Positions 1 to 61,529 of a DNA stretch of 61,529 bases are shown piece after piece. The stretch lies in the IMG/VR virus record IMGVR_UViG_3300030098_003632, positions 1 through 61,529 of that record; one strand, written 5' to 3'. Position numbers and translations under genes: made by a program. Numbering within the stretch: position 1 is the stretch's first letter; each line of letters begins with the position of its first letter. The stretch is from a virus. Lineage: Duplodnaviria; Caudoviricetes. Under the pieces are notes generated by a model. That model was not told the origin of the DNA and ran no database searches. It worked only from the letters and a program-made list of their open reading frames with translations.

Positions 1-796
1 TCAATGTCAATTTTACCAGGAACAGGCTTTGGGAGTGGCCGAGGTTGGTGGAATCCACCAATAAATGGACGAAGAAACCCCGGAACAATTATTCCTACTA
101 CTGGTTCGGAAACGCCAACGACAACTCAGCCGACGGAAGAAATACCAACGGCAGAGACTCCCGAGCCAGCTGAGCCAGCTGAGGTTGTTCCACCTCCTGT
201 ATTTTCCGTGTCAACAACCTGGAAGCCTGAGCATAGAAATTATTTTCCAGAAGGCGAGTCCCAGATGCAGAAGAACTGGGCTGTTGCCGAAGCCGCAAGC
301 AACGCAGGTAACCCTGCGATGAACGTGGCTAACATGAACCGTGCTGGTATGAGCTTGGCAAGTCCTAGATATGCCTACGAAAGAGACGCTCAATCAGCTG
401 CTAGAGATTATGGCATGGCTGATGCTATGGTTCAGACAGACTATGCAAACCAACAAGCGGAAAGAGCATACGAGCTTCAAGCAAGGCTAGCTCAAGCTGA
501 AGAGTTTAGTAGAATAGACGACTGGATGCGAGGAAGATACCAGCAGCAAAACCTATACGACTTGGGAATGAAGGGGGTTTATGCAAACTACCTTAACGAT
601 CAAGTCACTAACTACCTTGCTCGTCAGGGAATGCTTCAGAATCTTTTAGGTAGCTTGATGGGCATGGGGACTAATATGATGGGTAGTATGATGCCGAGTA
701 TGGGCGGTATGGGTATGCCTTCATTCCCTGATTTTGGCGGCATGTTTGGTGGCGGTGGCGGATTAGGCGGCGGCCTAGGCGGCGGACTTGGCGGTG
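1..796. repeat. Terminal redundancy, copy A (direct repeat of 60725-61529, about 95% identical)
   Basis: Manual alignment: position 1 matches 60725 and 796 matches 61529; about 40 substitutions plus one 9-nt indel. Confidence 0.97.
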
Positions 797-897
797 GGTG
801 GATGGCACAGAGCAACCAAGGAACTAGGGCTTTAGGTGGAAATCCAGGAACTGGTGTGTTTTCTCAAGTAGACCCTAACAGGTTTTATGATTGGTAA
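4..897 (+). CDS. Putative virion/ejection protein, low complexity (T/P/E N-terminus, Met/Gly-rich C-terminus)
   Basis: 297-aa ORF in the late arm. The second copy at 60728 differs mostly at synonymous sites, which supports coding. Confidence 0.7.
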   Translation: MSILPGTGFGSGRGWWNPPINGRRNPGTIIPTTGSETPTTTQPTEEIPTAETPEPAEPAEVVPPPVFSVSTTWKPEHRNYFPEGESQMQKNWAVAEAASNAGNPAMNVANMNRAGMSLASPRYAYERDAQSAARDYGMADAMVQTDYANQQAERAYELQARLAQAEEFSRIDDWMRGRYQQQNLYDLGMKGVYANYLNDQVTNYLARQGMLQNLLGSLMGMGTNMMGSMMPSMGGMGMPSFPDFGGMFGGGGGLGGGLGGGLGGGWMAQSNQGTRALGGNPGTGVFSQVDPNRFYDW

Positions 898-901
898 TTA
901 G

Positions 902-3900
902 ATGAGTGACGATTTAACAGCAAGAAGGCTACAGGCTGAGGCAAAGTTAGACTCAGCTAGAATGAAGGCTCTGTATGTAGGTCAGATAATGATCTACGAA
1001 GAAATGCTGCGCATGAACACGGCTTTTGCGCTGAGTGAATCTACTGCAGAAGGATTGAAGCCTAATAGCCCTGAGAATGCTAAGCGACTGCTGAATTTAA
1101 TTAGTCCAGAATTCCCTCCAGAAAGAAATGTTGGAGGCGCTAAGGTAAGAATAGGCAAAACTGATGACTTACCTATCTACGACACAAGAAACGTAGATGC
1201 AAAGGTCGATGGCAGGCTCACTAGGCTAAGGTCTAAGGCGGGTGTGCCTGGCGATCAGAGCGCATATTATCTAGCCACAGAAGATAGCCTCAAACGGTAT
1301 GTAGAATCTCTTGAGGAAACTCTTTCTCAAGTAGATGTTTCAGGGGCACAACAAACAACCCGCAAGGGTCGCCGCGTCACAAATCGCTATGCCACGCCTG
1401 CTAATCTACCGGCTGAAGTAATCTATCAGGCAATCCTTGACCCGCGTGTTGGCTTGGATATGGTCAGGGAAGGGAAGAACCTTGCAGCACAAGCCACTCG
1501 TGTTAGAAAGCAAGGCAATCTTGCCCAAGCGAATGAACTGGAATCTTCATCACAGTCACTGATAGACCTTGGAACTCAGATACTCGACTTGCGTGGCTAT
1601 GCAAGCCTAGCAGAAGGTGCGCCAGCACAGATAGGGACTGAAGAGTTTGAAGGCCTAGGGGTTGGAACAGAAAGAGATATTGAACTTGGTCTGTTTGTAG
1701 AGAAAGACATTGAAAAGGACATAGATGGCAATTATTACAAAGCAGGAGAAACGAGCAATCCTCAGGGAGCTGGCCGAGCAAGGCGAGTAATAAAGCCTAA
1801 CAATTACGAGTTCCAAGGATTCTTTAATGGGATAAATTCCCTAACAGACTACGAAACATTTAATTTTGACACGGCAGAATCCCAAGGGGCTCTAGAAGGG
1901 GTCGATCCTTTAGCAGCAGGGGATGCACAGTTTGCCCTGAATACTGCTGTGAATAATTATTTTGGTACTGACATTGCGACTGCAGTCGAGATGGCAAACC
2001 AGATGAGATATTGGGAGCTTAAGGAAGAAGGCAGAATCTCTAAAGATATGACCTTCCAGCAATGGATTAATCTTCCTAATGACGTTCCTTTTGATATTCA
2101 GCCATTCAGCACAAGTATGCAGGGTGTGAAGCAGATGTTGCTGAATGACGAAAGTTTCGTTCAGGAATATGATACGTTTGAAAACTTCTTAGAGCAGCAG
2201 GGCGTTACTGCAGATTTTGAAGCCCAAAAAGATATTACACCAGAGACTATTGAGCGAATTGCAATCGAGCGAATTCGACAGTCTTTAAGTCGTGGTAATA
2301 TCCAGCGAATGATTCAAAACGCCTCAGTCAGCATGAAAAATCCAACTGGGGAGTACGCCACTCTAAAGGCAGTCAAGAGGGCAGGGCCAGTAGACCCAAT
2401 GGGGAATCAGACGGAAGTTGAGATAGGCACCTTCCGGGATGTAATCAACGCAGCAAGGAGAAAGTATTTTGTTGACGAGGGAAGTCAGCTCGATGTCACA
2501 GATTCTGAAGTTACTGATGCAGCAAACCGCCTTAAAGAACTCGGCGTATTTGATGTAGGGCTTGGGGAGTCAACGGTTACACGCAGGCAGGTTAGCCCAC
2601 TTAGCAAGGACGGGACAGAGCTTCTTAAGACTATATATCGCCAAAAAAGAATAAATAAAATTGAGACCAGGGATGATGTCAGCAAGTTACTTACTGCTGT
2701 AGAAGCCGAGCTCTCAGGGCCACAACGTAAAGCCTTAAAGGCAGAATTAAAAAACTTCTCCCAGGAAGTGATAAATGCTCTCAGGGTAATTGTTTCTGCC
2801 TATCGAACAGACAAATCGTCTAAAGGCCTGAAAGCCTCCAGTCTTTCAGGGAAGGAAAAGACCGCCTTAAGTAGGATTGCTGGACAGTATAAGCATGAGA
2901 ATCAGGTTAGCATCCGCAGTACCACGGCTTCTGAGCAAGTCACAAAGAACCTAAAGAGAATTGAAAAGGGAGTCGCCAAGGAAGAAAGCAAGGCAAGGTA
3001 TAAGCCAACTCGACCCCAACTTCCACCCACTACTACTGCAGAGGCGCAGACTTTATTCGATTCCTTAAGGCGATTACAAAGCCAAGAGCAAGAAATCATT
3101 AACAGGCTAAACGCTCTTGAAGATACCCCTGAAACAAAGAAAGAAAGAAAGGCTTTAGTTGACCAAAAGAGACTGCTATCAAAGCAGATAAAGTCTCGGG
3201 CAGGAGAAATCAAAAAAACGGCAACAGGGATAGCTCAGAGGACTGGTGCCGGAGTCCTCCCCACCCCTAAAGCAGCTACCGGAGTAGAGCCTACTAGAGA
3301 CCCAACAAAATTGCGCACTCCAGGGCAGTCAGTCGCAAGGCAGAGAGACCAGACTGGAGAAAGAGCTGAAGTCATTGACGGAAGACTTGCTATCGTGCAA
3401 GATGTTGAGGCTGCGCAGGCAAGAGGACAGGAACCTATAATAGCAGAAGGGCATGACCTTCAAATGCTTGAGGTAACGGCTGCCGAAAAAGCCCGGAAAA
3501 CACAAGAGTGGAGAAAGGAAATTGGCAAGCGCACCACTCAGGAACAGTCCATTAGAAATATTCTTGATACGACTGACCTTGACAGTTGGGACGTTGCTTT
3601 AGAAGAACGTGAAGCACAAGAAGCACTTAAAGAAGTTGAAAGAGGACAAGTTGGCAGCAGGACTCCTAGCTGGGATCCAGAAATAGCTCCCAATGAACCT
3701 CTACGGATTGTAGATGGCAAAGTGGTTCCTTTCGACCGCATAGTAGAAATAAGGGGAAGCAGAACTTCTCCTTACGAAGGCTTGTCTGTGATTATTAGTT
3801 CTGAAGCAGGCTTTGGAATTAACCAAGCGAAGATGGCTGGCTTTACTGAGCCAGGAGTAGACACTGGAGGTTTCAGTGGCGGCGATCAGTTAGCAGGATT

Positions 3901-6900
3901 CTACGGTGCAAGTCAAATTACAACAGAGACTAGGAATGAATTCCTAGAGGCAAATCCTTCACGCAGAAATGCCTCTGATAGAGACATAGCACAATGGTCA
4001 AACGCTGGAATTGCAGAAGCCACTCTTTCTTTAGGCGGGGGTAATCCAACTGCAATCGCAAACGCCAGTAATCATGTACCTAACAATAGTCCTGAGCAGG
4101 CAGCTCAGTATATTATCGACCACAATATTAAAGTCCTTAATATTGATGAAGCAAGAGACATATCTGAAGGCATTAGCAATAAAGGGGAGCAAGCCGAGCT
4201 ATTCCTCAGTGAAATGTTTGGCATACTTGAGCAACGAGGCGCATTAAATCCTCTCACTAGACAGGGCGGGGACGCATGGACAGATGCAACTAAACAGAGA
4301 ACGATCGGTCGTCCTGTTCACAGGCTCGGCACAGTCGAAGTCAACATAGATGGCGTAGAGCAAAATGAATTTAAGGCGTTAAGTCCAAATGCCAAGTCAA
4401 GCATCGAAGTTGCTGTAGTATTTAGGCCTGCTGGAAAAGAACTTAAGCAAAAGAGTGTTCGGTTTACGAGCATGGCTAAAGCATTGACTTGGCTGACAGA
4501 GCAAGAGGCAACCACCAATGCTGACGGATTTGAAATTGATAACGAGCAGGCATTCGACCGCCTTGTTGATGGGTCTATTGCAGGTACCACTAACCCAGTC
4601 CCTGAAAACTTCAGTCAGGATGTATTAAATAATCTTATTAGAATCCAGGTCAGCAATGACACTGATTACCAAGGCGCCCTAAATGCAGCTGGCGACAGAC
4701 TAATTGTCTTTACTCACGACAAACGAGAACCTTCTTTCGGTGAAGTTGGATTTGCAAGCCCAAATAAATTCGCAACGGCGTTGGATCAGGCCGTTGAAGA
4801 AGGTAGGACATATGGCCAAGAGTTGGAAATACTAGAAGCACCGTCATCTGCGGGAACTGTATTTGAGACACAGCTAGAGGTTCCAGAGATTCCAATCCCG
4901 GCTGTGCAAGGGCCAGAGCAGAGGAAAAACCTCGACTCCATACGAAGAGGTAACATCGCAGCGCGTTTCTCCATAGACAGAAAAACAGTACCGAATTTAG
5001 TTCCCGGTATGGTGTTTAGGTTTGAAGGGACAGGAAGAGACTCAATCCTTGTCGTTGAAAATGTTAGTGCTGAGACAGGCAGCGTCGTAATAAGACCAGC
5101 TACTTCCGAAGAAAAAGTAAACATACAACGTGCACGAAGAACACTAAAGCCAATATCAGAACAGAATCTACACAGTGGCCCAGAACAAAGAGCTCTAAAG
5201 CGTGCTGCTGAACTTGAAGCAGATCCTAATGTTGAAGTCATCAGCCAAACTAAAGTCTCCCAAGAACAGAAAACCTTGTGGCAGCTGGTTAAAGAGAATG
5301 CAAAGAAAGGTAATGTTGGAGAGGCTTTCAGAAGAATTAAGTCAGCCTTAAGTTCTACTAAGTACACGCCAGAGCAGCAGGCAGCCTTCAGAAAATATAA
5401 TATCGACCAGCTTACAATCCCAGAACTCCAGACAGCACTGGCAGCTTATAGGGATAACGTGGAGATGACTCCAGAAAACAGAGAAGTCGTCGATTCTATT
5501 ATCAACCAGCCCACTATAACGCAAAGAGCCTCGACTAATGCAAAGGCTCTGCTTGCAAGTCTAGATGATTTCACCGAAGGAAGCACAAAAGAAAAAATTA
5601 TTGATGCCCTGGAGACATTCCGCAAAGCTAGTGCGGAAGGCTCTCAAAAATTCTTAGGGCTCTTTGGTCGTGCCCAGAATATTGACGATGAAGTATCTAG
5701 CCTTAGTGAAAGTCAGTGGAATGTTGTTGCCAAGTATGCACAAAATGCCGACCTTAATGCAAAGCAACGCCAAGGATTAAGGCAAGTCGCTGACTGGCTA
5801 GGTGGAAGAACTAGTAAGCCAAAGCCGCAAGTGCTAAGAAGCGTTCTTGATATTCCATATAACGATATTCCAGGCAACAGAAAGACAGCCTTCCTTAACG
5901 ACATGGAGAACGCCGTCCATGTTACTCCGCAGAAGGTAATAGCCATTCCTATTAGGCCAGGAATTGGTTCAACCACATACAAAGTCAAAGGAGTTGGACA
6001 ACCTCCTCGTACTGTTGACATTCCTAAGGGCAGGTCTGCTCAAGCACAGACTTATTTACAGTCCCTGTTTCCTGACGATGATATTTATTTCACGCAGCCT
6101 GTCGGTAGTGAGCGAGAAGCTAACGATCAGATGCAGACTATCACTCAGATGCAAGCTCAGGCAGTTGCACCTGCAGGTACAGACCCAGTGTCTCCGGGTA
6201 GCGCAGAGCCAGTAGCTCCTCAACCAACTAGCCCAATAGCTAAGAGTCAAACACGGTCAGTAGCACCTGCGCCTACACAGACTGTAGGACAGCCAGCGGC
6301 TACTCCCCAAGCTACAGTTATTAAGTCTGCTCAAGGCGAAATTCCAGTAGGTGGAACTCCAACAGAAAATGTTATCCGAAACCTAATGGGCGGACAAGAA
6401 ATTGAACCAGGTAGTCCTATACAAACTATCCGAGATCAACTGAATACTGTTAACAGAGATGGAGAATATAGTCCTGAACAGGTGGAAGAAGCGTTTCAGG
6501 CTGCTCGATACGCACAAAACACCGGACAGGAACACGATGCGGTTGTAGATGCCTTCTGGCAAACCATCGACGAAAGTGCTCCTGATGTAGAGCTAGTGGA
6601 AACAGAGACAGGAGCATCTGTGCCACGGAATACTGGAAGAGGGCCCTTTGGCCAGGGCAGGGATTATGTCAAACCACTCCGCCGCCCTGAAGACATGACT
6701 GGTCAAACTGAGCCTGATCCACAAGATACTACACAAACAACCACCGATACCACTGCCGCTAAAACCTACCCAATTCCAGGGTCAGGATCAGCGACAGGGG
6801 CAGAGATGTTTGTTGACGATGAATTCCAGCCAAACACAAATGTATATGAAGATGATAAAGTCTTCTTCCCAACAGGTGGCATACCGCAGGCATCCGCTGG

Positions 6901-8950
6901 TGGATATCCAGCAACTGGCATGGACGAGGAAGGAACTGTTGACCAGCAAGCAGAGAAAGCAAAAGAGCTGGAAAAAGCTGGTGGCAAACGCGGCATAATA
7001 AGAACTGCCGCTGGCATTTATAAGCAGGCAGTTCCCGGAGTTGGTCTTGGTGATGCGGGCGCTCTTTATACTGGCGGTTATATCGAACGATGGAATAAGC
7101 TATTTCCTGATTGGGCTGAGGGCAAGAGAGATATTAATTTAGCTGACATTCAGCCAGATGATGGTAGTAGACCTGAATTCTCAGATGTCGTTGGCGTTCT
7201 TCGTATGGGTAATCATATCGACGATGAGCAGGCTGGATGGCTAGTTAAAATGGAAGGCCTTATTAAGAGAGATCTAGAACTAGGAAAATTCCCTGCTGCT
7301 AAACAGCATCCATATTGGGGTCATATTCGTGCGAAGTTACACGACTGGTCAGCACCAGAAGTTGAAGATGGCCCACGAAAATTCTATCTTTGGGAAGATC
7401 TTGATCTTAACGATGCTAATGTTCGGGAAGGTGCAATAGCACAGGCTCGAACCTTAGATGTTACCGGAAGAACTTTAGGAAGAAAGTACGATCCAGCTTC
7501 CTATCTTGAAGGAAAGCATTTATGGATGGTTCCGGGCTGGACAGATTTCACTAAGCACGCTGTAAGCGGTGAGAGATTTTACGATTCACTCCAATCCTCC
7601 CTGCTGTATGCAACAAAAGGAGGAGCGATTAGGAAGGGAACACAGTTATTTAGAAAGTTAAGAGGAGTTGCAAAGGCAGCTAAAGGGCTTAAGGGCTTTG
7701 GTGGAAAAGTGGTTGGTGGCACCGGATCAGCTCTCGGTACGATTATGCAAGGTGCTCACCAGTTATCGTACTGGATGGAGGATGCTGCACTAGCATTCGA
7801 TGGAGCCGCAGGATCTCAAACATTCAGAGAGGCTGCTGGAGTTCGTCCTCTTAAGATTGAGAATAAAGCAGTTGAATTCAGGCAAAGGCCAGAAGCCTAT
7901 ATACAGGCAAAGCAGTTTATTGAAAACAACACAGACACAAACGGTAATTTTTCAAGCGAAGAACGTGCAACTCAGTTCCAAAACCTTCTTTATGATGGGG
8001 TTCCATACTCTGATGTCATGGTCTGGGATCTCCACCACACACACAGAGACGGAGAGAATGAGGGAACTCCTCTGCCTCAGCAAGACAAGTTTATCCAGAA
8101 TAGGTTCACGGGAACAAGAATACCTTTGTCTCGAATAGAGCAAATGTATATCCATAACTATGAAGATAAGTGGCTCAATTTCTCAGCTCAATTAACTGGC
8201 CTTCGTTCGATTAAAGCTCTCCAGAAAGTAGATAGAAGAGGAGAAGAAACCGGAGAACAGATATTAACAAATGCAGAACTATCTGAAGCTGAAGCTGCAC
8301 TAAGATCCCTGCCTTCATTTACCCAAGATGAGTTAGAAGGCTGGAGTATAGGCACACCTAGAAGAACTGCTTGGACAAGTCCTCCTGTTAGCCGCCCCGT
8401 CACGCCACCAGCCGGCAGCTGGGGTTCAGCAACTGAGTTCGTTCAGAACTGGCAGGAAGAAATGGTTGGCGGTGGTATTAGAGATGCCTTTGGGAACCTG
8501 CTTGGCGACTGGGACTTCATGGGAGACTGGGGAACTGGCGCCAAAGAAGGGATTGATCGAGGCCAGCTTGGTGATGGGTTAGGCGGGGAATTAACTTCAA
8601 GATCAATTACATACTATCCACGACATAAGAACCAAAGATCCAGAGCTTCCTTGGCTCCAGCCGCAAATGTTGGAGAGCAGCTTGGGGGAGCAGTATCTAC
8701 CGTAGTCAATCCTATAGCTAGGGAATTAGGTTTCTCTGGTTTTGGGTACCACTCAGCAGAAGATATGTCTCATGTGGATATTAAACAAAACATAGCGGAG
8801 CTACCTGAAAGTCCTTCGTTTCTCTATCCTGACTATTCTAGGGAAGAAGCCGAGCAAAGATCTTGGATGTACAGGAATTCAGGTGGTTTAATACAATCAA
8901 ACTATATGCTTCCAAGTCAGTTAGCACCTCCTCCAGAATGGGGACAATAA
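902..8950 (+). CDS. Giant internal virion/ejection protein, polyvalent-like, with degenerate SLOG(cpYpsA)-, NADAR- and ASCH-like segments
   Basis: 2682-aa ORF downstream of the tail genes, where podoviruses keep ejection proteins; motif remnants at about 3775-5110. Confidence 0.6.
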   Translation: MSDDLTARRLQAEAKLDSARMKALYVGQIMIYEEMLRMNTAFALSESTAEGLKPNSPENAKRLLNLISPEFPPERNVGGAKVRIGKTDDLPIYDTRNVDAKVDGRLTRLRSKAGVPGDQSAYYLATEDSLKRYVESLEETLSQVDVSGAQQTTRKGRRVTNRYATPANLPAEVIYQAILDPRVGLDMVREGKNLAAQATRVRKQGNLAQANELESSSQSLIDLGTQILDLRGYASLAEGAPAQIGTEEFEGLGVGTERDIELGLFVEKDIEKDIDGNYYKAGETSNPQGAGRARRVIKPNNYEFQGFFNGINSLTDYETFNFDTAESQGALEGVDPLAAGDAQFALNTAVNNYFGTDIATAVEMANQMRYWELKEEGRISKDMTFQQWINLPNDVPFDIQPFSTSMQGVKQMLLNDESFVQEYDTFENFLEQQGVTADFEAQKDITPETIERIAIERIRQSLSRGNIQRMIQNASVSMKNPTGEYATLKAVKRAGPVDPMGNQTEVEIGTFRDVINAARRKYFVDEGSQLDVTDSEVTDAANRLKELGVFDVGLGESTVTRRQVSPLSKDGTELLKTIYRQKRINKIETRDDVSKLLTAVEAELSGPQRKALKAELKNFSQEVINALRVIVSAYRTDKSSKGLKASSLSGKEKTALSRIAGQYKHENQVSIRSTTASEQVTKNLKRIEKGVAKEESKARYKPTRPQLPPTTTAEAQTLFDSLRRLQSQEQEIINRLNALEDTPETKKERKALVDQKRLLSKQIKSRAGEIKKTATGIAQRTGAGVLPTPKAATGVEPTRDPTKLRTPGQSVARQRDQTGERAEVIDGRLAIVQDVEAAQARGQEPIIAEGHDLQMLEVTAAEKARKTQEWRKEIGKRTTQEQSIRNILDTTDLDSWDVALEEREAQEALKEVERGQVGSRTPSWDPEIAPNEPLRIVDGKVVPFDRIVEIRGSRTSPYEGLSVIISSEAGFGINQAKMAGFTEPGVDTGGFSGGDQLAGFYGASQITTETRNEFLEANPSRRNASDRDIAQWSNAGIAEATLSLGGGNPTAIANASNHVPNNSPEQAAQYIIDHNIKVLNIDEARDISEGISNKGEQAELFLSEMFGILEQRGALNPLTRQGGDAWTDATKQRTIGRPVHRLGTVEVNIDGVEQNEFKALSPNAKSSIEVAVVFRPAGKELKQKSVRFTSMAKALTWLTEQEATTNADGFEIDNEQAFDRLVDGSIAGTTNPVPENFSQDVLNNLIRIQVSNDTDYQGALNAAGDRLIVFTHDKREPSFGEVGFASPNKFATALDQAVEEGRTYGQELEILEAPSSAGTVFETQLEVPEIPIPAVQGPEQRKNLDSIRRGNIAARFSIDRKTVPNLVPGMVFRFEGTGRDSILVVENVSAETGSVVIRPATSEEKVNIQRARRTLKPISEQNLHSGPEQRALKRAAELEADPNVEVISQTKVSQEQKTLWQLVKENAKKGNVGEAFRRIKSALSSTKYTPEQQAAFRKYNIDQLTIPELQTALAAYRDNVEMTPENREVVDSIINQPTITQRASTNAKALLASLDDFTEGSTKEKIIDALETFRKASAEGSQKFLGLFGRAQNIDDEVSSLSESQWNVVAKYAQNADLNAKQRQGLRQVADWLGGRTSKPKPQVLRSVLDIPYNDIPGNRKTAFLNDMENAVHVTPQKVIAIPIRPGIGSTTYKVKGVGQPPRTVDIPKGRSAQAQTYLQSLFPDDDIYFTQPVGSEREANDQMQTITQMQAQAVAPAGTDPVSPGSAEPVAPQPTSPIAKSQTRSVAPAPTQTVGQPAATPQATVIKSAQGEIPVGGTPTENVIRNLMGGQEIEPGSPIQTIRDQLNTVNRDGEYSPEQVEEAFQAARYAQNTGQEHDAVVDAFWQTIDESAPDVELVETETGASVPRNTGRGPFGQGRDYVKPLRRPEDMTGQTEPDPQDTTQTTTDTTAAKTYPIPGSGSATGAEMFVDDEFQPNTNVYEDDKVFFPTGGIPQASAGGYPATGMDEEGTVDQQAEKAKELEKAGGKRGIIRTAAGIYKQAVPGVGLGDAGALYTGGYIERWNKLFPDWAEGKRDINLADIQPDDGSRPEFSDVVGVLRMGNHIDDEQAGWLVKMEGLIKRDLELGKFPAAKQHPYWGHIRAKLHDWSAPEVEDGPRKFYLWEDLDLNDANVREGAIAQARTLDVTGRTLGRKYDPASYLEGKHLWMVPGWTDFTKHAVSGERFYDSLQSSLLYATKGGAIRKGTQLFRKLRGVAKAAKGLKGFGGKVVGGTGSALGTIMQGAHQLSYWMEDAALAFDGAAGSQTFREAAGVRPLKIENKAVEFRQRPEAYIQAKQFIENNTDTNGNFSSEERATQFQNLLYDGVPYSDVMVWDLHHTHRDGENEGTPLPQQDKFIQNRFTGTRIPLSRIEQMYIHNYEDKWLNFSAQLTGLRSIKALQKVDRRGEETGEQILTNAELSEAEAALRSLPSFTQDELEGWSIGTPRRTAWTSPPVSRPVTPPAGSWGSATEFVQNWQEEMVGGGIRDAFGNLLGDWDFMGDWGTGAKEGIDRGQLGDGLGGELTSRSITYYPRHKNQRSRASLAPAANVGEQLGGAVSTVVNPIARELGFSGFGYHSAEDMSHVDIKQNIAELPESPSFLYPDYSREEAEQRSWMYRNSGGLIQSNYMLPSQLAPPPEWGQ

Positions 8951-8953
8951 AAA

Positions 8954-10198
8954 ATGCCAATAGAATTTCCACAAATCCCAATGATGGGTACTCATGGCCA
9001 AATGTCACCTACTCCCGGTGAGCAGCTAGTTCAGCAGATGGAAGAGCCGGAAGAAGATAAACCGACACCTCCTCCTGAATATAAACCTGTTACCGGAGCA
9101 GGGACTATAGGGCAGGGAGTTCCTATACCGGCTAGGGGTGCTGCACGTCCAGAGACATCGGACGGCTCTCTTAAAATAAATGTCCACCCTAGGCATGTAC
9201 CTAAGCAAGTTCTGCCAGGCACAACAAATAGGGCGCCAAAGACGCAGGCTGAAGTGGCTATGGCATTGTCAATGTCCGCCAACGACGGCTCAGGAATTCC
9301 TCAAGATTTAATTTATTACGCATTCCAAAACAAAGGACTAAATCCTCAAGCTGCAGCAAACATGGTTAAGAGGATCTCTAAAAACTTCACCCCGGATCAA
9401 TGGGGGAACCTTGCCGCGCAATGGGGATACTCGGCTCAACAGCTGGGCGGCGAATCCAGAATGGATTTAGATAAGGTTAATTCCTGGGCAGATAAAATAT
9501 TAAAAAGTAAAAAAGTAATTAAACAGGGCCCATGGAAAGGCTGGACACAAGCAGATGTGTACCAGATGAATCAAACTAGAAAGCCTCCCCAAGACTGGGC
9601 TCCTGCTGCAAGAGAACAGGTGCAATCTAATTGGAGAACACAGGCATTCGTTCCTTTGCAGAATGCAATCCAAAGTGGCGACAACCCTAGAGTTCAGGCT
9701 GAGCTTAATAGGTTAAGAATTATGGGCTTTGGAAATCCTACCCAGATTCTTAACAACGAAATCTTAATTAAGAATCTAACTTCTAAAGCCGATACCAGTA
9801 AAGAAGATTTTACTATGGCTCAGAATAAGATTAAATTATTTGCCGAGAACTACGCAACGCAAAACCCAGCGGCTAAAATACTTAGTCAGTTACAGTTTGA
9901 TCCGAACTCAAAAACCGGGAATAACTATTATATTTGGGATGGGCCAAGAGATCAGCAAGGAAATGTCATCCCAGAAACAGCTAAACAAATCTACATCCCC
10001 GAACAGGAACGCTTACGATTACTTGCAGAAGGCGATAAAGCCCTTAAGCACTTCATGGAAAGCGATCCATATTTACAGAAGTTCTTTACAAGGTATCCAA
10101 ACTACAGGGAATACTTCGAGCGACCGCCCGCTTATCAAAGCAATGTATTAGATGATATAGGGCCGGGCGATGACATTGCTCCACCAGCAGGGCGGTAA
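8954..10198 (+). CDS. Hypothetical virion/ejection protein
   Basis: 414-aa ORF tightly packed between two large virion ORFs; Pro-rich N-terminus with IPMMGTHGQMSPT. Confidence 0.6.
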   Translation: MPIEFPQIPMMGTHGQMSPTPGEQLVQQMEEPEEDKPTPPPEYKPVTGAGTIGQGVPIPARGAARPETSDGSLKINVHPRHVPKQVLPGTTNRAPKTQAEVAMALSMSANDGSGIPQDLIYYAFQNKGLNPQAAANMVKRISKNFTPDQWGNLAAQWGYSAQQLGGESRMDLDKVNSWADKILKSKKVIKQGPWKGWTQADVYQMNQTRKPPQDWAPAAREQVQSNWRTQAFVPLQNAIQSGDNPRVQAELNRLRIMGFGNPTQILNNEILIKNLTSKADTSKEDFTMAQNKIKLFAENYATQNPAAKILSQLQFDPNSKTGNNYYIWDGPRDQQGNVIPETAKQIYIPEQERLRLLAEGDKALKHFMESDPYLQKFFTRYPNYREYFERPPAYQSNVLDDIGPGDDIAPPAGR

Positions 10199-10203
10199 TA
10201 CTT

Positions 10204-13200
10204 ATGTCGATCTATATGTCGGACTATTACTCCCAGCCACAAACTGGAGGGTATCCACCATACGATGTTAGTCAGCAAGAGAAAGAAGATTTTCTTGCTA
10301 GAGAGCCTGGTTTCTTTGAGCAATTAACAGGCGCATTAGATAAGCCGGGGAGATCCGCAAGGCAAATTGCAGCCGAAGTTCGCTCATGGTTTACAGGTGA
10401 AGAGCATGACTTCAAGCCTCGTGAATTAATGGCTTGGGTACCCTACTCAGACAAGATGGGGCTAACGGATGTCGAGCAAGCAGCCAGTGGTCGAGATGTT
10501 CTTGGATTTCATGATGAAGATAATTTTCTCCAAGGCGTAGCCGGGTTTGCTGCCGAAGTTGTTACCGACCCACTGAACCTCGTAACATTTGGCGGGGCTT
10601 CAGCTCTTTCTAAGGGCGGCAAGATCTTTAATAAGATGGGAATTCTGGATGAGGTAATAGAAGAATCCGCTAAAGCCGCAGGTAGGCGTGCGGAAACAGG
10701 GTTCCTTCCTAAGCTCACAAAGATGGACACCACTGTAAGAGATGGGCTGAGTGCTTACAAAGAAAAAGTTATTCGCACTAGCACTCCAGGGGAAGTGCCC
10801 GGAATCCTGAAGGGCATTGATGACGAGTTCCTTTCGACCGCCCAGCAAATGGGACTTGGTAGTACAAAGATAAAAAATATTCTTGACGAGAATATTGGCG
10901 GGATGTTTGGTAGAGCATCCGCTAATCCTATCCCTGGATTCGGAAGATCTATGTGGGGAGACACTGTTGGGATCATGGGGCAGGGAGAAACTGCCAAGAA
11001 AATTGCTGAGGTGACTGGCAAAGGAATGCACAGTTTCAAGCACGCCCCCGGAATAACACAGTTGAGGGCGGCGTTTGACCATACGCTAGCGAAAGCCGTA
11101 TCGCCTATGGGGCAAGCGATGGCACAGAATGCCACGCGAGCAATAAAAAAATCTATCGAGCAATCCAGGATGCAGGCTAGTGCAGCAATAGAGCTGAAGC
11201 ATACGCTCCCAGAATACTTTAAGGTCGGCCATGTCGGAGCTAATGGGCAGGCCTTAACACAGCACCAGGTGTCAAGAAATAATATTCTTTTAACCAGGTT
11301 CCTAGAAAACCCTACGATGCAGGTGCCTAAAGAACTCCAGCCTCTAGTGCAAGCTGGACGAGATCTTCAGGCTAACATGCGATCAATGATGGAAGTAGCT
11401 AAGAGTAAAGGTATGCACATTGAGTTGCTCGAAGACTTGGAGTTAACTCCTGATGGGTTTATGCCTAGGCAGCTAAGGAGATTCTTTGGCGACGGTAAAA
11501 ACATAGCAGATAAAGATCCAAGCAGAATATTACAAACAACCCACAGGACACAGTTCGAGCGTACTCCGTTAACTAAAGATATACCCGAGGGTATCTCCGG
11601 TATCCAACAGCTTTCAATGGATCACAACATAAGCGGTCTGCTGCATAGAGGCGGCAAGTGGAAGGTGGATAAGCGGCCCACCGATTTTGATACTGCAGTT
11701 CAAGGGTTTGAAGAGACTGAGTTCGGAGGACATCGCCCGTGGAGAACAAAAGAATTCCTTCGGCACTACATAAAGACGGCGGAAACAATACCCACCGGGA
11801 CGACAAGGAAAATAAATTTTAACATCCCTGGGGCATCAGGAGATGTGAGGGTTTCCCTAGATGTTGCGGGGATAGATCCAGTACAGAAGAAGTGGACTCG
11901 GATCAAGAACAATGATGGGACATTTACCAAGAGGGCTGCTACTGAACAGGAAAAGGATGCCCACCTTGACGAGGTAATTGATTTCCTTGGGCAGCTCGAC
12001 TCAAGACACGCAGAGCTTGGATTACCTGCCTATATATCAGACCCAATACAGAACTACATCTCTTATGCCGAGGTAATGCACAGAGCAATCAATGCTCACG
12101 ATCAAGTAGGCGAAGCGTTCGGTCGTGAAGTTATGAAGATGAACGATCCCAGGTATCTACCAGAAAAATATATTACGTTAGGTAAGGCCCTGGAGAATTT
12201 AGAGATCGTCGATAAAAAAAGAAGGACTGTCCGAGCAGTAATCGACGGGAAGGATGCAGTAAGAGAGGTTGAGTTCGGTGACCCTAGCCTGCGGATGGTT
12301 AGAAATATAATTAAAGACAGGCCAGAAATGGCGGATATAAGCGTTCTTAATGATGAGGATTTATTAAAGTTAATCCAGAACGATTACTCCCCTAATACTC
12401 TAGTAGTCCCCGCATCACTTGTTAAAGATGCAGGCCGAATGTACTCTGTCTATGTAACTCCGTCTTCGATGGAAGACATCAAGCCTTTCTTGGATCACTT
12501 CGATAGGATTAGTAATGCTTGGCGTGCTGGTGTAACAATCCTATTTCCAAAGTTCCATATAAGAAACTTTGCGGGTGGCCAGTTTAACAACTGGGTTATT
12601 GATGCGTGGTCTCCTAGTTCTTTGATAGACGCACAGAATACAATGCTCGGCAATGTAGTCAGAGGTGCAGGCCAAGTTAACTGGAGACTTGACGGGCTGC
12701 CACCAGTAATTAAAAAACAAATCCAGGAACAGATAGAAGCTAACAACGGAAAGATTAGCGATGAGCTTGGTACCCGCATAGGGTTGGCACATATATTCTC
12801 ACAAAGATTGTGGGTTCCTGATATGCCAGCACCAACAATGGAGCTGATCGAAAACGTAGGTAAGGGTGATGTTGTCGATGAAATGATTCGACTTTCAGAA
12901 ACACCCAAGTCTACACCCGAAGCAATATCGGGATACCTAGGTAACCTAATGGCTAAGGATGAAACTGGCCGATGGTCTTGGACAATAGCCGATGCGATTG
13001 GTAACCTAAATTTAATTTTTCCTGTTTCCCCGGGGGCGATAATGGGGAAAGGTGCCTACGGTGGTGAAAGAGGTGTATCAAAACTACAGGCAATGGGGCA
13101 TAAAGCAGCCGCACAGATAGAAGGATACAACCGTATCGCACCGTTCTGGAAATTATTAAAGGATGGCTGGACACCACAAGCAGCTGCACGACAAGTAAAG

Positions 13201-14022
13201 AAAGCTCAGGTAGATTATTCCCACCTGTCTGAGTTTGAACGAAAGGTTATGAGGAGGACGTTTAGTTTCTATACCTTCTCAAGGGGAATGATTCCATTTG
13301 TATTAGAGAAAATGGTACAGCGTCCTAGTGGCCGCATGATGAGAACTGCAAGGACGATAGGGTGGGCACAGCAAGAGGATGAGTTTGGAGATTGGCTGCC
13401 TGAATACTTAAAGTCTAAAGGCTCATTCAGGGTTCCATTCACAGATGATACTGATGCTGAAGGCAAAAGAAATACAACTTACATTCAGTCTCTAGGGCTC
13501 CCGTTTGAGGATACCTTTGCTATGACTGGCTTAGGCTCTCAAGAAGGAATGGTCACTGGCTTCTTTGATGAAGTGCTTGCTAAGTCCCATCCATTAGGGC
13601 AGCTAATGTACCAACAGGTGTCAGGGCAGGATCCATTCTATAAGAAAGACTACAAGACAATCGGCTATGGAACTAAGCAGATTGGTGACGCAACTGTACC
13701 AATACAGAACCACATTATGAACATGCCTGCCCTTGACCTGATCCCTGGTTTCGCCAGAGGTGCTAAGTATAAGCCCGGAGATACTTGGGCTGGCTGGAGA
13801 AGGGCAATGACAAATCAACTGCTTCCATTCTCGCCTCAACAAATAAAAGACATGGACAGACAGAAGCGATCTACTATGCGTGATGTATTACATAGCAAAC
13901 TACGCGGAGCTTCACCATACTACAAGCACACAAGATATGAGCCTAAACCTGGCGTTGAGTTTGAGCCTGGGTCAGATGAATGGCGCAGAGAAATGGTTCG
14001 CCAATGGTACTCTAAACAGTAA
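10204..14022 (+). CDS. Large internal virion protein with LPD38-like C-terminal region
   Basis: 1272 aa. Motifs PKFHIRNF, EGYNR, AARQVKKAQVDYS, FSFYTF, LPEYL and HPLGQLMYQQVSGQDPF resemble the C-termini of podoviral ejection/large polyvalent proteins. Confidence 0.6.
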   Translation: MSIYMSDYYSQPQTGGYPPYDVSQQEKEDFLAREPGFFEQLTGALDKPGRSARQIAAEVRSWFTGEEHDFKPRELMAWVPYSDKMGLTDVEQAASGRDVLGFHDEDNFLQGVAGFAAEVVTDPLNLVTFGGASALSKGGKIFNKMGILDEVIEESAKAAGRRAETGFLPKLTKMDTTVRDGLSAYKEKVIRTSTPGEVPGILKGIDDEFLSTAQQMGLGSTKIKNILDENIGGMFGRASANPIPGFGRSMWGDTVGIMGQGETAKKIAEVTGKGMHSFKHAPGITQLRAAFDHTLAKAVSPMGQAMAQNATRAIKKSIEQSRMQASAAIELKHTLPEYFKVGHVGANGQALTQHQVSRNNILLTRFLENPTMQVPKELQPLVQAGRDLQANMRSMMEVAKSKGMHIELLEDLELTPDGFMPRQLRRFFGDGKNIADKDPSRILQTTHRTQFERTPLTKDIPEGISGIQQLSMDHNISGLLHRGGKWKVDKRPTDFDTAVQGFEETEFGGHRPWRTKEFLRHYIKTAETIPTGTTRKINFNIPGASGDVRVSLDVAGIDPVQKKWTRIKNNDGTFTKRAATEQEKDAHLDEVIDFLGQLDSRHAELGLPAYISDPIQNYISYAEVMHRAINAHDQVGEAFGREVMKMNDPRYLPEKYITLGKALENLEIVDKKRRTVRAVIDGKDAVREVEFGDPSLRMVRNIIKDRPEMADISVLNDEDLLKLIQNDYSPNTLVVPASLVKDAGRMYSVYVTPSSMEDIKPFLDHFDRISNAWRAGVTILFPKFHIRNFAGGQFNNWVIDAWSPSSLIDAQNTMLGNVVRGAGQVNWRLDGLPPVIKKQIQEQIEANNGKISDELGTRIGLAHIFSQRLWVPDMPAPTMELIENVGKGDVVDEMIRLSETPKSTPEAISGYLGNLMAKDETGRWSWTIADAIGNLNLIFPVSPGAIMGKGAYGGERGVSKLQAMGHKAAAQIEGYNRIAPFWKLLKDGWTPQAAARQVKKAQVDYSHLSEFERKVMRRTFSFYTFSRGMIPFVLEKMVQRPSGRMMRTARTIGWAQQEDEFGDWLPEYLKSKGSFRVPFTDDTDAEGKRNTTYIQSLGLPFEDTFAMTGLGSQEGMVTGFFDEVLAKSHPLGQLMYQQVSGQDPFYKKDYKTIGYGTKQIGDATVPIQNHIMNMPALDLIPGFARGAKYKPGDTWAGWRRAMTNQLLPFSPQQIKDMDRQKRSTMRDVLHSKLRGASPYYKHTRYEPKPGVEFEPGSDEWRREMVRQWYSKQ

Positions 14023-15634
14023 AGTCTTTCTTCGCTAAGATATTTCCATCCTCATCTTCAATCATTACAAGATACTCACGCATTAATTCAAATGCATTCA
14101 AGGTTACATAAGCATTTGCTAATACAGTGACTGGAGAAGTCTTGTTGTATCCCGTTGAGAATTTAATATTGCCTAAGCTATCCTGGAATACTGTTACACC
14201 CTTTAGATTTAAGTTGTAGTGATTAACAGCAAGAATATCTGGGCCTGTGATGTAGCTTAAGCCACCGAATGCTTCTGTATCTAGAGCAGCTATGGCTGGC
14301 TTAAATGGTTCCCATCGGTAAGAGTATCCAATGGTGTCAGAGGGTTTTATTTTTGCAATAGCCACAGCTGGTGTAAATGCAAAGCTGCTATTGATGACAG
14401 CACCTACTGCACCAGTCGATTTTATACCTGCCAATGGCGGTGTATGTAATCTGTAGTTGAGATGGGCTGTTATATTTGCCTCTGCCGCAGATGCGCTGAA
14501 TGTCTCTTTAATATTTCCAATAGACAATCCAGTCTTTATTCCTGCTGGATCAGGCCAAAGTATATTGAATGCAGCATCTACCTTGAGAGCCGCTGAGAGG
14601 CCTGAGTAGGCCTCGCCTTTCTTTGTCAGCCCAGCTTTAGCGGTAGCTGCTGAAGGCGTTACAAGCTCAGTCTGAGGCACCATGACAGCTTCTGTAGAAG
14701 CACTGGCTGCAGGGGCAGATATTGTGAGAGTAAGAGTGAAGCTGCAGCTTGACTGAATGGAGGCTGGACTAGGGCTCACTTTATCGAGGAGGGTTGGAGC
14801 CCCAGTCCCAGCTTCCGCTTGAGCTGGGCTAGGTGTCAAGGAGACTTTGATATCACCTAGGACAGCTGCTGACTTGATCGAACTTAGGGTTGGCGTGAAA
14901 GTTTCGATCAAGTTACCTAGGCTGCTAGCAATGGACGAAGCTGCTGCCGTAGGTATAAGTGTAATTTTAATTGTAGGGCCAGTGCTGTCAATGTCAGCAC
15001 CGGCAGCAGGAGGTGTAAATTGTTCCCCATTAAAATATGTTATTACTAACTTAGGAGTATATGTAGTACCACTATAATTCTTACTGCGGAATTGAAGAAG
15101 CCAGTTGTTGCTGTTGTTATATGTAAGATCTTCAAAGAAGAACTGCATGTCGTTATCAGCAGACCACCCAGCTCTACTAACTATTTCTTGAACAATAGTC
15201 TTTATGTCTGGCGTATCATAGAAAGTGCCTGCGCTCATGCCGCTTGAGAAAGACCAGTCTACACTGGCTGTAGTTCTCGTTGCACTTCCAAATGCACTGC
15301 AGCTACTAGCTGCTGAGGAGGCATCATCGGTGGCTTCCCCTCGTATAGTTACAGTATTTCCAACTGCATTTCCATTGTCTGAGTGATAGGCTAGCTGTAT
15401 CTTGGCTTGGGTTATTGTTGCTCCTTGCGGGATGTCTATAGTCTGGAATCTTAGGTAAGGCCTCCACTCCTCCCAGTGCTGATATTTATCGCCATAGTCT
15501 GATAGACCCCTAAATCTAATTCTTTGATGGCTGCTGTCTACATTATTACAGCTAGCACCACCGCTATAGTATTCTTCGTATTCAGCAACTCCATCGTCAC
15601 TATTTGACACTATAACTTCATTGACAGTAGGCAT
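14012..15634 (-). CDS. Putative tail fibre/receptor-binding protein: N-terminal DNRLRE/CBM-like beta-sandwich plus an Ala/Pro repeat shaft
   Basis: Start moved to ATG 15634 (GGAG SD). YLRFQTIDIPQGATITQAKIQL and TPDIKTIVQEIV motifs; about 20-aa xTPxAAxA repeats; paralogue of 22314-23015. Confidence 0.6.
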   Translation of the reverse strand: MPTVNEVIVSNSDDGVAEYEEYYSGGASCNNVDSSHQRIRFRGLSDYGDKYQHWEEWRPYLRFQTIDIPQGATITQAKIQLAYHSDNGNAVGNTVTIRGEATDDASSAASSCSAFGSATRTTASVDWSFSSGMSAGTFYDTPDIKTIVQEIVSRAGWSADNDMQFFFEDLTYNNSNNWLLQFRSKNYSGTTYTPKLVITYFNGEQFTPPAAGADIDSTGPTIKITLIPTAAASSIASSLGNLIETFTPTLSSIKSAAVLGDIKVSLTPSPAQAEAGTGAPTLLDKVSPSPASIQSSCSFTLTLTISAPAASASTEAVMVPQTELVTPSAATAKAGLTKKGEAYSGLSAALKVDAAFNILWPDPAGIKTGLSIGNIKETFSASAAEANITAHLNYRLHTPPLAGIKSTGAVGAVINSSFAFTPAVAIAKIKPSDTIGYSYRWEPFKPAIAALDTEAFGGLSYITGPDILAVNHYNLNLKGVTVFQDSLGNIKFSTGYNKTSPVTVLANAYVTLNAFELMREYLVMIEDEDGNILAKKDFTV

Positions 15635-15645
15635 GTAGTTGCTCC

Positions 15646-15680
15646 AAAAAAAAGGCGGAGAGCGCAAGCCCTCCGCCCTT
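15646..15680 (-). terminator. Intrinsic terminator
   Basis: Minus strand: GGCGGAG-GGCUUGCGCU-CUCCGCC followed by U8, just after the 15702-16133 stop. Confidence 0.85.
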
Positions 15681-15701
15681 AAGCTAAATACTTAAACGAA
15701 A

Positions 15702-16133
15702 TTAAGCGTCGGTTAGATTTATTTCTAGATCCTGCAGTGTCAGGGTTTGCCCTGCACTAACACTTTTGTTTTCGCCAAAGTCCCATACAGCATACACAAC
15801 TCGGTCGTTAGCGGTACTGTTTGCATCTGTCAGGATTGCATAGCGAGCGTTTGTTAAAGCTCCTGCAAAGTCTACATCCTTGACTTGGATAAGAGCCTTG
15901 TCGTTGCTGTCATCTTCAGTTGCAACATTAAATCCTGAAGCATCTCGTGTAACAGCTGCGGCAGTTCCGATTACGCCACCAGATACATCGTTTTGTGTAT
16001 TAGTGTCTTCATCTGGACTGACAGAGTTGTTGAGGAGAGTTACCTTAAAGGCACTCCCATCTGGCGGATTTGTATTGCGGAAAGCCATCGTTAATATATG
16101 CAGTTTCCCACGGTTTGTTACTACACTTGCCAT
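15702..16133 (-). CDS. Small phage structural (tail-associated) protein
   Basis: 143 aa, beta-rich; C-terminal YAVWDFGENKSVSAGQTLTL is typical of small tail/fibre-base proteins; upstream of the fibre gene. Confidence 0.55.
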   Translation of the reverse strand: MASVVTNRGKLHILTMAFRNTNPPDGSAFKVTLLNNSVSPDEDTNTQNDVSGGVIGTAAAVTRDASGFNVATEDDSNDKALIQVKDVDFAGALTNARYAILTDANSTANDRVVYAVWDFGENKSVSAGQTLTLQDLEINLTDA

Positions 16134-16181
16134 TCTATATTCCTTATGTATTTAGCTGGGGTAGGTATGTTTTTATTATAA

Positions 16182-16547
16182 CTACTCGATCTCTGTTATT
16201 TCCACCTCAAGACACCCCGGCTTCATGACATCGGATCGGATGACCCTAAGATCATCTATCTGTTCATCATCCCCGTAGATTCCAGCATATCCCATCGCAT
16301 CTAAGGCGGCTTTGTTTATATTGTCTATATCTCTTCGCCTCCTGTCAGGCATCGTAGCTTTAATGACTACCTTAAGTCTGCCCAGTAGAGGCCTTGGGTC
16401 TTCTACTTCTTCACCCTCAAATGCTGATGCGACTGCTACACTAACCGCATCTCGGTACTCCCTTCCCTTCTTTGAAAGTATCACTCTCCCTTTGACTGCT
16501 CGCCAATAGGTGTTTACGCTTGGTGGGTACGGCAATATTATTTCCAT
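16182..16547 (-). CDS. rusA: RusA-family Holliday junction resolvase
   Basis: PYPPSVNTYWR; PDRRRRDIDNINKAALDA; DDEQID. Confidence 0.92.
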   Translation of the reverse strand: MEIILPYPPSVNTYWRAVKGRVILSKKGREYRDAVSVAVASAFEGEEVEDPRPLLGRLKVVIKATMPDRRRRDIDNINKAALDAMGYAGIYGDDEQIDDLRVIRSDVMKPGCLEVEITEIE

Positions 16548-16936
16548 CGGGGATGTCCTTCCGACTTTAGTTCTTTGAAATGAGGTAATATGTCTCCGAC
16601 TGTCACTCTTCTCGGTGCCCTCAGCTCGGGGTCTTTAAGTTTCAACCATCCTTCTATCTCGAAGTTGTTAGTGTCGTAGATTATTTTATATGCTAGTTGC
16701 CTGGCATGTGGCATGGCAGCTAGGTCATCCATATGGCATTTCTTGCACGCGCAGAAATAATTATTTAGGTTTGCCCAGGCGTGATGCGGTGCTTGGCTTT
16801 TGCGTTCCATCTCATGAGTCTCTAGCGGAAACCCTGCATGATGCTTTGCTCCGCACACCCAGCAGAATTTTTTATCTTTAGCCCACTCTTTCCTGGCTGC
16901 CATTAAAGAATTAATTTCCCTTGCAGTCTTCTTCAT
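16538..16936 (-). CDS. Zn-binding HNH-like protein
   Basis: CWVC...HE...N...CKKCH pattern. Confidence 0.55.
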   Translation of the reverse strand: MKKTAREINSLMAARKEWAKDKKFCWVCGAKHHAGFPLETHEMERKSQAPHHAWANLNNYFCACKKCHMDDLAAMPHARQLAYKIIYDTNNFEIEGWLKLKDPELRAPRRVTVGDILPHFKELKSEGHPRWK

Positions 16937-18567
16937 CTTCGCTTCCTCTCTTTCCGTATGGCATTTAGTAACCAGCTTGCTGCTATATATGGCTTCCCTT
17001 TAAGGCAGGTGTCTAAATACCAAGTAGGCAGATCCTCTACTAGCTTACCTTTGAACTTCCCAAAGATCATCCTTGCTCCTCTCTTCTTCTTGTGAACTCC
17101 CCCTTGAGCAGCACCTCTGAATGGATCAATATTTAATTTCTTGTACCTGGCTTCCGCCTCGATTAAAATTCTGCGTTGCCTTTCAGCCTCCTCGCGTGCT
17201 TCTCTTACTGCGCGCTTAGCTTCCTCAACTGCTTCGTCTAGCTCGACAGCTTCCTGGCTTTCAAGAATTAATTCTTTTGCTTTCTCAATCTCTTCAATCC
17301 CTATTGTCCCACTCATTACATCAGGAGATGTAACTATTTTATGAGCTAAGGAAGAATCGACCAAGTCTATCATTCTAAAGTAAGGCTTGTCGCTGAAAGC
17401 TATCGAAGCCTGCCTAGATTCAGCAGTGCTATTATCGAAGTCAACCACGCCACGCAAAGGCCTAGTACCACGCCCAAAGATTTGAGTGTATAAGGCACGG
17501 CTTTTGGTGGGTCTAGCCATGACAATGTTTCGTAGGTCAGGAAAGTCCCACCCAGTAGTAAGAATACCCACATTGCAGACGTGAGTAAGACCGTCAGGAT
17601 CTTCTTGAAAAGATCGCATAACCTCTCGTCTACGCTGGGGTGTACACTTTGATGTATCACTGGCGATCCAGTCTGCTGGGATTCCGTATGAATCAACGAG
17701 TCGTTCTGCGACGAGCTTTGCTTCTTGAACAGAGGAGCAGTAGACCACGGTCTTTTCTCCTCGGGTTTCTCTGGCTGTGACATCTGCTATCTCCATGATT
17801 GTTTCTGAATCTTCGAGCAAAGAATTTAATTCTTTCTGGTTAAAGTCTTTGCCCATTACTGTATTAGTTGTGCTTACATCTTTTAGGTCTAGTGATTCAA
17901 GCTGTACGCAATGAGTCTTAGCGGGTACTAACCATCCTCCTTTAACAGCATCCGCTATTCCATATTGATAGACACACTTATCGTATATATTTAACATCGC
18001 TTTCTGGTCATGGCGTTTAGCCGTTGCTGTTACACCTAGCACCTTAGCCCCATCGTTACGATAGAAGTCCAACATCTCTTTCCACTTGGGCGTTATGGAT
18101 AAGTGAGCTTCGTCTACTACGACTAAGCCTACGTCCCTAATCCTTTCGTACCTTGGTGGAGTTCTAGATGTCAGACTATCTTTAGAAGCAACTACATACT
18201 TGCTCCTCCCCCAAGGGGTTTCGATACTCCAGTTCTTTGCTTGCTCTATTCCTGGCTGCTCTCCTGTTCTTAAAAATATTTTCTTTGCTGCCTGGCTAAT
18301 CAACTCGACATAGGGGGCGATGACTAAGCATCGCCCGTTCTCCCATGTCTTAAGTAGCTGAGTAAATATTTCTGTCTTCCCTAGCCCAGTGGCTAACTCC
18401 ACTAAGACAGATTCCTTGTCTACGAAAGCATCTTCAATAGCCTCCCTTGCTTCCGCTTGATAAGGTCGTTCCTTAAAATAATTTATGTGCCCCGAGATTC
18501 CTTGGCTGCGCGGCTGAGGAACCCTGTCCCATAGCAGTGGTTGCATCCGGTCTTGTTTCCTAGGCAT
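16933..18567 (-). CDS. Superfamily 2 DEAD/DEAH-box helicase with C-terminal FGK(F/Y)KG (DUF3820-like) motif
   Basis: RPYQ Q-motif, ATGLGKT, DEAH, TAT, LTTGWDFP, QIFGRGTR. Start uncertain (18567 or 18546). Confidence 0.92.
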   Translation of the reverse strand: MPRKQDRMQPLLWDRVPQPRSQGISGHINYFKERPYQAEAREAIEDAFVDKESVLVELATGLGKTEIFTQLLKTWENGRCLVIAPYVELISQAAKKIFLRTGEQPGIEQAKNWSIETPWGRSKYVVASKDSLTSRTPPRYERIRDVGLVVVDEAHLSITPKWKEMLDFYRNDGAKVLGVTATAKRHDQKAMLNIYDKCVYQYGIADAVKGGWLVPAKTHCVQLESLDLKDVSTTNTVMGKDFNQKELNSLLEDSETIMEIADVTARETRGEKTVVYCSSVQEAKLVAERLVDSYGIPADWIASDTSKCTPQRRREVMRSFQEDPDGLTHVCNVGILTTGWDFPDLRNIVMARPTKSRALYTQIFGRGTRPLRGVVDFDNSTAESRQASIAFSDKPYFRMIDLVDSSLAHKIVTSPDVMSGTIGIEEIEKAKELILESQEAVELDEAVEEAKRAVREAREEAERQRRILIEAEARYKKLNIDPFRGAAQGGVHKKKRGARMIFGKFKGKLVEDLPTWYLDTCLKGKPYIAASWLLNAIRKERKRR

Positions 18568-19298
18568 TTGTCACACTCCTCCACAGGTTCGCATTGCCTT
18601 ATTGCATCAGCAGCTTCGCTAAGATTATTTTTAATTCGAGTCATCTTTGTTGCTATGTATTGGCCTATAGCTTTATCATCAGAGATGTCATCAAATTCCT
18701 TGATTATTCTGTGCAGTTCCCTGCTGGCTCTCCTATAGGGAGAACCAAGAGTGGCAACCCAGTGAGTCTCAGCAGCTGCTGTACTAGAAATAATTTCTTT
18801 GCGTGGTATCTTTCCAGCAAGAGCTTCCTTCCTTTTGTCGTCAGGCAAGTTGTCTACTGCTTCAGCAAACTTCCCGTCGTTCCTAATGGTTCGTTGGGTT
18901 ACGCCTTGCTTTTCAGAGAAGTCTTTCATGTCTTGGTCTAAGCCAGTCCATTTCTTCCCGTTAGCAATAGCCTTTGCTTTGTTGTAGTATTTACCTCTAA
19001 GGTAAGCCAGCTTTGCTGGAGTTAGATTACGTCTTGCACTTTGATTGTCTAGCATCCATTCGTAAACTTCAGCTTCGTTATTAAATGACATCCATTCTAT
19101 TTGGTAGGGGAGATTATACTCATTACATATGGCATACCTGTGGTGTCCATCAATGATAGTATTCTTTTCTCGCCATACACAGATTGGATCTCTTGCCTTG
19201 CCTTCTGCTGTAATGCTTTCTTCTAAGGCTACATGCTCTGCTTCTGACAGTTCAGGGAGAACCTGTTGTATCTTGGGGTCAATCCTTAAAATGGTCAT
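18483..19298 (-). CDS. ParB/Srx N-terminal-domain protein with C-terminal Zn ribbon
   Basis: LEESITAEG..DPICVW...IIDGHHRY; NQSARRNL; CDKC...CNHCYGTG. ATG 19298 has a GGAGG SD. Confidence 0.82.
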   Translation of the reverse strand: MTILRIDPKIQQVLPELSEAEHVALEESITAEGKARDPICVWREKNTIIDGHHRYAICNEYNLPYQIEWMSFNNEAEVYEWMLDNQSARRNLTPAKLAYLRGKYYNKAKAIANGKKWTGLDQDMKDFSEKQGVTQRTIRNDGKFAEAVDNLPDDKRKEALAGKIPRKEIISSTAAAETHWVATLGSPYRRASRELHRIIKEFDDISDDKAIGQYIATKMTRIKNNLSEAADAIRQCEPVEECDKCLGNKTGCNHCYGTGFLSRAAKESRGT

Positions 19299-19494
19299 CG
19301 CTTCCTCCGTTGTCGTATAAGACTTTCTGGCGAACAAAATAAAGTTTCCTAGCCAGGTCTAATGTTTCTGAGTTCATGTTCATTGTTTTGAATCCTTTAC
19401 CATACTCTTGAAGAGCATCCAAGTCACGAGCCTCCAGTAAGGAGGCCGTGATAACATGGATGTGGTGAAGGTTGATTCTAGGTTCATCCTTCAT
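19279..19494 (-). CDS. Hypothetical protein
   Basis: 71-aa ORF overlapping both neighbours in the operon. Confidence 0.55.
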   Translation of the reverse strand: MKDEPRINLHHIHVITASLLEARDLDALQEYGKGFKTMNMNSETLDLARKLYFVRQKVLYDNGGSDDHFKD

Positions 19495-20101
19495 TTAGTA
19501 GTTCGTCCCTTCGTTTGATGGTGACATCATTGATCTTCATCAAGTCGTCGTCAGACCAATTAGCTTCTTTGTAGGTAATAACTTTTTCGTGGTTGGCATC
19601 AAGGTCTTCTAAAGTAGAGCTTTTTATAGACATGATTGCTCTAGTTAGTATTGCCTCGCTGCTTCCACGCTTATTAACTTCAGCATCAGGATCATCGCCT
19701 GTCTCTATCAAGAAGAACTCACGCAGTGCATACTTCTTAGCTAAAGTCATAGCCTTTGATGCACGCTTGTCCCCTTGGTCAGAAGCCTCAGCAAAAGTCT
19801 CAACAAACGCTTGGTCACCAGATTCAACATGTTCAAAACAGAACCTCCTCTTACCTAAGAACAACGACATTCGGTGTCCCTTACTAGTTGTATAGTCTTC
19901 AGTCTTAACTACTTCGCATACGTCTGGATACATAACGATCCCGTGCTTGACCATTGCTGGCCGTAGCTGTGCGATTAGTTCCTTCTCTCCGGCATAGGTG
20001 TATCCGTAGTTACCCGAACCTACCTTGCCTTTCTTCTGCACATAACCTATCTCTTTCATGACAGCTATTTGTGCAGCCCTAAGTGATTCGTGCTTAGCCA
20101 T
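19484..20101 (-). CDS. ERF-family single-strand annealing protein
   Basis: IGYVQKKG...YTY...LRPAMVKHGI; DQGDKRASKAMTLAKKYALREFFLIETGDDPD. Confidence 0.85.
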   Translation of the reverse strand: MAKHESLRAAQIAVMKEIGYVQKKGKVGSGNYGYTYAGEKELIAQLRPAMVKHGIVMYPDVCEVVKTEDYTTSKGHRMSLFLGKRRFCFEHVESGDQAFVETFAEASDQGDKRASKAMTLAKKYALREFFLIETGDDPDAEVNKRGSSEAILTRAIMSIKSSTLEDLDANHEKVITYKEANWSDDDLMKINDVTIKRRDELLNEG

Positions 20102-20339
20102 TGGTCATCTCCTCCCGTATCTTTTTATTTTCTTCTAGTAATGGAGAGCCTTCCATGATAATGACTTCGGGATTCTGGTCGATGTCATATCGAGGGGTGT
20201 AGTTTTTATGCTCACCCGGCTGGCTCTTAATATATATGTGGCAATAACCCTGTTCGTTAATAATAATCCCGAACTCAACGCCAAGTTTATCTGTGCCTGG
20301 CTGCTTGGTTTTAACAATAATTTCTTTTCTAGTTATCAT
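20094..20339 (-). CDS. Hypothetical protein
   Basis: Fills the gap between the exonuclease and ERF genes; likely start ATG 20339. Confidence 0.55.
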   Translation of the reverse strand: MITRKEIIVKTKQPGTDKLGVEFGIIINEQGYCHIYIKSQPGEHKNYTPRYDIDQNPEVIIMEGSPLLEENKKIREEMTNG

Positions 20340-21165
20340 TTTCGACAACATCCTCCATGTTAATGATTTGACCCCAGCCATCCGAGTGCCACTGATCCAT
20401 GTCATGACACCACTTAATTCTGTCGATGGTCTGGTAGTTAATTAGTCTCGCCTGTCCTATGAATGTCTCAGGTATTTCAAATACCATTGATTCAAAAGGC
20501 GGGAAGTTTCTTATAGCTACAATTAAAAATCTCTTACATTCAAACACATCGCAGTAGTGTGCAGCTTGGTATTGATAGCCGAACTTCCACAGTGCGTCTT
20601 TAATAAATTCACTTCCTAAATGCTGGCGTGTTGTCTTGAAGTCTATGATTATGTCTTCGTCTGAAAAGTCAGCGTCACACATAGCCTTACACTTCATGCC
20701 ATTTACTAGATTTGTAGCAACAACCTCGGATCTTTTTTTGGTTAGCCTTTCCATCCATGGTTTAATTGCTGGGTTGTCCCTGACGGAATCTCTCATTTGT
20801 ATGACAGCTTCCATCTCGTTAGGGCTTAGATGTATTTTGTTTTCATTTAGCTCTTGCCATCCGAGGATAAATTCTCTATGAGCCTTAAGCCTTCTGTTTA
20901 GTTTCTCTGGCTGGTGTCCACCTAGATCTATATACTCTGGCATAACTGCGATGACATCCTCGATTAGTACATCAGGGCATACAATAGCATGTAGTGCTGA
21001 GCCTATACGCATTGCATCGCTTGCTTTGGGTGGCTCTAGTTCTTTAGCTACATACTGGTGATAGTATGTCCATGCACCCTTGCTTGAGAAATCTTTTATG
21101 GCTGTCCTAGATAAGAACGGTAGCTTGAAGTAGTTGTCTTGAGATATGTCCAGTATCTTTTTCAT
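20329..21165 (-). CDS. PD-(D/E)XK exonuclease, RecE/exonuclease VIII-like (DUF3799 type)
   Basis: AMRIGSALHA; CKAMCD; IIDFKTT; YQYQAAHY; near ERF. Confidence 0.85.
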   Translation of the reverse strand: MKKILDISQDNYFKLPFLSRTAIKDFSSKGAWTYYHQYVAKELEPPKASDAMRIGSALHAIVCPDVLIEDVIAVMPEYIDLGGHQPEKLNRRLKAHREFILGWQELNENKIHLSPNEMEAVIQMRDSVRDNPAIKPWMERLTKKRSEVVATNLVNGMKCKAMCDADFSDEDIIIDFKTTRQHLGSEFIKDALWKFGYQYQAAHYCDVFECKRFLIVAIRNFPPFESMVFEIPETFIGQARLINYQTIDRIKWCHDMDQWHSDGWGQIINMEDVVENDN

Positions 21166-21175
21166 GTATGTCTCC

Positions 21176-21541
21176 TTAAAGTTTACGGTGCTTTATTATC
21201 TCCTTTATCAAAGCACCTTTGATTAACTCTATGCTCTTCTCTCCGCACATAGATACGTTTTCTTTTAGATAGTCTTCGCCTATACCTATCAAGTCGCCAA
21301 CAACTTGATAGCCTGCTTTGTCTAGCATGTTTACGATACGATCGTTCAGATCCAGCTGAGCTATAGGAGTTGTATTTAATGCAGCATTAGGCTTGTCTTG
21401 AATGCTCACTTCAGCTTCATCAATTACCTTCCTGGCGGATGGAAATCTTCCCTGAATAAGCAGGACATAAACTCTTTCTGCAAATTTCCTTGCCTCAGTC
21501 TCGTTGAGCGACAGGTTTGTTTGTTTCCTGCTCCTCGTCAT
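21176..21541 (-). CDS. Stand-alone RNA polymerase alpha-subunit CTD-like protein
   Basis: PIAQLDLNDRIVNMLDKAGYQVVGDL...CGEKSIELIKGAL aligns with the alpha-CTD consensus PIxELELSVRSxNCLKxAGIxxIGDL...GxKSLxEIK. Start 21541 (ATG) or 21547 (GTG). Confidence 0.75.
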   Translation of the reverse strand: MTRSRKQTNLSLNETEARKFAERVYVLLIQGRFPSARKVIDEAEVSIQDKPNAALNTTPIAQLDLNDRIVNMLDKAGYQVVGDLIGIGEDYLKENVSMCGEKSIELIKGALIKEIIKHRKL

Positions 21542-21677
21542 GTTCACCTCTTGAGATTATCATGTCATCTGGAGCCTCGATACCCAGCTTTACACGGCCA
21601 TTCACTCCTAATATACGGACTACTACATCCTCGCCGATCTTTATAGATTGTTCTTGGCTTCTAGTTAGAACTAACAT
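21495..21677 (-). CDS. csrA: Carbon storage regulator CsrA/RsmA homologue
   Basis: MLVLTR...SIKIGEDVVVRILGV..RVKLGIEAPDDMIISRGE is the canonical CsrA signature, with the Arg44-equivalent retained. Confidence 0.93.
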   Translation of the reverse strand: MLVLTRSQEQSIKIGEDVVVRILGVNGRVKLGIEAPDDMIISRGEHDEEQETNKPVAQRD

Positions 21678-21880
21678 TATTCCCTCCTTGGTCTTCCTGC
21701 TGGTCTTGGTTGGTTTGCAAACTTTTCAAAGCTACTACTGTCAACGAGCCATATACTCCCATCCATTTTCATAGCTTCTATTCGTCCATCTCTTATTAGC
21801 TGTCGAATTCTTGAAGTAGATACGCCAAGTATCTTGGCTGCTCTTTTGGTAGTTATTAGTGTGTTTATTTGCTCTTTCAT
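21677..21880 (-). CDS. Excisionase-like helix-turn-helix DNA-binding protein with AT-hook-like tail
   Basis: LITTKRAAKILGVSTSRIRQLIRDGRIEA..W; C-terminal RPAGRPRR. Confidence 0.85.
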   Translation of the reverse strand: MKEQINTLITTKRAAKILGVSTSRIRQLIRDGRIEAMKMDGSIWLVDSSSFEKFANQPRPAGRPRRE

Positions 21881-21888
21881 AGTGTATA

Positions 21889-21916
21889 ATTATGACGTAA
21901 ACGGAACATTTGTCAA
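21889..21916 (-). promoter_or_regulatory. Sigma70-like promoter for the leftward HTH-csrA operon (probably leaderless)
   Basis: TTGACA-16 nt-CATAAT on the minus strand, 8 nt before ATG 21880; no SD. Confidence 0.6.
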
Positions 21917-21934
21917 CTAAAAAGGCTGCATAAT

Positions 21935-22129
21935 ATGCCATTAGGTAAGAGAAAGAATGACAAGACTACTAGCAGTAGACTTGCTGACCGTAGAGACTAT
22001 AAAATAAATAAGATACAGGCTTCTACTGAGAAGGCCAAAGCTGTAGCCTCTAAAAGAAAATGGTTGGTGATATTGTTAGTCGTTGGTTTAGCGGTATTTA
22101 TATTCGTCAAATCGAAAGGAATCTTCTAA
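21935..22129 (+). CDS. Small basic membrane protein
   Basis: Lys/Arg-rich N-terminus plus one C-terminal hydrophobic helix. Confidence 0.6.
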   Translation: MPLGKRKNDKTTSSRLADRRDYKINKIQASTEKAKAVASKRKWLVILLVVGLAVFIFVKSKGIF

Positions 22130-22314
22130 TGAAGAAGTGGTATCAAAGTAAAACTATCTGGTTTAACGTAGGCACAATGGCTGTGTCTGGGCTTACTGCC
22201 CTGGCTGGCAGTGCTTACATAGAAGAAAACCCTATAGCTGCAGCATTGGTTACATGTGCTATTGCTATAGTCAATGTTTATCTTCGCAAGATTACTGAAG
22301 AAGGTATTGAGTAG
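22129..22314 (+). CDS. Holin-like two-TM protein
   Basis: Start at a TAATG overlap; MKKWYQSKTIWFN followed by two hydrophobic helices and LRKIT. Confidence 0.6.
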   Translation: MKKWYQSKTIWFNVGTMAVSGLTALAGSAYIEENPIAAALVTCAIAIVNVYLRKITEEGIE

Positions 22315-23015
22315 TGGTAATAAAAAAAATATGTTCCTCTATTGCAGAGCCAGTGTCTTCTCCGATTGATGGGGTTGTTGCTGCAGCCGGCGGTGGTGGT
22401 GGTTCTACACTAACAATCGACCTTGCTACCAGCGATGCAAGCCCAAGCGCCAATTATGACACTGGTCAATTCACAAAGTTGTACACTTACAGTTCTTCTA
22501 TTCCAACAACCTTCGATAGTTACATTCAAAGGGGTTATGATAACCGTTCGATTGGAATTACGGTTTACTCACAGAATAGTTTCTATCATCCGTATTTTCG
22601 ATTCGTGAATGTGGGAGTCCCGCAAGGGTCAACTATAAGCAGTGCATATTTGATACTTGAAGTCCCTGCATCTCCTGCTGGTTACCCAGCATCAGACGGA
22701 GACACCTTCAGAATTGCTGGTTATGCTTCAGATGATGTATCACAGCCATCGACAGGTTCGGATGGTGCGATGAGTTTACACACATCAGCTAATGTAGATG
22801 GCTGGCAACTTCCCTCAGATGAGGGTATTACAACTTCTCCAGACATTAAAACGATTATTCAGGAAATCGTAGACCGTGCTGGTTGGTCTTCGGGGAACGA
22901 TATGATGTTTATGGTTTGGCAACCAACAGCACAATCATCCACTTATAAACGTTATTACAACACTGGAAAAGATTCAGATGACACAGCGCCACAGTTGCAA
23001 ATAACATACTCGTAA
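22314..23015 (+). CDS. Putative virion receptor-binding/decoration protein (DNRLRE/CBM-like)
   Basis: YFRFVNVGVPQGSTISSAYLIL and SPDIKTIIQEIVDRAGWSSGND are shared with 14012-15634; Gly5 linker. Confidence 0.6.
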   Translation: MVIKKICSSIAEPVSSPIDGVVAAAGGGGGSTLTIDLATSDASPSANYDTGQFTKLYTYSSSIPTTFDSYIQRGYDNRSIGITVYSQNSFYHPYFRFVNVGVPQGSTISSAYLILEVPASPAGYPASDGDTFRIAGYASDDVSQPSTGSDGAMSLHTSANVDGWQLPSDEGITTSPDIKTIIQEIVDRAGWSSGNDMMFMVWQPTAQSSTYKRYYNTGKDSDDTAPQLQITYS

Positions 23016-23028
23016 AAGGAATAAAAAC

Positions 23029-23355
23029 ATGGCGACGTTTAATAAAATTTTTACAAACCAAACGGCTAACGCTAGCACGGCAGCTCAAGACTGGGACGGT
23101 CGTAAGGGTCAGGTAGTAGCTAATGGTACATGGGATACATCTAACCTCCAGTTGGAAATGTCACCCGATGATGGAACAACTTGGATTTCTGTTGGAGATG
23201 AGGGGAAGCTAACTGATAGTGGTGCATTCACCTTCGATTTGAATCCGTGCAAGGTTCGTCTTACATTGGCAAGTGTTGGTAGTAGTACATCAATCAACGC
23301 TTGGATTAGTCAGGCTAATATAGGCTCTAATTATGACGGTCAAAGAAAAAGATAG
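23029..23355 (+). CDS. Small beta-rich structural protein
   Basis: LQLEMSPDDGTTW motif; AAGGA SD. Confidence 0.55.
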   Translation: MATFNKIFTNQTANASTAAQDWDGRKGQVVANGTWDTSNLQLEMSPDDGTTWISVGDEGKLTDSGAFTFDLNPCKVRLTLASVGSSTSINAWISQANIGSNYDGQRKR

Positions 23356-23366
23356 GTTCAGATTAA

Positions 23367-23618
23367 ATGAACTGGTTTACTGATAACGCACTAGGTATAT
23401 TTTCAATGGTAGGTTCAGGCATCGTCACACTATGCGGTATGGTGTGGTGGATGTCTGCTCTCTACTCTAAGGTTAACCAGATACACCAGCGAGTAGATGA
23501 ATTCGTTGGTGACTACAAGGAAGATCGCAAGAGGTTGTGGCAAGCCATTGATAGCATTGATGTTAGGCTAGACGACCACGACAAACGCATATCAATAGTA
23601 GAAACTAAGCTGGATTAG
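23367..23618 (+). CDS. Single-TM plus coiled-coil protein (possible lysis accessory)
   Basis: N-terminal TM; C-terminal RLDDHDKRISIVETKL. Confidence 0.5.
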   Translation: MNWFTDNALGIFSMVGSGIVTLCGMVWWMSALYSKVNQIHQRVDEFVGDYKEDRKRLWQAIDSIDVRLDDHDKRISIVETKLD

Positions 23619-23640
23619 AAGGTGAGAAAAAAATTTTATT

Positions 23641-23665
23641 TGGGAGCCCTTGCAAAGGGCTACCA
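23641..23665. terminator. Hairpin between convergent genes (possible bidirectional terminator)
   Basis: AGCCCTT-GCA-AAGGGCT stem flanked by A/T-rich tracts. Confidence 0.55.
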
Positions 23666-23673
23666 GAAGAAAA

Positions 23674-24453
23674 TTATTTATCACCTAATCTCCTTCGCCT
23701 GTTGTCAGTATTAGCTATCTTCTTTGTTTTCTTTTTGGCTTCATCTATTATTGTGAAGCCATCTTTTTGTCCAGCAAATCCAGGGAATCCATCAAGGCCA
23801 GCTTGATATGCTACTCTTGTATTGGTTTGATTCCATCTATGTCCATTATATCGAGTGCCTTTTTTCTGCATTCTTCTGACCGCTTCTGACCAGCTAATAC
23901 CTTCTGCATCTTTCCATTCTATTAATTCCAAAACTAATCTCCTCTCTTTATCATCCGGCACAAAGTGCGATTGCCCTTCTGATCTTATTATTTTGTAGCC
24001 AATGGGTGAGCACCCGTTCTTTGGACGACCATTGGTTACTCTTTCCTTAATGCGTTCAGACTTTATGGCACTGTCGAATTTCACCCATGTCTTGCATGAG
24101 TCGTACATTAGTTCTCCCATCTCACTCTCTAGTTCATAGCCTAGCTCTATCACATTAAAAATTATTTTTCTATCCAGGAGCTCATCAATTAATTCAACGG
24201 CCTGCTGTATACTAATGAATGCACGATCCAATGTTAGAGAAATAATAACATCTCCTGAGGCAGCCATGTCTAGCATGTCAGAACCAAGTGGACGCTCGGA
24301 CATATGCACACTGCCCCAGGGGATGTCGTCTATAAAATATTTATCTACATGTTTTCCATATACTCTTTCACACCAGGCCTCAATGGAATTTTTTTGTTCT
24401 TCCACTGAGTAACCCGGTGTGTTCGAGTCTCTTATGTAACCTAGTATTCTCAT
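23674..24453 (-). CDS. Serine recombinase (resolvase/invertase family)
   Basis: ILGYIRDS...SVEEQ; ERP; GDVIISLTLDRAF; IKSERIKE; PIGYK. Confidence 0.78.
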   Translation of the reverse strand: MRILGYIRDSNTPGYSVEEQKNSIEAWCERVYGKHVDKYFIDDIPWGSVHMSERPLGSDMLDMAASGDVIISLTLDRAFISIQQAVELIDELLDRKIIFNVIELGYELESEMGELMYDSCKTWVKFDSAIKSERIKERVTNGRPKNGCSPIGYKIIRSEGQSHFVPDDKERRLVLELIEWKDAEGISWSEAVRRMQKKGTRYNGHRWNQTNTRVAYQAGLDGFPGFAGQKDGFTIIDEAKKKTKKIANTDNRRRRLGDK

Positions 24454-24653
24454 TAGAATGGTAGTTCTTCTGGATCTAGCTCGCTTACAGGCACAGGGAT
24501 TGCCTGTGGTTCTTGAAGGGGTGCCATATATGCATCTGATTTATCAAGAAGATGGTTTGCTAAAAGCCTAGCTCCCTCTTCAGGCATCGGGCCTATGAAA
24601 GTATAGCCGTCAATCGGGTCACCTTGTATGACAATGTATTGAATTTGTTTCAT
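24453..24653 (-). CDS. Hypothetical protein
   Basis: 66-aa ORF with GAGGA SD, coupled to the recombinase by TAATG. Confidence 0.6.
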   Translation of the reverse strand: MKQIQYIVIQGDPIDGYTFIGPMPEEGARLLANHLLDKSDAYMAPLQEPQAIPVPVSELDPEELPF

Positions 24654-24676
24654 TTCTATTTCCTCATCTATAAGGG

Positions 24677-24714
24677 AACCTGCGGGAGATGCTAAGGCGT
24701 ACCTCCCGCAGGCT
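24677..24714 (-). other. Long intergenic RNA hairpin
   Basis: CCTGCGGGAG...CTCCCGCAGG stem, extended by G-U pairs on the minus strand; no U-tract. Confidence 0.6.
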
Positions 24715-24780
24715 TAGGACATTAAAGGCTAGTGTTACACGCCACCGCTAGCTGGGCGACCACGTTATGTGGTTGACATT

Positions 24781-25173
24781 CTAGAAGGGTGCTTCATCCA
24801 GAAGTCCCTGTGGTTCTTCTACCACCGGGCCAGGTGCAGCTTTCTGCATTTCTGCTTGTGCACCTCGACCAAACCCTTGGATAAGATTGCCTATCACCTT
24901 AACTTTAGATCGCTTCTGTCCGTCAGTTTCCCAACGCTCCTGCTTAAGCTCTCCTTCTACAAGGCAAGGACTACCTTTCTGCAGGTAGTCCCGTGCAAAT
25001 TTAGCACTCTGTTCCCATAGTGTTACGTCAATAAAGCTAACTTCATTGTCTTTACCGAAGTTTCTATTGACTGCTAGTACAATATCAGCAACAGTTTTTC
25101 CGGTGGTAGTTTCTCTAACTTCAGGATCTCTACATAGATTTCCTACTAAAGTTACACGATTATATTTAGCCAT
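24781..25173 (-). CDS. ssb: Single-stranded DNA-binding protein
   Basis: NRVTLVGNLCRDPEVR; YLQKGSPCLVEGEL; acidic C-terminus ending EAPF. Confidence 0.95.
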   Translation of the reverse strand: MAKYNRVTLVGNLCRDPEVRETTTGKTVADIVLAVNRNFGKDNEVSFIDVTLWEQSAKFARDYLQKGSPCLVEGELKQERWETDGQKRSKVKVIGNLIQGFGRGAQAEMQKAAPGPVVEEPQGLLDEAPF

Positions 25174-25183
25174 GTTAGTCTCC

Positions 25184-26857
25184 TTATTTTATGACTATAG
25201 TGTGAATCCAATCTGGGACTGGATAGTAATCTCTAAGTTCTCTGGTTAGTACGGCTATTACAGGCATATCCATACTGTCTTCAGGCCAAGGTGTTTCCCC
25301 ATCCGTGAAGGCGAGTATTACATCGGGCTTGGATTGACGTTGTTCAAGTGATTCTGTAATCATTAAGCCAACGTCAGTTCCTCCTCCCCCTTTGACCTCT
25401 ATTTCATTAAAGCTCTTGGAAAGTTTTGTTGAGTGCTTAAACTCAGTATCTCCCATATATAAATCTAATTTTGTCCTTGAGTCGAAGTGATTAAATATAT
25501 TTTTAATCGCCCCTTTACATTTGGCAAAGTCTTCATCATCCATAGAGGCAGATGTATCTAGACATATTAATATGTCTGGCTTATAGCCTTCTCTTGATGG
25601 GAGCTTTATACCTGTAACGTCCGATCTTCTGTTGAATCTCCTGTATGTTCTTCTGTTTCCGTTAGAAGAACGTTCAGCAAATCTTTTGACAACTCTAAGA
25701 ATCTTTTGGTAAGGATCAGTCCTTACCGGCACGATTGTTTCTGCCCAACTAACCATATCTCCCCCGACATTGCTTCGGTTCTTATGGATTTGTTTGGCAA
25801 GATCTTCAATTACATAATCAATCTGATCTTGATTTAAGCCCAGGCCACCCTCGTCTGGGTCGGGTAGCACTGAGCTTAGATCTATTTGTATACTTCCTGC
25901 TCCGGGTTTTCCTGGATTGGGCCCATCCCACCGGAGTTCTCCATATTCATTGATGCTAATTGATTCGTCATCTGAAAGTGCATCTGTCGAAGGTGCTCGT
26001 CCATCGTCCTCATCGCTGCTTCTGTCCCGCTGTTGATCGACATTATCTGCATCGTTATTGTGTCCACTGCTCCCTTCAGTTGGTTCAGTTCCGCTTGAAG
26101 ATTCTGGACTATCTCCGTAGTGTTCATCAAGTTGGTCACTGTTGTCCTCAGTTCCCCCACTTTCTCCGCTAAATCCGATTCCAGATTCTCGAATCGCTCC
26201 CTCGTTGGCTTGTTGATTATTGCTCGTGGCATCGTCATTCTCCTTTAACCTTCTATAGTTTAGTTCTACTGGTAGATTCTTCTCGACTATGTGGATGAAC
26301 TCTTCGTCCCACCACTTCAAGTAGTCTGTAGTTATTACTACGCGACTCTTGTCGCTGTAGCTATATATCCTATCGGGACTTACTACAGGTAGTTCCCTTG
26401 CAAGTATGTCATTAACACATAAGTCTGCAGCTATATTCCATAGGTGCATTTGCTTTCGTGTTACTTCTTTACCTACTTCTTTCTCTAATCTTCTGTGATG
26501 GTTGTTGGTTAGGTGCAATAGCTCATGTAATATCACACCAGCTATCATCTCTTCCTTGTTGTCCTTTACAAACTTAGGATCGTAGGCCAACCTCCAATGC
26601 TTATCAACTCCCATTGTTCCTAAGCCATGTACTGGCACAGGTTTCATGGAAAAGATTGCATTCCTACTAAACTTCCAATGTCGTGCAGCTCTTAGCATTG
26701 CTTTACGCAAACTGTTGTCTTCACGGAATGTTATTCTACTGCCTGGCACTCTGCTTTTCAATGAGTTAGTCATGATAATATCCCTTAAAGTCCCTATTAT
26801 TTCCCTTTCGGGGTGCATAGACACACTCCATGCACCCCTCAGGGTACCGTTAGTCAT
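25184..26857 (-). CDS. HExxH metallopeptidase-like plus vWA protein (DUF2201 type), partner of MoxR
   Basis: ILHELLH, WNIAADLCVN; acidic linker; MIDAS motifs DTSASM, GGGTD, FTDG. Confidence 0.88.
   Translation of the reverse strand: MTNGTLRGAWSVSMHPEREIIGTLRDIIMTNSLKSRVPGSRITFREDNSLRKAMLRAARHWKFSRNAIFSMKPVPVHGLGTMGVDKHWRLAYDPKFVKDNKEEMIAGVILHELLHLTNNHHRRLEKEVGKEVTRKQMHLWNIAADLCVNDILARELPVVSPDRIYSYSDKSRVVITTDYLKWWDEEFIHIVEKNLPVELNYRRLKENDDATSNNQQANEGAIRESGIGFSGESGGTEDNSDQLDEHYGDSPESSSGTEPTEGSSGHNNDADNVDQQRDRSSDEDDGRAPSTDALSDDESISINEYGELRWDGPNPGKPGAGSIQIDLSSVLPDPDEGGLGLNQDQIDYVIEDLAKQIHKNRSNVGGDMVSWAETIVPVRTDPYQKILRVVKRFAERSSNGNRRTYRRFNRRSDVTGIKLPSREGYKPDILICLDTSASMDDEDFAKCKGAIKNIFNHFDSRTKLDLYMGDTEFKHSTKLSKSFNEIEVKGGGGTDVGLMITESLEQRQSKPDVILAFTDGETPWPEDSMDMPVIAVLTRELRDYYPVPDWIHTIVIK
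25882..26232 (-). CDS. Overprinted coiled-coil protein nested out of frame in the vWA gene
   Basis: AAGGAG 7 nt before ATG 26232; 116 codons with heptad pattern; coincides with the acidic linker of the host gene. Confidence 0.55.
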   Translation of the reverse strand: MPRAIINKPTRERFENLESDLAEKVGELRTTVTNLMNTTEIVQNLQAELNQLKGAVDTITMQIMSINSGTEAAMRTMDEHLRQMHFQMTNQLASMNMENSGGMGPIQENPEQEVYK

Positions 26858-27971
26858 TCAATCTAGATTCTTCCATCTCCCTAAGCTCTTGGTTAGCTTC
26901 AGGTACATACCCATCTGGCTTCATGTCCCATAGTTTAGCTTCAAGATTCCTTGCTAGGTCTGGGTATGTTCTGTAAACATTCCCCAAGAACTTTCTACCT
27001 GCCTCCCAACGTTCTTCCGTCAGGTTGTCACGCACTCTTCTGAGTACAGACTTGGCATAACTCATAGCTATTGGGAATTCCTCGGGTATTTCTACCTCTT
27101 GGGGATCCTTAAGGAGATCTTCTGGGTCAACAAAGTTCGTAACTTTAAGGAACTCATTGAACTCTGATCCAACATGTTCCCCTACGAATCCTTGTATTAT
27201 TCTAAGGGTAACTTCAGGTGAGGCTCCAACTGAGATTGCACCCCCAAGGGCATAAGATAAGTTAGTCCATGACCTTGGTGTAGGGAATGGATTACCTTTG
27301 GTATCCTCATCGTTCTCCATGCAGGCATACTCCTCCTTGGCGTATGTACTTTTGCCAAAGAGAAAGTCTACTATCTTCTTTGCGAAGAGTGGGGTAGACT
27401 CATGCCAGTCGTCCGGAACAACAGGTACTTCTGGTGCAGGGAAGTCAAACCCTCCTGATTCCATACCCTCTATCCATTTCTTGGTGTCCATCTTCCAGTC
27501 AACAATGCACATCCTATTAATCATAGGTTCTGCCAATGGATTTCCATTAGTGGCTTGATCCATCCTGTTACCTGCTGCAAACACCCAGCAATTTTCAGGT
27601 GGGTTATCCATCCATGTAAGTGCAGCTGCTTGGGTAGCCTCATTTACTGAGGTGAATTCATCAATTAACATGATTGAATTCTGCAGTCTGGCACGCACCA
27701 TTTCCTCCAGCTCAACCATCTTAATGACTTGGTGCACGTTACCTTTGATAACGATGTCCCTTTTGTCAGGATAACCTCCAACGTCTTCTGGTTGTCTGGC
27801 TGGTAAGGGTGTCCTAATCCAACGCCGTTCCCTAGCTTTCGCCAGGGTCTCTAAAGTTTTTGTTTTTCCTACTCCAGCTGGGCCGTATGCCATCGTTGGT
27901 ATGCCTACCTGGGGAGGAATTAAATATTCCCAGTTGATTTGGGATTCTCTTCTGGAATGATGCTTTGTCAT
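26850..27971 (-). CDS. MoxR-type AAA+ ATPase
   Basis: GPAGVGKT, IDEF, AAGN, NRM, PTPRSW; directly upstream of the vWA gene. Confidence 0.9.
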   Translation of the reverse strand: MTKHHSRRESQINWEYLIPPQVGIPTMAYGPAGVGKTKTLETLAKARERRWIRTPLPARQPEDVGGYPDKRDIVIKGNVHQVIKMVELEEMVRARLQNSIMLIDEFTSVNEATQAAALTWMDNPPENCWVFAAGNRMDQATNGNPLAEPMINRMCIVDWKMDTKKWIEGMESGGFDFPAPEVPVVPDDWHESTPLFAKKIVDFLFGKSTYAKEEYACMENDEDTKGNPFPTPRSWTNLSYALGGAISVGASPEVTLRIIQGFVGEHVGSEFNEFLKVTNFVDPEDLLKDPQEVEIPEEFPIAMSYAKSVLRRVRDNLTEERWEAGRKFLGNVYRTYPDLARNLEAKLWDMKPDGYVPEANQELREMEESRLND

Positions 27972-27981
27972 TTTATTTCTC

Positions 27982-28914
27982 CTATAGTTCTATATCGTCA
28001 AATACGTCACACTCTTCTAGTACCTTATGCTCGTAGTCATAGACGTGAGCAATGCTTTCAGACTTATTAACTATCTGATTAAACTCCTTTAGATCTTCAA
28101 AGATGGGTTTATATATAGCCAAGTCTTTCCTATATTTTTCAGCCAGTGCCTTTACGGTACCGTCCTGAGAACTTTTATTTTCCAGGACATGCTGCATTGT
28201 TTTTATGTCGTTCTTTACCTGACTAAATAATGCTGAGACTCCTTCAGCGTCATGCTTTGGATGGAATACCATAAAGTCTGCCAGCTTAGCAATCTCATGG
28301 TACCCTGAGAACAACTCATCTGGGTCATGTATCCATAGAAGTTTAGGGCCCATCTCAACTGTCTTTTCAAATATCTCACCAAGTATTTCCGGGATGATGT
28401 TATTCATCTGGGCGGCGGAGTATTTATATTCTTCGTCAGGCCATATGTCATAGAAGAATTGCTTAAACATTGAGAGAGTGGTGTCGGTTGTTTGATTACC
28501 ATCCTTCATGTCCTGTGCAGTTAGATGGAAACGTGGCCGAGGCCTTCCATCTTCTGCTGTTGGATCAGATAATTCAACATCCACCCAGGCTAAGTCTTTA
28601 TAAACTTTCCTGCCGTTTATCTCCTTGGTTGCATAACCTATCCGCCACTTATCTCTGAAGACATCCTTGGCATATTTAGTCCATAGCCCTTCGACAAGCA
28701 GTTTATCTGACTTGTCTCCAGACCATTTCTTTAGCTTGGAAAATGCTTTGCTAAATGTATACTCCATATTCTTGAATGGATTTACCTTGGGAATTTCCAT
28801 AAATCTATCAAGGCTATTCTGTTGGAGTGCTTGCTCCACCAGATACTTCTCCGTCCTCTTGGCTTTCCACAGGACTATCGTCCCCATTATGTTGGTGCTT
28901 TTCCGTTCGGTCAT
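27982..28914 (-). CDS. Hypothetical protein preceding MoxR-vWA
   Basis: 310-aa ORF in the early operon. Confidence 0.7.
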   Translation of the reverse strand: MTERKSTNIMGTIVLWKAKRTEKYLVEQALQQNSLDRFMEIPKVNPFKNMEYTFSKAFSKLKKWSGDKSDKLLVEGLWTKYAKDVFRDKWRIGYATKEINGRKVYKDLAWVDVELSDPTAEDGRPRPRFHLTAQDMKDGNQTTDTTLSMFKQFFYDIWPDEEYKYSAAQMNNIIPEILGEIFEKTVEMGPKLLWIHDPDELFSGYHEIAKLADFMVFHPKHDAEGVSALFSQVKNDIKTMQHVLENKSSQDGTVKALAEKYRKDLAIYKPIFEDLKEFNQIVNKSESIAHVYDYEHKVLEECDVFDDIEL

Positions 28915-29212
28915 TTTGACTATCCCTTTCTAATGCTTCTTGAATTATTTCTGCTTGCTCATTCATCCTCAGGTAGAGCGTGCGTAAATCATTGACATCC
29001 AGAGGTCTGCTTCCAGTGATGTCGTCACCTGGCAGGTAAACTCCCTGCGACATTCCTACTATGTTGTGAAAGCATCCTGCTAACATAGATAGACATGTCA
29101 CTATTTTGTTTTCCTCCAGCTCCTCTGGTCTAAAGAATAATTTTGTTGTGTCTTTCTCTCCGTTCTCGTCCTCAGTTGTTACCCTGAGTACATAGATTGT
29201 TTCTTTATTCAT
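28814..29212 (-). CDS. Hypothetical protein
   Basis: 132-aa ORF with GGAG SD; 3' end overlaps the next gene. Confidence 0.55.
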   Translation of the reverse strand: MNKETIYVLRVTTEDENGEKDTTKLFFRPEELEENKIVTCLSMLAGCFHNIVGMSQGVYLPGDDITGSRPLDVNDLRTLYLRMNEQAEIIQEALERDSQNDRTEKHQHNGDDSPVESQEDGEVSGGASTPTE

Positions 29213-29369
29213 TAAATTCTCTCCAGTTGATTAATGGTTTAACTTCTGAAAGCATTTGGAATTTCATTTCCATATACTCCTGATCTCTTTCAGCCATCTT
29301 GTCTAGGTAGGCATGGTAGTCATCGACTTCACTTTGCTCTGCCTGGCTCATGATTTGGTCTGCGTCCAT
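29205..29369 (-). CDS. Hypothetical small protein (54 aa, not in ORF track)
   Basis: MDADQIMSQ...WREFNE*; GGAG SD; fills the gap exactly. Confidence 0.55.
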   Translation of the reverse strand: MDADQIMSQAEQSEVDDYHAYLDKMAERDQEYMEMKFQMLSEVKPLINWREFNE

Positions 29370-29373
29370 TTGG

Positions 29374-29775
29374 TTACTCCAGTCCTGCTAATTCATTTAC
29401 ATGTTTGCGTACAGTTTCAGTTAGCCAGCTCTTATTCATACCGTCTGACATATCCACCTTGAAGTCATTCAAGTATTCCAGCATGTTTTCGGTTGGCATA
29501 TCTTCATCCTTAAAGTTTGCTACCTGTGCATATATCTGAGCTAGGTCTTCACCACAGCACACATCTTCAAACAGTGCATCCTTGCCATCACCCTGCCATT
29601 TCATTCGGTTGCCGGTTGGGTCATAAATCTCTAAGTCCATTGAGTCCCAGCATAGTGCTGGCTCGCCTGTTACCTTCTCGGTAATCTTCTGTTGTTTGTA
29701 TAGCCTGTGTAATACACTCCATCCGTTACTGAACTTTACGATTGAATAGTCGCCATGGATCTGATATTCCAACAT
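29374..29775 (-). CDS. Hypothetical early protein
   Basis: 133 aa; AAGGAG SD. Confidence 0.7.
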   Translation of the reverse strand: MLEYQIHGDYSIVKFSNGWSVLHRLYKQQKITEKVTGEPALCWDSMDLEIYDPTGNRMKWQGDGKDALFEDVCCGEDLAQIYAQVANFKDEDMPTENMLEYLNDFKVDMSDGMNKSWLTETVRKHVNELAGLE

Positions 29776-29989
29776 CTCTATCTCCTTGTGTTATTAAACT
29801 ACGAAAGTGAATCGCGGAGCGAATTCACAAAAGCAAAGCGTCTTTCGTAGTGGTGGTTGAATTAATATGCCCCCCTTCGATGGGCGCCAGACGGCCACTG
29901 GATGAATTGTTTTTCGTCTAAGCTACCTCTGGACAGCTTGCCCCTCGCTCGCTAAATAAAAAAATAAAAATGAACAAGATGTCCTTGTC

Positions 29990-30044
29990 AAAATAAAAAA
30001 AATAAGCATGGACAGCCTATCTTGTCAGACAGACCATCCATGCT
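29990..30044 (-). terminator. 18-bp hairpin plus U-tract (terminator or RNase III-type site)
   Basis: Minus strand AGCAUGGAUGGUCUGUCU-GACA-AGAUAGGCUGUCCAUGCU then a U-rich run; four G-U pairs fix the strand. Confidence 0.75.
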
Positions 30045-30064
30045 CGGAGGAAAGAACTTGGTGA

Positions 30065-30730
30065 TTAACCGTAGATGTCCTTCAATTCTGAGGACGTTAC
30101 TCCTTCATATGGAGTTCTACCCATGATTCTCAGTGGTGTAGCATGAGTATCAAAGAGGAAGTTCTTGAGACCGACAACAATTCTCTTGTCGGGTGTTTCA
30201 TATGTGTTGTGGCGACCATGCCCTAATACATGCCAACCATGAATAATTGCTGTATACCAATACTCTTTGGGACACATGTTACCATCGAAGGCTTCGTACC
30301 TGAAGCATCCATCTTCTTTGTCTTCAACGAGATCAAGTAATCTAAAGGCAATAGGTATTCCAATGATTGAACCATCTTTCTGTGTATGGGTCACCATTGT
30401 CTTGACGTGCCTAATAAACTCTATACCATTGACGTTTACTTGCTCGATAATCTGGCAATACGGAACCTGATTTGACTGAACCTTAACTGTTTCCAGAAAA
30501 TAGGTTGGCTTTAGCTTACGCTTCTTGCCTGTCTTATCGTCTGTTACTTCCCGTTGATCTGCTAGGTAATGCTTTAAGTTACCTGCTTCATCGTACTTGA
30601 ACGGATCGAACTCACCTAACTCGTTGTGATGTTCTGTTGCGTTCGGCATGTAGACTGCGGTCTCGTTGTACCATTCTTCGATTGAAGCATCGTGATGTGG
30701 TACGTTCATCAATTCTTTGTAAACTGCCAT
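30065..30730 (-). CDS. Hypothetical early protein
   Basis: 221 aa; AGGAG SD. Confidence 0.75.
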   Translation of the reverse strand: MAVYKELMNVPHHDASIEEWYNETAVYMPNATEHHNELGEFDPFKYDEAGNLKHYLADQREVTDDKTGKKRKLKPTYFLETVKVQSNQVPYCQIIEQVNVNGIEFIRHVKTMVTHTQKDGSIIGIPIAFRLLDLVEDKEDGCFRYEAFDGNMCPKEYWYTAIIHGWHVLGHGRHNTYETPDKRIVVGLKNFLFDTHATPLRIMGRTPYEGVTSSELKDIYG

Positions 30731-30780
30731 TTTATATCTCCTAAATGACGATTAAAAGTTATGTAAGAACCCAGTTGTCC

Positions 30781-31068
30781 TTACACTTTTCCTACCATTC
30801 TTATCTCTCTTACATATGGCATCTCTATCCCTGTCCTATATGAGACTTCTAGATACCATGTGATTAGTTTGTAGTCGAATATATTTATTTTTCCTTTCTC
30901 TATGAGCTGATTTAGTTCTTTGTCTGCTTTACTTCTGATAAAGTTATTCACATCCTCCTGTGTGATTTCATAGTCTAGTTCTCTATCTGCTCCTGATTCT
31001 GCCTGTGCTATGTGATACTCTTCTTCATACTTGGTATACATTTGGCAGGCTTTTGCGAAATTATCCAT
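30781..31068 (-). CDS. Hypothetical early protein
   Basis: 95 aa; overlaps the upstream gene. Confidence 0.6.
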   Translation of the reverse strand: MDNFAKACQMYTKYEEEYHIAQAESGADRELDYEITQEDVNNFIRSKADKELNQLIEKGKINIFDYKLITWYLEVSYRTGIEMPYVREIRMVGKV

Positions 31069-31282
31069 TTACTTTCTCCAGTTTTTCTATGAGGTCTTTA
31101 GTCCAGAATGTCACTAGCTTTTCTACTTCTGGCGATCCCTCCTCTTCTATTAACGATTTGATTGCGTATTTGAAACATTTGAACCAGTCGTGGTTGTTTC
31201 TTGCTACTTCTATGTCTGCGTAGTCTGTGGCTACGTTAATGAATAGTGATGCTTGTTTAATTGTTTGTTTGACTGCATCCAT
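31061..31282 (-). CDS. Hypothetical early protein
   Basis: 73 aa; AAGGAG SD. Confidence 0.65.
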   Translation of the reverse strand: MDAVKQTIKQASLFINVATDYADIEVARNNHDWFKCFKYAIKSLIEEEGSPEVEKLVTFWTKDLIEKLEKVNG

Positions 31283-31292
31283 TGCAATCTCC

Positions 31293-31562
31293 TTATATTG
31301 GAAGCCTTTGATCTTCTTGATCGAATTTGGTTGAAAACGGTGGTGTTATTGGACGTATTTCTATGTCCATTCTTTCGTCATCGTCTAAGGTTCTTATTGC
31401 ATAGGCGACATTGATTAGGTCTTCTATGTATCTACCTTCTACTGCTGGTACGCTCATGATTATTTCTTGGCCTACCGGATCGCTGACTGTTACTGTGAAG
31501 CTGATGTATATGTTTCTAGAAATCATAGCCACATCCTTCGCAAAATGGGTTGTTCTCTGCAT
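31293..31562 (-). CDS. Hypothetical early protein
   Basis: 89-aa ORF in the operon; start uncertain. Confidence 0.5.
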   Translation of the reverse strand: MQRTTHFAKDVAMISRNIYISFTVTVSDPVGQEIIMSVPAVEGRYIEDLINVAYAIRTLDDDERMDIEIRPITPPFSTKFDQEDQRLPI

Positions 31563-31866
31563 CTACTAAGAGTTGTCCTCCTACAAACTCTTCTCCAAAC
31601 AAACGCTTTGCACATCGTGTACAGTGGTTGTCTACTCTAGGTCTATATGTCTCATTCCACTCTACGTGCATGGGCTCTAATAGTCCTTCATATCCTCTTT
31701 CAAAAGACCATGTTATGATTGGTAGTCCGTCCATTGTCTTAACATATATCACATCTGTCCTTTTGCTTTCTTTGGCGTATCTATATGTTTTGTATAGATC
31801 CCAAATCAATGCTAATCCAAACATGGATGCTGCTATGCTTATCACTGATAATGCTACATATTCCAT
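31516..31866 (-). CDS. N-terminal TM protein with C-terminal Zn ribbon
   Basis: Hydrophobic N-terminus; CTRC...CEGC; GGAGG SD. Confidence 0.6.
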   Translation of the reverse strand: MEYVALSVISIAASMFGLALIWDLYKTYRYAKESKRTDVIYVKTMDGLPIITWSFERGYEGLLEPMHVEWNETYRPRVDNHCTRCAKRLFGEEFVGGQLLVDAENNPFCEGCGYDF

Positions 31867-31868
31867 TG

Positions 31869-32081
31869 TTAAATCCTCCAGTAGTTATTAGTTTCTAATG
31901 CTATTTCTGCTTCTTCTTTGAATCTGTAGTAACCTGACTCTCGTGAGTATGGGCCACACTGATTACAGAAGAAACCAACGTAGTATCCAGCACCTGAGCT
32001 GCACACCTGTATCTCTAGTCCTGTATTACAACCAGAACATAATGTCTTTGTGTCATTAACACATTCACCCGGCATTACCAT
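31869..32081 (-). CDS. Small Cys-rich phage protein
   Basis: CSGC...VCSSGAGYYVGFFCNQCGPYSRESGYY. Confidence 0.6.
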   Translation of the reverse strand: MVMPGECVNDTKTLCSGCNTGLEIQVCSSGAGYYVGFFCNQCGPYSRESGYYRFKEEAEIALETNNYWRI

Positions 32082-32295
32082 CTTTAGTCTCCTCTTCCCA
32101 AGGCAGCGATGCCACTACTGCATCAACCACGCCTAGTTGTTCTTTAGTCATTGGCCAATCAATCATCATGTATTTCTTCATCCTCCTGATTGTCCATGTA
32201 TACATCTCGGGTTTTGTTGGCGTATGTATTTGTTCAACGAAATACCTATATGCCTCATCTACAACCCGTGCTTCTCTTTCTGTTAGGGTTACCAT
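32065..32295 (-). CDS. Hypothetical early protein
   Basis: 76 aa; AGGAG SD. Confidence 0.65.
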   Translation of the reverse strand: MVTLTEREARVVDEAYRYFVEQIHTPTKPEMYTWTIRRMKKYMMIDWPMTKEQLGVVDAVVASLPWEEETKDGNAG

Positions 32296-32314
32296 TGTTT
32301 ACTCCTAAATAAAA

Positions 32315-32379
32315 TAGCCAGCCAGCTTTCGACCCCCACGGTCTAGTCTTGCGAGAGATTCAAGACAACTGACTGACTA
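32315..32379 (-). other. Structured intergenic RNA element (three-way junction plus U-tract)
   Basis: 13-bp closing stem with three G-U pairs enclosing two hairpins. Confidence 0.6.
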
Positions 32380-32396
32380 CCCAGTTCTAAATACTA

Positions 32397-32564
32397 TTAC
32401 TTACCGAAGAGCCACGACTCTACTTCTTTGTGCGACATCTCCAACATCTCATTACTACCAACAGCTACTAACTGCACAGTCTTATTGGTTATGTTGATTA
32501 CTGTATAGGTGACACCTTCTGCATCCTCTACCTTTGATCCAACACTCATGATTGCTTCAGCCAT
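32397..32564 (-). CDS. First early gene, small hypothetical protein (55 aa, not in ORF track)
   Basis: MAEAIMSVGSKVEDAEG...WLFGK*; AGGAG SD. Confidence 0.55.
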   Translation of the reverse strand: MAEAIMSVGSKVEDAEGVTYTVINITNKTVQLVAVGSNEMLEMSHKEVESWLFGK

Positions 32565-32945
32565 CTCTACTTACTCCTAGTACATACTTACTAAATGATC
32601 TAATACTCCTTAGATACTTACACCCTCACTACACACTCTGTATTAATCATCCCCCCACCGTTAACACTTTGTGTTTACTTATTACCCTTGCCTACTGCCT
32701 AGCGAGGGGCAAGCGAGACACTACGACTTGGGTGTGTGTCAATTCTTTTTGTACGTCTGGCCATACGCTCTACTAACTAACTTGCTTGAAGAAAGACCAC
32801 CCCCAACGTCCCCCATTGCGGATTGACATATATAATGTCCCACTCACAGATTTTTTCAGGTTTCTAAGCCAAAAGGCGGCGATCTCCTCCATAAATCCAG
32901 CAAAATGGTCGCTCGCGTTTGTTTTTTACCTGCAATGGCTCAGAC

Positions 32946-32971
32946 TGCGGAAATAATTTCCGCACTTTTAA
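32946..32971. promoter_or_regulatory. Palindromic operator-like site, copy 1 (TGCGGAAA-N3-TTTCCGCA)
   Basis: Recurs at 36723-36749 and 60681-60707; TATAAT at 33009. Confidence 0.7.
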
Positions 32972-33058
32972 TTTCAGGTTTACCTGTCATAAAGCTGGTT
33001 TATTTCTATATAATCGAGCTATACGACGTATAAAACAATTTCTCAGGAGATTTCAACG

Positions 33059-33616
33059 ATGCCAGAAGTAAATGGTGTTAAATACCCTTACACTCCTCAG
33101 GGCATGAAACAGGCCGAAGAAGCGCGAAATAAATTAAATCAGGGGCCTGGATTCGACTTTTTGCCTGGCTGGGAGAATCGAATACCGCCAATGGGCACTC
33201 ATGGGCCTATATCACCTACAGGGCCGTGGTCAAACGCTCCAGATCCGATAGATTCAGGAGCGCCGGAGACATGGAACCCATTGCCGGGATATGACACTAG
33301 TGGGTTGCCGATATTCAATCCTCCGACCCCAAGATACCCAATCACGCCTGCACCAGTTCATGAGGCTCCAATACCTCCACTTGAGGCTGAATTGATGCCT
33401 ATGCCCCCTCAGATTCCTCTCACAACAAAGGATCTGAATATGCCTATCCCAGGCACGGCTAATACGAATCAGGTGCCAACATTCCCTAATTCAATGCCGT
33501 TAGGCAAGATGCCAGCTCCACAACCACCTCAGGAACCTAGATTTCAGATTCCAAAGCAGGACTGGAACAAATCGCCAAGGTATGCAGACCCCAGTAAAAT
33601 CGGAGGAATCCAATAA
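33059..33616 (+). CDS. Pro-rich disordered protein
   Basis: AGGAG SD; N-terminal MPEVNGVKYPYTPQGMKQA; contains IPPMGTHGPISPT. Confidence 0.65.
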   Translation: MPEVNGVKYPYTPQGMKQAEEARNKLNQGPGFDFLPGWENRIPPMGTHGPISPTGPWSNAPDPIDSGAPETWNPLPGYDTSGLPIFNPPTPRYPITPAPVHEAPIPPLEAELMPMPPQIPLTTKDLNMPIPGTANTNQVPTFPNSMPLGKMPAPQPPQEPRFQIPKQDWNKSPRYADPSKIGGIQ

Positions 33617-34239
33617 TGCCGCGATTTCCACAGACAACTAATTTTAAGATAATGACCCCCCAGAGCCAGCCAACAGTGCACGGTAATTGGGTTGAGCCCA
33701 TGGGACACAATAACCCCTTTGTTCCAGACCCAATGGAGGCGATTAATCCGGAATACTACAACCCTCAGTGGGCTGGGCCATATACCCCTGGGCCTAATTT
33801 TTATCACCCAGATTATCCGTATGTAGGGAATGCCAACCCATTGCCAGGCCCATGGCATCCAGGTTATCCAACAGATCGAATCCCAAGGTACGAGCCTAAG
33901 AATCCTGCCCCACCTGAACCATCACCATTCCCAAACCCAGGTGGCCGTGGTGACAAAACACCTATGCCTGCCCCACCTATGCGTGAGCCACTAATGCCCG
34001 GCCTTAGAGAAGATGGCCATGGAGGACAGAGACCACCTGTATTTCCACCAGGTAGAGGAATGGGTGGAGGGCAGGCTCCTGCCCCTGGTAATCCATTTGA
34101 TAAGCCTCCTGCGGAAGATCCATTCGGTAATCCTATTCCGCCACCGCCACTTCAGGGAGCTCTTGATGGGACGAGTGGTTCTTTCAATGTCCCTAGAGGC
34201 GGCGGGTTTCCCACTCGTCCAGGACAGGGAGGTCGATAA
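33616..34239 (+). CDS. Pro/Gly-rich disordered protein
   Basis: TAATG coupling at both ends. Confidence 0.65.
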   Translation: MPRFPQTTNFKIMTPQSQPTVHGNWVEPMGHNNPFVPDPMEAINPEYYNPQWAGPYTPGPNFYHPDYPYVGNANPLPGPWHPGYPTDRIPRYEPKNPAPPEPSPFPNPGGRGDKTPMPAPPMREPLMPGLREDGHGGQRPPVFPPGRGMGGGQAPAPGNPFDKPPAEDPFGNPIPPPPLQGALDGTSGSFNVPRGGGFPTRPGQGGR

Positions 34240-34484
34240 TGGCTGGAAATTGGTGGGGTAAGAACCCTTCACGGAATCAGAGACAGAGCCGGCCTCGGAG
34301 AGATTTCTATGGCCAGCACTCTAATGAACGAGACAATAGCCGCTTCAGACGGGATTTCTATGGGCAACACCCATGGGAGATAGATCAGGGTGCGATGGCA
34401 GCACGGAATATGCTGCGTAACCTGTCTCCGTTAGAGAAAGCCTTGATGGATTATCAAAGGCGATGGGAACGATTCTATCGTTAG
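34239..34484 (+). CDS. Small Arg-rich protein with duplicated RRDFYGQH
   Basis: TAATG coupling; the repeat is identical in protein but uses different codons. Confidence 0.6.
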   Translation: MAGNWWGKNPSRNQRQSRPRRDFYGQHSNERDNSRFRRDFYGQHPWEIDQGAMAARNMLRNLSPLEKALMDYQRRWERFYR

Positions 34485-34541
34485 TAAGTAGACACCAAAA
34501 ATTTTTTTGCGGCCGCGCGAGGCCAAAGTGGAGTAATAGAT

Positions 34542-35342
34542 ATGTTTCCAATTCCAGAACCATCTGATTGGCGCCGTAGAAGATGGATACACCCAGATCC
34601 TCCAGCAGGTCAGAATACATCCGGCCATTCGGCGGGAAGACAGAAATCATGGTTTCCTGTCCTAGGCGGTGTTTCGGTACCTCAAGCTACTTCTGCTCTT
34701 ACATCTGGCCAGCCTAGCTTTGAGCAATGGAAGGCAAGGCAGGGCAGAGGTCGCTCTCAAGGTGCCTTGCCATTTAGCCATGGCAGAAATGTAGGCGCTG
34801 GGCGAACAGCCAATCCGATGGATGATGCTTCAGGGGTGCCTAGCTTCGAGCAATGGCGTCGTAAGCATTCAGCAAATAGCTTCGGTAAATACCAAGCCGC
34901 TGGATTTAGAATGCCTGACGATAACCGACTGCAAAGAGACTTTGGGCATTGGGTTGCCCAGCCCATGCATGGAAAGCGTTCAGCTAGGCCAGGAGGCAGG
35001 GCAGATGACCAAGGGCCGTTCGTAGATCCAGCTACAGTTCCTGGCACGAAGCCATGGTTCTTAGCTCAGGCAAAGAAAAAGAAATGGCCACCTCAGGACA
35101 AAAGGGATGGCCAAAGACGAGGCTTTGGTCAAAGCGGACTGTCTCCTGCAAATAAAGGACGCAACAAACCATTCCCAGCAGGGAAAGATCCGCACGGTGG
35201 CAGGGGTGACGGTGCTGGCCCTGGTTGGGGTCTAGGCGGTGGTCAAGGCAGTGGCATGCAAAGCATGGGCTGGAGGGCTCCTACCGCAGAGCAACTTGCC
35301 CGGCTCGCTGCGTCAGGAGATCCTTGGAAGATATTATGGTAG
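34542..35342 (+). CDS. Arg/Gly/Trp-rich disordered protein
   Basis: GGAG SD; PSFEQW occurs twice. Confidence 0.6.
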   Translation: MFPIPEPSDWRRRRWIHPDPPAGQNTSGHSAGRQKSWFPVLGGVSVPQATSALTSGQPSFEQWKARQGRGRSQGALPFSHGRNVGAGRTANPMDDASGVPSFEQWRRKHSANSFGKYQAAGFRMPDDNRLQRDFGHWVAQPMHGKRSARPGGRADDQGPFVDPATVPGTKPWFLAQAKKKKWPPQDKRDGQRRGFGQSGLSPANKGRNKPFPAGKDPHGGRGDGAGPGWGLGGGQGSGMQSMGWRAPTAEQLARLAASGDPWKILW

Positions 35343-35346
35343 TCAT

Positions 35347-35547
35347 CTAATCTTCAGATAGAATAGAGTCCTCTTCAGCTTGTAGCATGTTGGAGAGGAC
35401 TCTTGCTTTTTGCCCGATGCTTACGCACACGGCATTTAATTCAGCGTTTTCAGATCTGCCTTCTTCTTGTGCGAGAACATTTGCAGCAGCTTCTAATGCG
35501 TTCTTCGCATATCTCATGTTACTCAGAAATAGTCTTGGATCTGCCAT
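35347..35547 (-). CDS. Hypothetical protein
   Basis: 66-aa helical ORF. Confidence 0.55.
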   Translation of the reverse strand: MADPRLFLSNMRYAKNALEAAANVLAQEEGRSENAELNAVCVSIGQKARVLSNMLQAEEDSILSED

Positions 35548-35767
35548 AGATGTCGTTTAGCTCCGCAAGTGTTTTGTGCATACTGTCTGCAAGCATGTAT
35601 GCCGATCTTAGATAAAGTGTCTCTCTTTCGTCGGTTTGAGTATACGCATCCAGAACCGAACGCAATGTTGAGACCATTACCTCCGAAGACTGGAGCAGGT
35701 TTGATGCGATCTTTTGTTTAGACCTCCGGTCGATGTTTTTATTTTTTGAACTTTTTCTGGAGCTCAT
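35519..35767 (-). CDS. Hypothetical protein
   Basis: 82-aa ORF. Confidence 0.55.
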   Translation of the reverse strand: MSSRKSSKNKNIDRRSKQKIASNLLQSSEVMVSTLRSVLDAYTQTDERETLYLRSAYMLADSMHKTLAELNDIYGRSKTISE

Positions 35768-35847
35768 TGTAAGACCTTACTTGCAGAATAAAAAATATCA
35801 TCGCAGCAGAGAACAAAAAGAATACGGCTGGGGTTTTGATCAGAAAA

Positions 35848-36183
35848 TCAATCAATGGAATCTCTCCGAATACATTCCTCTAGGTATGTAATTGCTTTCT
35901 TATAATCCTGCACTGCTGTATTGCCTTCTTTCTTTCCAGCTCTGCATATATACTTCAAGGCATTTCCAGCCCAGAAGTCTAGCTTCCATTCGTCAATAAC
36001 GTCCCATGGTTGTATTTCATGGTCATAGTGTTCAGGTGGTTCTTTGCGCGTCAACTCTTTAGTCCATCCACACTCTAGGCATTGTATATATTTTCTGATA
36101 GGGCTATTGCCGAATGAGCATCCATACCTTCTTAGTCTTTTGCTGTCGCATCTAGGGCATTTAGATGTCTTCCCGTTGCTCAT
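35848..36183 (-). CDS. Zn ribbon plus DUF3310 (SaV-like) protein
   Basis: CPRC...CLEC; PPEHY..EIQPWDVI...FWAGNALKYICRAGKK...DYKKAITYL. Confidence 0.8.
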   Translation of the reverse strand: MSNGKTSKCPRCDSKRLRRYGCSFGNSPIRKYIQCLECGWTKELTRKEPPEHYDHEIQPWDVIDEWKLDFWAGNALKYICRAGKKEGNTAVQDYKKAITYLEECIRRDSID

Positions 36184-36409
36184 ACTGCACGCATCCATAA
36201 TCACCTCTGGTATGTAATATTGCCGTTATTGTATCTTTATCGTCCAGCGGAAACCATGCGGGATCTCCATCGCCATCTATTCCGGCAATATATATAACCT
36301 GGGTAGTCAGTGTTTCATGCGCCTCTGGCGAAGTCAGCATACATTCCGACCAATTACTGTCTTCCATCGGCTCTCTCCAGTATAGGCAGGATCTGCAATT
36401 TGCACTCAT
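36161..36409 (-). CDS. Small Cys-containing hypothetical protein
   Basis: CRSCLYW...C...YGCVQY. Confidence 0.55.
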   Translation of the reverse strand: MSANCRSCLYWREPMEDSNWSECMLTSPEAHETLTTQVIYIAGIDGDGDPAWFPLDDKDTITAILHTRGDYGCVQYEQREDI

Positions 36410-36684
36410 ATTCTATTTCTTTTGTACATATTCCAGATCTTCTGGTTTCCTGTTGGGGACTTGTGCTTCTTGTCTGGATCCTCCAGTTCCTTCGCTGGTA
36501 CAAATTCTACCAGATGCTCTTTGGGCACTATGAAGAAAAAACCATCGTAGTCGTATAAATAGCGAACTAAAAGATCAGGCTCGGGTTTGTCGTTACTGTT
36601 CCAGTATTCGCCCTCCCAAACCATGACATCACCCTTTACAGGGCCTAGGTTGTAAGCCTCAACAAGTATGTAGTACCTTTTCAT
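36406..36684 (-). CDS. Hypothetical protein
   Basis: 92 aa; ATGA overlap with the next gene. Confidence 0.6.
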   Translation of the reverse strand: MKRYYILVEAYNLGPVKGDVMVWEGEYWNSNDKPEPDLLVRYLYDYDGFFFIVPKEHLVEFVPAKELEDPDKKHKSPTGNQKIWNMYKRNRI

Positions 36685-36687
36685 ATC

Positions 36688-36905
36688 TGCGCACCCCGAC
36701 TCAGTTAATTCCTTAAAACGAAAGAGTTCGGAAATAATTTCCGCACTCTACGGTAACTCGGGCTCCCACCTTTATTGTATTAGAGGCGAGACTGGGGAAC
36801 ACTCCCGTTTGCGAAACAAGGCTCACTCCCAGCAGTTCTTTAGTCGTGTATTGCGCTGGCGAAGTTACGAAACGCGTCTGGGAGACTCCATTCTCCCGAT
36901 GCGCA
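36688..36905 (-). ncRNA. Candidate structured sRNA or 5' leader, GGA-rich
   Basis: Ends pair (UGCGCAUC/GGUGCGCA); internal hairpins include GGGAGA-AUGGAG-UCUCCC; seven GGA triplets; no convincing ORF. Confidence 0.4.
36723..36749. promoter_or_regulatory. Palindromic operator-like site, copy 2
   Basis: AGAGTtCGGAAA-TAA-TTTCCGcACTCT. Confidence 0.65.
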
Positions 36906-36972
36906 TAGAAAAGGATAGCTTGTCAGGATACAGCGGTGGCGTCAAGATTTCAATAAGCCGTATAATGGATTT

Positions 36973-37254
36973 ATGAAAAAAACCAATGTTTCTATAAACG
37001 GCACTAATTACACTGTACGTTATACACTCCTGCGAAAGAGCAGAGGATCTTGCGATCATCCTGGAAAAAAGACTCCAGAGATACTTATAGATAAACGACT
37101 TAAGGGCGTGGAGGAACTGGAGGTTTCTATACATGAAATGCTTCACGCTTTGGCTTTCAAGATGTTCGATGAAGAATGGGTGTTCGATAGTGCGATTGAC
37201 CTAGCAAAGGCTTTATACGAATTGGGATGGAGAAAAGGAGAAGAGAATGGCTAA
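36973..37254 (+). CDS. Small HExxH zincin-like protein
   Basis: IHEMLHA...E; TATAAT 6 nt upstream, suggesting a leaderless start. Confidence 0.7.
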   Translation: MKKTNVSINGTNYTVRYTLLRKSRGSCDHPGKKTPEILIDKRLKGVEELEVSIHEMLHALAFKMFDEEWVFDSAIDLAKALYELGWRKGEENG

Positions 37255-37921
37255 TGTGCTTGTGATAGGTGACACGCATGCGCCAGCAATGCTGGATGGA
37301 TACACAGACTTCCTTAGAGAGATACAGAAGTCTTGGGACTGCAAGGAAGTAGTTCACATAGGCGATGTAGTTGATTGGTCTGCAATCTCCTACCACGAAA
37401 AGGATCCTAGCGATCCAAGTGCCTATGATGAATATGAAAAGGCTAAGAAGCAGGTCTCTGAACTATACAAGCTATTTCCTAAAGCTGTAGTAATGACAGG
37501 CAATCACGACTCCCTTCCCAGAAGGAAGGCGACCACAATAGGGATACCAGAACAGCTCATAAGAAAGTATGCTGATATATGGGAAACTCCTAAATGGGAC
37601 TGGAAGCCAAGATTCTCATTGCACGTTATTGATAACGTCATCTACGCACATGGCGATAGGGGAAAGGCCGGAATAGGTGCTGCCCTGAAGAACGCCAAAG
37701 AACATTTCAAGTCGTGGGTGCAAGGCCATCTACACAGTCAAGCGGGAGTTTCATATTATGCAAATGAGCATCGAATCATATTTGGCATGAATGTCGGATG
37801 TGGTGTTGATGCCGATAGCGCGTCTATGAAATATGGTAAGAAGTTCAACCAAAAACCTTTGGTTGGATGCGGTGTTGTTCTAGGAGGAACACACGCTATT
37901 TTCGAGCCAATGAAACTTTAG
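37247..37921 (+). CDS. Calcineurin-like metallophosphoesterase
   Basis: GDTH, GDVVD, GNHD, HG, GHLH. Confidence 0.9.
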   Translation: MANVLVIGDTHAPAMLDGYTDFLREIQKSWDCKEVVHIGDVVDWSAISYHEKDPSDPSAYDEYEKAKKQVSELYKLFPKAVVMTGNHDSLPRRKATTIGIPEQLIRKYADIWETPKWDWKPRFSLHVIDNVIYAHGDRGKAGIGAALKNAKEHFKSWVQGHLHSQAGVSYYANEHRIIFGMNVGCGVDADSASMKYGKKFNQKPLVGCGVVLGGTHAIFEPMKL

Positions 37922-37935
37922 GAAGGATTGTATAG

Positions 37936-38109
37936 ATGAAGGATAGTAAATTAGCTAAGATATTCCTATTAACAGGTTCTGCGTGTTTTACCTCAGTTAC
38001 TGTTTACATGGGCATCTTAATGTGGAAGAGTTATGTATGGGCTCAGTGGCTCCATAGGTTACAAGATTCGTTGAATAGGTATGAGAGTGGCGCAGGCCCT
38101 TTAATATGA
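37936..38109 (+). CDS. Small single-TM protein (57 aa, not in ORF track)
   Basis: MKDSKLAKIFLLTGSACFTSVTVYMGILMW...; ATGA overlap with the dipeptidase gene. Confidence 0.55.
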   Translation: MKDSKLAKIFLLTGSACFTSVTVYMGILMWKSYVWAQWLHRLQDSLNRYESGAGPLI

Positions 38110-39362
38110 GAAGAGATCTTGATAAAATCAAATCTTACACAACGGTAGACTGGCATACACATCTTTCGTTGAAGTCGGCTCTGTTCCATAGAGACCTCTG
38201 CAAACATCATAGCAGGAGGATCTTTAGTCGTGGATTCTCCCCTCTAACAAGCAGAGCTGACTTCCCGAAGATGATACAGGGGGGATTGGATGTTTCCCTC
38301 TCTGTAGCTTACATCCCTGAAGTGGAATGGCAGGATGACATTCCACCCATCCGCTGGCTTAGGTGGCTAGCTCCTCGTGCATGGAAGCGAATTTTTGGCG
38401 CAGATTCGTATTACGAAGCAACCATTACTGCAATCCAAGATGTAGAGGAGCAGGCCGCTAAGCATAACATTGAAAACAGGGATCAGGATTGGTATCGACG
38501 CGTTGCTATCTGTAGATGTTACAGCGACGTAAAACAGGCAATCAGGGAAAAAGCCTTGGCTATCGTTCATGCTGTAGAAGGTGGCCATTCACTGCAGGGT
38601 GAGGTTTGCGGCAAAGAAGAAGATGATTTTAAGCATGCTCCCTACGAAGATGCCAAAAAAGAGGTGATGGCAAATCTATTAGACTTCAAGCAGAGAGGTG
38701 TGGCATACCTGACTCTTGCCCACTTCTACCCTAACATTGTAAGTAACCCTGTATTTCCTTACCCCGAATATACTTCTAAGTTTGCTAAGTGGCATCCGAT
38801 GCTTGGCAGATGGGACACCACTCAGGGCCTCACTCGCATCGGCATGGATGTTGTTGAAAGATGTTTTGATCTCGGTATTATCGTAGATTTGGCTCACTCG
38901 ACCCCAATGGCACGATCACAAGTATATGCTTTAGCTGAAGCGAACGATGCCGAGTGTCAGGTCATTGCTTCCCATACAGGTGCTTATGAAATTAAAAATG
39001 ATATGTACAACCTGGAAGATTGGGAGATTAAGTGGATAGCAGACAATGGCGGTGTAATCTCTACCATTTTGATGAACTATTGGCTGGTTCCCCACCACAC
39101 CTCCTTAGGTTTAGATCATGTTGCAAAAACAGTAGGCCATGTCAGAAAAGTCGGTGGCATAGAAGCCACAGCTATAGGGACTGATTTTGATGGCTTTACA
39201 GATCCTCCGGATGACGTAGAAGACATGAGTCAAATACAGAGAATTGCTGCTCGATTAGCCAGCGAAATGAAGTCGATTGGAGTCCCTAGATATTCAGACA
39301 AAGACCTTAAAGCGTTCCTTGGAGGAAACTCATTGCGAGTTTTATCTGAGGGATGGAAATAA
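38106..39362 (+). CDS. Membrane (renal) dipeptidase family, peptidase M19
   Basis: DWHTH, AVEGGH, YLTLAH, GLT..G..VVE...GIIVDLAH, IASH, IGTDFDG, FLGGNSLRV. Confidence 0.88.
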   Translation: MRRDLDKIKSYTTVDWHTHLSLKSALFHRDLCKHHSRRIFSRGFSPLTSRADFPKMIQGGLDVSLSVAYIPEVEWQDDIPPIRWLRWLAPRAWKRIFGADSYYEATITAIQDVEEQAAKHNIENRDQDWYRRVAICRCYSDVKQAIREKALAIVHAVEGGHSLQGEVCGKEEDDFKHAPYEDAKKEVMANLLDFKQRGVAYLTLAHFYPNIVSNPVFPYPEYTSKFAKWHPMLGRWDTTQGLTRIGMDVVERCFDLGIIVDLAHSTPMARSQVYALAEANDAECQVIASHTGAYEIKNDMYNLEDWEIKWIADNGGVISTILMNYWLVPHHTSLGLDHVAKTVGHVRKVGGIEATAIGTDFDGFTDPPDDVEDMSQIQRIAARLASEMKSIGVPRYSDKDLKAFLGGNSLRVLSEGWK

Positions 39363-39446
39363 TATGTACCTAAAGGGGTTGCAGTTACGCCCCTAAAGAT
39401 TTTAATATGTTAGTAACAAGCCCAAAGACCTTACAGGAGAGTTGTT

Positions 39447-40631
39447 ATGAGTGACGAAATGGAAGCTCAAGTAGAAGAACAAGAAAATTACGCAGCAGAG
39501 GAATCGGTTCAAACTGAACAGTTTGATACTCCGGTTGAATCTACGCCTACGGAGGGCGATAGCTCGCTAGATTTTTCAGACGTTTGGGACGAATCCCCAC
39601 AGCAGAATAACGAATTTCAGCAACAAGTCTCGGAGCTGGGTTTTGAAGTAGAAAACTCCCAACAAGCCCAAGAAACTCTTCTAGATTCTTATAAGCAGGC
39701 CTACGACTATAATCAGCAATGGCAGAGCTACTACGAAGAGCAAGAGAAGCAAAAGCAGCAGATGCAACAGCAGATGCAGCAACAGGCTTATCAGATGCAG
39801 CAAATGCAGGGAATGGCTCAAGCTCAGCAGCAGTATCTTGCCATGCAACAAATGCAGCAGATGCAGCAGCAGCCAGAGCCGGAACCGCAGTATGAAGAGC
39901 CACAAGGCTGGTGGGCTCCTCCTGAGTTTGATAAAGATGAAGTAAAACGCTGGCGAGTACAACAGAGGAACCCGCAAACAGGACAATGGTTCTGGACTTG
40001 GAAAAATAATACACCAAAAGAACTCATTAGATCCACTGAAGACTATGTTAATTATCGAGATAAGTGGCGAGAGAATGTACTCGATAATCCCCAAGAGATA
40101 CTACCTAAAGTAATAGAGCAGGAGTTTGATAAGCTATTTGCTGACCGATACGGCGCTTTAATGGAACAGCAGCAGTATCAACAGTTTCAAGCTAATCAGT
40201 TCAAACAAGCTGCTGAGATTAACCAAAGAAACGCCGACTGGGTTTATGAGCGAGATGCCGCATCAGGAGAATATCTCCGTGACGGAATGGGGCAACTCGT
40301 GATGACTCCAGAAGGTCAACAGGTAGTAGGACACATCCATTCATTACGCCAGCAAGGAATTACCGATCCAAATCAGCTATGGGAACTATCCTCTCAGCTG
40401 TTGGCCGGTGATCTGGCTCAGAGGCGTTTGGAAACCCAGACCCAACAACTTCATGCAGCGCAAGCCGCCCAGGAGCGCAACATGAGACATCTTCAGCGTG
40501 GAGCTGGATATATCCCTAACCGAGAAGGTAGTGTTGCTCCACCTGAAGCCCCAAGCCCTGTATCGCAAAACCCGAGTCTGTCGCCGGGTGATAAGTTACG
40601 ACAACAAGCGTTGTCGGATGGTTTATTTTAA
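39447..40631 (+). CDS. Putative capsid scaffolding protein (acidic, Gln-rich coiled coil)
   Basis: Immediately upstream of the major capsid gene; composition; AGGAG SD. Confidence 0.65.
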   Translation: MSDEMEAQVEEQENYAAEESVQTEQFDTPVESTPTEGDSSLDFSDVWDESPQQNNEFQQQVSELGFEVENSQQAQETLLDSYKQAYDYNQQWQSYYEEQEKQKQQMQQQMQQQAYQMQQMQGMAQAQQQYLAMQQMQQMQQQPEPEPQYEEPQGWWAPPEFDKDEVKRWRVQQRNPQTGQWFWTWKNNTPKELIRSTEDYVNYRDKWRENVLDNPQEILPKVIEQEFDKLFADRYGALMEQQQYQQFQANQFKQAAEINQRNADWVYERDAASGEYLRDGMGQLVMTPEGQQVVGHIHSLRQQGITDPNQLWELSSQLLAGDLAQRRLETQTQQLHAAQAAQERNMRHLQRGAGYIPNREGSVAPPEAPSPVSQNPSLSPGDKLRQQALSDGLF

Positions 40632-40655
40632 TTTCTTTAGAGAAAGGTGAGGATC

Positions 40656-41804
40656 ATGGCCTATAAAGGTTTTAATCCCGTAGCTTTTGCTCGTACTGCT
40701 GCAACCACACTTGCAAAGCACATCCGCGACGTTGAGGAGAACATGCTCCGCAACTATCAGTTGGGTGCATTGCTGGAAGCCGCAGGACGGGTAAACTACA
40801 ACAACTCCGGTGAAGGTTTTGACTGGCCAGTTCAATATCGTCTACACAAAGTAGAAGGTAATACTGGTGAAACAGCTCGTAACTTTTCCCGTAAAAACTT
40901 GTGGAAACACGCAAATATGGAATACCGTGGTTATCAAGCTACGGACTCTATGTACTACCGCGAATTCCGCAGTAACCGTGGCGAAGAAGGAATCATCAAA
41001 GTATTTGATAATTTCGTTCAACGTCTTGAAACTTCTATCGAGCAAGCTCTCGGTGGAGAATACTATGTAAATGGTGAAGAAGCAGGCAACGAGCAAGGGT
41101 GGCATGGTCTTGAATCTATGTTTGCCATTCTCGATACCAACAAAACCGTTGATAAGGATTCTGGTGCCATTGGTGCCTTTGATGGAGCAGACTATGTTGC
41201 AGCTCCTGGTGCTACCTATGCCGGTCTTATCACCAACCTAGGTAACTACGGTGGGGAACAGGAATCTGGAACAGGCTGGCCTAATGGTCTTGCTGACCCA
41301 GAATACGATTTCTGGTCACCGCTTATCGTCAATGTAAACTCTACTAGCTTTAATGATGTCACCGGTGCAGTCCACACTTGGGCTAATCAGGGTCATGAAG
41401 CTATGCGTTTTGCTATCATCCACGCTCAGCGTAATACCAGCCAGAAGGGTCAGATCACTAACATTATGTTAGCTCGAAACTTCTATATGGAATTGCTAAA
41501 CTTACTGGATGACAAAGAACGTATCCAGGTTTCCAGTGAACATCAGTTGCGTGCTCTCGGCTTTAAGAATGTTGTTAACTTTGACGGCATTGAAGTCTCT
41601 TGGGAAGCTGCTGTACCTGATAGCGTTGGTTACGGTATGAACTACGACAACATCGAATTGAAATCTATGGATGAATCTCTCCTTCGATCTGAAGGCCCTG
41701 AGTATGATATTCATAGCCAAGCATTCAATGCTGTTGTTTCAACATTGTCTAACTTGAAGTTCAGTTCACCTCGTAACTTCTTTAAGTTGCAAGAGCTTAG
41801 CTAA
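40656..41804 (+). CDS. Major capsid protein
   Basis: 382 aa from ATG 40656; highly expressed codon usage (CGT, GGT); LGFKNVVNFDGIEVSWE; position between scaffold and cement genes. Confidence 0.8.
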   Translation: MAYKGFNPVAFARTAATTLAKHIRDVEENMLRNYQLGALLEAAGRVNYNNSGEGFDWPVQYRLHKVEGNTGETARNFSRKNLWKHANMEYRGYQATDSMYYREFRSNRGEEGIIKVFDNFVQRLETSIEQALGGEYYVNGEEAGNEQGWHGLESMFAILDTNKTVDKDSGAIGAFDGADYVAAPGATYAGLITNLGNYGGEQESGTGWPNGLADPEYDFWSPLIVNVNSTSFNDVTGAVHTWANQGHEAMRFAIIHAQRNTSQKGQITNIMLARNFYMELLNLLDDKERIQVSSEHQLRALGFKNVVNFDGIEVSWEAAVPDSVGYGMNYDNIELKSMDESLLRSEGPEYDIHSQAFNAVVSTLSNLKFSSPRNFFKLQELS

Positions 41805-41831
41805 ACCCCTTTTAGGAAAGGAATCATAATT

Positions 41832-42401
41832 ATGATTCATGTAGATCCTCCATTCGATCTTGGTGAAACCCTTCAAGGGACTAAAGATAACGATGGAACG
41901 ACTTTAATTAATGAGCACTGGGAAGGTGCAATCTTTACTTTCCCAGACGTAGACCGAACTCCATCTGTTCGTGGAAATAAAGCACGACGCAGTGGAATTC
42001 CAATTCGGGCTATTTGTGTTCGCAATACCTATGATGGAAAACTGACGGTAGCCAATGCTTTAGGAGGATTCTGTGTAGAATTCGATCATAGCAAGGCAGG
42101 CCGTAAGGTTTTGAGTTCTGTTACAGCCGTAACTAATGGCGAAGATGATTTCGCTGGTGTCGGTGACCCAGAACTTGGTACAACTCAAGTCGAAAAGAAT
42201 GACCTATTCTGGGTTATCATTGGCGGTGTTGTTCCTGTTATCGGTGGTGCAGCCACTACCGCTGGCGGAAGCCTTGTTGCAGCAGCATCAGGAAAAGTCC
42301 TGAATGCTGATGCAGCTAACGTCCGACCTATTGGTATTGGTCTAGATGCTTGCAGTGGTGACGATGCAGCTGTTCTTGTAGCAGTTACAGTACCACTCTA
42401 A
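41832..42401 (+). CDS. Capsid cement/decoration protein
   Basis: Follows the major capsid gene; FWVIIGG...AGGSLVAAASGKV...IGIGL. Confidence 0.6.
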   Translation: MIHVDPPFDLGETLQGTKDNDGTTLINEHWEGAIFTFPDVDRTPSVRGNKARRSGIPIRAICVRNTYDGKLTVANALGGFCVEFDHSKAGRKVLSSVTAVTNGEDDFAGVGDPELGTTQVEKNDLFWVIIGGVVPVIGGAATTAGGSLVAAASGKVLNADAANVRPIGIGLDACSGDDAAVLVAVTVPL

Positions 42402-42468
42402 TCTTAATACCCGGCTGTACAGCCATTAAGTACACCTCCTTCGGGAAGTGTAGGGTCTTGGGTGCGAT

Positions 42469-42494
42469 GCCGGGTTCCCTTCGGGGAGCCCGGT
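42469..42494 (+). terminator. cUUCGg hairpin after the capsid genes (terminator-like)
   Basis: GCCGGGUUCCC-UUCG-GGGAGCCCGGU; weak U-tract. Confidence 0.6.
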
Positions 42495-42518
42495 TATCGT
42501 GTTTTAGGAGTAAAATAA

Positions 42519-43052
42519 ATGGCACTCAAAAAAGTAAAGCCTTTCAGGGGCGGGAATAACTACAACTGGTCTGAATTCAAAGACGAAGTTGAGGGAGATC
42601 CTAGCAGAAAAGGGTTTGCTGATCTTTGGGGGTTCAAAGGAGACAAAGGGCCAGCCCAGTGGGGATGGGATTACTTCCACGGAAACTGGGGTCGGTGGAA
42701 GCGTAGCCCCAAGAGGTGGCAACGCAATGCTGGATTTAATAGGCAGCAGGATTTCTATAAAGCTGTATGGGACTTGTGGGACACCGATGAGTTTAGACAT
42801 CTGTGGCCAGGAGCAGGGGAAGAAGAAAGTTCTGAGGTGTTTGGGTCACAGGAGTCTCAGGTTGGTAATCTAGAAACATCCCCAACAAGTTTTAGCACAA
42901 ATAAAAATTTCACTGTGGGTCTTAAGACCCCATCTGATATGATAGACTCAGAAGACCAAGCTCACTTTGGGGACGCTGAAGGAGAAGGAAGTGATATACC
43001 TTCGTTCAATCTCCCTGGTCAGCAGACAACAATGCCAGATTTTTGGAGATAA
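42519..43052 (+). CDS. Trp-rich/acidic hypothetical protein
   Basis: AGGAG SD; 177 aa. Confidence 0.6.
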   Translation: MALKKVKPFRGGNNYNWSEFKDEVEGDPSRKGFADLWGFKGDKGPAQWGWDYFHGNWGRWKRSPKRWQRNAGFNRQQDFYKAVWDLWDTDEFRHLWPGAGEEESSEVFGSQESQVGNLETSPTSFSTNKNFTVGLKTPSDMIDSEDQAHFGDAEGEGSDIPSFNLPGQQTTMPDFWR

Positions 43053-43054
43053 GA

Positions 43055-43576
43055 ATGTTTACAGTATATGCTGGGCCAGCTCTGGCTCAAATGAATCCCC
43101 AAGCACCACCAGAGGGAACTCCTTTGGAAAGCGGGGTTCAGCTTGATCCCCAGATGATTGAGCTCGTAGCTCAAGGAATGATTATGGTAGGTCGAGAAGG
43201 CCCACAAGGTGAAGTTACCGAAATGCTAAGTCCACAACAAATCCAACAGGAAATGGGCGGACAGCAAGGTATGCCGCCTGGACAACCTCCGATGCAGGGT
43301 GGGCCACAGGATCTTACTCAAGCTAGTGCTCAACTTCAGCAGGGAATGCAACAAGGGAATATCCGACCAATGCCACCAGGCGGCGCTCCATCTCCGGGGC
43401 CAGCTCAAGGCGGAGCCCCTGATCCAATGCTAAGCCAGATGCCAGAACCTCCACAGTCTGTATCGGCTGGCGGAATGTATCCGGCACCTCCTAACGCACA
43501 ACAGATGCAACCTCCGGGCAGACCTCCTGGCCCACCAATGCCGCCAGGACAACCTCCTATGCCTCCGAGGCGATAA
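43055..43576 (+). CDS. Pro/Gln/Met-rich disordered protein
   Basis: MPPGQPPM occurs twice; TAATG-coupled to the next gene. Confidence 0.6.
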   Translation: MFTVYAGPALAQMNPQAPPEGTPLESGVQLDPQMIELVAQGMIMVGREGPQGEVTEMLSPQQIQQEMGGQQGMPPGQPPMQGGPQDLTQASAQLQQGMQQGNIRPMPPGGAPSPGPAQGGAPDPMLSQMPEPPQSVSAGGMYPAPPNAQQMQPPGRPPGPPMPPGQPPMPPRR

Positions 43577-44112
43577 TGGCAAAAAAAGCATGTACAACTT
43601 GTAGAGTAGAGTATCCCGTTACCAAGGAATTCTGGCATCGGGATAATTCTGCTCATGATGGATTTCGTTCCACCTGCAAGATGTGTAGAGCTGAAGAGGT
43701 TGAGAAGAACCGAAGGAAGAAACTGGATGATAGAGTTTCCAAGATAGAAGACGCTGGAATCGACTTGCTTGATAATATGAGCAAAGGCGGTTCCAGTGTT
43801 CCTCATATGGCGGAAACATTCCAGAAAATAATGGAAGCCTTTGGTGGCCCCGGTGGATTTTCACAGCAAGTCATGTCCACATTTTACAAAGCAGCTCCAG
43901 GAAGTTTGCAAAGGCAGAGGATCCTAGAAGCTGTGCTAAGATTAAATATTAAAGTTTCCGAGTCGGGTGCAGCACAGAAGTCACTTGAAGAGCTTACTAA
44001 TGAAGAGCTAGACAAAGAAATACAAGAGTCATTCCAGAGCTTCATAGACCCTGACATTAGCATCCTGCATAAAATAATACCTGCTGATGACAAACCCACA
44101 GAAAGCAAATGA
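43576..44112 (+). CDS. Putative terminase small subunit with N-terminal Zn finger
   Basis: Directly upstream of TerL; CTTC...CKMC; C-terminal LEELTNEEL. Confidence 0.5.
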   Translation: MAKKACTTCRVEYPVTKEFWHRDNSAHDGFRSTCKMCRAEEVEKNRRKKLDDRVSKIEDAGIDLLDNMSKGGSSVPHMAETFQKIMEAFGGPGGFSQQVMSTFYKAAPGSLQRQRILEAVLRLNIKVSESGAAQKSLEELTNEELDKEIQESFQSFIDPDISILHKIIPADDKPTESK

Positions 44113-45796
44113 TATTCTCAGTTCCATTACGGAACATCAGAAAAAAGAACTCCGCGAACTTTATGCTGAAAAGGTCAAGCGAGAGTCTGAGGCACTTCGT
44201 TTGTATGAACCACTTCCTTTTCAGGATAGGTATCATTCTTCTCACGCCAAAGAAATACTGCTTCAGGCAGGCAACCAAGTTGGCAAATCTTTAGCGGCCT
44301 TTGTTGAAGATGCTAGAGCAGCAACCGGACAAGATCCATACGAAAAGTACCCCAAAGAGAATGGCATTATGGTTTGCCTTGGTATGGACGAAGGACATAT
44401 TGGAAGAACTATCCACAAGTACCTTTTCCGCGAAGGTGCGTTTAAGATCATTCAAGATCACACCACAGGTAAGTGGAGAGCGTGGAAGCCTTGGATTACA
44501 GAGGACTGGGAGCGTAAGGCAGAAGCAAAGCCCGCACCTCCACTGATCCCCGAAAGATTTATAAAACAATTCGCATGGAAGAAACGGGCCCAACATGTCT
44601 TCGAGATTTGCGAACTTCACAATGGCTGGACTATCTATGCCATGGGTTCTAAGGGAGACCCTTCTCAGGGATTCCAGGCCGATTTAGTACATATAGATGA
44701 AGACCTTGAGCGTGCCGAATGGTATGACGAAATGATCGCTCGTCTGTCTATGCGTGATGGAAAGCTGAGATGGTCTGCGTTGCCCCACTCTAAGAATGAT
44801 GCTTTAGTTAATTTAGCCGAGCGAGCCGAAGATGAGATGGGGCAAGACAACCCATCTACTCAGGTTATACGAGCAACGATTTTCGACAACCCTTTTATGC
44901 CGGAACAAGTCAAACAGGAGAATATTAAAAGGTGGAAAGCTAAAGGGGAGGATGAATTTAGAAAAAGAGCTATGGGTGAGTTGGTTACCGATAGTGTTCT
45001 CATGTACCCTAATTTTTCTAAGGATGTTCACAATGCGATTAAATTTGAAGATCCCAGAACGCCTATCCAGAAGTACCTTAGTGAGAATAATGGAGTTCCG
45101 GGCTCTGACTGGACGAGGTACATGGTCGTTGACCCGGGCCACTCTGTTTGCGCTGTTACTTTCTATGCCGTGCCACCAAGCGTGCTTGGCGATCATGTTG
45201 TTGTATATGATGAGCTATATATCAAAAACTGTACAGCGGCGAAGTTTGGTGCTATGGTAAGCCAGAAAACAAGAGAAGATCAGTTTGAGGCCTTTATTAT
45301 CGATGCCCACGGTGGTCGAATTAGAGAAATTGGTACCGGTGTTCTTCCTCGTGTGCAGTATACAAAAGAACTCAAAAAGCATAATGTTAAAAGCAATATC
45401 ACTAACCATGGCTTTCTCAGTGGTTCTGATGATGTTCCTGGCCGAGAAATGAAGTTGCGTACATGGATTAATATACGCCCAAATGGTACAACTAAGCTCC
45501 TTGTCGTTGTTCCTAGATGCCCCAATCTCTGCAGGGAATTTAATAGGTTTAAGAAAAAGACGATAAATGGCTTTGTTACAGACGAAGGTAATCGCCGTGG
45601 AAACTGCCATGCTATAGAAACACTAGAATATGCAGCGGCTCATGGATTAAAATATGTTAAGCCCCGAACAAAGAAAAAAACATCAACCGCTATAAAACAA
45701 ATACTAAACGGACGAAAGAAGCGCAGCGCACAAAGAAGAGCAAGAAAGCGTGGTCTTAGTCCTGACTTTATTAACCTAGGCCCTCAAGGAGAGTAG
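44087..45796 (+). CDS. terL: Terminase large subunit
   Basis: PFQ, AGNQVGKS (Walker A), VHIDED (Walker B), DNPFM, MVVDPG (nuclease), HAIETLEY. Confidence 0.9.
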   Translation: MTNPQKANDILSSITEHQKKELRELYAEKVKRESEALRLYEPLPFQDRYHSSHAKEILLQAGNQVGKSLAAFVEDARAATGQDPYEKYPKENGIMVCLGMDEGHIGRTIHKYLFREGAFKIIQDHTTGKWRAWKPWITEDWERKAEAKPAPPLIPERFIKQFAWKKRAQHVFEICELHNGWTIYAMGSKGDPSQGFQADLVHIDEDLERAEWYDEMIARLSMRDGKLRWSALPHSKNDALVNLAERAEDEMGQDNPSTQVIRATIFDNPFMPEQVKQENIKRWKAKGEDEFRKRAMGELVTDSVLMYPNFSKDVHNAIKFEDPRTPIQKYLSENNGVPGSDWTRYMVVDPGHSVCAVTFYAVPPSVLGDHVVVYDELYIKNCTAAKFGAMVSQKTREDQFEAFIIDAHGGRIREIGTGVLPRVQYTKELKKHNVKSNITNHGFLSGSDDVPGREMKLRTWINIRPNGTTKLLVVVPRCPNLCREFNRFKKKTINGFVTDEGNRRGNCHAIETLEYAAAHGLKYVKPRTKKKTSTAIKQILNGRKKRSAQRRARKRGLSPDFINLGPQGE

Positions 45797-45798
45797 TA

Positions 45799-46188
45799 AT
45801 GAATAATCCCATTACCGAAGAAATGTATAACACATCTTTAGATTTTGATATGCCCAAAGTGTTGGAAGGCACCGCAGTTTTCTTTCACGCAGCCCACAAT
45901 ACTAACGAACCAAGACTAGCTTGGATCGTAAGAGTTTCCAGAACAGGACGTAATGTGATGTTGCGGACTGCAGATGGTAGAGTGTTTGAAGGTGTAAGGC
46001 ATGTCGATGACCCAAAACTTGAATGGAACAATGACCATAGAGAAAACGGGTCATGGGACTTTTCGGATGAATGGAAGCGATTGGAGAAAGAACGCCAAGA
46101 GCTTAAGTCTAGAATCGAAGCTCTTGAACATACGGCAGCTAAGACAGTCAGCCGTAGACGCAAGAAAAGCGAATCCACTACATCCTAA
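45799..46188 (+). CDS. Hypothetical protein
   Basis: AAGGAG SD; between TerL and portal. Confidence 0.65.
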   Translation: MNNPITEEMYNTSLDFDMPKVLEGTAVFFHAAHNTNEPRLAWIVRVSRTGRNVMLRTADGRVFEGVRHVDDPKLEWNNDHRENGSWDFSDEWKRLEKERQELKSRIEALEHTAAKTVSRRRKKSESTTS

Positions 46189-46212
46189 GATATACCCTCC
46201 AAAGGAATAACC

Positions 46213-48540
46213 ATGGAACAGCATAGTGAACAAAACCATCCATTCAGGCCTATAGTGTCTCAATGGATGGAGAAGATAAAGCGTGCTAAAGACCAGAAGC
46301 GTGAGCGTTTCGGGAAATACGCCAAAGAAGCTATGCAGTTCTTTGATGGCTCCCATGATTTCATGTGGAAGGGTGAATACGCAAAAGGTGATGAGGGCTT
46401 TCTTCAGAAGGGAGTCAAAGGAGCTCTCCCCACTTTTCGCATGACAGTCAATAGAGTGTTTGAGGCCGTTGCGTTATTTGGCCCTGTGCTTTATCACCGA
46501 AATCCAACAATCCAAGTTACACCCAAGGTTCTGCCCAAGATAGAACCAGCGATGCTTGGAGTAGATCCTCAAGATCAGCAAAGCGTGCAGCAGGCACAGC
46601 AAGTTATCTATCAGCAGGATCAGCAAGACTTCACTAAGCGTAACTACGCTAAACTTAAAGAGCATTATCTCAACTGGCTTCAGCAGGAAACCGACAAAAA
46701 AGAACAAGCACGAATGGCTATTAACGAGGCCATTATTAAAGGCATGTCTTTCTTGTGGACAGAGATGGTTCAGGCACAAGGTTCTGCAATACGAAAGCCT
46801 AGAAGCGTTTACGTTTCGGTTGATGATGTAGTCATCGACCCAGATGCCCAATACTGGGATGATGTACAGTGGATTGCTAGAAGGGTTGTCCAGCCTTTAT
46901 GGAAAGTAGAGAGGGAGTATGGCCTCGAAGATAGGATTCGCGGAAATAAATCCTCAGCCAACAAGCAAGCTGAGATAAAAGCAAAAAATAGAGAAGACTC
47001 TGAGTCGAAAAGAAAAGGAGAGTCTTACGATCTGATTGAATACTGGCAAGTTTATTCAAAGGGTGGATTTGGGAATCGGCTGCGAAAAGGCGGCATTACT
47101 AAAGACATCGAAGAGAACTTTGATTACGAACAGTTCGGGGATTTTTGTTATATCGCTGTTTGCGATGACTGCCCTTTTCCTTTGAACATGCCTCCCGAAG
47201 TGTTGACAGCAGATCCCGAAGAAATGTTCATGCGATCTCAATGGCCTATTCCATTCTGGACGGATGGTGGTTGGCCATTTAGCAAGCTGCACTTTTACGA
47301 AAAACCAAAAGAGGTCTGGCCTATTTCATTGATTAAACCTGCGATTGGGGAATTGCGGTTTGTGAACTGGTGTATGTCATTCCTTGCTGACAAGGTAGCA
47401 GCTGCTTCTACTACCTATGTAGCTATCGCTAAAGCGGCTGGAGCAGAGATCCAGGATCAGATCAAATCTGGCATGGGGCCATACACAGTAATCGAAATTA
47501 GCGAGATATTTGGACAGCGTGTATCAGATGTAGTTTCTTTTCTCGATGCACCTGCATTTAATGTAGACATCTGGAGAATGGTGTCTGAAGTATTAGACCT
47601 GATAGATAAGCGTACAGGGCTCACAGAACTCCTATACGGCCTTTCAGGAGGTACGCAGATACGTTCTGCCACAGAAGCTGATGTACGCAACCAGAACGTG
47701 TCAGTGCGTCCTGACGACATGGCAAGTAGAGTGGAAGACTGGCTTAGCCACTGTGCCATGAAAGAGATGGAAGCTGCTGAATGGTCATTAAGCGGACAGG
47801 ACGTTCAACCTATTCTTGGTGATGTCGGTGCGTTAATCTGGGAACAGCGAATACAGTCGCAAGAATTTGAGCGCACTGTAATGGATTTTGATTATAGGAT
47901 TGAAGCAGGATCTGCTCGTAAGCCTAACAAAACAAATCGTGTTCGTCAGCTAAATGAATTTGGCCAGATTGTAATGCCAATGCTACAGCAATTCGTCCAG
48001 ATGGGGATTGACCAGCCTTACAACTCATTTGTACGGGATTGGGCTAAGGCTAACGAGCTAGATGCTGAGCCTTACTTAATCAATATGGCTGAAATAAAAC
48101 AGCAGGAAGAACAAGCACAGCAAGGTAAACCTAATCCAGAAGAGCAAGCTCAGCAGATGCAGCAACAAATGCAACAGCAGCAGATGCAAATGGAACAGCA
48201 GAAAATGCAGATGGAGATGCAGGCTAAGCAAGCTGAACTTCAGATTAAACAGCAAGAAATGCAAATGAAGAAGGCTGAGTCTGAAGCAAAGCAAGAAGAA
48301 ATTCGGGCTAAGCAGCGACAGGGCGATGAGTCTGCTCGTATAGCTGCTACTAAATCCCAAATAGAAAGCCAGAAGATTCAGCTCGAACAGCAAATCCATA
48401 TCCAAGAAATGCGACAGGATTCAGAAAAGCACCAGCAGGAGATGGCTCAGGAAAGAGAGCGTCACCAAATGGAGCTTGAATTCATGAAAGCAAAGAGTGA
48501 AGCAGAAAGACGAAAGGCCCAACAGACCAATGACTCATAA
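46213..48540 (+). CDS. Portal protein with long Gln-rich C-terminal coiled coil
   Basis: 775 aa after TerL; IDKRTGLTELLYG, RSATEA; helical barrel-like tail as in P22-type portals. Confidence 0.8.
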   Translation: MEQHSEQNHPFRPIVSQWMEKIKRAKDQKRERFGKYAKEAMQFFDGSHDFMWKGEYAKGDEGFLQKGVKGALPTFRMTVNRVFEAVALFGPVLYHRNPTIQVTPKVLPKIEPAMLGVDPQDQQSVQQAQQVIYQQDQQDFTKRNYAKLKEHYLNWLQQETDKKEQARMAINEAIIKGMSFLWTEMVQAQGSAIRKPRSVYVSVDDVVIDPDAQYWDDVQWIARRVVQPLWKVEREYGLEDRIRGNKSSANKQAEIKAKNREDSESKRKGESYDLIEYWQVYSKGGFGNRLRKGGITKDIEENFDYEQFGDFCYIAVCDDCPFPLNMPPEVLTADPEEMFMRSQWPIPFWTDGGWPFSKLHFYEKPKEVWPISLIKPAIGELRFVNWCMSFLADKVAAASTTYVAIAKAAGAEIQDQIKSGMGPYTVIEISEIFGQRVSDVVSFLDAPAFNVDIWRMVSEVLDLIDKRTGLTELLYGLSGGTQIRSATEADVRNQNVSVRPDDMASRVEDWLSHCAMKEMEAAEWSLSGQDVQPILGDVGALIWEQRIQSQEFERTVMDFDYRIEAGSARKPNKTNRVRQLNEFGQIVMPMLQQFVQMGIDQPYNSFVRDWAKANELDAEPYLINMAEIKQQEEQAQQGKPNPEEQAQQMQQQMQQQQMQMEQQKMQMEMQAKQAELQIKQQEMQMKKAESEAKQEEIRAKQRQGDESARIAATKSQIESQKIQLEQQIHIQEMRQDSEKHQQEMAQERERHQMELEFMKAKSEAERRKAQQTNDS

Positions 48541-49084
48541 AGATTACGAACGGTATCGCAAGCAGTGTGAAGAAGCAGGTAGGGTAGATTTCTACGAACA
48601 TTTAATATCTGAAGGAAATAACCCTGGCTTTGCTGCTATGCTTGCAATGCAACGTCCTGCTGGAGCTAAAGGAACTGAACGAGCTTTCCTTGAAGGCCAG
48701 CAACATTGGGCGGATAGTCTTTCTCATAACTGTGCTGAAGCATTGCACAGAATTGCCAAAGAGTCTGGCATATCAACCCAAGGCAAAAAATACATCGGTG
48801 GACTAGGAAGGCCTAATGACCCAATGGCCTGGGTATCTACTCAAGATGATGTCCGTACAGCACTTAAAGCTAAAGGGCTTAGTGCTACAGGTGGTGTAAA
48901 TTACAAAGCGCCTGAGCGAGAATTTAAGAAGCGAAAACGAATGGCTGATGACCTCGTCCATGAGTACACCGCAAAAGAGCTTAAGAAAGATCCTAGCCTC
49001 GCAGAAGCTGTTAGAAAAAATCCCGAGAAACTAAAAGAGGTTAAAGAAAAAGTCATTAACAAACATACCAAAGGAAAGAAATAA
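48530..49084 (+). CDS. Hypothetical protein
   Basis: Likely ATG 48530 overlapping the portal end. Confidence 0.65.
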   Translation: MTHKDYERYRKQCEEAGRVDFYEHLISEGNNPGFAAMLAMQRPAGAKGTERAFLEGQQHWADSLSHNCAEALHRIAKESGISTQGKKYIGGLGRPNDPMAWVSTQDDVRTALKAKGLSATGGVNYKAPEREFKKRKRMADDLVHEYTAKELKKDPSLAEAVRKNPEKLKEVKEKVINKHTKGKK

Positions 49085-50847
49085 TGGTTAATCCAATCGG
49101 AATGCCTATCGGTGGCTCCCCTATGGGGCCACACGGAATGCCCCCGCAGCACCCCGCTATGCCCACTATTCCTATGGATGCCTTGCCTCCAGGTATGACT
49201 CCACAGGGAGCAATGCTTGCTCAGCCTTCAGGAATTATACAGCCTACGCCTAACGACATAATGATGGCTAAGATGGCGGCTACTCGTGCAAGACTGGATG
49301 AAATAAGACGACTTCAAGCTGAGGGGCGGGATCAGGCAATAAGGGAAGCAGGCATAGACCCTAATTATAATGAGTGGAATGATCCACGGCTTGCTGTTCC
49401 TAGCGACGCTGCTATAACCCCAGGCGGCTCTATTTATAGACCAAATGATTTCCCAACTGGCAATGTAAATATTGCCTATGGTCATCCCAGTACCACACTG
49501 AAGCCACATGAAAGAGAGTTCCTTGAAGGCAATATTGAAAACTTTGAGAACAATGTACCTGTAAATCCAAATACAGGCAGATTCCTTCCTGAGTACAAAG
49601 GGCCAACTAAAAAGTCCCGCAAAGAAAAAATCAGAAGAGATCAAGATGCCCGAGTGGAGGCTATGAAACAGGAAGAGTTAGAGCTGGGAGGCTTCTACCG
49701 CCCCGACATGATGGATCCTGATGGAACTATTGTTGAAGGAGAACTGGTAACTCAAGAAGTAAGAGACCGCCGAGGTAATGTAGTAGGCACTATTATTCCT
49801 ATAGAAGATAAACAAGGCCGTCCTAGATACATGATTGATGCTCCGGGAAGCGATTATAACGGAGTAACGTATTCACCAGCCACGCATACATGGGACGGAA
49901 CAAAGATTCGTAAGTTAACAGCAAGGGAAAAAAGAGGCGGCAAGGGAGAAGCCGCACTCCAAACAGTCGAAGGCGAAATGGCCTTACATGACGACATACA
50001 GGGTTTCGGAGATAAGCAGCCTCTAGGTCGTCCTCAATCTGGGCAAGGGATTATGGAAGAAGCCTTTGCTGAACAATTTCATGAAGATGTAACTAAGCCT
50101 ATTCTTAATATACCAGCCGCAGCAGGAGGAGTAATCGAGGATCTATTTGGTTCTAATGTGGGTGCTCGCGGATGGATGACACCAGAAGAGCAAGCAGCAA
50201 GGCCTGCAAAGGAAGGTCTTATCAGGAACCTGCTTAATCAAGGCGCTGGTGCACTTACCCACATAACCAATGAATATTTACCGCCATTGCAAGACGCATA
50301 CAATAAAGTCAGAGGGTTCAACGAAGCTCAGCAAGAAAGAGAACGTAAGATTGCTGAAATGCGAGAACTCGAAGCAATTCGCCAAGGTAAGATCAGGGAT
50401 CAAAATAATCCTGTCCGTCAAGCTGAGGAAGAAACCCTTAATCGCCGAAGAGGTCTCTTAGATCAGTTAGAGGCTGCAGCACCGTCTGCACCTCAGTATG
50501 ATCCCACTTCACCTCCTGCTCCCGGTTCTGACATCTTAACCTATGAAGAAGCTGTTAAAAGAAAGGCTGACCAAATAGTTGCAGACCTAGAAGAGAGGCG
50601 CCGAGAAAAAGCAGAGGCAGGTGAGTGGGGGCCTCCACAATTAGATAGTCCTGCCTATGACCCAGAAACCGGCGGTGTTCGTGGCTGGGAAGAACTGCAG
50701 AGTGAAGATCCAAGAAGGTTTGTTGCTATCTTGAAGATGCTAGATGAATATTCTAGAGCGACTGGGAAGAAGATTGATGTTAGATCTATGTCTAGAGATC
50801 AAATCCTGAAGTTAGTAAAAGATATAAATAGACAAAATTGGAGATGA
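49084..50847 (+). CDS. Hypothetical virion protein with Pro/Met-rich N-terminus
   Basis: 587 aa; TAATG coupling. Confidence 0.65.
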   Translation: MVNPIGMPIGGSPMGPHGMPPQHPAMPTIPMDALPPGMTPQGAMLAQPSGIIQPTPNDIMMAKMAATRARLDEIRRLQAEGRDQAIREAGIDPNYNEWNDPRLAVPSDAAITPGGSIYRPNDFPTGNVNIAYGHPSTTLKPHEREFLEGNIENFENNVPVNPNTGRFLPEYKGPTKKSRKEKIRRDQDARVEAMKQEELELGGFYRPDMMDPDGTIVEGELVTQEVRDRRGNVVGTIIPIEDKQGRPRYMIDAPGSDYNGVTYSPATHTWDGTKIRKLTAREKRGGKGEAALQTVEGEMALHDDIQGFGDKQPLGRPQSGQGIMEEAFAEQFHEDVTKPILNIPAAAGGVIEDLFGSNVGARGWMTPEEQAARPAKEGLIRNLLNQGAGALTHITNEYLPPLQDAYNKVRGFNEAQQERERKIAEMRELEAIRQGKIRDQNNPVRQAEEETLNRRRGLLDQLEAAAPSAPQYDPTSPPAPGSDILTYEEAVKRKADQIVADLEERRREKAEAGEWGPPQLDSPAYDPETGGVRGWEELQSEDPRRFVAILKMLDEYSRATGKKIDVRSMSRDQILKLVKDINRQNWR

Positions 50848-50850
50848 TAA

Positions 50851-52014
50851 ATGTCATCAGTATCAGAAACAGTCTTAACCTATGAAGATATACTGCACTA
50901 CATGACATCCCTTTTGGATGGTGGTGCTAGAACAAAAGATCTTCGTATGCACAAAGAAGTCATACAGGGATCTTATCGTGATATTTCCATGGGTAATGAG
51001 TGGCAATACTATATGGATGAAGGCCGTATAGATATGACTACTGGCTACAAGGAAAGCACAGTAACATACAATGCTACCTCTAAGGCACTGACACTAACTG
51101 ATGGAAGCAAGTCGTGGCCTACTTGGGCCAAGTATGGCCGACTCAAGATAGGCGATGACATTTACAATGTGAAAAGCAGGGATAGTAATACTGTCCTGAC
51201 CTTAGGCGACCTAGCACCTACTGGAGATCTATCTGCGACTAGCTATGAGCTGGTTAGGAGCATTTACCAGCTCCCAGATGATCTATGGAGGCTTTATGAT
51301 GTCGCCGTCATGGAAAGCAACTGGCTCACTTATTACATTACCCCTACTGAATGGCAGCAGCGAGAGTCATATCTTAGCGGTTCCGGTCAGCCATGGGCAT
51401 GGACGATCATGAAAGATCCCCATGAGATGAATAGGTGGTCTTTGTGGGTAGACCCAAGCCCTGATACCTCTGAGCCTCTGATGTTTGTGTATAGAAGAAA
51501 GCCTAGAACTCTTCGTTGGGCAGGAACGGAGACAAAAGCAAGAACTTACACAGCATCAGGCTCTAGTGGTAACACTACTCTAACCACCTCAACTGCTCTC
51601 CCGTCTTCCATGGTTGGTTCTGTTATACGGTTGACTTCCGATGGCACTTTAGCCACTGGCCTCTCAGGAAATAACCCTTATACCGAACAGCACGAAATTA
51701 TTGGCCTCTCTGGTACAACTGTCACGCTTTCTGGGGCATTAGTTGATAATCATTCGTCATCAAAAATAATTATCTCTGACCCGATTGATATGTCAGACAC
51801 GATGCTCGAAGCGTTTAAGGCTCAGATTGAGTACCGGATGGCTAGATTCTCCAATGACCAGAGAGGTACTGTTCAGGCTAGAAAGGTTGCAGACTTAGAA
51901 TTGCGTAGAGCCTTGGAATCTGAGTCAAGAATTGGTAGTGCTATAGGCTCTCGGTACTCTCGCTACGACTATTTGTTTACACACCTGGATGGTCATATAA
52001 CAACGAGCAGCTAG
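50851..52014 (+). CDS. Head-tail adaptor / tail tubular protein A-like
   Basis: YQLPDDLWRL...WVDPSPD...YRRKP pattern; position before the nozzle gene. Confidence 0.6.
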   Translation: MSSVSETVLTYEDILHYMTSLLDGGARTKDLRMHKEVIQGSYRDISMGNEWQYYMDEGRIDMTTGYKESTVTYNATSKALTLTDGSKSWPTWAKYGRLKIGDDIYNVKSRDSNTVLTLGDLAPTGDLSATSYELVRSIYQLPDDLWRLYDVAVMESNWLTYYITPTEWQQRESYLSGSGQPWAWTIMKDPHEMNRWSLWVDPSPDTSEPLMFVYRRKPRTLRWAGTETKARTYTASGSSGNTTLTTSTALPSSMVGSVIRLTSDGTLATGLSGNNPYTEQHEIIGLSGTTVTLSGALVDNHSSSKIIISDPIDMSDTMLEAFKAQIEYRMARFSNDQRGTVQARKVADLELRRALESESRIGSAIGSRYSRYDYLFTHLDGHITTSS

Positions 52015-52015
52015 A

Positions 52016-54724
52016 ATGGCAAAAATATCTAACTTCAAAGGACTAATAACTGACGCTGACCCTGCAGATGTACCTGCAGGTGCATCTAAAGAGCAGGAGA
52101 ACGTGGTAACGTCAGTCCTTGGGGAGCTAAGCCCTCGCAAGGGGATTCAGCCTGCAACATTCTCAACAACCACTCAAATAAAAACAGGGTATAACACGTT
52201 CCAGAAAATGTGCTTTTGCAAGACTCGCAAAGGTGAGATCATTGGCGTGAACGGTCTTAATAGGGGATTTATTTGGGATGGAGTGTCTAGTACGGCGTTA
52301 GACTTAGGTATTAAACCTCCAACAACTACCCCAACTATCACAAGGGCATCCATTACTCTTATATCGGGAGTAGTTAATAGCGGAAGTAATGAGTACCGTG
52401 TAACCACAGGAACAGCACATGGCTTTACTACTGGAGATTATGTTCTTATTGGGAACATAACTTCTACAGGGGCAATGGCTGGAGACCTGAATGGGAAGAA
52501 ACACAAGGTTACAGTTACCAGTACAACACAATTTGATGTAGATGATTTAACCTTTAACGGTTCTTACGCGGGTGGGGGTGCTTGCTCAAAGGACGGTCTC
52601 GGGACTACTAAAGGCGATTACCTATGTGCCTATCGTTACGTTGATAATCAATCGACTCCGGTTTACAGTAGCTTAACTACTGGAACGAAGGTCGAAGCAT
52701 TAACTTCGGATCAGTTAACGTGGGGTGCGTTAGATACTTCGCCAGAGTCCCGAGTGGATATGATTGAGCTTTGGAGAACTACAGCTGGTGTTACTAATGT
52801 TTATTTTAAGATCGCCACATTTGCTATCAACGGAAACATCACAAGCTCCGCTGACGATGGCGGAAAAATAAAATTCACAGTTCCTGAGGGTCACAATGCT
52901 GTTGTTGGCCAGAAGATGACTGTTACCGGAAGTTCGGTGGCTGCAGACAATGCGACACACGAAGTTACTGCGGTAACGGCAACCACAATAACTACAGCTA
53001 CAAGCTCTACCGGAGGAGGTCACTCAGGATCAGGTGGTTCTTGGGGTTATAACGGATATGTGGACAACGTAGATGATGACACATTAAACCTTTCAGAGGG
53101 AGAGAATATACTCTTAGTTGTCGTCAATCCCCCTATGGACAATACTATCGTAGCTCGTAGGTTTGTTCCTCCGCCAGATGACATGGCTTACTGTGTTATG
53201 TTCCAGGATAGATATTTTTATTTTGGGATCGTCAAATACGACAAAGGCACAATCCATAATGCCGGCTCAGACGGTAAAACACTGACAGGCATTGGTACGG
53301 ATTGGACTGAGGAAATGGTAGGGCGTTATGTAGAGGTAGCCAACACCAACAAAGCAGTTAAAATAACCGCTTTTACCAGTGCCACAAGTATTGATATTGA
53401 AACACCCCTTGGTGCTGCAATAGCGGCAGATGCTGGCAGAACTTATATCATTGCTCCCGAGAAATCCAGGAGGAGAATATTATATTATTCTTACCAGGAC
53501 GAACCTGAGAGTGTTCCCGACAGCAACGCAATCATTGTGCAGGAAAATTCAGGCGATGACGACGACATTATAGGTGCAATGCCCTTCGGCCCATACCTTT
53601 ACCTGTTTTCCCAAAGACACAAGTACGCATTAAGTTATAGCCAAGATCCGATTAAAGATGGTTCTATCCGATACTTGGATGACAGAGGGGCGTGCAACAA
53701 TAATTGTTGGGATTATTATTCAAACGAAGCCTATTTAATGGATGAATCCGGCTGTTACCGCTTTAGTGGTTCGGAATCTACTAGCATTACAGATACGATA
53801 CAAAATCTTTTTAGACCTGGCAGTTCAGGAGATAAGATAGACTTTACTAAATCTTCCAATTTTATAGTTAAATGTGACAGAACTAGAGAAAAGGTCTATT
53901 TCTTCGTATCTTTCGTTGGTGATAGCGGGAGCTTTCCAACAAGAGCTTTGGTTTACAATATTAACCGAGAATCTTTCGATCCAATGAAGTATCCGGTGCA
54001 GATTACAGACGCATCTTCAATCGAAAAGGATGGCCAAACAAGGCTTGTTCTTAGCTCTGAAAATGAAAAGATATACCTCACGGATGAGGGATCTATGGAT
54101 GTTGTTTCTACAGAAATTTCAGGGACTGCTACTTCATCAACGTCAACTACCTTGGTAGATACTTCTAAGACGTTCACTTCCGCTGTAATTGGTGCTTTTG
54201 TGTACATTACAGGGGGTAAAGGTAAAGGGCAGTACAGAACTATAACAAGTGCGTCCTCTAATACCATTGGAGTAGCGGCATGGACTACCAATCCAGACAC
54301 AACAAGCACCTATTCAGTAGGCGCAATCCCTTGGAGACTTAAGACTGGAACATTTACGTTCAATGAGTCCGAAGAAAGGGAGGATAGGGAGCTTATTGTT
54401 AAGTTTGAGCCTCTCGATGGCGAATTGGACATGGACATGAGGTTTTACTACAACAATGACGATTCGCCTAATCAGTTTGAAATCGCCCAACACCTAGGAG
54501 ATGGCATTGAAATCGAATATGACAACAGAGAAGACGTTGTTGTACATATGAATAAAAATAACAGTGCCCTCCAGGAGTCTACTGGCAAGGAAAGATTTAA
54601 TTTTGATGGAATGTCTTCGCTAATGGCATATGCAGACCATCAGGTTGCAGTAGAAATACGAGGACATTCGGCTACATATACCCCAATCATTCAATCTCTC
54701 GAAATTACGGGGGTTGAGGATTAA
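52016..54724 (+). CDS. Tail tubular protein B / nozzle with inserted beta-domains
   Basis: N-terminal NFKGLITD...ENV; beta-propeller-like repeats; FQDRYFY; inserted TAHGFTTGDYV-type domains. Confidence 0.65.
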   Translation: MAKISNFKGLITDADPADVPAGASKEQENVVTSVLGELSPRKGIQPATFSTTTQIKTGYNTFQKMCFCKTRKGEIIGVNGLNRGFIWDGVSSTALDLGIKPPTTTPTITRASITLISGVVNSGSNEYRVTTGTAHGFTTGDYVLIGNITSTGAMAGDLNGKKHKVTVTSTTQFDVDDLTFNGSYAGGGACSKDGLGTTKGDYLCAYRYVDNQSTPVYSSLTTGTKVEALTSDQLTWGALDTSPESRVDMIELWRTTAGVTNVYFKIATFAINGNITSSADDGGKIKFTVPEGHNAVVGQKMTVTGSSVAADNATHEVTAVTATTITTATSSTGGGHSGSGGSWGYNGYVDNVDDDTLNLSEGENILLVVVNPPMDNTIVARRFVPPPDDMAYCVMFQDRYFYFGIVKYDKGTIHNAGSDGKTLTGIGTDWTEEMVGRYVEVANTNKAVKITAFTSATSIDIETPLGAAIAADAGRTYIIAPEKSRRRILYYSYQDEPESVPDSNAIIVQENSGDDDDIIGAMPFGPYLYLFSQRHKYALSYSQDPIKDGSIRYLDDRGACNNNCWDYYSNEAYLMDESGCYRFSGSESTSITDTIQNLFRPGSSGDKIDFTKSSNFIVKCDRTREKVYFFVSFVGDSGSFPTRALVYNINRESFDPMKYPVQITDASSIEKDGQTRLVLSSENEKIYLTDEGSMDVVSTEISGTATSSTSTTLVDTSKTFTSAVIGAFVYITGGKGKGQYRTITSASSNTIGVAAWTTNPDTTSTYSVGAIPWRLKTGTFTFNESEEREDRELIVKFEPLDGELDMDMRFYYNNDDSPNQFEIAQHLGDGIEIEYDNREDVVVHMNKNNSALQESTGKERFNFDGMSSLMAYADHQVAVEIRGHSATYTPIIQSLEITGVED

Positions 54725-55584
54725 TGTACAGTAAACACGCCGTACAGTTTGATCGCCTTATCGAAGAAGGGATGCCTATATCTCAAGTACACGTTCTAAA
54801 GAGCATTTTAACTAACCCAGATGTGGATTTAGAGCACAATGGGACAGTTAAAATTACAGGGACTCTAGAGGGAACGCACATAAGGGCAGCTAAGTGGGCA
54901 AAATGCGAGACAAATTGGGAATATGATAGCATTCCTCCCAGCCAAGGCGGTGGAACAGCATATGTTTACGCTAAAGATTGCGATGGCCCCTCTGGAGCTA
55001 ATGTCACCGGGGACTTAAAGAAAATATTTTTACCTGTAGCACCTTCCCAGGATCCAAATGTTGTAGCAGGAGATGTTATTACTTACAGCCCTGCCGACGG
55101 CGACCATTACATCGCTTCTGGGTACGGTGATTTCATGATAGGAACCGTCATTAATAGCACTCGAATAGAGAACGCCCTTTCAGGCTGGGGTCTTGTCAAC
55201 GGAACTGATAATACAGTTGCAAAAGGCGGCTCTGGTATAGACGGAAGAGACAAGTTTTTGCGACAATGGAATTCAAGCAGTGATGCCGGAAATTCTGGTG
55301 GTTCAGCCTCCAGCAACCTAACAATAGAAGGCACAATCACAGCTAATGGCATTGGAAATCACAGCCACACTTTAAGTGAAACAACCATTGGTACAGGCAG
55401 CGAAAGTACAGTTACTGTTATTACCGGAACTCCAACAGGAGATTCGGGTGTAGATTTAGGAACGATTAGCGTGAACTTTACAGGCGCTTCTGGAAGTGGA
55501 AGTCCTTCAGCGGCTACAGTTCCTCCCTATGTTTATGTAGCCACATACGAAAGACTAGATAACTCAAAGAATAAGGTAGGTTAG
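54724..55584 (+). CDS. Putative tail needle/short fibre protein
   Basis: GWGLVNG...DGRDKF...HSHT...VPPYVYVATYER resembles a tail-collar/fibre tip. Confidence 0.55.
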   Translation: MYSKHAVQFDRLIEEGMPISQVHVLKSILTNPDVDLEHNGTVKITGTLEGTHIRAAKWAKCETNWEYDSIPPSQGGGTAYVYAKDCDGPSGANVTGDLKKIFLPVAPSQDPNVVAGDVITYSPADGDHYIASGYGDFMIGTVINSTRIENALSGWGLVNGTDNTVAKGGSGIDGRDKFLRQWNSSSDAGNSGGSASSNLTIEGTITANGIGNHSHTLSETTIGTGSESTVTVITGTPTGDSGVDLGTISVNFTGASGSGSPSAATVPPYVYVATYERLDNSKNKVG

Positions 55585-55585
55585 T

Positions 55586-56575
55586 ATGTCAATCAATCCT
55601 CAGCAAGTAGACCAAATGCGACAAGAGGCGGCTATGTTTGGCATGACGCTGGAAGAGTACCAGCAGTTCATGGCAAATCAGCTAAACATGCAAAATGCCC
55701 AGCAGCAGCAAAACGATCGCTGGATCCAAGGTGGGCCCGGCGGTGGCGGCATGAACTACTGGGACTACATGCGGTATTTGCAGCAACTTCAGGGAATGAA
55801 TCCATTTGGCAATCTTTACGCCGACTGGATGTGGCAAGGCTTCAATAAAATGGGCGGCCTTGCGGATTGGGTGATGGCACGGATGCGCCAGAACTACGAC
55901 GATAACTGGAACCGAATGCGTTACAATGATGAATTCAACCGGCAAAGCGCCTGGATGGATCGTTGGTTTGATATTTACGACAATAGACGGAAAGACTGGA
56001 AAGAGGTCATGGGTCAAATGATGGGCCCCGATGGCATGTTCGGCCAGATGGCTGATGTCTTTGGAGGCGCAATGGGTGGCCTAGGGCAAGCCTTGGGAGG
56101 ACTGATACCAAAAGTGCAGAATGTAGATGGCACACAGTCAACTCAAGATATAAGCGATGTGGCTGCTCTTCAAACGGGAGTAGGCAATTTCCGTCCAATT
56201 CGAGATCCGCACATTAACCGAGTGTTGGCCAATCGAGTTAACCAAGCAGGAGCAGGTGGAGATATTGGCAATGCCCTTGTTCAAAGAGGCAGGTCTCAAT
56301 GGACTCCTCAAGGAACCAAGTTAGGGAACGAACTTCTGCAACGACATACTGCAGGTCAGGCTAACGCATTAAATACTCAGCGAGATACGCTGCTCAAGTC
56401 TTACGGAGATCGCTTTAACAATGTTGTCAAAGATGCCGATATTAATCGCAGAATTAAGAACGCTGAGGATAGATTAAGAAATAACGCAGTAGGTATATAC
56501 TCTTCTATTGGTTCGCAACTCATGGACAATTTAGGTGGTCTATTCCCTGAAATGCCCTCAATGCCAAACATATAA
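55586..56575 (+). CDS. Gln/Asn/Met/Gly-rich putative ejection protein
   Basis: 329 aa, low complexity, after the tail genes. Confidence 0.6.
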   Translation: MSINPQQVDQMRQEAAMFGMTLEEYQQFMANQLNMQNAQQQQNDRWIQGGPGGGGMNYWDYMRYLQQLQGMNPFGNLYADWMWQGFNKMGGLADWVMARMRQNYDDNWNRMRYNDEFNRQSAWMDRWFDIYDNRRKDWKEVMGQMMGPDGMFGQMADVFGGAMGGLGQALGGLIPKVQNVDGTQSTQDISDVAALQTGVGNFRPIRDPHINRVLANRVNQAGAGGDIGNALVQRGRSQWTPQGTKLGNELLQRHTAGQANALNTQRDTLLKSYGDRFNNVVKDADINRRIKNAEDRLRNNAVGIYSSIGSQLMDNLGGLFPEMPSMPNI

Positions 56576-56585
56576 GGAATAAGAA

Positions 56586-57191
56586 ATGGGACTTTCTGGA
56601 TTTGGTAACACCACTACTACTGCACCCACTAGCGCTATAGATCCTAATGATCCTTGGTGGGAGTGGTATTATGGTCAAATGTGGGACGAAGGCGAAGGTG
56701 ATGATGTAGATGATACACCAACTGGCGATCCTCCAGTGTATCCGGATCCGCCCCTACCTGGTGGCGGTGATCCACCCATAGGCCCCACAGGCCCCACAGG
56801 GCCAGGCCCCACAGGCCCCACAGGGCCAGGCCCCACAGGCCCCACAGGCCCTCATACACCAACGAGCCAGCCTCCGATATTTGGCGAACCTCCGTTAGGA
56901 GGAGGGAATTACCATCAACCTTTCCCGCCCATTTTCCCGGCCCCCATTCCCCCTCTTCCCCCCATCAATTTCCCTCCTTTGCTATCACCAGTTCCCGAGT
57001 TGCCGGGATTGAGCGATTTTGAATTTGAACCGCCTCCAACAATCGAGCATCCACCTTTCGGATTCTACGACATGGAAGGTGGCGGAGCTGCTGGTTGGAG
57101 TGAGGAAGTTCCAATGGGAACTCAACTAGATGAATTTGTATCAGGACAAGTAGGTGGGCCTTTATTCAGAGCTTTAGCACCTAACAGATAA
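56586..57191 (+). CDS. Pro-rich protein with GPT repeats
   Basis: AAGGA SD; (GPTGPTGP)3. Confidence 0.55.
   Translation: MGLSGFGNTTTTAPTSAIDPNDPWWEWYYGQMWDEGEGDDVDDTPTGDPPVYPDPPLPGGGDPPIGPTGPTGPGPTGPTGPGPTGPTGPHTPTSQPPIFGEPPLGGGNYHQPFPPIFPAPIPPLPPINFPPLLSPVPELPGLSDFEFEPPPTIEHPPFGFYDMEGGGAAGWSEEVPMGTQLDEFVSGQVGGPLFRALAPNR
56781..56852 (+). repeat. 24-bp tandem repeat, three copies
   Basis: GGCCCCACAGGCCCCACAGGGCCA twice plus a near-identical third copy. Confidence 0.9.
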
Positions 57192-57207
57192 AACACGGAG
57201 TCTATCA

Positions 57208-60200
57208 ATGGCAAGTAAAACATGGGGTGGACTCACCGATGAAAGACTCGGGAAGTTATTTGATCGAATTAACCAAGGTGCTGCCCTCCAAGAGGGCCAA
57301 GACGATCAGTTCTCAGCCCAAGATATTAGCATGGGGATGGTTACTCAGGATTTCCTGAATAGCCTTCAACGTAAAAAACAAACCTTCGGCGGTGATCTTG
57401 ATACACGAGACAAAGAAGATCCACAGAAGATGGGATTCTCTGTGCGATCCGGTCAGACTGGTGTTGGTGCAGATTCTTTTAAGAATACGGAAAAGCAGAC
57501 CAAGGGAATCTTGGAAGAGGCTTTCCAAAAAGCAAGGGATATGGATACTGGCCTACAACTAGGCCAAACTCTTACTGCCGACGGTTCTTATACTAAGTTT
57601 ACCGATTACGTTGACGCTGCTGCAGAAGCTGTTGAGACTGGAGTTGCGACTCCCCAGGGTAAACTGGCAAACATTTACAAGATGCTTCAGGACGGTGGCG
57701 AAGGGAATGCAATTCCTGCTGCTCAGGCTCCTGCGTTAGATATTAATGGCGATGGTTTTATAACTCCTGCCGATGCACTGTATCTTCAGAATGAAGGCGT
57801 TGGACAAGAAGGACAAGCTAGCTGGCTTAGCTACCTATATGGAGACAATCCTCTAGATCAAGAGTATTTAATAGCTCGGGAAGAAGGCGAACAGCCCGCT
57901 TATGATGAATTCATAAGAGACCAATATCCCGAACTAGCGGCCAAAGAGGTACCTGAAGATCTTCGCAAGTATTTTGGTGGGCCAACAAGTGATGAGCAGC
58001 GAGAGCTGACTTTTGGTGCTGCTGCTGGCGGTAGGTTTGGTACTAGCTTTGATTCTAATCGCCTAATGTTTACCGCAATGCCTAGCTTTCCTGGAATGCT
58101 AGATATGAATATGGGGATAGTTTCCCAGCAAATCCAGCAACAAGCCGCCGCTGCAATAGAAGCGTTTAAGAGCCCAGAGATGTTGTCAGTCTTTGATGAC
58201 ATGCAGCGGTTTGGTTTGACACCAGAGCATATTCAAGCCATAACCTCCTTAAGCCCTGAAGACATTGGTCTGACAATGACTGCTCAGGACTCCAATACTT
58301 TAATGACATATATCAAAAGTATTGAAGATATATATGGAGAAGGTTATTGGGGTACGCTAGATGCTTCCGAACTTCTGCGAGATATATCTCCTAAGTTTTC
58401 AGCGTCCTTCAGGATCCCAGAAGTAACACTACAATTCCTAGAGCTAGTCGAAGGCGGCAATCCATCTAATCAAGCCGACTGGAGAAGGCGTAGTTTTTCA
58501 ACAAGCGTAATAACCTTACCGTTGATTGATGCGCAGACTCAAGTAACAAATAATCTCACTAGCCCTGAAAATACTCAGCAGTTTGTCGATTGGTTTAAGA
58601 AGGTTTATGGCGGCGGGGATATAGCTGCTAGGTCTGGAGAAATTCAGCAGCCATCACCAGAGCAATTCACAACTACAACTAGCTTTTCACCTACAGGTGA
58701 AGGCGTAACCGATCCAGTAACAGACCCCGTGGAAGGCGGAGGCGTTGATACTATCCAGCCTTGGACAGGATATAACTCAGGTATATTTGCGGGATACAAT
58801 GAGCATGACCAGCCCATAAATAGCTTAGGCATCATGCTTTTCGATTTATCCGAAAACAATACCTGGGATGGAACTCCTTGGGATGGCGAGTGGACTGCAG
58901 GGCGAAGCGATGCTGACCAATGGGCTAGCCCTGGGCCTAACGATATGACTACTCAGGCTATTGTGGAATGGGTAAACCCTGAAACCGGAGAAATGACAAG
59001 CAACAGCACTGGCGGCTGGGCACCTCCCCCTAATAGCGGTTGGATGAAAAGGCACGCCTATGAAATGTACACTGGCACACAACTGCCAAGCTCTATCGAG
59101 CTGCACTTCCCCGACGGTGTACCGGACAGAGAAGACGGAGCCGATGTTATAACTGATTTCCTTGACCAATACTTTCCAGACTATGACTATAGTGGAAGTC
59201 CATTTATTGACGAGGACGGTCTAGAGTATAAGCAATGGCCTACTCAGGCACATATATATTCTGGACAACCTGTGTTTGATCCATTGAACATGCACGGGTA
59301 TAACGCCTACACCGATCCACTAATGAATCATTCGTTGTATATGAATACGGCGAACCCATTTGATTCGACATTCAATGCCAACTACGACATGATGCAAGAC
59401 GACTTCATGGTAGATGCGTTAAATAGTTTTCTAGATAGAAGGATAAACACTGGAAACATATTCAGAACGATTCCTGGGTGGGAACAAGGTGACGACTGGA
59501 TCCGTCCTCGCCACATGATTGGGTTCGAGGAACAAGATTGGCAAAACATGCTTCCAGGTGTAGTTGATTATGGCTTGGCTCACAACCAAAACATATACAA
59601 CAACATGCAAACAAATTTCATGGGATACCAAAAGGATGCCTATGGAAGAGATATTCCAATATATAAACATAAAGCATGGAATCCGGCCAATATGGATGTG
59701 CTGGGCAATCTCGAAAGATCTATCCGAATGGGAACGGGCTTAGATCAAATGCCGATTGACAAGGCAGCTTATGAAGAAGAAAAGACCCCGCGATTTATGG
59801 AAGGCGGTTCACAAGGTGCCAGTGCGTATCCAGATAGCCACGCTCCCGATGAAGAAAATCCACGACCTAACTGGATTTCTGATGATGAGTGGGAGTATGC
59901 AAGATACTTGATCGACACCGGCCAGCTGCAAGACGAAGGAATGTTCTTATATGAACCAGAATTCTCCAAATGGAGACAGAGTACAAATCCCAATCGAGAT
60001 CAAAGAATAGTACAGACTCAGACACCACATGTCTGGCATTGGCGAGGAGGAAACGAGTTCCAGAAGGTATTTTTGCGTTTGGGGAATGGCTTTGAGAAGG
60101 ATGAATGGGACGACTTCCTGAAAGATCGAAACATACAGAGTGGTGTGGTAACAAGGCAAAACAACACGACTGTACTGCCAGACGGAAAGGATTTAAGTGG

Positions 60201-60663
60201 AAAATCCCCTGAACAAAGAGATTGGTCAGAGGTTGTGAACTACGAACACTATCTCGGAACTAACTACACACAAGATCCGCTACATAAGTACCTAGAAGAA
60301 AACCCACGAATTAATGTCAATGATATAAATGCCCAGCAGATGAGGCTGTCTTCAATCGGCCCAAGAATCAAAGAGCTAAGAGAGTATATACACGCAATTA
60401 ATCAAGCAATGCAATTTGGCGGTGATCCGAACTGGACTACTGCCCAGCAGGCTGAGTTTAATAGGAAACTTTGGCAAGAACTGCAGCCATTCAAGTATGA
60501 GTACAACAAGCTAATTAATGAGCAAGCCCTCTTATCTCCAGCAGGTCGTGGGCAGTTAGTAGAAGGTTGGTACGGGCCTGGGCTTTGGGATGAGTCTCTA
60601 ACACCAGTTCATACGGCAATACAAGATTACTACGCCGGAGACTCTGTTTGGCTTCCTAGGTAA
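57208..60663 (+). CDS. Large acidic virion protein with a dockerin/EF-hand-like motif
   Basis: 1151 aa; LDINGDGFITPADAL at about 57740. Confidence 0.6.
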   Translation: MASKTWGGLTDERLGKLFDRINQGAALQEGQDDQFSAQDISMGMVTQDFLNSLQRKKQTFGGDLDTRDKEDPQKMGFSVRSGQTGVGADSFKNTEKQTKGILEEAFQKARDMDTGLQLGQTLTADGSYTKFTDYVDAAAEAVETGVATPQGKLANIYKMLQDGGEGNAIPAAQAPALDINGDGFITPADALYLQNEGVGQEGQASWLSYLYGDNPLDQEYLIAREEGEQPAYDEFIRDQYPELAAKEVPEDLRKYFGGPTSDEQRELTFGAAAGGRFGTSFDSNRLMFTAMPSFPGMLDMNMGIVSQQIQQQAAAAIEAFKSPEMLSVFDDMQRFGLTPEHIQAITSLSPEDIGLTMTAQDSNTLMTYIKSIEDIYGEGYWGTLDASELLRDISPKFSASFRIPEVTLQFLELVEGGNPSNQADWRRRSFSTSVITLPLIDAQTQVTNNLTSPENTQQFVDWFKKVYGGGDIAARSGEIQQPSPEQFTTTTSFSPTGEGVTDPVTDPVEGGGVDTIQPWTGYNSGIFAGYNEHDQPINSLGIMLFDLSENNTWDGTPWDGEWTAGRSDADQWASPGPNDMTTQAIVEWVNPETGEMTSNSTGGWAPPPNSGWMKRHAYEMYTGTQLPSSIELHFPDGVPDREDGADVITDFLDQYFPDYDYSGSPFIDEDGLEYKQWPTQAHIYSGQPVFDPLNMHGYNAYTDPLMNHSLYMNTANPFDSTFNANYDMMQDDFMVDALNSFLDRRINTGNIFRTIPGWEQGDDWIRPRHMIGFEEQDWQNMLPGVVDYGLAHNQNIYNNMQTNFMGYQKDAYGRDIPIYKHKAWNPANMDVLGNLERSIRMGTGLDQMPIDKAAYEEEKTPRFMEGGSQGASAYPDSHAPDEENPRPNWISDDEWEYARYLIDTGQLQDEGMFLYEPEFSKWRQSTNPNRDQRIVQTQTPHVWHWRGGNEFQKVFLRLGNGFEKDEWDDFLKDRNIQSGVVTRQNNTTVLPDGKDLSGKSPEQRDWSEVVNYEHYLGTNYTQDPLHKYLEENPRINVNDINAQQMRLSSIGPRIKELREYIHAINQAMQFGGDPNWTTAQQAEFNRKLWQELQPFKYEYNKLINEQALLSPAGRGQLVEGWYGPGLWDESLTPVHTAIQDYYAGDSVWLPR

Positions 60664-60680
60664 TAGATAAGTTATAATAG

Positions 60681-60707
60681 TTAAAAGTGCGGAAATTTTT
60701 TCCGCAC
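60681..60707. promoter_or_regulatory. Palindromic operator-like site, copy 3, directly after TATAAT (60673)
   Basis: TTAAAAGTGCGGAAA-TTT-TTTCCGCAC; its reverse complement matches 32945-32971 at 25 of 27 positions. Confidence 0.7.
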
Positions 60708-60724
60708 ATAGCAATAAAGGTGAA

Positions 60725-61529
60725 TCAATGTCAATTTTACCAGGAACAGGCTTTGGGAGTGGCCGAGGTTGGTGGAATCCACCAATAAATGGACGAAGAA
60801 ATACAGGAACAATTATTCCTACTACTGGCTCGGAAACCCCAACGACAACTCAGCCGACAGAAGAAGTACCCACAACAGAGACTCCCGAGCCAGCTGAGCC
60901 AGCTGAGCCAGCTGAGGTTGTTCCACCTCCTGTATTTTCGGTAGCAACAACTTGGAAGCCCGAGCATAGAAATTATTTCCCAGAAGGCGAGTCCCAGATG
61001 CAGAAGAACTGGGCTGTTGCTGAAGCCGCAAGCAATGCGGGTAATCCTGCGATGAACGTGGCTAACATGAACCGTGCTGGTATGAGCTTGGCAAGCCCTA
61101 GATATGCTTACGAAAGAGATGCTCAGTCAGCTGCTAGGGATTATGGCATGGCTGATGCTATGGTTCAGACAGACTATGCAAACCAGCAAGCGGAAAGAGC
61201 ATACGAGCTTCAAGCAAGGCTAGCTCAAGCTGAAGAGTTTAGTAGGATAGACGACTGGATGCGAGGAAGGTACCAGCAGCAGAACCTATACGATCTGGGA
61301 ATGAAGGGAGTTTATGCAAACTACCTTAACGATCAAGTAACTAACTACCTTTCTCGTCAGGCAATGCTTCAGAATCTCTTAGGGAGCTTGATGGGCATGG
61401 GGACTAATATGATGGGGAGTATGATGCCGGGTATGGGCGGTATGGGTATGCCTTCATTCCCTGATTTTGGGGGCATGTTTGGTGGCGGTGGCGGATTAGG
61501 CGGCGGCCTAGGCGGCGGACTTGGCGGTG
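60725..61529. repeat. Terminal redundancy, copy B
   Basis: Diverged direct repeat of 1-796. Confidence 0.97.
60728..61529 (+). CDS. Second allele of ORF 4-897, truncated by the window end
   Basis: Open frame running to the window end; AAGGTG SD upstream. Confidence 0.85.
   Translation, partial: MSILPGTGFGSGRGWWNPPINGRRNTGTIIPTTGSETPTTTQPTEEVPTTETPEPAEPAEPAEVVPPPVFSVATTWKPEHRNYFPEGESQMQKNWAVAEAASNAGNPAMNVANMNRAGMSLASPRYAYERDAQSAARDYGMADAMVQTDYANQQAERAYELQARLAQAEEFSRIDDWMRGRYQQQNLYDLGMKGVYANYLNDQVTNYLSRQAMLQNLLGSLMGMGTNMMGSMMPGMGGMGMPSFPDFGGMFGGGGGLGGGLGGGLGG

Follow-up and report, generated by a model that had tools for sequence, protein, structure and literature searches.

A divergent, motif-depleted cpYpsA-type SLOG domain in a giant late-block phage protein, followed by a hypervariable cassette

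Viral SLOG domains fall mainly into the YpsA-like clade, NADAR or Macro domains frequently accompany them, and packaging in the head has been proposed for such proteins (PMC9503650). The same paper describes SLOG clades that range from enzymes to non-catalytic sensors; the viral exemplars given there are typically standalone proteins and are read as enzymes. The NADAR fold, as outlined in PMC11543638, is an alpha-helical core between two small beta sheets. One phage NADAR, T4 gp30.3 or AdfN, strips ADP-ribose from DNA and counters DarTG1, as PMC11825919 summarizes.

The giant ORF considered here, P0001, comes from an uncultured phage of 61.5 kb; the whole stretch analysed, 61,529 nucleotides, is referred to as the window. 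It is part of a same-strand late block that also encodes terminase (44087-45796), portal (46213-48540) and, at 52016-54724, a virion structural protein, and most of its neighbouring genes are without a family. From this gene position we infer that P0001 is a virion protein; most likely the particle carries it and delivers it together with the DNA. Searches of the whole protein against Pfam, PHROGs and NCBIfam assigned no family and found no MuF, peptidase, ART or other polyvalent hallmark domain, and no 19-residue stretch of the protein has a mean Kyte-Doolittle hydropathy above 0.95. An earlier note had read three consecutive segments of P0001, here (a), (b) and (c), as eroded SLOG, NADAR and ASCH domains. 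The strings on which it based this are all present in the 2682-aa ORF, within aa 961-1374 (Table 1), and the reading itself is partly supported.

Table 1. Features of the giant ORF P0001, in residues of the protein and nucleotides of the window.
Feature	Residues (aa)	Nucleotides	Strand	Basis or segment
Giant ORF P0001	2682 aa	902..8950	+	ORF list
Divergent cpYpsA-type SLOG domain, segment (a)	~958-1115	3773..4246	+	hhalign, BLASTP
LSVIISSEAGFGINQAKMAG	961-980	3782-3841	+	segment (a)
SSEAGFGIN, replaces family loop SGGQTG[AV]D	966-974	3797..3823	+	low-confidence N-terminal alignment
GVDTGG, fits phage-type [DI][VI]ETGG; GG pair kept	985-990	3854..3871	+	family alignment
Core of significant profile match, including VLNIDEAR	1058-1111	4073..4234	+	hhalign
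QYIIDHNIKVLNIDEAR	1069-1085		+	segment (a)
Hypervariable cassette, segment (b); possible NADAR remnant	1156-1305	4367..4816	+	P0003 identity, hhalign
EFKALSP	1156-1162		+	segment (b)
RFTSMAKAL	1187-1195		+	segment (b)
Best NADAR-like local match (SQDVLNN...ALNAAGDRLIVFTHDK)	1238-1274	4613..4723	+	weak alignment
LIRIQ...LIVF	1245-1270		+	segment (b)
NKFATAL	1288-1294		+	segment (b)
Claimed ASCH segment, segment (c); beta-rich, no family	1343-1404	4928..5113	+	AlphaFold model
NLDSIRRGNIAARFS	1343-1357		+	segment (c)
LVPGMVFRF	1366-1374	4997-5023	+	segment (c)

At the level of sequence, segment (a) is shown to be a true, very divergent descendant of the cpYpsA branch of SLOG, and the SLOG call was right. 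In hhalign it matches a profile of 80 viral cpYpsA domains at 89% (P 2.3e-6) with a score of 41.5, whereas 150 column shuffles give a mean of 13.5 (sd 2.7) and a maximum of 23.3; the controls comprised shuffled, windowed and reversed comparisons. When 41 windows along P0001 are compared with cpYpsA, three score at least 40.9, all overlapping aa 1058-1111, and the next best reaches 18.3. A second local match, of aa 947-991 to cpYpsA columns 1-45, is collinear with the first and is the next-best region of P0001, and a loose hhalign realignment is collinear over 150 columns. A separate hhalign run against alignment A2 gives 58.6% (P 9.6e-5), and HMMER with its filters off scores 12.3 bits at aa 1053-1085 (envelope aa 970-1094). 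Pairwise searches agree: BLASTP aligns segment (a) with IAS virus gp055 at E 0.001, within the Pfam cpYpsA domain of that protein, and with the viral ORF L115 at E 2.7e-4 over 135 aa. BLASTP aligns segment (a) in register with 25 of 80 viral ORFs that carry cpYpsA, and L1079-N1080 is aligned to a subject LN in all 25 HSPs that cover that pair.

The domain lies below annotation thresholds, and its parts are not equally secure. Segment (a) does not reach the curated PF12694 threshold (26.2 bits) and has no match at E <=10; at that cutoff Pfam lists no SLOG, NADAR or ASCH family for P0001, and PF12694, PF08719, PF04266 and PF08010 give nothing across the genome. Only the last third of the segment falls within the significant Viterbi match; the N-terminal two thirds are placed by low-confidence realignment and weak BLAST HSPs. 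In the ESM Atlas segment (a) scores only 0.78, and as to the Rossmann-like fold expected of a SLOG domain, AlphaFold2 run from a two-row alignment gives the segment a pLDDT of 22-48. Structure prediction for the claimed SLOG-NADAR-ASCH region, which had been put forward as a check, was run and returned two poor, low-confidence models (mean pLDDT 41.1 and 43.8).

Segment (a) keeps 14 of the 35 columns whose conservation across 200 cpYpsA family members is 85% or more. The landmarks of the fold remain: the IIS strand, V-D-T-G-G, Y-G, G..T, P and I-K-V-L-N...R. SSEAGFGIN, aligned at low confidence by anchoring on 'IIS' and 'V[DE]TGG', preserves just S and G residues of the SGGQTG[AV]D loop and has none of its Q, T and D; the columns of this loop are conserved at 98-100% in the family, [AV] at 86%. 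The central Y..RT..N[VA]RDSD.T keeps its N and D, with R, T, S and T changed in an uncertain alignment (MAFFT --add), and VLNIDEAR retains the L, N and R of family [IV]LN[VI]AGxR, with AG replaced by DE. The signature loops are thus degraded, as had been claimed; the wider claim that key residues seem lost in all three segments holds for (a), the sole segment checked for loss. Loops of the SGGQTGxD type have roles in catalysis in SLOG proteins. Because segment (a) has lost SGGQTGxD, RT..N..DSD.T and the AG of LN[VI]AGxR, it would, as its motifs read, most likely have ceased to work as SLOG enzymes usually do. It has probably been retained for ligand binding or as a scaffold module, in a conserved backbone.

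P0003 is the sole diverged relative of P0001, and the two are 97.5% identical in (a), 50.7% in (b), 95.9% in (c) and 85.5% overall. The flanks of (b) are 96-98% identical, and (b) is one of four hypervariable islands between the two proteins. Twelve near-identical variants of full length have the ORF intact; with P0134 added, 13 such variants extend to segments (a)-(c), and none differs there. The suggestion of a structural relic fits (a) poorly because (a) is as conserved as the backbone and the ORF is intact in the variants. High identity is common to most of P0001, so it says little about segment (a) in particular.

Segment (b) is a fast-changing or swapped cassette of about 150 residues. 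It may be an eroded NADAR like those that adjoin cpYpsA in other giant phage proteins, an identification to which we give somewhat less than even odds. The best of the profiles tried in hhalign, 33 polyvalent-type NADARs, gives 9% (P 0.0036) and a score of 24.4, which one of 100 shuffles reaches; segment (b) is the best of 39 windows of P0001 against this profile, the runner-up scoring 21.5. A general NADAR profile (97 sequences) gives P 0.021, six gp30.3 proteins give 0.5% (P 0.13), a separate hhalign run against NADAR gives 4.8%, and in a separate shuffle control one of 60 is as good; gp30.3 itself matches NADAR at 97.8% in the same set-up. The P0003 allele of (b) scores 28.9 bits against L232, for which the maximum of 100 shuffles is 26.2. 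In the ESM Atlas the top matches of (b) are PF08010 and PF08719, both of the NADAR clan, at 0.78-0.80, which is noise level, with gp30.3-family clusters ranking first at 0.79-0.80. The segment scores almost as well against an unrelated family database, falls below the curated NADAR thresholds (PF08719, PF08010) and matches T4 gp30.3 in BLASTP only at E 5.8. The resemblance to NADAR is weak and borderline: the call is possible, but significance is not reached, with P from 0.0036 to 0.13 by profile.

The NADAR helix with the motif (P)T(S)E(H) / VE.AYQ contains an invariant Glu, conserved throughout reference alignments A3, A5 and A7. At its position a low-confidence alignment puts A1192 for P0001 and S for P0003, acidic in neither. 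If segment (b) is a NADAR, it would be one without this Glu. A weak alignment sets H1272 against the TH/H found in NADARs of the polyvalent and gp30.3 types. The low-confidence AlphaFold model of (b) has two hairpins and five helices, with pLDDT mostly below 50 outside aa ~1168-1220, and a Foldseek search with it returned no NADAR chain.

Segment (c) is not ASCH by any test run. Against an ASCH profile of 15 members from one phylum, hhalign gives 0.4% (P 0.14-0.15, score 12.9), and 9 of 60 shuffles score as well; PF04266 has no match to the segment in Pfam at E <=10, and ASCH is not found in any of the 80 viral cpYpsA-bearing ORFs. The ASCH call for (c) is thus unsupported. Of the G.K near the N-terminus, invariant in alignment A4, segment (c) has the G but an I instead of the K (RRGNIAARF), a pairing made without a significant alignment. 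AlphaFold models one helix and then four strands (pLDDT about 44-63). The Foldseek check, run on this low-confidence model, returned nothing at E <=0.001: the best matches are barrels of the SlyD insert, PilZ and the RsmE N-terminal domain, all at E >=0.05, and the ASCH chain 3iuw_A stands at rank 36 with E 0.49.

Taken together, these observations lead us to favour, on sequence grounds and at a probability of about 0.65, a model in which P0001 would be a polyvalent-type giant protein of the late (structural) block that carries a true but motif-depleted SLOG domain and a fast-changing cassette, with no support for an ASCH. The reading from which we started, three eroded domains that are all catalytically dead and act as nucleotide-binding decoys or sponges, has its SLOG part confirmed and can draw on the ESM Atlas ranking, the P of 0.0036 and the L232 score of the P0003 allele for NADAR, and on the small beta-barrels, 3iuw_A included, that Foldseek finds with the low-confidence model. 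We consider it very improbable, since ASCH fails in hhalign and Pfam and is absent from the viral cpYpsA-bearing ORFs, and the NADAR match is non-significant and nearly equalled by unrelated families. Chance resemblance throughout, in what would then be some globular or spacer stretch of a structural protein with no relation to these families, would suit an orphan family with no curated-model matches and poor AlphaFold models. The score of (a) against its shuffles, the in-register HSPs and the gp055 match contradict this for (a), and as a whole we regard it as highly improbable.

Segment (a) could also have stayed active as a SLOG enzyme, or be a specific binder, its loops remodelled for a new ligand and not inactivated. 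Its 97.5% identity despite an overall difference of 14.5% between the two lineages, the Gly-rich SSEAGFG, the retained GG, LN and R, and the functional span of SLOG clades (PMC9503650, in its account of the clades) are consistent with such neofunctionalization. It is unlikely, however, given that Q, T, D and AG, conserved at 98-100% among the 200 members, are all changed, and that the conservation extends to most of P0001. We also considered that a packaged, catalytically dead SLOG, possibly with a dead NADAR, would be a delivered, ready-made sponge or sensor that binds cADPR-type immune signals or ADP-ribosylated DNA on entry. This is a long shot; the hypervariable cassette would then track host defence variants, and the domain would do what free sponge proteins do, but embedded in a larger protein that is delivered.

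Giant phage proteins, as segment (a) shows, can contain SLOG domains whose divergence hides them from Pfam-level annotation, and therefore surveys of viral ADP-ribose/NAD counter-defence domains would undercount them. Segment (a), motif-depleted yet conserved, is a candidate for function by binding rather than catalysis. Virus proteins that combine SLOG with NADAR have been published before (PMC9503650), and because the literature already has this architecture, a giant late-block protein with a SLOG and possibly a NADAR, the general significance is modest.

Compared with T4 gp30.3, segment (b) differs in its hhalign P and BLASTP E; in the gp30.3 clade as outlined in PMC11825919, His replaces the usual Glu, and H1272 of P0001 is placed there by the weak alignment. 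The combinations of SLOG with NADAR (and Macro or DUF4326) that PMC9503650 (Iyer, Burroughs, Anantharaman and Aravind 2022) describes for DNA viruses offer another comparison: like them, P0001 has a YpsA-clade SLOG and a possible NADAR, and its gene is in a morphogenesis block. Unlike in those combinations, as far as that description goes, the NADAR is not demonstrable and the Glu position is non-acidic in both alleles. The main text of the polyvalent-protein study (Iyer et al. 2017, PMC5512222) does not mention SLOG, YpsA, NADAR or ASCH, and P0001 differs from polyvalent proteins in having one domain identified with confidence. It resembles them in size, multi-segment make-up and virion-gene neighbours; they have been proposed to accompany the DNA into the host and have mosaic, swappable sections, and P0001 has its four hypervariable islands.

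Viral cpYpsA loci lie in ORFs of at least 800 aa in 29 of 80 cases, and NADAR adjoins cpYpsA in three of these 29; in one, L072, cpYpsA is followed by NADAR, the order of P0001. In three giant cpYpsA ORFs Pfam gives cpYpsA alone, plus GNAT in one, and one of the three, L095, is followed by a tail-fibre gene. Outside the domain P0001 has no similarity to the cpYpsA giants (remaining BLAST HSPs at E >=0.018), and segment (a), unlike theirs, lies below all curated thresholds and has lost three motifs. Within the domain, segment (a) is collinear with the PF12694 giants (IMG/VR L072, L079 and L095, and IAS virus gp055, 'molybdenum carrier') and has in common with the phage giants the phage-type V[DE]TGG and QxIxDxNIKxLN[VI]. 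The site of the domain is also alike, about 1000 residues into a protein of 2700-3000 aa that is otherwise without a family.

Judged from profile comparisons, residues ~958-1115 of the 2682-aa giant protein (P0001) are a real cpYpsA-type SLOG domain. The earlier note had read three consecutive segments of this protein as eroded SLOG, NADAR and ASCH domains, and all of the strings it quoted are found in the giant ORF (aa 961-1374, window 3782-5023). Its observation is partly confirmed and its interpretation partly supported: the SLOG assignment of segment (a) stands, and the ASCH assignment of segment (c) is unsupported. Pfam, PHROGs and NCBIfam return nothing relevant for P0001 as a whole or for any of the three sub-segments when the threshold is relaxed to E <= 10, and the Pfam families for cpYpsA (PF12694), NADAR (PF08719), ASCH (PF04266) and gp30.3 (PF08010) have no match anywhere in the genome at that threshold. 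Searches of 5.8 billion clusters retrieved just its own cluster (P0002) and one diverged relative, P0003 (2675 aa, 85.5% identical over the whole protein), and HMMER run without filters on 1.84 billion representatives had P0003 as its sole match, which makes P0001 nearly an orphan. Neither tblastn against the phage collection nor an IMG/VR search with P0001 gave a match, and the PDB sequences held no usable one, 4p8b_A alone appearing at E 0.55.

We harvested natural family members and made profile-profile comparisons with hhalign, using 120 bacterial cpYpsA proteins and 80 viral cpYpsA domains from IMG/VR. The viral profile matches segment (a) at 89% (P 2.3e-6, score 41.5). Column shuffles (150) have a mean of 13.5 (sd 2.7) and a maximum of 23.3, and reversing the query gives 10.7. 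The bacterial-only profile gives 56%, an 11-row cpYpsA alignment 58.6% (P 9.6e-5), and HMMER without filters 12.3 bits. When 41 windows along P0001 are compared with the viral profile, just three, overlapping aa 1058-1111, reach at least 40.9; the next best (18.3) is the N-terminal part in collinear order, with aa 947-991 paired to family columns 1-45, and a loose realignment of the segment is collinear across 150 columns. Pairwise comparison agrees with the profiles. In 25 of the 80 viral cpYpsA-bearing ORFs, a BLASTP HSP pairs aa 950-1140 with the cpYpsA domain (best E 2.7e-4); 10 of these HSPs span at least 107 aa, and all 25 align L1079-N1080 to LN in the subject. Against gp055 of IAS virus, the best alignment (E 0.001) falls inside the Pfam cpYpsA domain.

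The AlphaFold and Foldseek check suggested in the earlier note yielded two low-confidence AlphaFold2 models from two-row alignments (mean pLDDT 41.1 and 43.8), the second without a Foldseek match at E <= 0.001. The ESM Atlas returned unnamed clusters for segment (a) at 0.78, which is noise level; because the segment is real yet scored so low, the sensitivity of this search is low here.

The signature motifs of the family do appear degraded in segment (a), as the earlier note proposed. It keeps 14 of 35 columns with 85% or higher conservation across 200 family members, a count that depends in part on an uncertain N-terminal alignment. With the same N-terminal uncertainty, SGGQTG[AV]D corresponds to SSEAGFGIN; little is left of the RT..N..DSD.T motif, and [IV]LN[VI]AGxR has become VLNIDEAR. 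The degraded loops form the ligand pocket in SLOG domains. The earlier note took the losses to mean either nucleotide-binding decoys or structural relics. Segment (a) is maintained and not decaying, because it is 97.5% identical to P0003, compared to 85.5% for the whole protein, and shows no change among the 13 near-identical variants long enough to include it (12 full-length plus P0134); conservation this high is seen over most of P0001. A sponge role is conceivable.

For segment (b), aa 1156-1305, the evidence for NADAR is borderline. Our first NADAR profile combined 16 of 24 genome matches with E. coli YbiA, and further sets held 80 viral domains and 6 gp30.3 proteins. A polyvalent-type profile was built from the 39 of 57 loci that matched over most of the query, which became 33 rows after duplicates were removed and L070 and L072 added. 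As a positive control, gp30.3 was compared with the NADAR profile, which gave 97.8%. Segment (b) scores 2.3% (P 0.021) with the general NADAR profile, 0.5% (P 0.13) with gp30.3 and 9% (P 0.0036) with the polyvalent type, and 1 of 60 and 1 of 100 shuffles equal it. It is the best of 39 windows (24.2), followed by 'SPEQVEEAFQAARYAQ' (aa 1859-1884, window 6476-6553; 21.5), the second-best local match to the 'VE.AYQ' helix. This resemblance is probably chance, since low-complexity sequence comes after it, and it illustrates how easily motifs like the NADAR helix arise. By BLAST, segment (b) matches a NADAR database hardly better than an unrelated cpYpsA database; the P0003 allele, at 28.9 bits against the NADAR database, scores higher than 100 of 100 shuffles. 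The ESM Atlas search, which had no input from the earlier reading, places gp30.3 and NADAR clusters top, at 0.78-0.80, a range that shuffled proteins often reach. Genomic context raises the prior for NADAR: 29 of the 80 IMG/VR cpYpsA loci lie in ORFs of at least 800 aa, and NADAR adjoins cpYpsA in 3 of these 29 giants, one of which (L072) has the domain order proposed for P0001. If segment (b) is homologous to NADAR, the invariant Glu would be replaced in both alleles, and H1272 would correspond to the His of gp30.3-type and polyvalent-type NADARs.

The ASCH reading of segment (c), aa 1343-1404, fares worse. Against a profile of 15 of 29 matches (full-length only; L041, whose genome is marked as unpublished, excluded), hhalign gives P 0.14-0.15, which 9 of 60 shuffles equal, and the 80 viral cpYpsA-bearing ORFs contain no ASCH match. 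Foldseek on the poor model of the segment returns assorted small barrels, all at E >= 0.05. By these comparisons, an ASCH domain is not shown for segment (c).

Segment (b) also differs from its surroundings in variability. Its identity to P0003 is 50.7% and its borders are sharp; it forms one of the protein's four hypervariable islands (aa 851-950, 1151-1300, 1901-2000 and 2501-2600), which are sharply bounded and 30-64% identical per 50-aa window, separated by backbone that is mostly 90-100% identical. From the alignment of the two proteins, the pattern suggests swapped cassettes or diversifying selection. Among further variants (P0124-P0138), 12 are full-length, 99.5-100% identical to P0001 and drawn from separate assemblies, whose contigs measure up to about 61 kb, and the source-given name of a second-lineage fragment points to ocean plankton. 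This suggests a marine phage population that recurs and comprises two lineages.

The window, 61,529 bases long, is an entire IMG/VR virus record. The giant gene lies within a tightly packed same-strand block that runs across the record ends to about 14 kb; most genes around it have no family. Because this block contains terminase, portal and virion structural protein genes, we infer from gene position that the giant protein is a virion protein. It is charged and soluble-looking: the Kyte-Doolittle mean stays at or below 0.95 in all of its 19-mers, and the idea of a membrane-inserting ejection protein was rejected on this ground. In the 902-aa virion structural protein, Pfam reports a match to a ubiquitin-E1 FCCH domain (E 1.4e-7, just above the cut-off). 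Elsewhere, an M19 membrane-dipeptidase homologue (38106-39362, +; Pfam E 1.6e-47) shares 41% identity with an Anaerolineaceae MAG gene (L004) and is a possible auxiliary gene of host origin, and an AAA ATPase adjoins a DUF2201 putative metallopeptidase + VWA protein (25184-27971, -).

Positions of the giant ORF and of other annotated genes in the window
Feature	Position	Strand	Remark
Giant ORF	902..8950	+	2682 aa
DEAD/ResIII helicase	16933-18567	same as AAA ATPase (-)	
ERF protein	19484-20101	same as AAA ATPase (-)	
PDDEXK protein	20329-21165	same as AAA ATPase (-)	
Resolvase-type serine recombinase	23674-24453	same as AAA ATPase (-)	
Terminase large subunit	44087-45796	same as giant gene	late block
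P22-like portal	46213-48540	same as giant gene	late block
PHROG 'virion structural protein', 902 aa	52016-54724	+	late block

In IAS virus (L063, NC_049978.1, crAss-like; region 3230-8444), an 837-aa 'molybdenum carrier' with a cpYpsA domain at aa 268-415 is encoded directly upstream of a giant RNA polymerase gene, with an 11-base overlap. In three giant cpYpsA ORFs, Pfam sees cpYpsA alone, plus GNAT in one, and in L095 a tail-fibre gene comes after the giant cpYpsA ORF. The polyvalent-type NADAR subtype (L232-L288, IMG/VR) occurs in ORFs of at least 1599 aa in 35 of the 39 loci examined (of 57), many extending past the edges of the 12-kb loci, and seems largely confined to polyvalent giants. 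One giant NADAR-bearing ORF (L248, at least 2930 aa) matches aa 445-492 of P0001 (window 2234-2377) at its aa 2417-2464 (BLASTP against a small database, 31% identity across 48 aa, E 0.004), which could reflect a shared backbone element. T4 gp30.3 is described as AdfN, a NADAR countering DarTG1 (PMC11825919). Polyvalent proteins were defined in PMC5512222, whose main text does not contain the words SLOG, YpsA, NADAR or ASCH. Viral SLOG domains are reported to belong mostly to the YpsA-like clade and to occur frequently together with NADAR and Macro domains; their genes are described as lying among those for morphogenesis, and the products as probably packaged in the head (PMC9503650). The SLOG domain of segment (a) is an unusually degenerate example of this already known type, and its general interest is modest.

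Follow-up and report, generated by a model that had tools for sequence, protein, structure and literature searches.

Viral genomes contain genes that lie entirely within another gene and are read in a different frame. We refer to these as "nested" genes and to the surrounding gene as the "host gene." For tiny viruses, long genes of this kind are well documented; for tailed dsDNA phages, few have been established, and the standard gene callers leave them unreported. In phage lambda, the small gene Rz1 is fully nested in Rz, on the same strand and in the +1 frame, and has its own start signals; its product, a secreted lipoprotein, belongs to the lysis cassette. In phiX174, gene E is overprinted within gene D. 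Gene B of the same phage is a de novo overprint on gene A (PMC8227390). In hepadnaviruses, the surface gene lies over the inter-domain spacer of the polymerase, pairing a tolerant frame with a dictating frame (PMC8227390). The genealogy of an overlap, i.e., which frame is ancestral, can be judged from restricted phylogenetic distribution and from codon usage (PMC8227390). AAA+ (MoxR-type) ATPases paired with a vWA partner that has an acidic linker include RavA-ViaA, BchI-BchD, and CobS-CobT. Such AAA+/vWA partner systems are the subject of earlier work (PMC3893208, PMC10585395). In the literature that we searched (supplementary files excluded), no second gene has been reported inside a linker of this type, and no gene nested in a DUF2201/vWA linker has been described.

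Here, we describe what is very likely a real, fully nested gene that overprints, in frame +1, the stretch of a DUF2201 peptidase-vWA gene encoding a disordered linker. Its translation has not been shown, and no function is assigned. The stretch of DNA analyzed, "the window," is 61,529 nt long (positions 1 to 61,529 of IMG/VR virus record IMGVR_UViG_3300030098_003632). The clade considered here comprises 13 related loci, making nine lineages when the window is counted, with host protein identity of 30–45%. Like Rz/Rz1, the arrangement is a same-strand +1 nesting with separate start signals; unlike Rz/Rz1, it is located in an early or replication module, and its nested frame is under the stronger constraint. 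Like phiX174 B in A, it would be a de novo overprint on a phage gene, and the genealogy criteria agree in this case. The size of the genome is a point of difference: phiX174 has 5.4 kb of ssDNA and is under strong size pressure, whereas the phage here is a 61.5-kb tailed dsDNA phage. The hepadnavirus case is similar in that a second gene covers an inter-domain spacer and a tolerant frame faces a dictating one. However, hepadnaviruses are animal viruses with another gene and frame history, and their overlap reaches the RT domain, whereas the overlap described here is limited to the linker and one short host motif.

The host gene (25184..26857, minus strand) encodes a DUF2201_N zincin-like peptidase domain (Pfam, residues 50–243), an acidic linker, and a DUF2201/VWA domain (residues 428–556). 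Its true start is likely M29, at position 26773. Of 21 homologues, 19 begin at the column of M29, with one starting later and one being N-truncated, and AAGGGA is located 7 nt ahead of this ATG. The HExxH motif (H111, E112, H115) and residues D434, T435, S436, and S438 are invariant across 22 sequences. The protein meets the criteria for a DUF2201 zincin-vWA/AAA+ partner, i.e., HExxH, a vWA DxSxS motif, and an adjacent AAA+ gene. The AAA+ ATPase gene (26850..27971, minus strand; Pfam AAA and AAA_5, PHROG 1297) is the upstream syntenic partner in 12 of 13 clade loci, the other locus (L025) being cut at a contig end. Downstream, a gene for SSB (24781..25173, minus strand; Pfam SSB, 3.6e-27) marks a replication or early module and is likewise found in 12 of 13 clade loci, with one (L011) cut at a contig end. 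As in systems of the RavA-ViaA type, the host vWA protein has a DxSxS motif and an acidic low-complexity linker and is encoded directly downstream of an AAA+ ATPase; unlike them, it carries zincin-like DUF2201_N in place of an AAA-like N-domain. Single-chain DUF2201_N-linker-vWA proteins that have acidic low-complexity linkers, without the nested peptide, are widespread outside the clade.

A preliminary description, made from sequence alone, reported a 116-codon ORF opening with AAGGAG-7 nt-ATG at 26232, and its coordinates, motif, and length held exactly. The nested CDS (25882..26232, minus strand) has 116 codons plus a stop and is in frame +1 relative to host gene 25184..26857(−). Its Shine-Dalgarno (SD) site, AAGGAG, was read directly at 26240..26245 (minus strand) and is followed by a 7-nt spacer (26239–26233) and the ATG (26232–26230); the last sense codon ends at 25885, and the stop is at 25884–25882. 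A second in-frame ATG, two codons upstream at 26238, would give a 118-aa ORF, and a TAA at 26247–26245 opens the nested frame upstream. The overlapped part of the host protein, residues ~207–325, is located between the DUF2201_N and DUF2201/VWA domains, and the host-frame linker that is dual-coding with the nested gene (25883..26239, minus strand) is rich in D, E, S, G, N, and T. The description set the limits of the ORF at those of the inter-domain linker; the ORF lies inside the linker, and its tail overlaps a motif conserved in the host protein. The claim that the SD site is as strong as those of neighboring early genes also held: AAGGAG with 7-nt spacing is on par with the best neighbors, SSB (AAGGAG, 6 nt) and the AAA ATPase (AGGAG, 7 nt). 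Across the window, AAGGAG-N5–9-ATG occurs 10 times, vs 4.0 expected.

The open frame is not significant when the window is considered alone, with P values of about 0.06–0.08. Shuffling codons within the linker gave P = 0.077 for at least 120 open codons, and host-synonymous resampling gave P = 0.058 for an open +1 frame. The window holds other same-strand nested ORFs of ≥90 aa. The +1 frame is also open for 116–228 codons in the linkers of nine distant DUF2201 homologues; these encode no conserved peptide, being rich in R, P, and S or consisting of K/G repeats, with no homology to the nested family. An open +1 frame is thus weak evidence by itself, because the +1 frames of acidic linkers are open by virtue of their composition, and the conclusion that the nested gene is far beyond chance therefore comes from comparative data. 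Codon usage resembles that of a gene in both frames, with log-odds of 0.172 for the nested frame, 0.327 for the host frame, and −1.278 for the third frame. Control windows read in frame scored 0.275 ± 0.107, and all 119 of 119 control windows read in the +1 frame scored below the nested frame.

According to the preliminary description, stops in this frame or loss of the SD site in close homologues would have refuted the gene. The opposite was found: a homologous +1 ORF is kept in 13/13 clade loci, each with an ATG and an SD-like site. From the ATG, the ORF is 93–136 codons long (13/13 clade loci and the window), and the +1 frame is open for 130–147 codons in 11/11 homologous IMG/VR loci. In 9/9 lineages, the ATG is located 5–14 codons ahead of a conserved core and is preceded by a purine-rich SD-like site, with a spacer of 7 nt in most lineages; the weakest site is that of the L002/L003/L006 lineage. 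We built a profile of the nested peptide from the 11 IMG/VR loci and used it to search 4064 six-frame ORFs from all 103 foreign loci. The profile matched two loci that had not been part of the seed, L025 (1.2e-37) and L027 (5.8e-10), with no match at E ≤ 0.01 in the remaining 90 of the 103.

The peptide encoded by the nested frame is better conserved than that encoded by the same nucleotides in the host frame, with mean amino acid identities of 0.38 and 0.25, respectively. Nested identity exceeds host identity in 34 of 36 lineage pairs; in the two exceptions, both of which involve L027, host identity is equal or higher. Nucleotide identity at positions 1, 2, and 3 of the nested codons is 0.53, 0.66, and 0.44. 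Comparing the window to the other lineages by BLASTP gave E values between 3e-40 and 4e-8 for the nested frame in 8/8 cases, values ranging from 3e-20 to no match for the host-frame peptide, and mostly no match for the third frame. The alignment used for the identities was guided by the nested peptide, a bias that we countered with a control alignment guided by the host protein (seven usable sequences, L004 having dropped out). In this control, identity at host third positions is 0.29–0.38 everywhere except at residues 205–293, where it is 0.49–0.66, and over residues 234–293 third positions are more conserved than positions 1 and 2. At residues 294–330, third-position identity is back to 0.35.

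Selection on the two frames was assessed by several approaches. In all five divergent pairs for which dN/dS was computed, the nested frame gave 0–0.36 and the host frame gave values above 1, a check proposed in the preliminary description, and the pattern follows the nested frame. Estimators of dN/dS are biased in overlapping genes. Direct counts of substitutions, pooled from two independent close pairs with 96% nucleotide identity, gave a synonymous:non-synonymous ratio of 64:37 in the host flanks; within the overlap, the ratio was 1:22 when read in the host frame and 17:6 when read in the nested frame (Fisher tests, 1.3e-7 and 1.7e-6). Resampling codons synonymously in the nested frame predicts 4.8–9.9 host-frame stops in the overlap, vs 0 observed (P ≤ 0.0045 in 9/9 lineages); the third frame has 11–16 stops. 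The reciprocal test, host-synonymous resampling, gave probabilities of 0.03–0.76 per lineage for the absence of nested stops. Together, the comparisons show that both frames are maintained, i.e., that the coding is truly dual. For the first ~90 overlapping codons, it is the nested frame that is under purifying selection, with the host frame being kept only open and hydrophilic. Over the last ~25 codons, the conserved motif of the host protein regains control, and what the nested frame encodes there is a disordered tail. The suggestion that the linker sequence is largely a by-product of the nested gene is thus supported, except for this last part.

The stretch is present in marine metagenome runs of six studies. 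Contigs from four sequencing runs are identical over it except for a C>T change at 25931, which is a non-synonymous change for the nested tail but leaves the host protein unaltered; it occurs in one contig at a depth of 3 and may be an error. The contigs being otherwise identical, dN/dS could not be estimated within the population. One RNA library yielded contigs that cover positions 25184–25284, 26028–26353 (spanning the nested start), and 26539–26725; they cannot show transcription, strand, frame, or translation.

AlphaFold2 models the nested protein as one helix spanning residues 8–98 (25939..26211, minus strand), with block pLDDT of 89–97 over residues 11–90. The model reaches a pTM of only 0.42 and, as a lone helix, is uninformative about assembly. 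Over the same residues, family-averaged hydrophobicity has a best period of 3.5, with a power of 76 compared to a shuffle mean of 11.9 (0/2000 shuffles), and mean hydrophobicity is +1.52 at the a and d positions vs −1.19 elsewhere in the heptad. Residues T10, L35, G54, and Q62 are invariant in the family. The heptad pattern of a clean coiled coil, as originally described, therefore held, with self-association being inferred only. A prediction of a two-copy complex of residues 1–100 (score 0.03, mark 0.42) gave no answer and is not evidence either way. The C-terminal tail (25885..25938, minus strand) is rich in Q, N, G, M, and P and is predicted to be disordered, with pLDDT below 50 at residues 99–109 and 114–116. 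It overlaps the host motif G-E-L-x-W...PG.G, in which G306, G312, P318, and G321 of the host protein are invariant.

Unlike Rz1, the nested protein has no Cys, signal sequence, or transmembrane segment in 9/9 lineages (maximum 19-residue Kyte-Doolittle mean, 0.34–0.88). An embedded lysis gene, either a spanin of the Rz1 type or a phiX174 E-type protein, was considered and rejected for want of a lipobox Cys and signal peptide or a transmembrane helix. In Pfam and PHROGs, no family scored above threshold for the nested protein, with only sub-threshold coiled-coil noise; the best Pfam match was Filament (20.5 bits, vs a cutoff of 40), and no family matched more than 2 of 11 members. Matches in the ESM Atlas were all below 0.9 and uninformative (best score, 0.89).

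The nested family is confined to this marine phage clade. Of the 13 matches obtained when 1.84 billion representatives were searched with a profile, seven are short copies or fragments of the nested ORF family, and another carries the nested ORF in an out-of-frame fusion; the remaining five are long proteins, uninspected, that match in short stretches only. No stand-alone homologue was found among these representatives. Among 5.8 billion predicted proteins, the family was called six times, always on short or truncated contigs. A tblastn search of 50,697 phage records with the nested peptide gave no match at E ≤ 1; the host protein gave only nine distant matches in the same records, and the portal protein gave none. 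IMG/VR was also scanned with single proteins (the host protein, P0003, P0125, and P0132), without a match.

Four rival explanations merit consideration. One is that no gene exists here and that an acidic linker poor in T and in hydrophobic residues yields the open +1 frame, with its helical-looking peptide, as a by-product. A stop in the +1 frame requires a host codon of the form NTA or NTG, and only 11 linker codons have T as their second base. The window-only null tests (P = 0.077 and 0.058), the probabilities of 0.03–0.76 from host-synonymous resampling, and the nine distant linkers that are open for 116–228 codons are all consistent with this view. However, composition cannot make the nested peptide more conserved than the host frame, nor can it conserve host third positions, and it leaves unexplained the 17:6 vs 1:22 counts, the conserved ATG and SD-like site, the exact heptads, and the gene-like codon usage. 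We consider this explanation very unlikely. More remote still is the possibility that the third positions are conserved because of an element acting in the RNA or DNA rather than a second protein. RNA structure can in principle constrain synonymous sites, but RNAalifold found 0 base pairs in the 237-nt core from eight lineages, variation follows the 3-nt phase of the nested frame, and the ORF, ATG, and heptads are conserved. This alternative is all but excluded.

The other two rivals accept a coding function and differ as to product or history; both appear highly improbable. If the nested frame were reached by programmed frameshifting, the product would be a fusion of the peptidase domain to the coiled coil, with no separate 13-kDa protein. 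The nested frame is open for 2–22 codons upstream of the ATG, depending on the lineage, and one predicted protein, P0123 (311 aa), consists of the host N-domain continuing into the nested frame. Moreover, +1 frameshifting can be promoted by internal SD-like sites, prfB being an example. Against this, 9/9 lineages keep both a constant distance between ATG and core and an SD-like site ~7 nt before the ATG; in the window, the TAA two codons before the first ATG leaves just 12 nt for a shift; and the junction in P0123 is ~40 codons inside the nested ORF, as expected of an assembly indel, with P0127 broken in the opposite manner. Slippery sites were not searched for systematically. Alternatively, the history could be reversed, with a stand-alone coiled-coil gene located between separate peptidase and vWA genes and a newer linker created by read-through fusion. 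This would fit the dominance of the nested frame in constraint, with a nearly free host linker sequence, and there are 135-aa relatives (P0125 and P0132) on contigs of 1783 and 2340 nt, too short to reveal their context. On the other hand, single-chain DUF2201 proteins that lack the nested peptide are widespread, no stand-alone homologue came up among the 1.84 billion representatives, and the only six called proteins in 5.8 billion are all on short or truncated contigs. Host codon usage is also nearer to that of the genome (0.327 vs 0.172), the property by which an ancestral frame is recognized (PMC8227390).

We favor the reading in which a separate protein is made from a nested gene. The preliminary inference of a true, fully nested gene is supported by comparison, without peptide or ribosome evidence. 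On the same early mRNA, ribosomes would use the internal AAGGAG-7 nt-ATG as an independent start, an inference for which there are neither Ribo-seq data nor peptides. The product would be a 13-kDa cytoplasmic protein formed largely by a single ~90-residue amphipathic heptad helix, which may self-associate as a coiled coil, although there are no oligomer data. Codons for L, I, M, V, E, K, Q, T, and A in the nested frame, when read one base earlier, would yield S, P, T, A, N, D, G, R, Q, K, and E. Presumably, the overprint is tolerated because the genetic code converts the codons of the nested helix into linker-like host residues. The host frame would be ancestral, with the nested gene arising de novo in an ancestor of the marine phage clade. 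As to function, it is speculative that the protein is an accessory partner or regulator of the co-inherited AAA+ ATPase/peptidase-vWA pair, or else some other early host-takeover factor.

The evolutionary evidence is unusually clean, with nine lineages and a frame-specific switch in constraint that starts and ends inside one gene. It points to a route for overprinting, since an acidic disordered linker tolerates almost any sequence and a heptad helix in the +1 frame leaves a linker-like frame 0. The nested family is a new protein family to test, and the case serves as an example for models of de novo gene birth where the younger partner is the ordered one. A bolder reading, which we regard as no more than possible, is that a folded coiled-coil protein of de novo origin, under strong constraint, took over the evolution of this DNA, leaving the host linker mostly as read-through, and that it works with the AAA+ ATPase/peptidase-vWA machine, as part of a co-dependent unit, or as an accessory factor in host takeover or anti-defense. 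If so, this unit would be a three-component system in two cistrons, and the linkers of phage multi-domain proteins may be a general, unannotated nursery for nested genes. The case gives reason to scan the inter-domain linkers of phage proteins for hidden genes.

The peptidase-vWA (DUF2201) gene, hereafter the host gene (25184..26857 on the minus strand, 557 codons), contains a second ORF in its frame +1. By direct reading, the nested frame is opened by a TAA at 26247-26245; a Shine-Dalgarno (SD) sequence, AAGGAG (26245-26240), is then separated by 7 bases from an ATG at 26232-26230 (minus strand, ...GGTTAAAGGAGAATGACGATGCCACGAGCA...). The ORF runs for 116 codons to 25885, with its stop at 25884-25882, and an additional ATG two codons upstream (26238) yields a 118-aa ORF. 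In the host protein, a DUF2201_N domain (putative metallopeptidase, E 2e-17) occupies residues 50-243 and a DUF2201/VWA domain residues 428-556; the nested ORF covers host residues ~207-325, the D/E/S/G-rich stretch separating the two. The preliminary description had reported this motif, spacing, ATG, length and linker position, all of which are present in the window. Its interpretation, a true, fully nested gene, is also supported, by comparative evidence; the open frame alone is weak support.

The start of the host gene is likely to be 26773 instead of 26857, since 19 of 21 homologues start at the column of host residue M29 (one begins later and one is N-truncated); AAGGGA lies 7 nt upstream of the ATG at 26773. 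This start would abolish the 8-nt overlap with the AAA+ gene, leaving a gap of ~77 nt. Opposite the nested gene lies a 70-aa antisense ORF (25960-26172, plus strand); antisense frames at the host gene are also fairly open, as expected from the A-poor complement.

Considered from the window alone, the evidence for a nested gene is unconvincing. A stop in the +1 frame requires a host NTA or NTG codon, and T occupies position 2 in just 11 codons of the linker; the T content of the linker is 15%, versus 23–24% in the flanks. When linker codons are shuffled, the longest +1 opening averages 83 codons and reaches 120 or more with P = 0.077; under synonymous resampling at the codon usage of the window, that probability is 0.058. 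Similarly, the low-complexity linkers of nine distant DUF2201 homologues (L028, L032, L037, L038, L047, L054, L061, L079 and L100) are open in +1 for 116–228 codons; these nine frames encode R/P/S-rich or K/G-repeat junk, and no conserved peptide was found in them. Therefore, an open +1 frame is to be expected in sequence of this type. Five further same-strand ORFs of 94–142 aa (size cut ≥90 aa) are nested within longer ORFs of the window, at 7800-8138(+), 9840-10151(+), 17400-17783(-), 42589-42873(+) and 44832-45260(+); their conservation is untested.

The 61,529-bp window corresponds to one complete IMG/VR virus record. No close relative was found among 50,697 phage records, and tblastn with its portal matched nothing in that collection; the phage is a member of a group without cultured relatives. 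Three very large ORFs have no Pfam match (902-8950(+), 2682 aa; 10204-14022(+), 1272 aa; 57208-60663(+), 1151 aa), and a PHROGs scan of the first two returned nothing. The host gene belongs to a syntenic module, orf310 – AAA+ ATPase – host gene – SSB – resolvase-like gene, and its protein has 21 long-linker relatives in a large protein collection (31–97% identity in alignment). DNA was available for 13 loci of the clade: L002-L012 from IMG/VR, and L025 and L027 from metagenome contigs, the latter two among the best 80 retained of 502 confirmed matches. Including the window, these represent nine lineages, with L003 and L006 near L002, L005 and L007 near L004, and L012 identical to L009 across the region. 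The sequence of 25184-26857 (≥0.91 of sampled words) also occurs in 13 marine metagenome runs from four coded studies, and contigs from two RNA libraries carry parts of it.

In all 11 IMG/VR loci, the +1 frame across the linker is open for 130–147 codons, versus at most 58 for frame +2. The +1 peptides of the clade align nearly gap-free along ~95 residues, with T10, L35, G54 and Q62 invariant and a shared motif around G....L..QI...N.G...A...MD..L.QM. Run on 4064 six-frame ORFs from all 103 foreign loci, a profile of the window and L002-L012 sequences additionally matched L025 (1.2e-37) and L027 (5.8e-10), and none of the other 90. Every lineage has an ATG 5–14 codons ahead of the conserved core and, upstream of that ATG, a purine-rich site, mostly at a spacing of 7 nt. 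The site reads AAGGAG in both the window and L009, AGGAG in L010, GGGAGG in L025, AGGGAG in L027, and AAAGGA in L004, L008 and L011; L002 has no more than a weak AG-rich stretch.

We compared constraint on the two frames in a nested-guided alignment of a 79-codon core, with one locus per lineage (9 of 14 sequences, near-duplicates excluded). Mean amino-acid identity is 0.38 for the nested frame and 0.25 for the host frame, with the third frame similar to the host; nested identity is the higher in 34 of 36 lineage pairs, both exceptions involving L027. In the extreme pair, L009 versus L010, identity is 81% nested and 30% host. At the first, second and third nested codon positions, nucleotide identity is 0.53, 0.66 and 0.44, a profile typical of coding sequence in the nested frame, and the best-conserved core position is the host third position. 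In BLASTP of the window against the eight other lineages over the same nucleotides, E ranges from 3e-40 to 4e-8 for the nested frame and from 3e-20 to no match for the host frame; the third frame mostly gives none. Because this first alignment was guided by the nested peptide, we ran a control in which the whole host protein guided the alignment (seven usable sequences; L004 is absent because its tblastn start precedes an in-frame stop). Outside the overlap, host third-position identity is 0.29–0.38 in every 30-column block; over residues 205-293 it is 0.49, 0.54 and 0.66, higher than at positions 1 and 2 beginning with residue 234, and over residues 294-330 it is back to 0.35. The nested frame sets the sequence across its helix; the host frame regains control over the G-E-L-x-W...PG.G motif, a stretch that encodes merely a tail of the nested protein.

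Nei-Gojobori dN/dS in the core is 0–0.36 for the nested frame; for the host frame it exceeds 1 in each of the five divergent pairs calculated, an artefact to be expected where host synonymous sites are constrained. In two independent close pairs (L002-L003 and L004-L007, 96% nucleotide identity each, pooled), the flanking host domains show 64:37 synonymous:non-synonymous changes, and the overlap shows 1:22 in the host frame and 17:6 in the nested frame (Fisher 1.3e-7 and 1.7e-6; binomial vs 0.25, 1.2e-6). The one variant found in other samples is 25931 C>T (a single contig, depth 3). It counts against nested constraint, being non-synonymous for the nested tail and synonymous for the host. With the nested protein fixed and synonymous codons redrawn, 4.8–9.9 host-frame stops are expected and none is observed (P(0) ≤0.0045 in all nine lineages); the third frame contains 11–16. 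Therefore, sequence comparison shows that both frames are kept as coding, without translation evidence. Codon-usage log-odds per codon are 0.172 (nested), 0.327 (host) and −1.278 (third frame), against 0.275 ± 0.107 for real in-frame windows; none of the 119 +1-frame control windows scores as high as the nested frame. RNAalifold predicted no conserved RNA structure in the core.

The nested product is 10–15 kDa and lacks Cys, Trp and a transmembrane segment in all nine lineages. AlphaFold2, given an 11-row alignment, predicts a single helix over residues 8-98 with a disordered tail (mean pLDDT 82; block pLDDT 89–97 for residues 11-90; pTM 0.42). Family-averaged hydrophobicity peaks at exactly 3.5 residues per repeat, matched by 0 of 2000 shuffles, with means of +1.52 at a/d positions and −1.19 elsewhere; in the window protein, ~10 unbroken heptads extend from F14 to M84. 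The clean heptad coiled coil claimed in the preliminary description thus holds as this periodicity plus a predicted single helix. Two checks proposed there also favor the gene: the SD and open frame are both kept in the clade, with the SD-like site weak in one lineage, and the dN/dS pattern supports the nested frame.

No Pfam or PHROG family reached threshold for the nested family or recurred in more than 2 of 11 members, and the ESM Atlas held nothing above 0.89. Against 1.84 billion representative proteins, the nested profile gave 13 matches. Seven are short proteins (69–135 aa), copies or fragments of the nested ORF family; five are long (439–3090 aa), matching in short stretches only (profile level, uninspected). 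The remaining match, the database protein P0123 (311 aa), begins with the host N-domain and continues into the nested frame ~40 codons past the nested start, and P0127, one of the seven short proteins, begins as the nested protein and exits its frame midway; the former is most simply an assembly indel and the latter resembles a metagenomic-contig indel, both likely readings made without a DNA check. The family is called six times in a 5.8-billion collection, always on 531–2340-nt contigs or on the L011 contig, which truncates the host gene; for these six calls, therefore, gene callers detect the nested ORF only where the host gene is cut. P0125 and P0132 are the two most distant called relatives. 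One source names P0132 a "predicted nucleic acid-binding Zn-ribbon protein"; its sequence has no Cys-rich motif, and the name probably derives from coiled-coil similarity.

Taken as a whole, the nested ORF is very likely a real gene under selection, although translation evidence is lacking. We infer that the internal SD-ATG of the early mRNA would serve ribosomes as an independent start (there are no translation data, and frameshift access is not experimentally excluded), and that the product would be a cytoplasmic coiled-coil oligomer. The overlap may be tolerated because the genetic code turns nested codons, shifted one base earlier, into linker-type residues: CTN, ATN, GTN, GAR, AAR, CAR and ACN become xCT, xAT, xGT, xGA, xAA, xCA and xAC, which encode S/P/T/A, N/D/H/Y, G/S/R/C, G/R, K/E/Q, S/P/T/A and N/D/H/Y, respectively, the make-up of the linker. 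By the genealogy criteria for overprinting described in PMC8227390, the host frame is inferred to be ancestral, because peptide-free acidic linkers are widespread, the nested family is clade-confined, and the host frame is closer to the genome in its codon usage. Strong purifying selection, combined with codon usage near that of the genome, would fit an "old de novo gene" in the sense of PMC8227390.

Neither the nested gene, its protein family nor its location in a vWA-partner linker was found in the literature searched or in family libraries. Overprinting by a gene nested on the same strand is a known kind of overlap, with examples in phiX174 and in the spacer overlap of hepadnaviruses (PMC8227390). 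Lambda Rz/Rz1 is another such case. Function is not established; possibly, the protein works alongside the AAA+/vWA pair with which it is co-inherited, or contributes to early host takeover. The openness of the +1 frame in acidic or low-complexity linkers is a general property, a source of false positives and perhaps of gene birth. The present case is unusually well supported, and it is an instructive inversion, in that the new partner is the ordered, constrained one.
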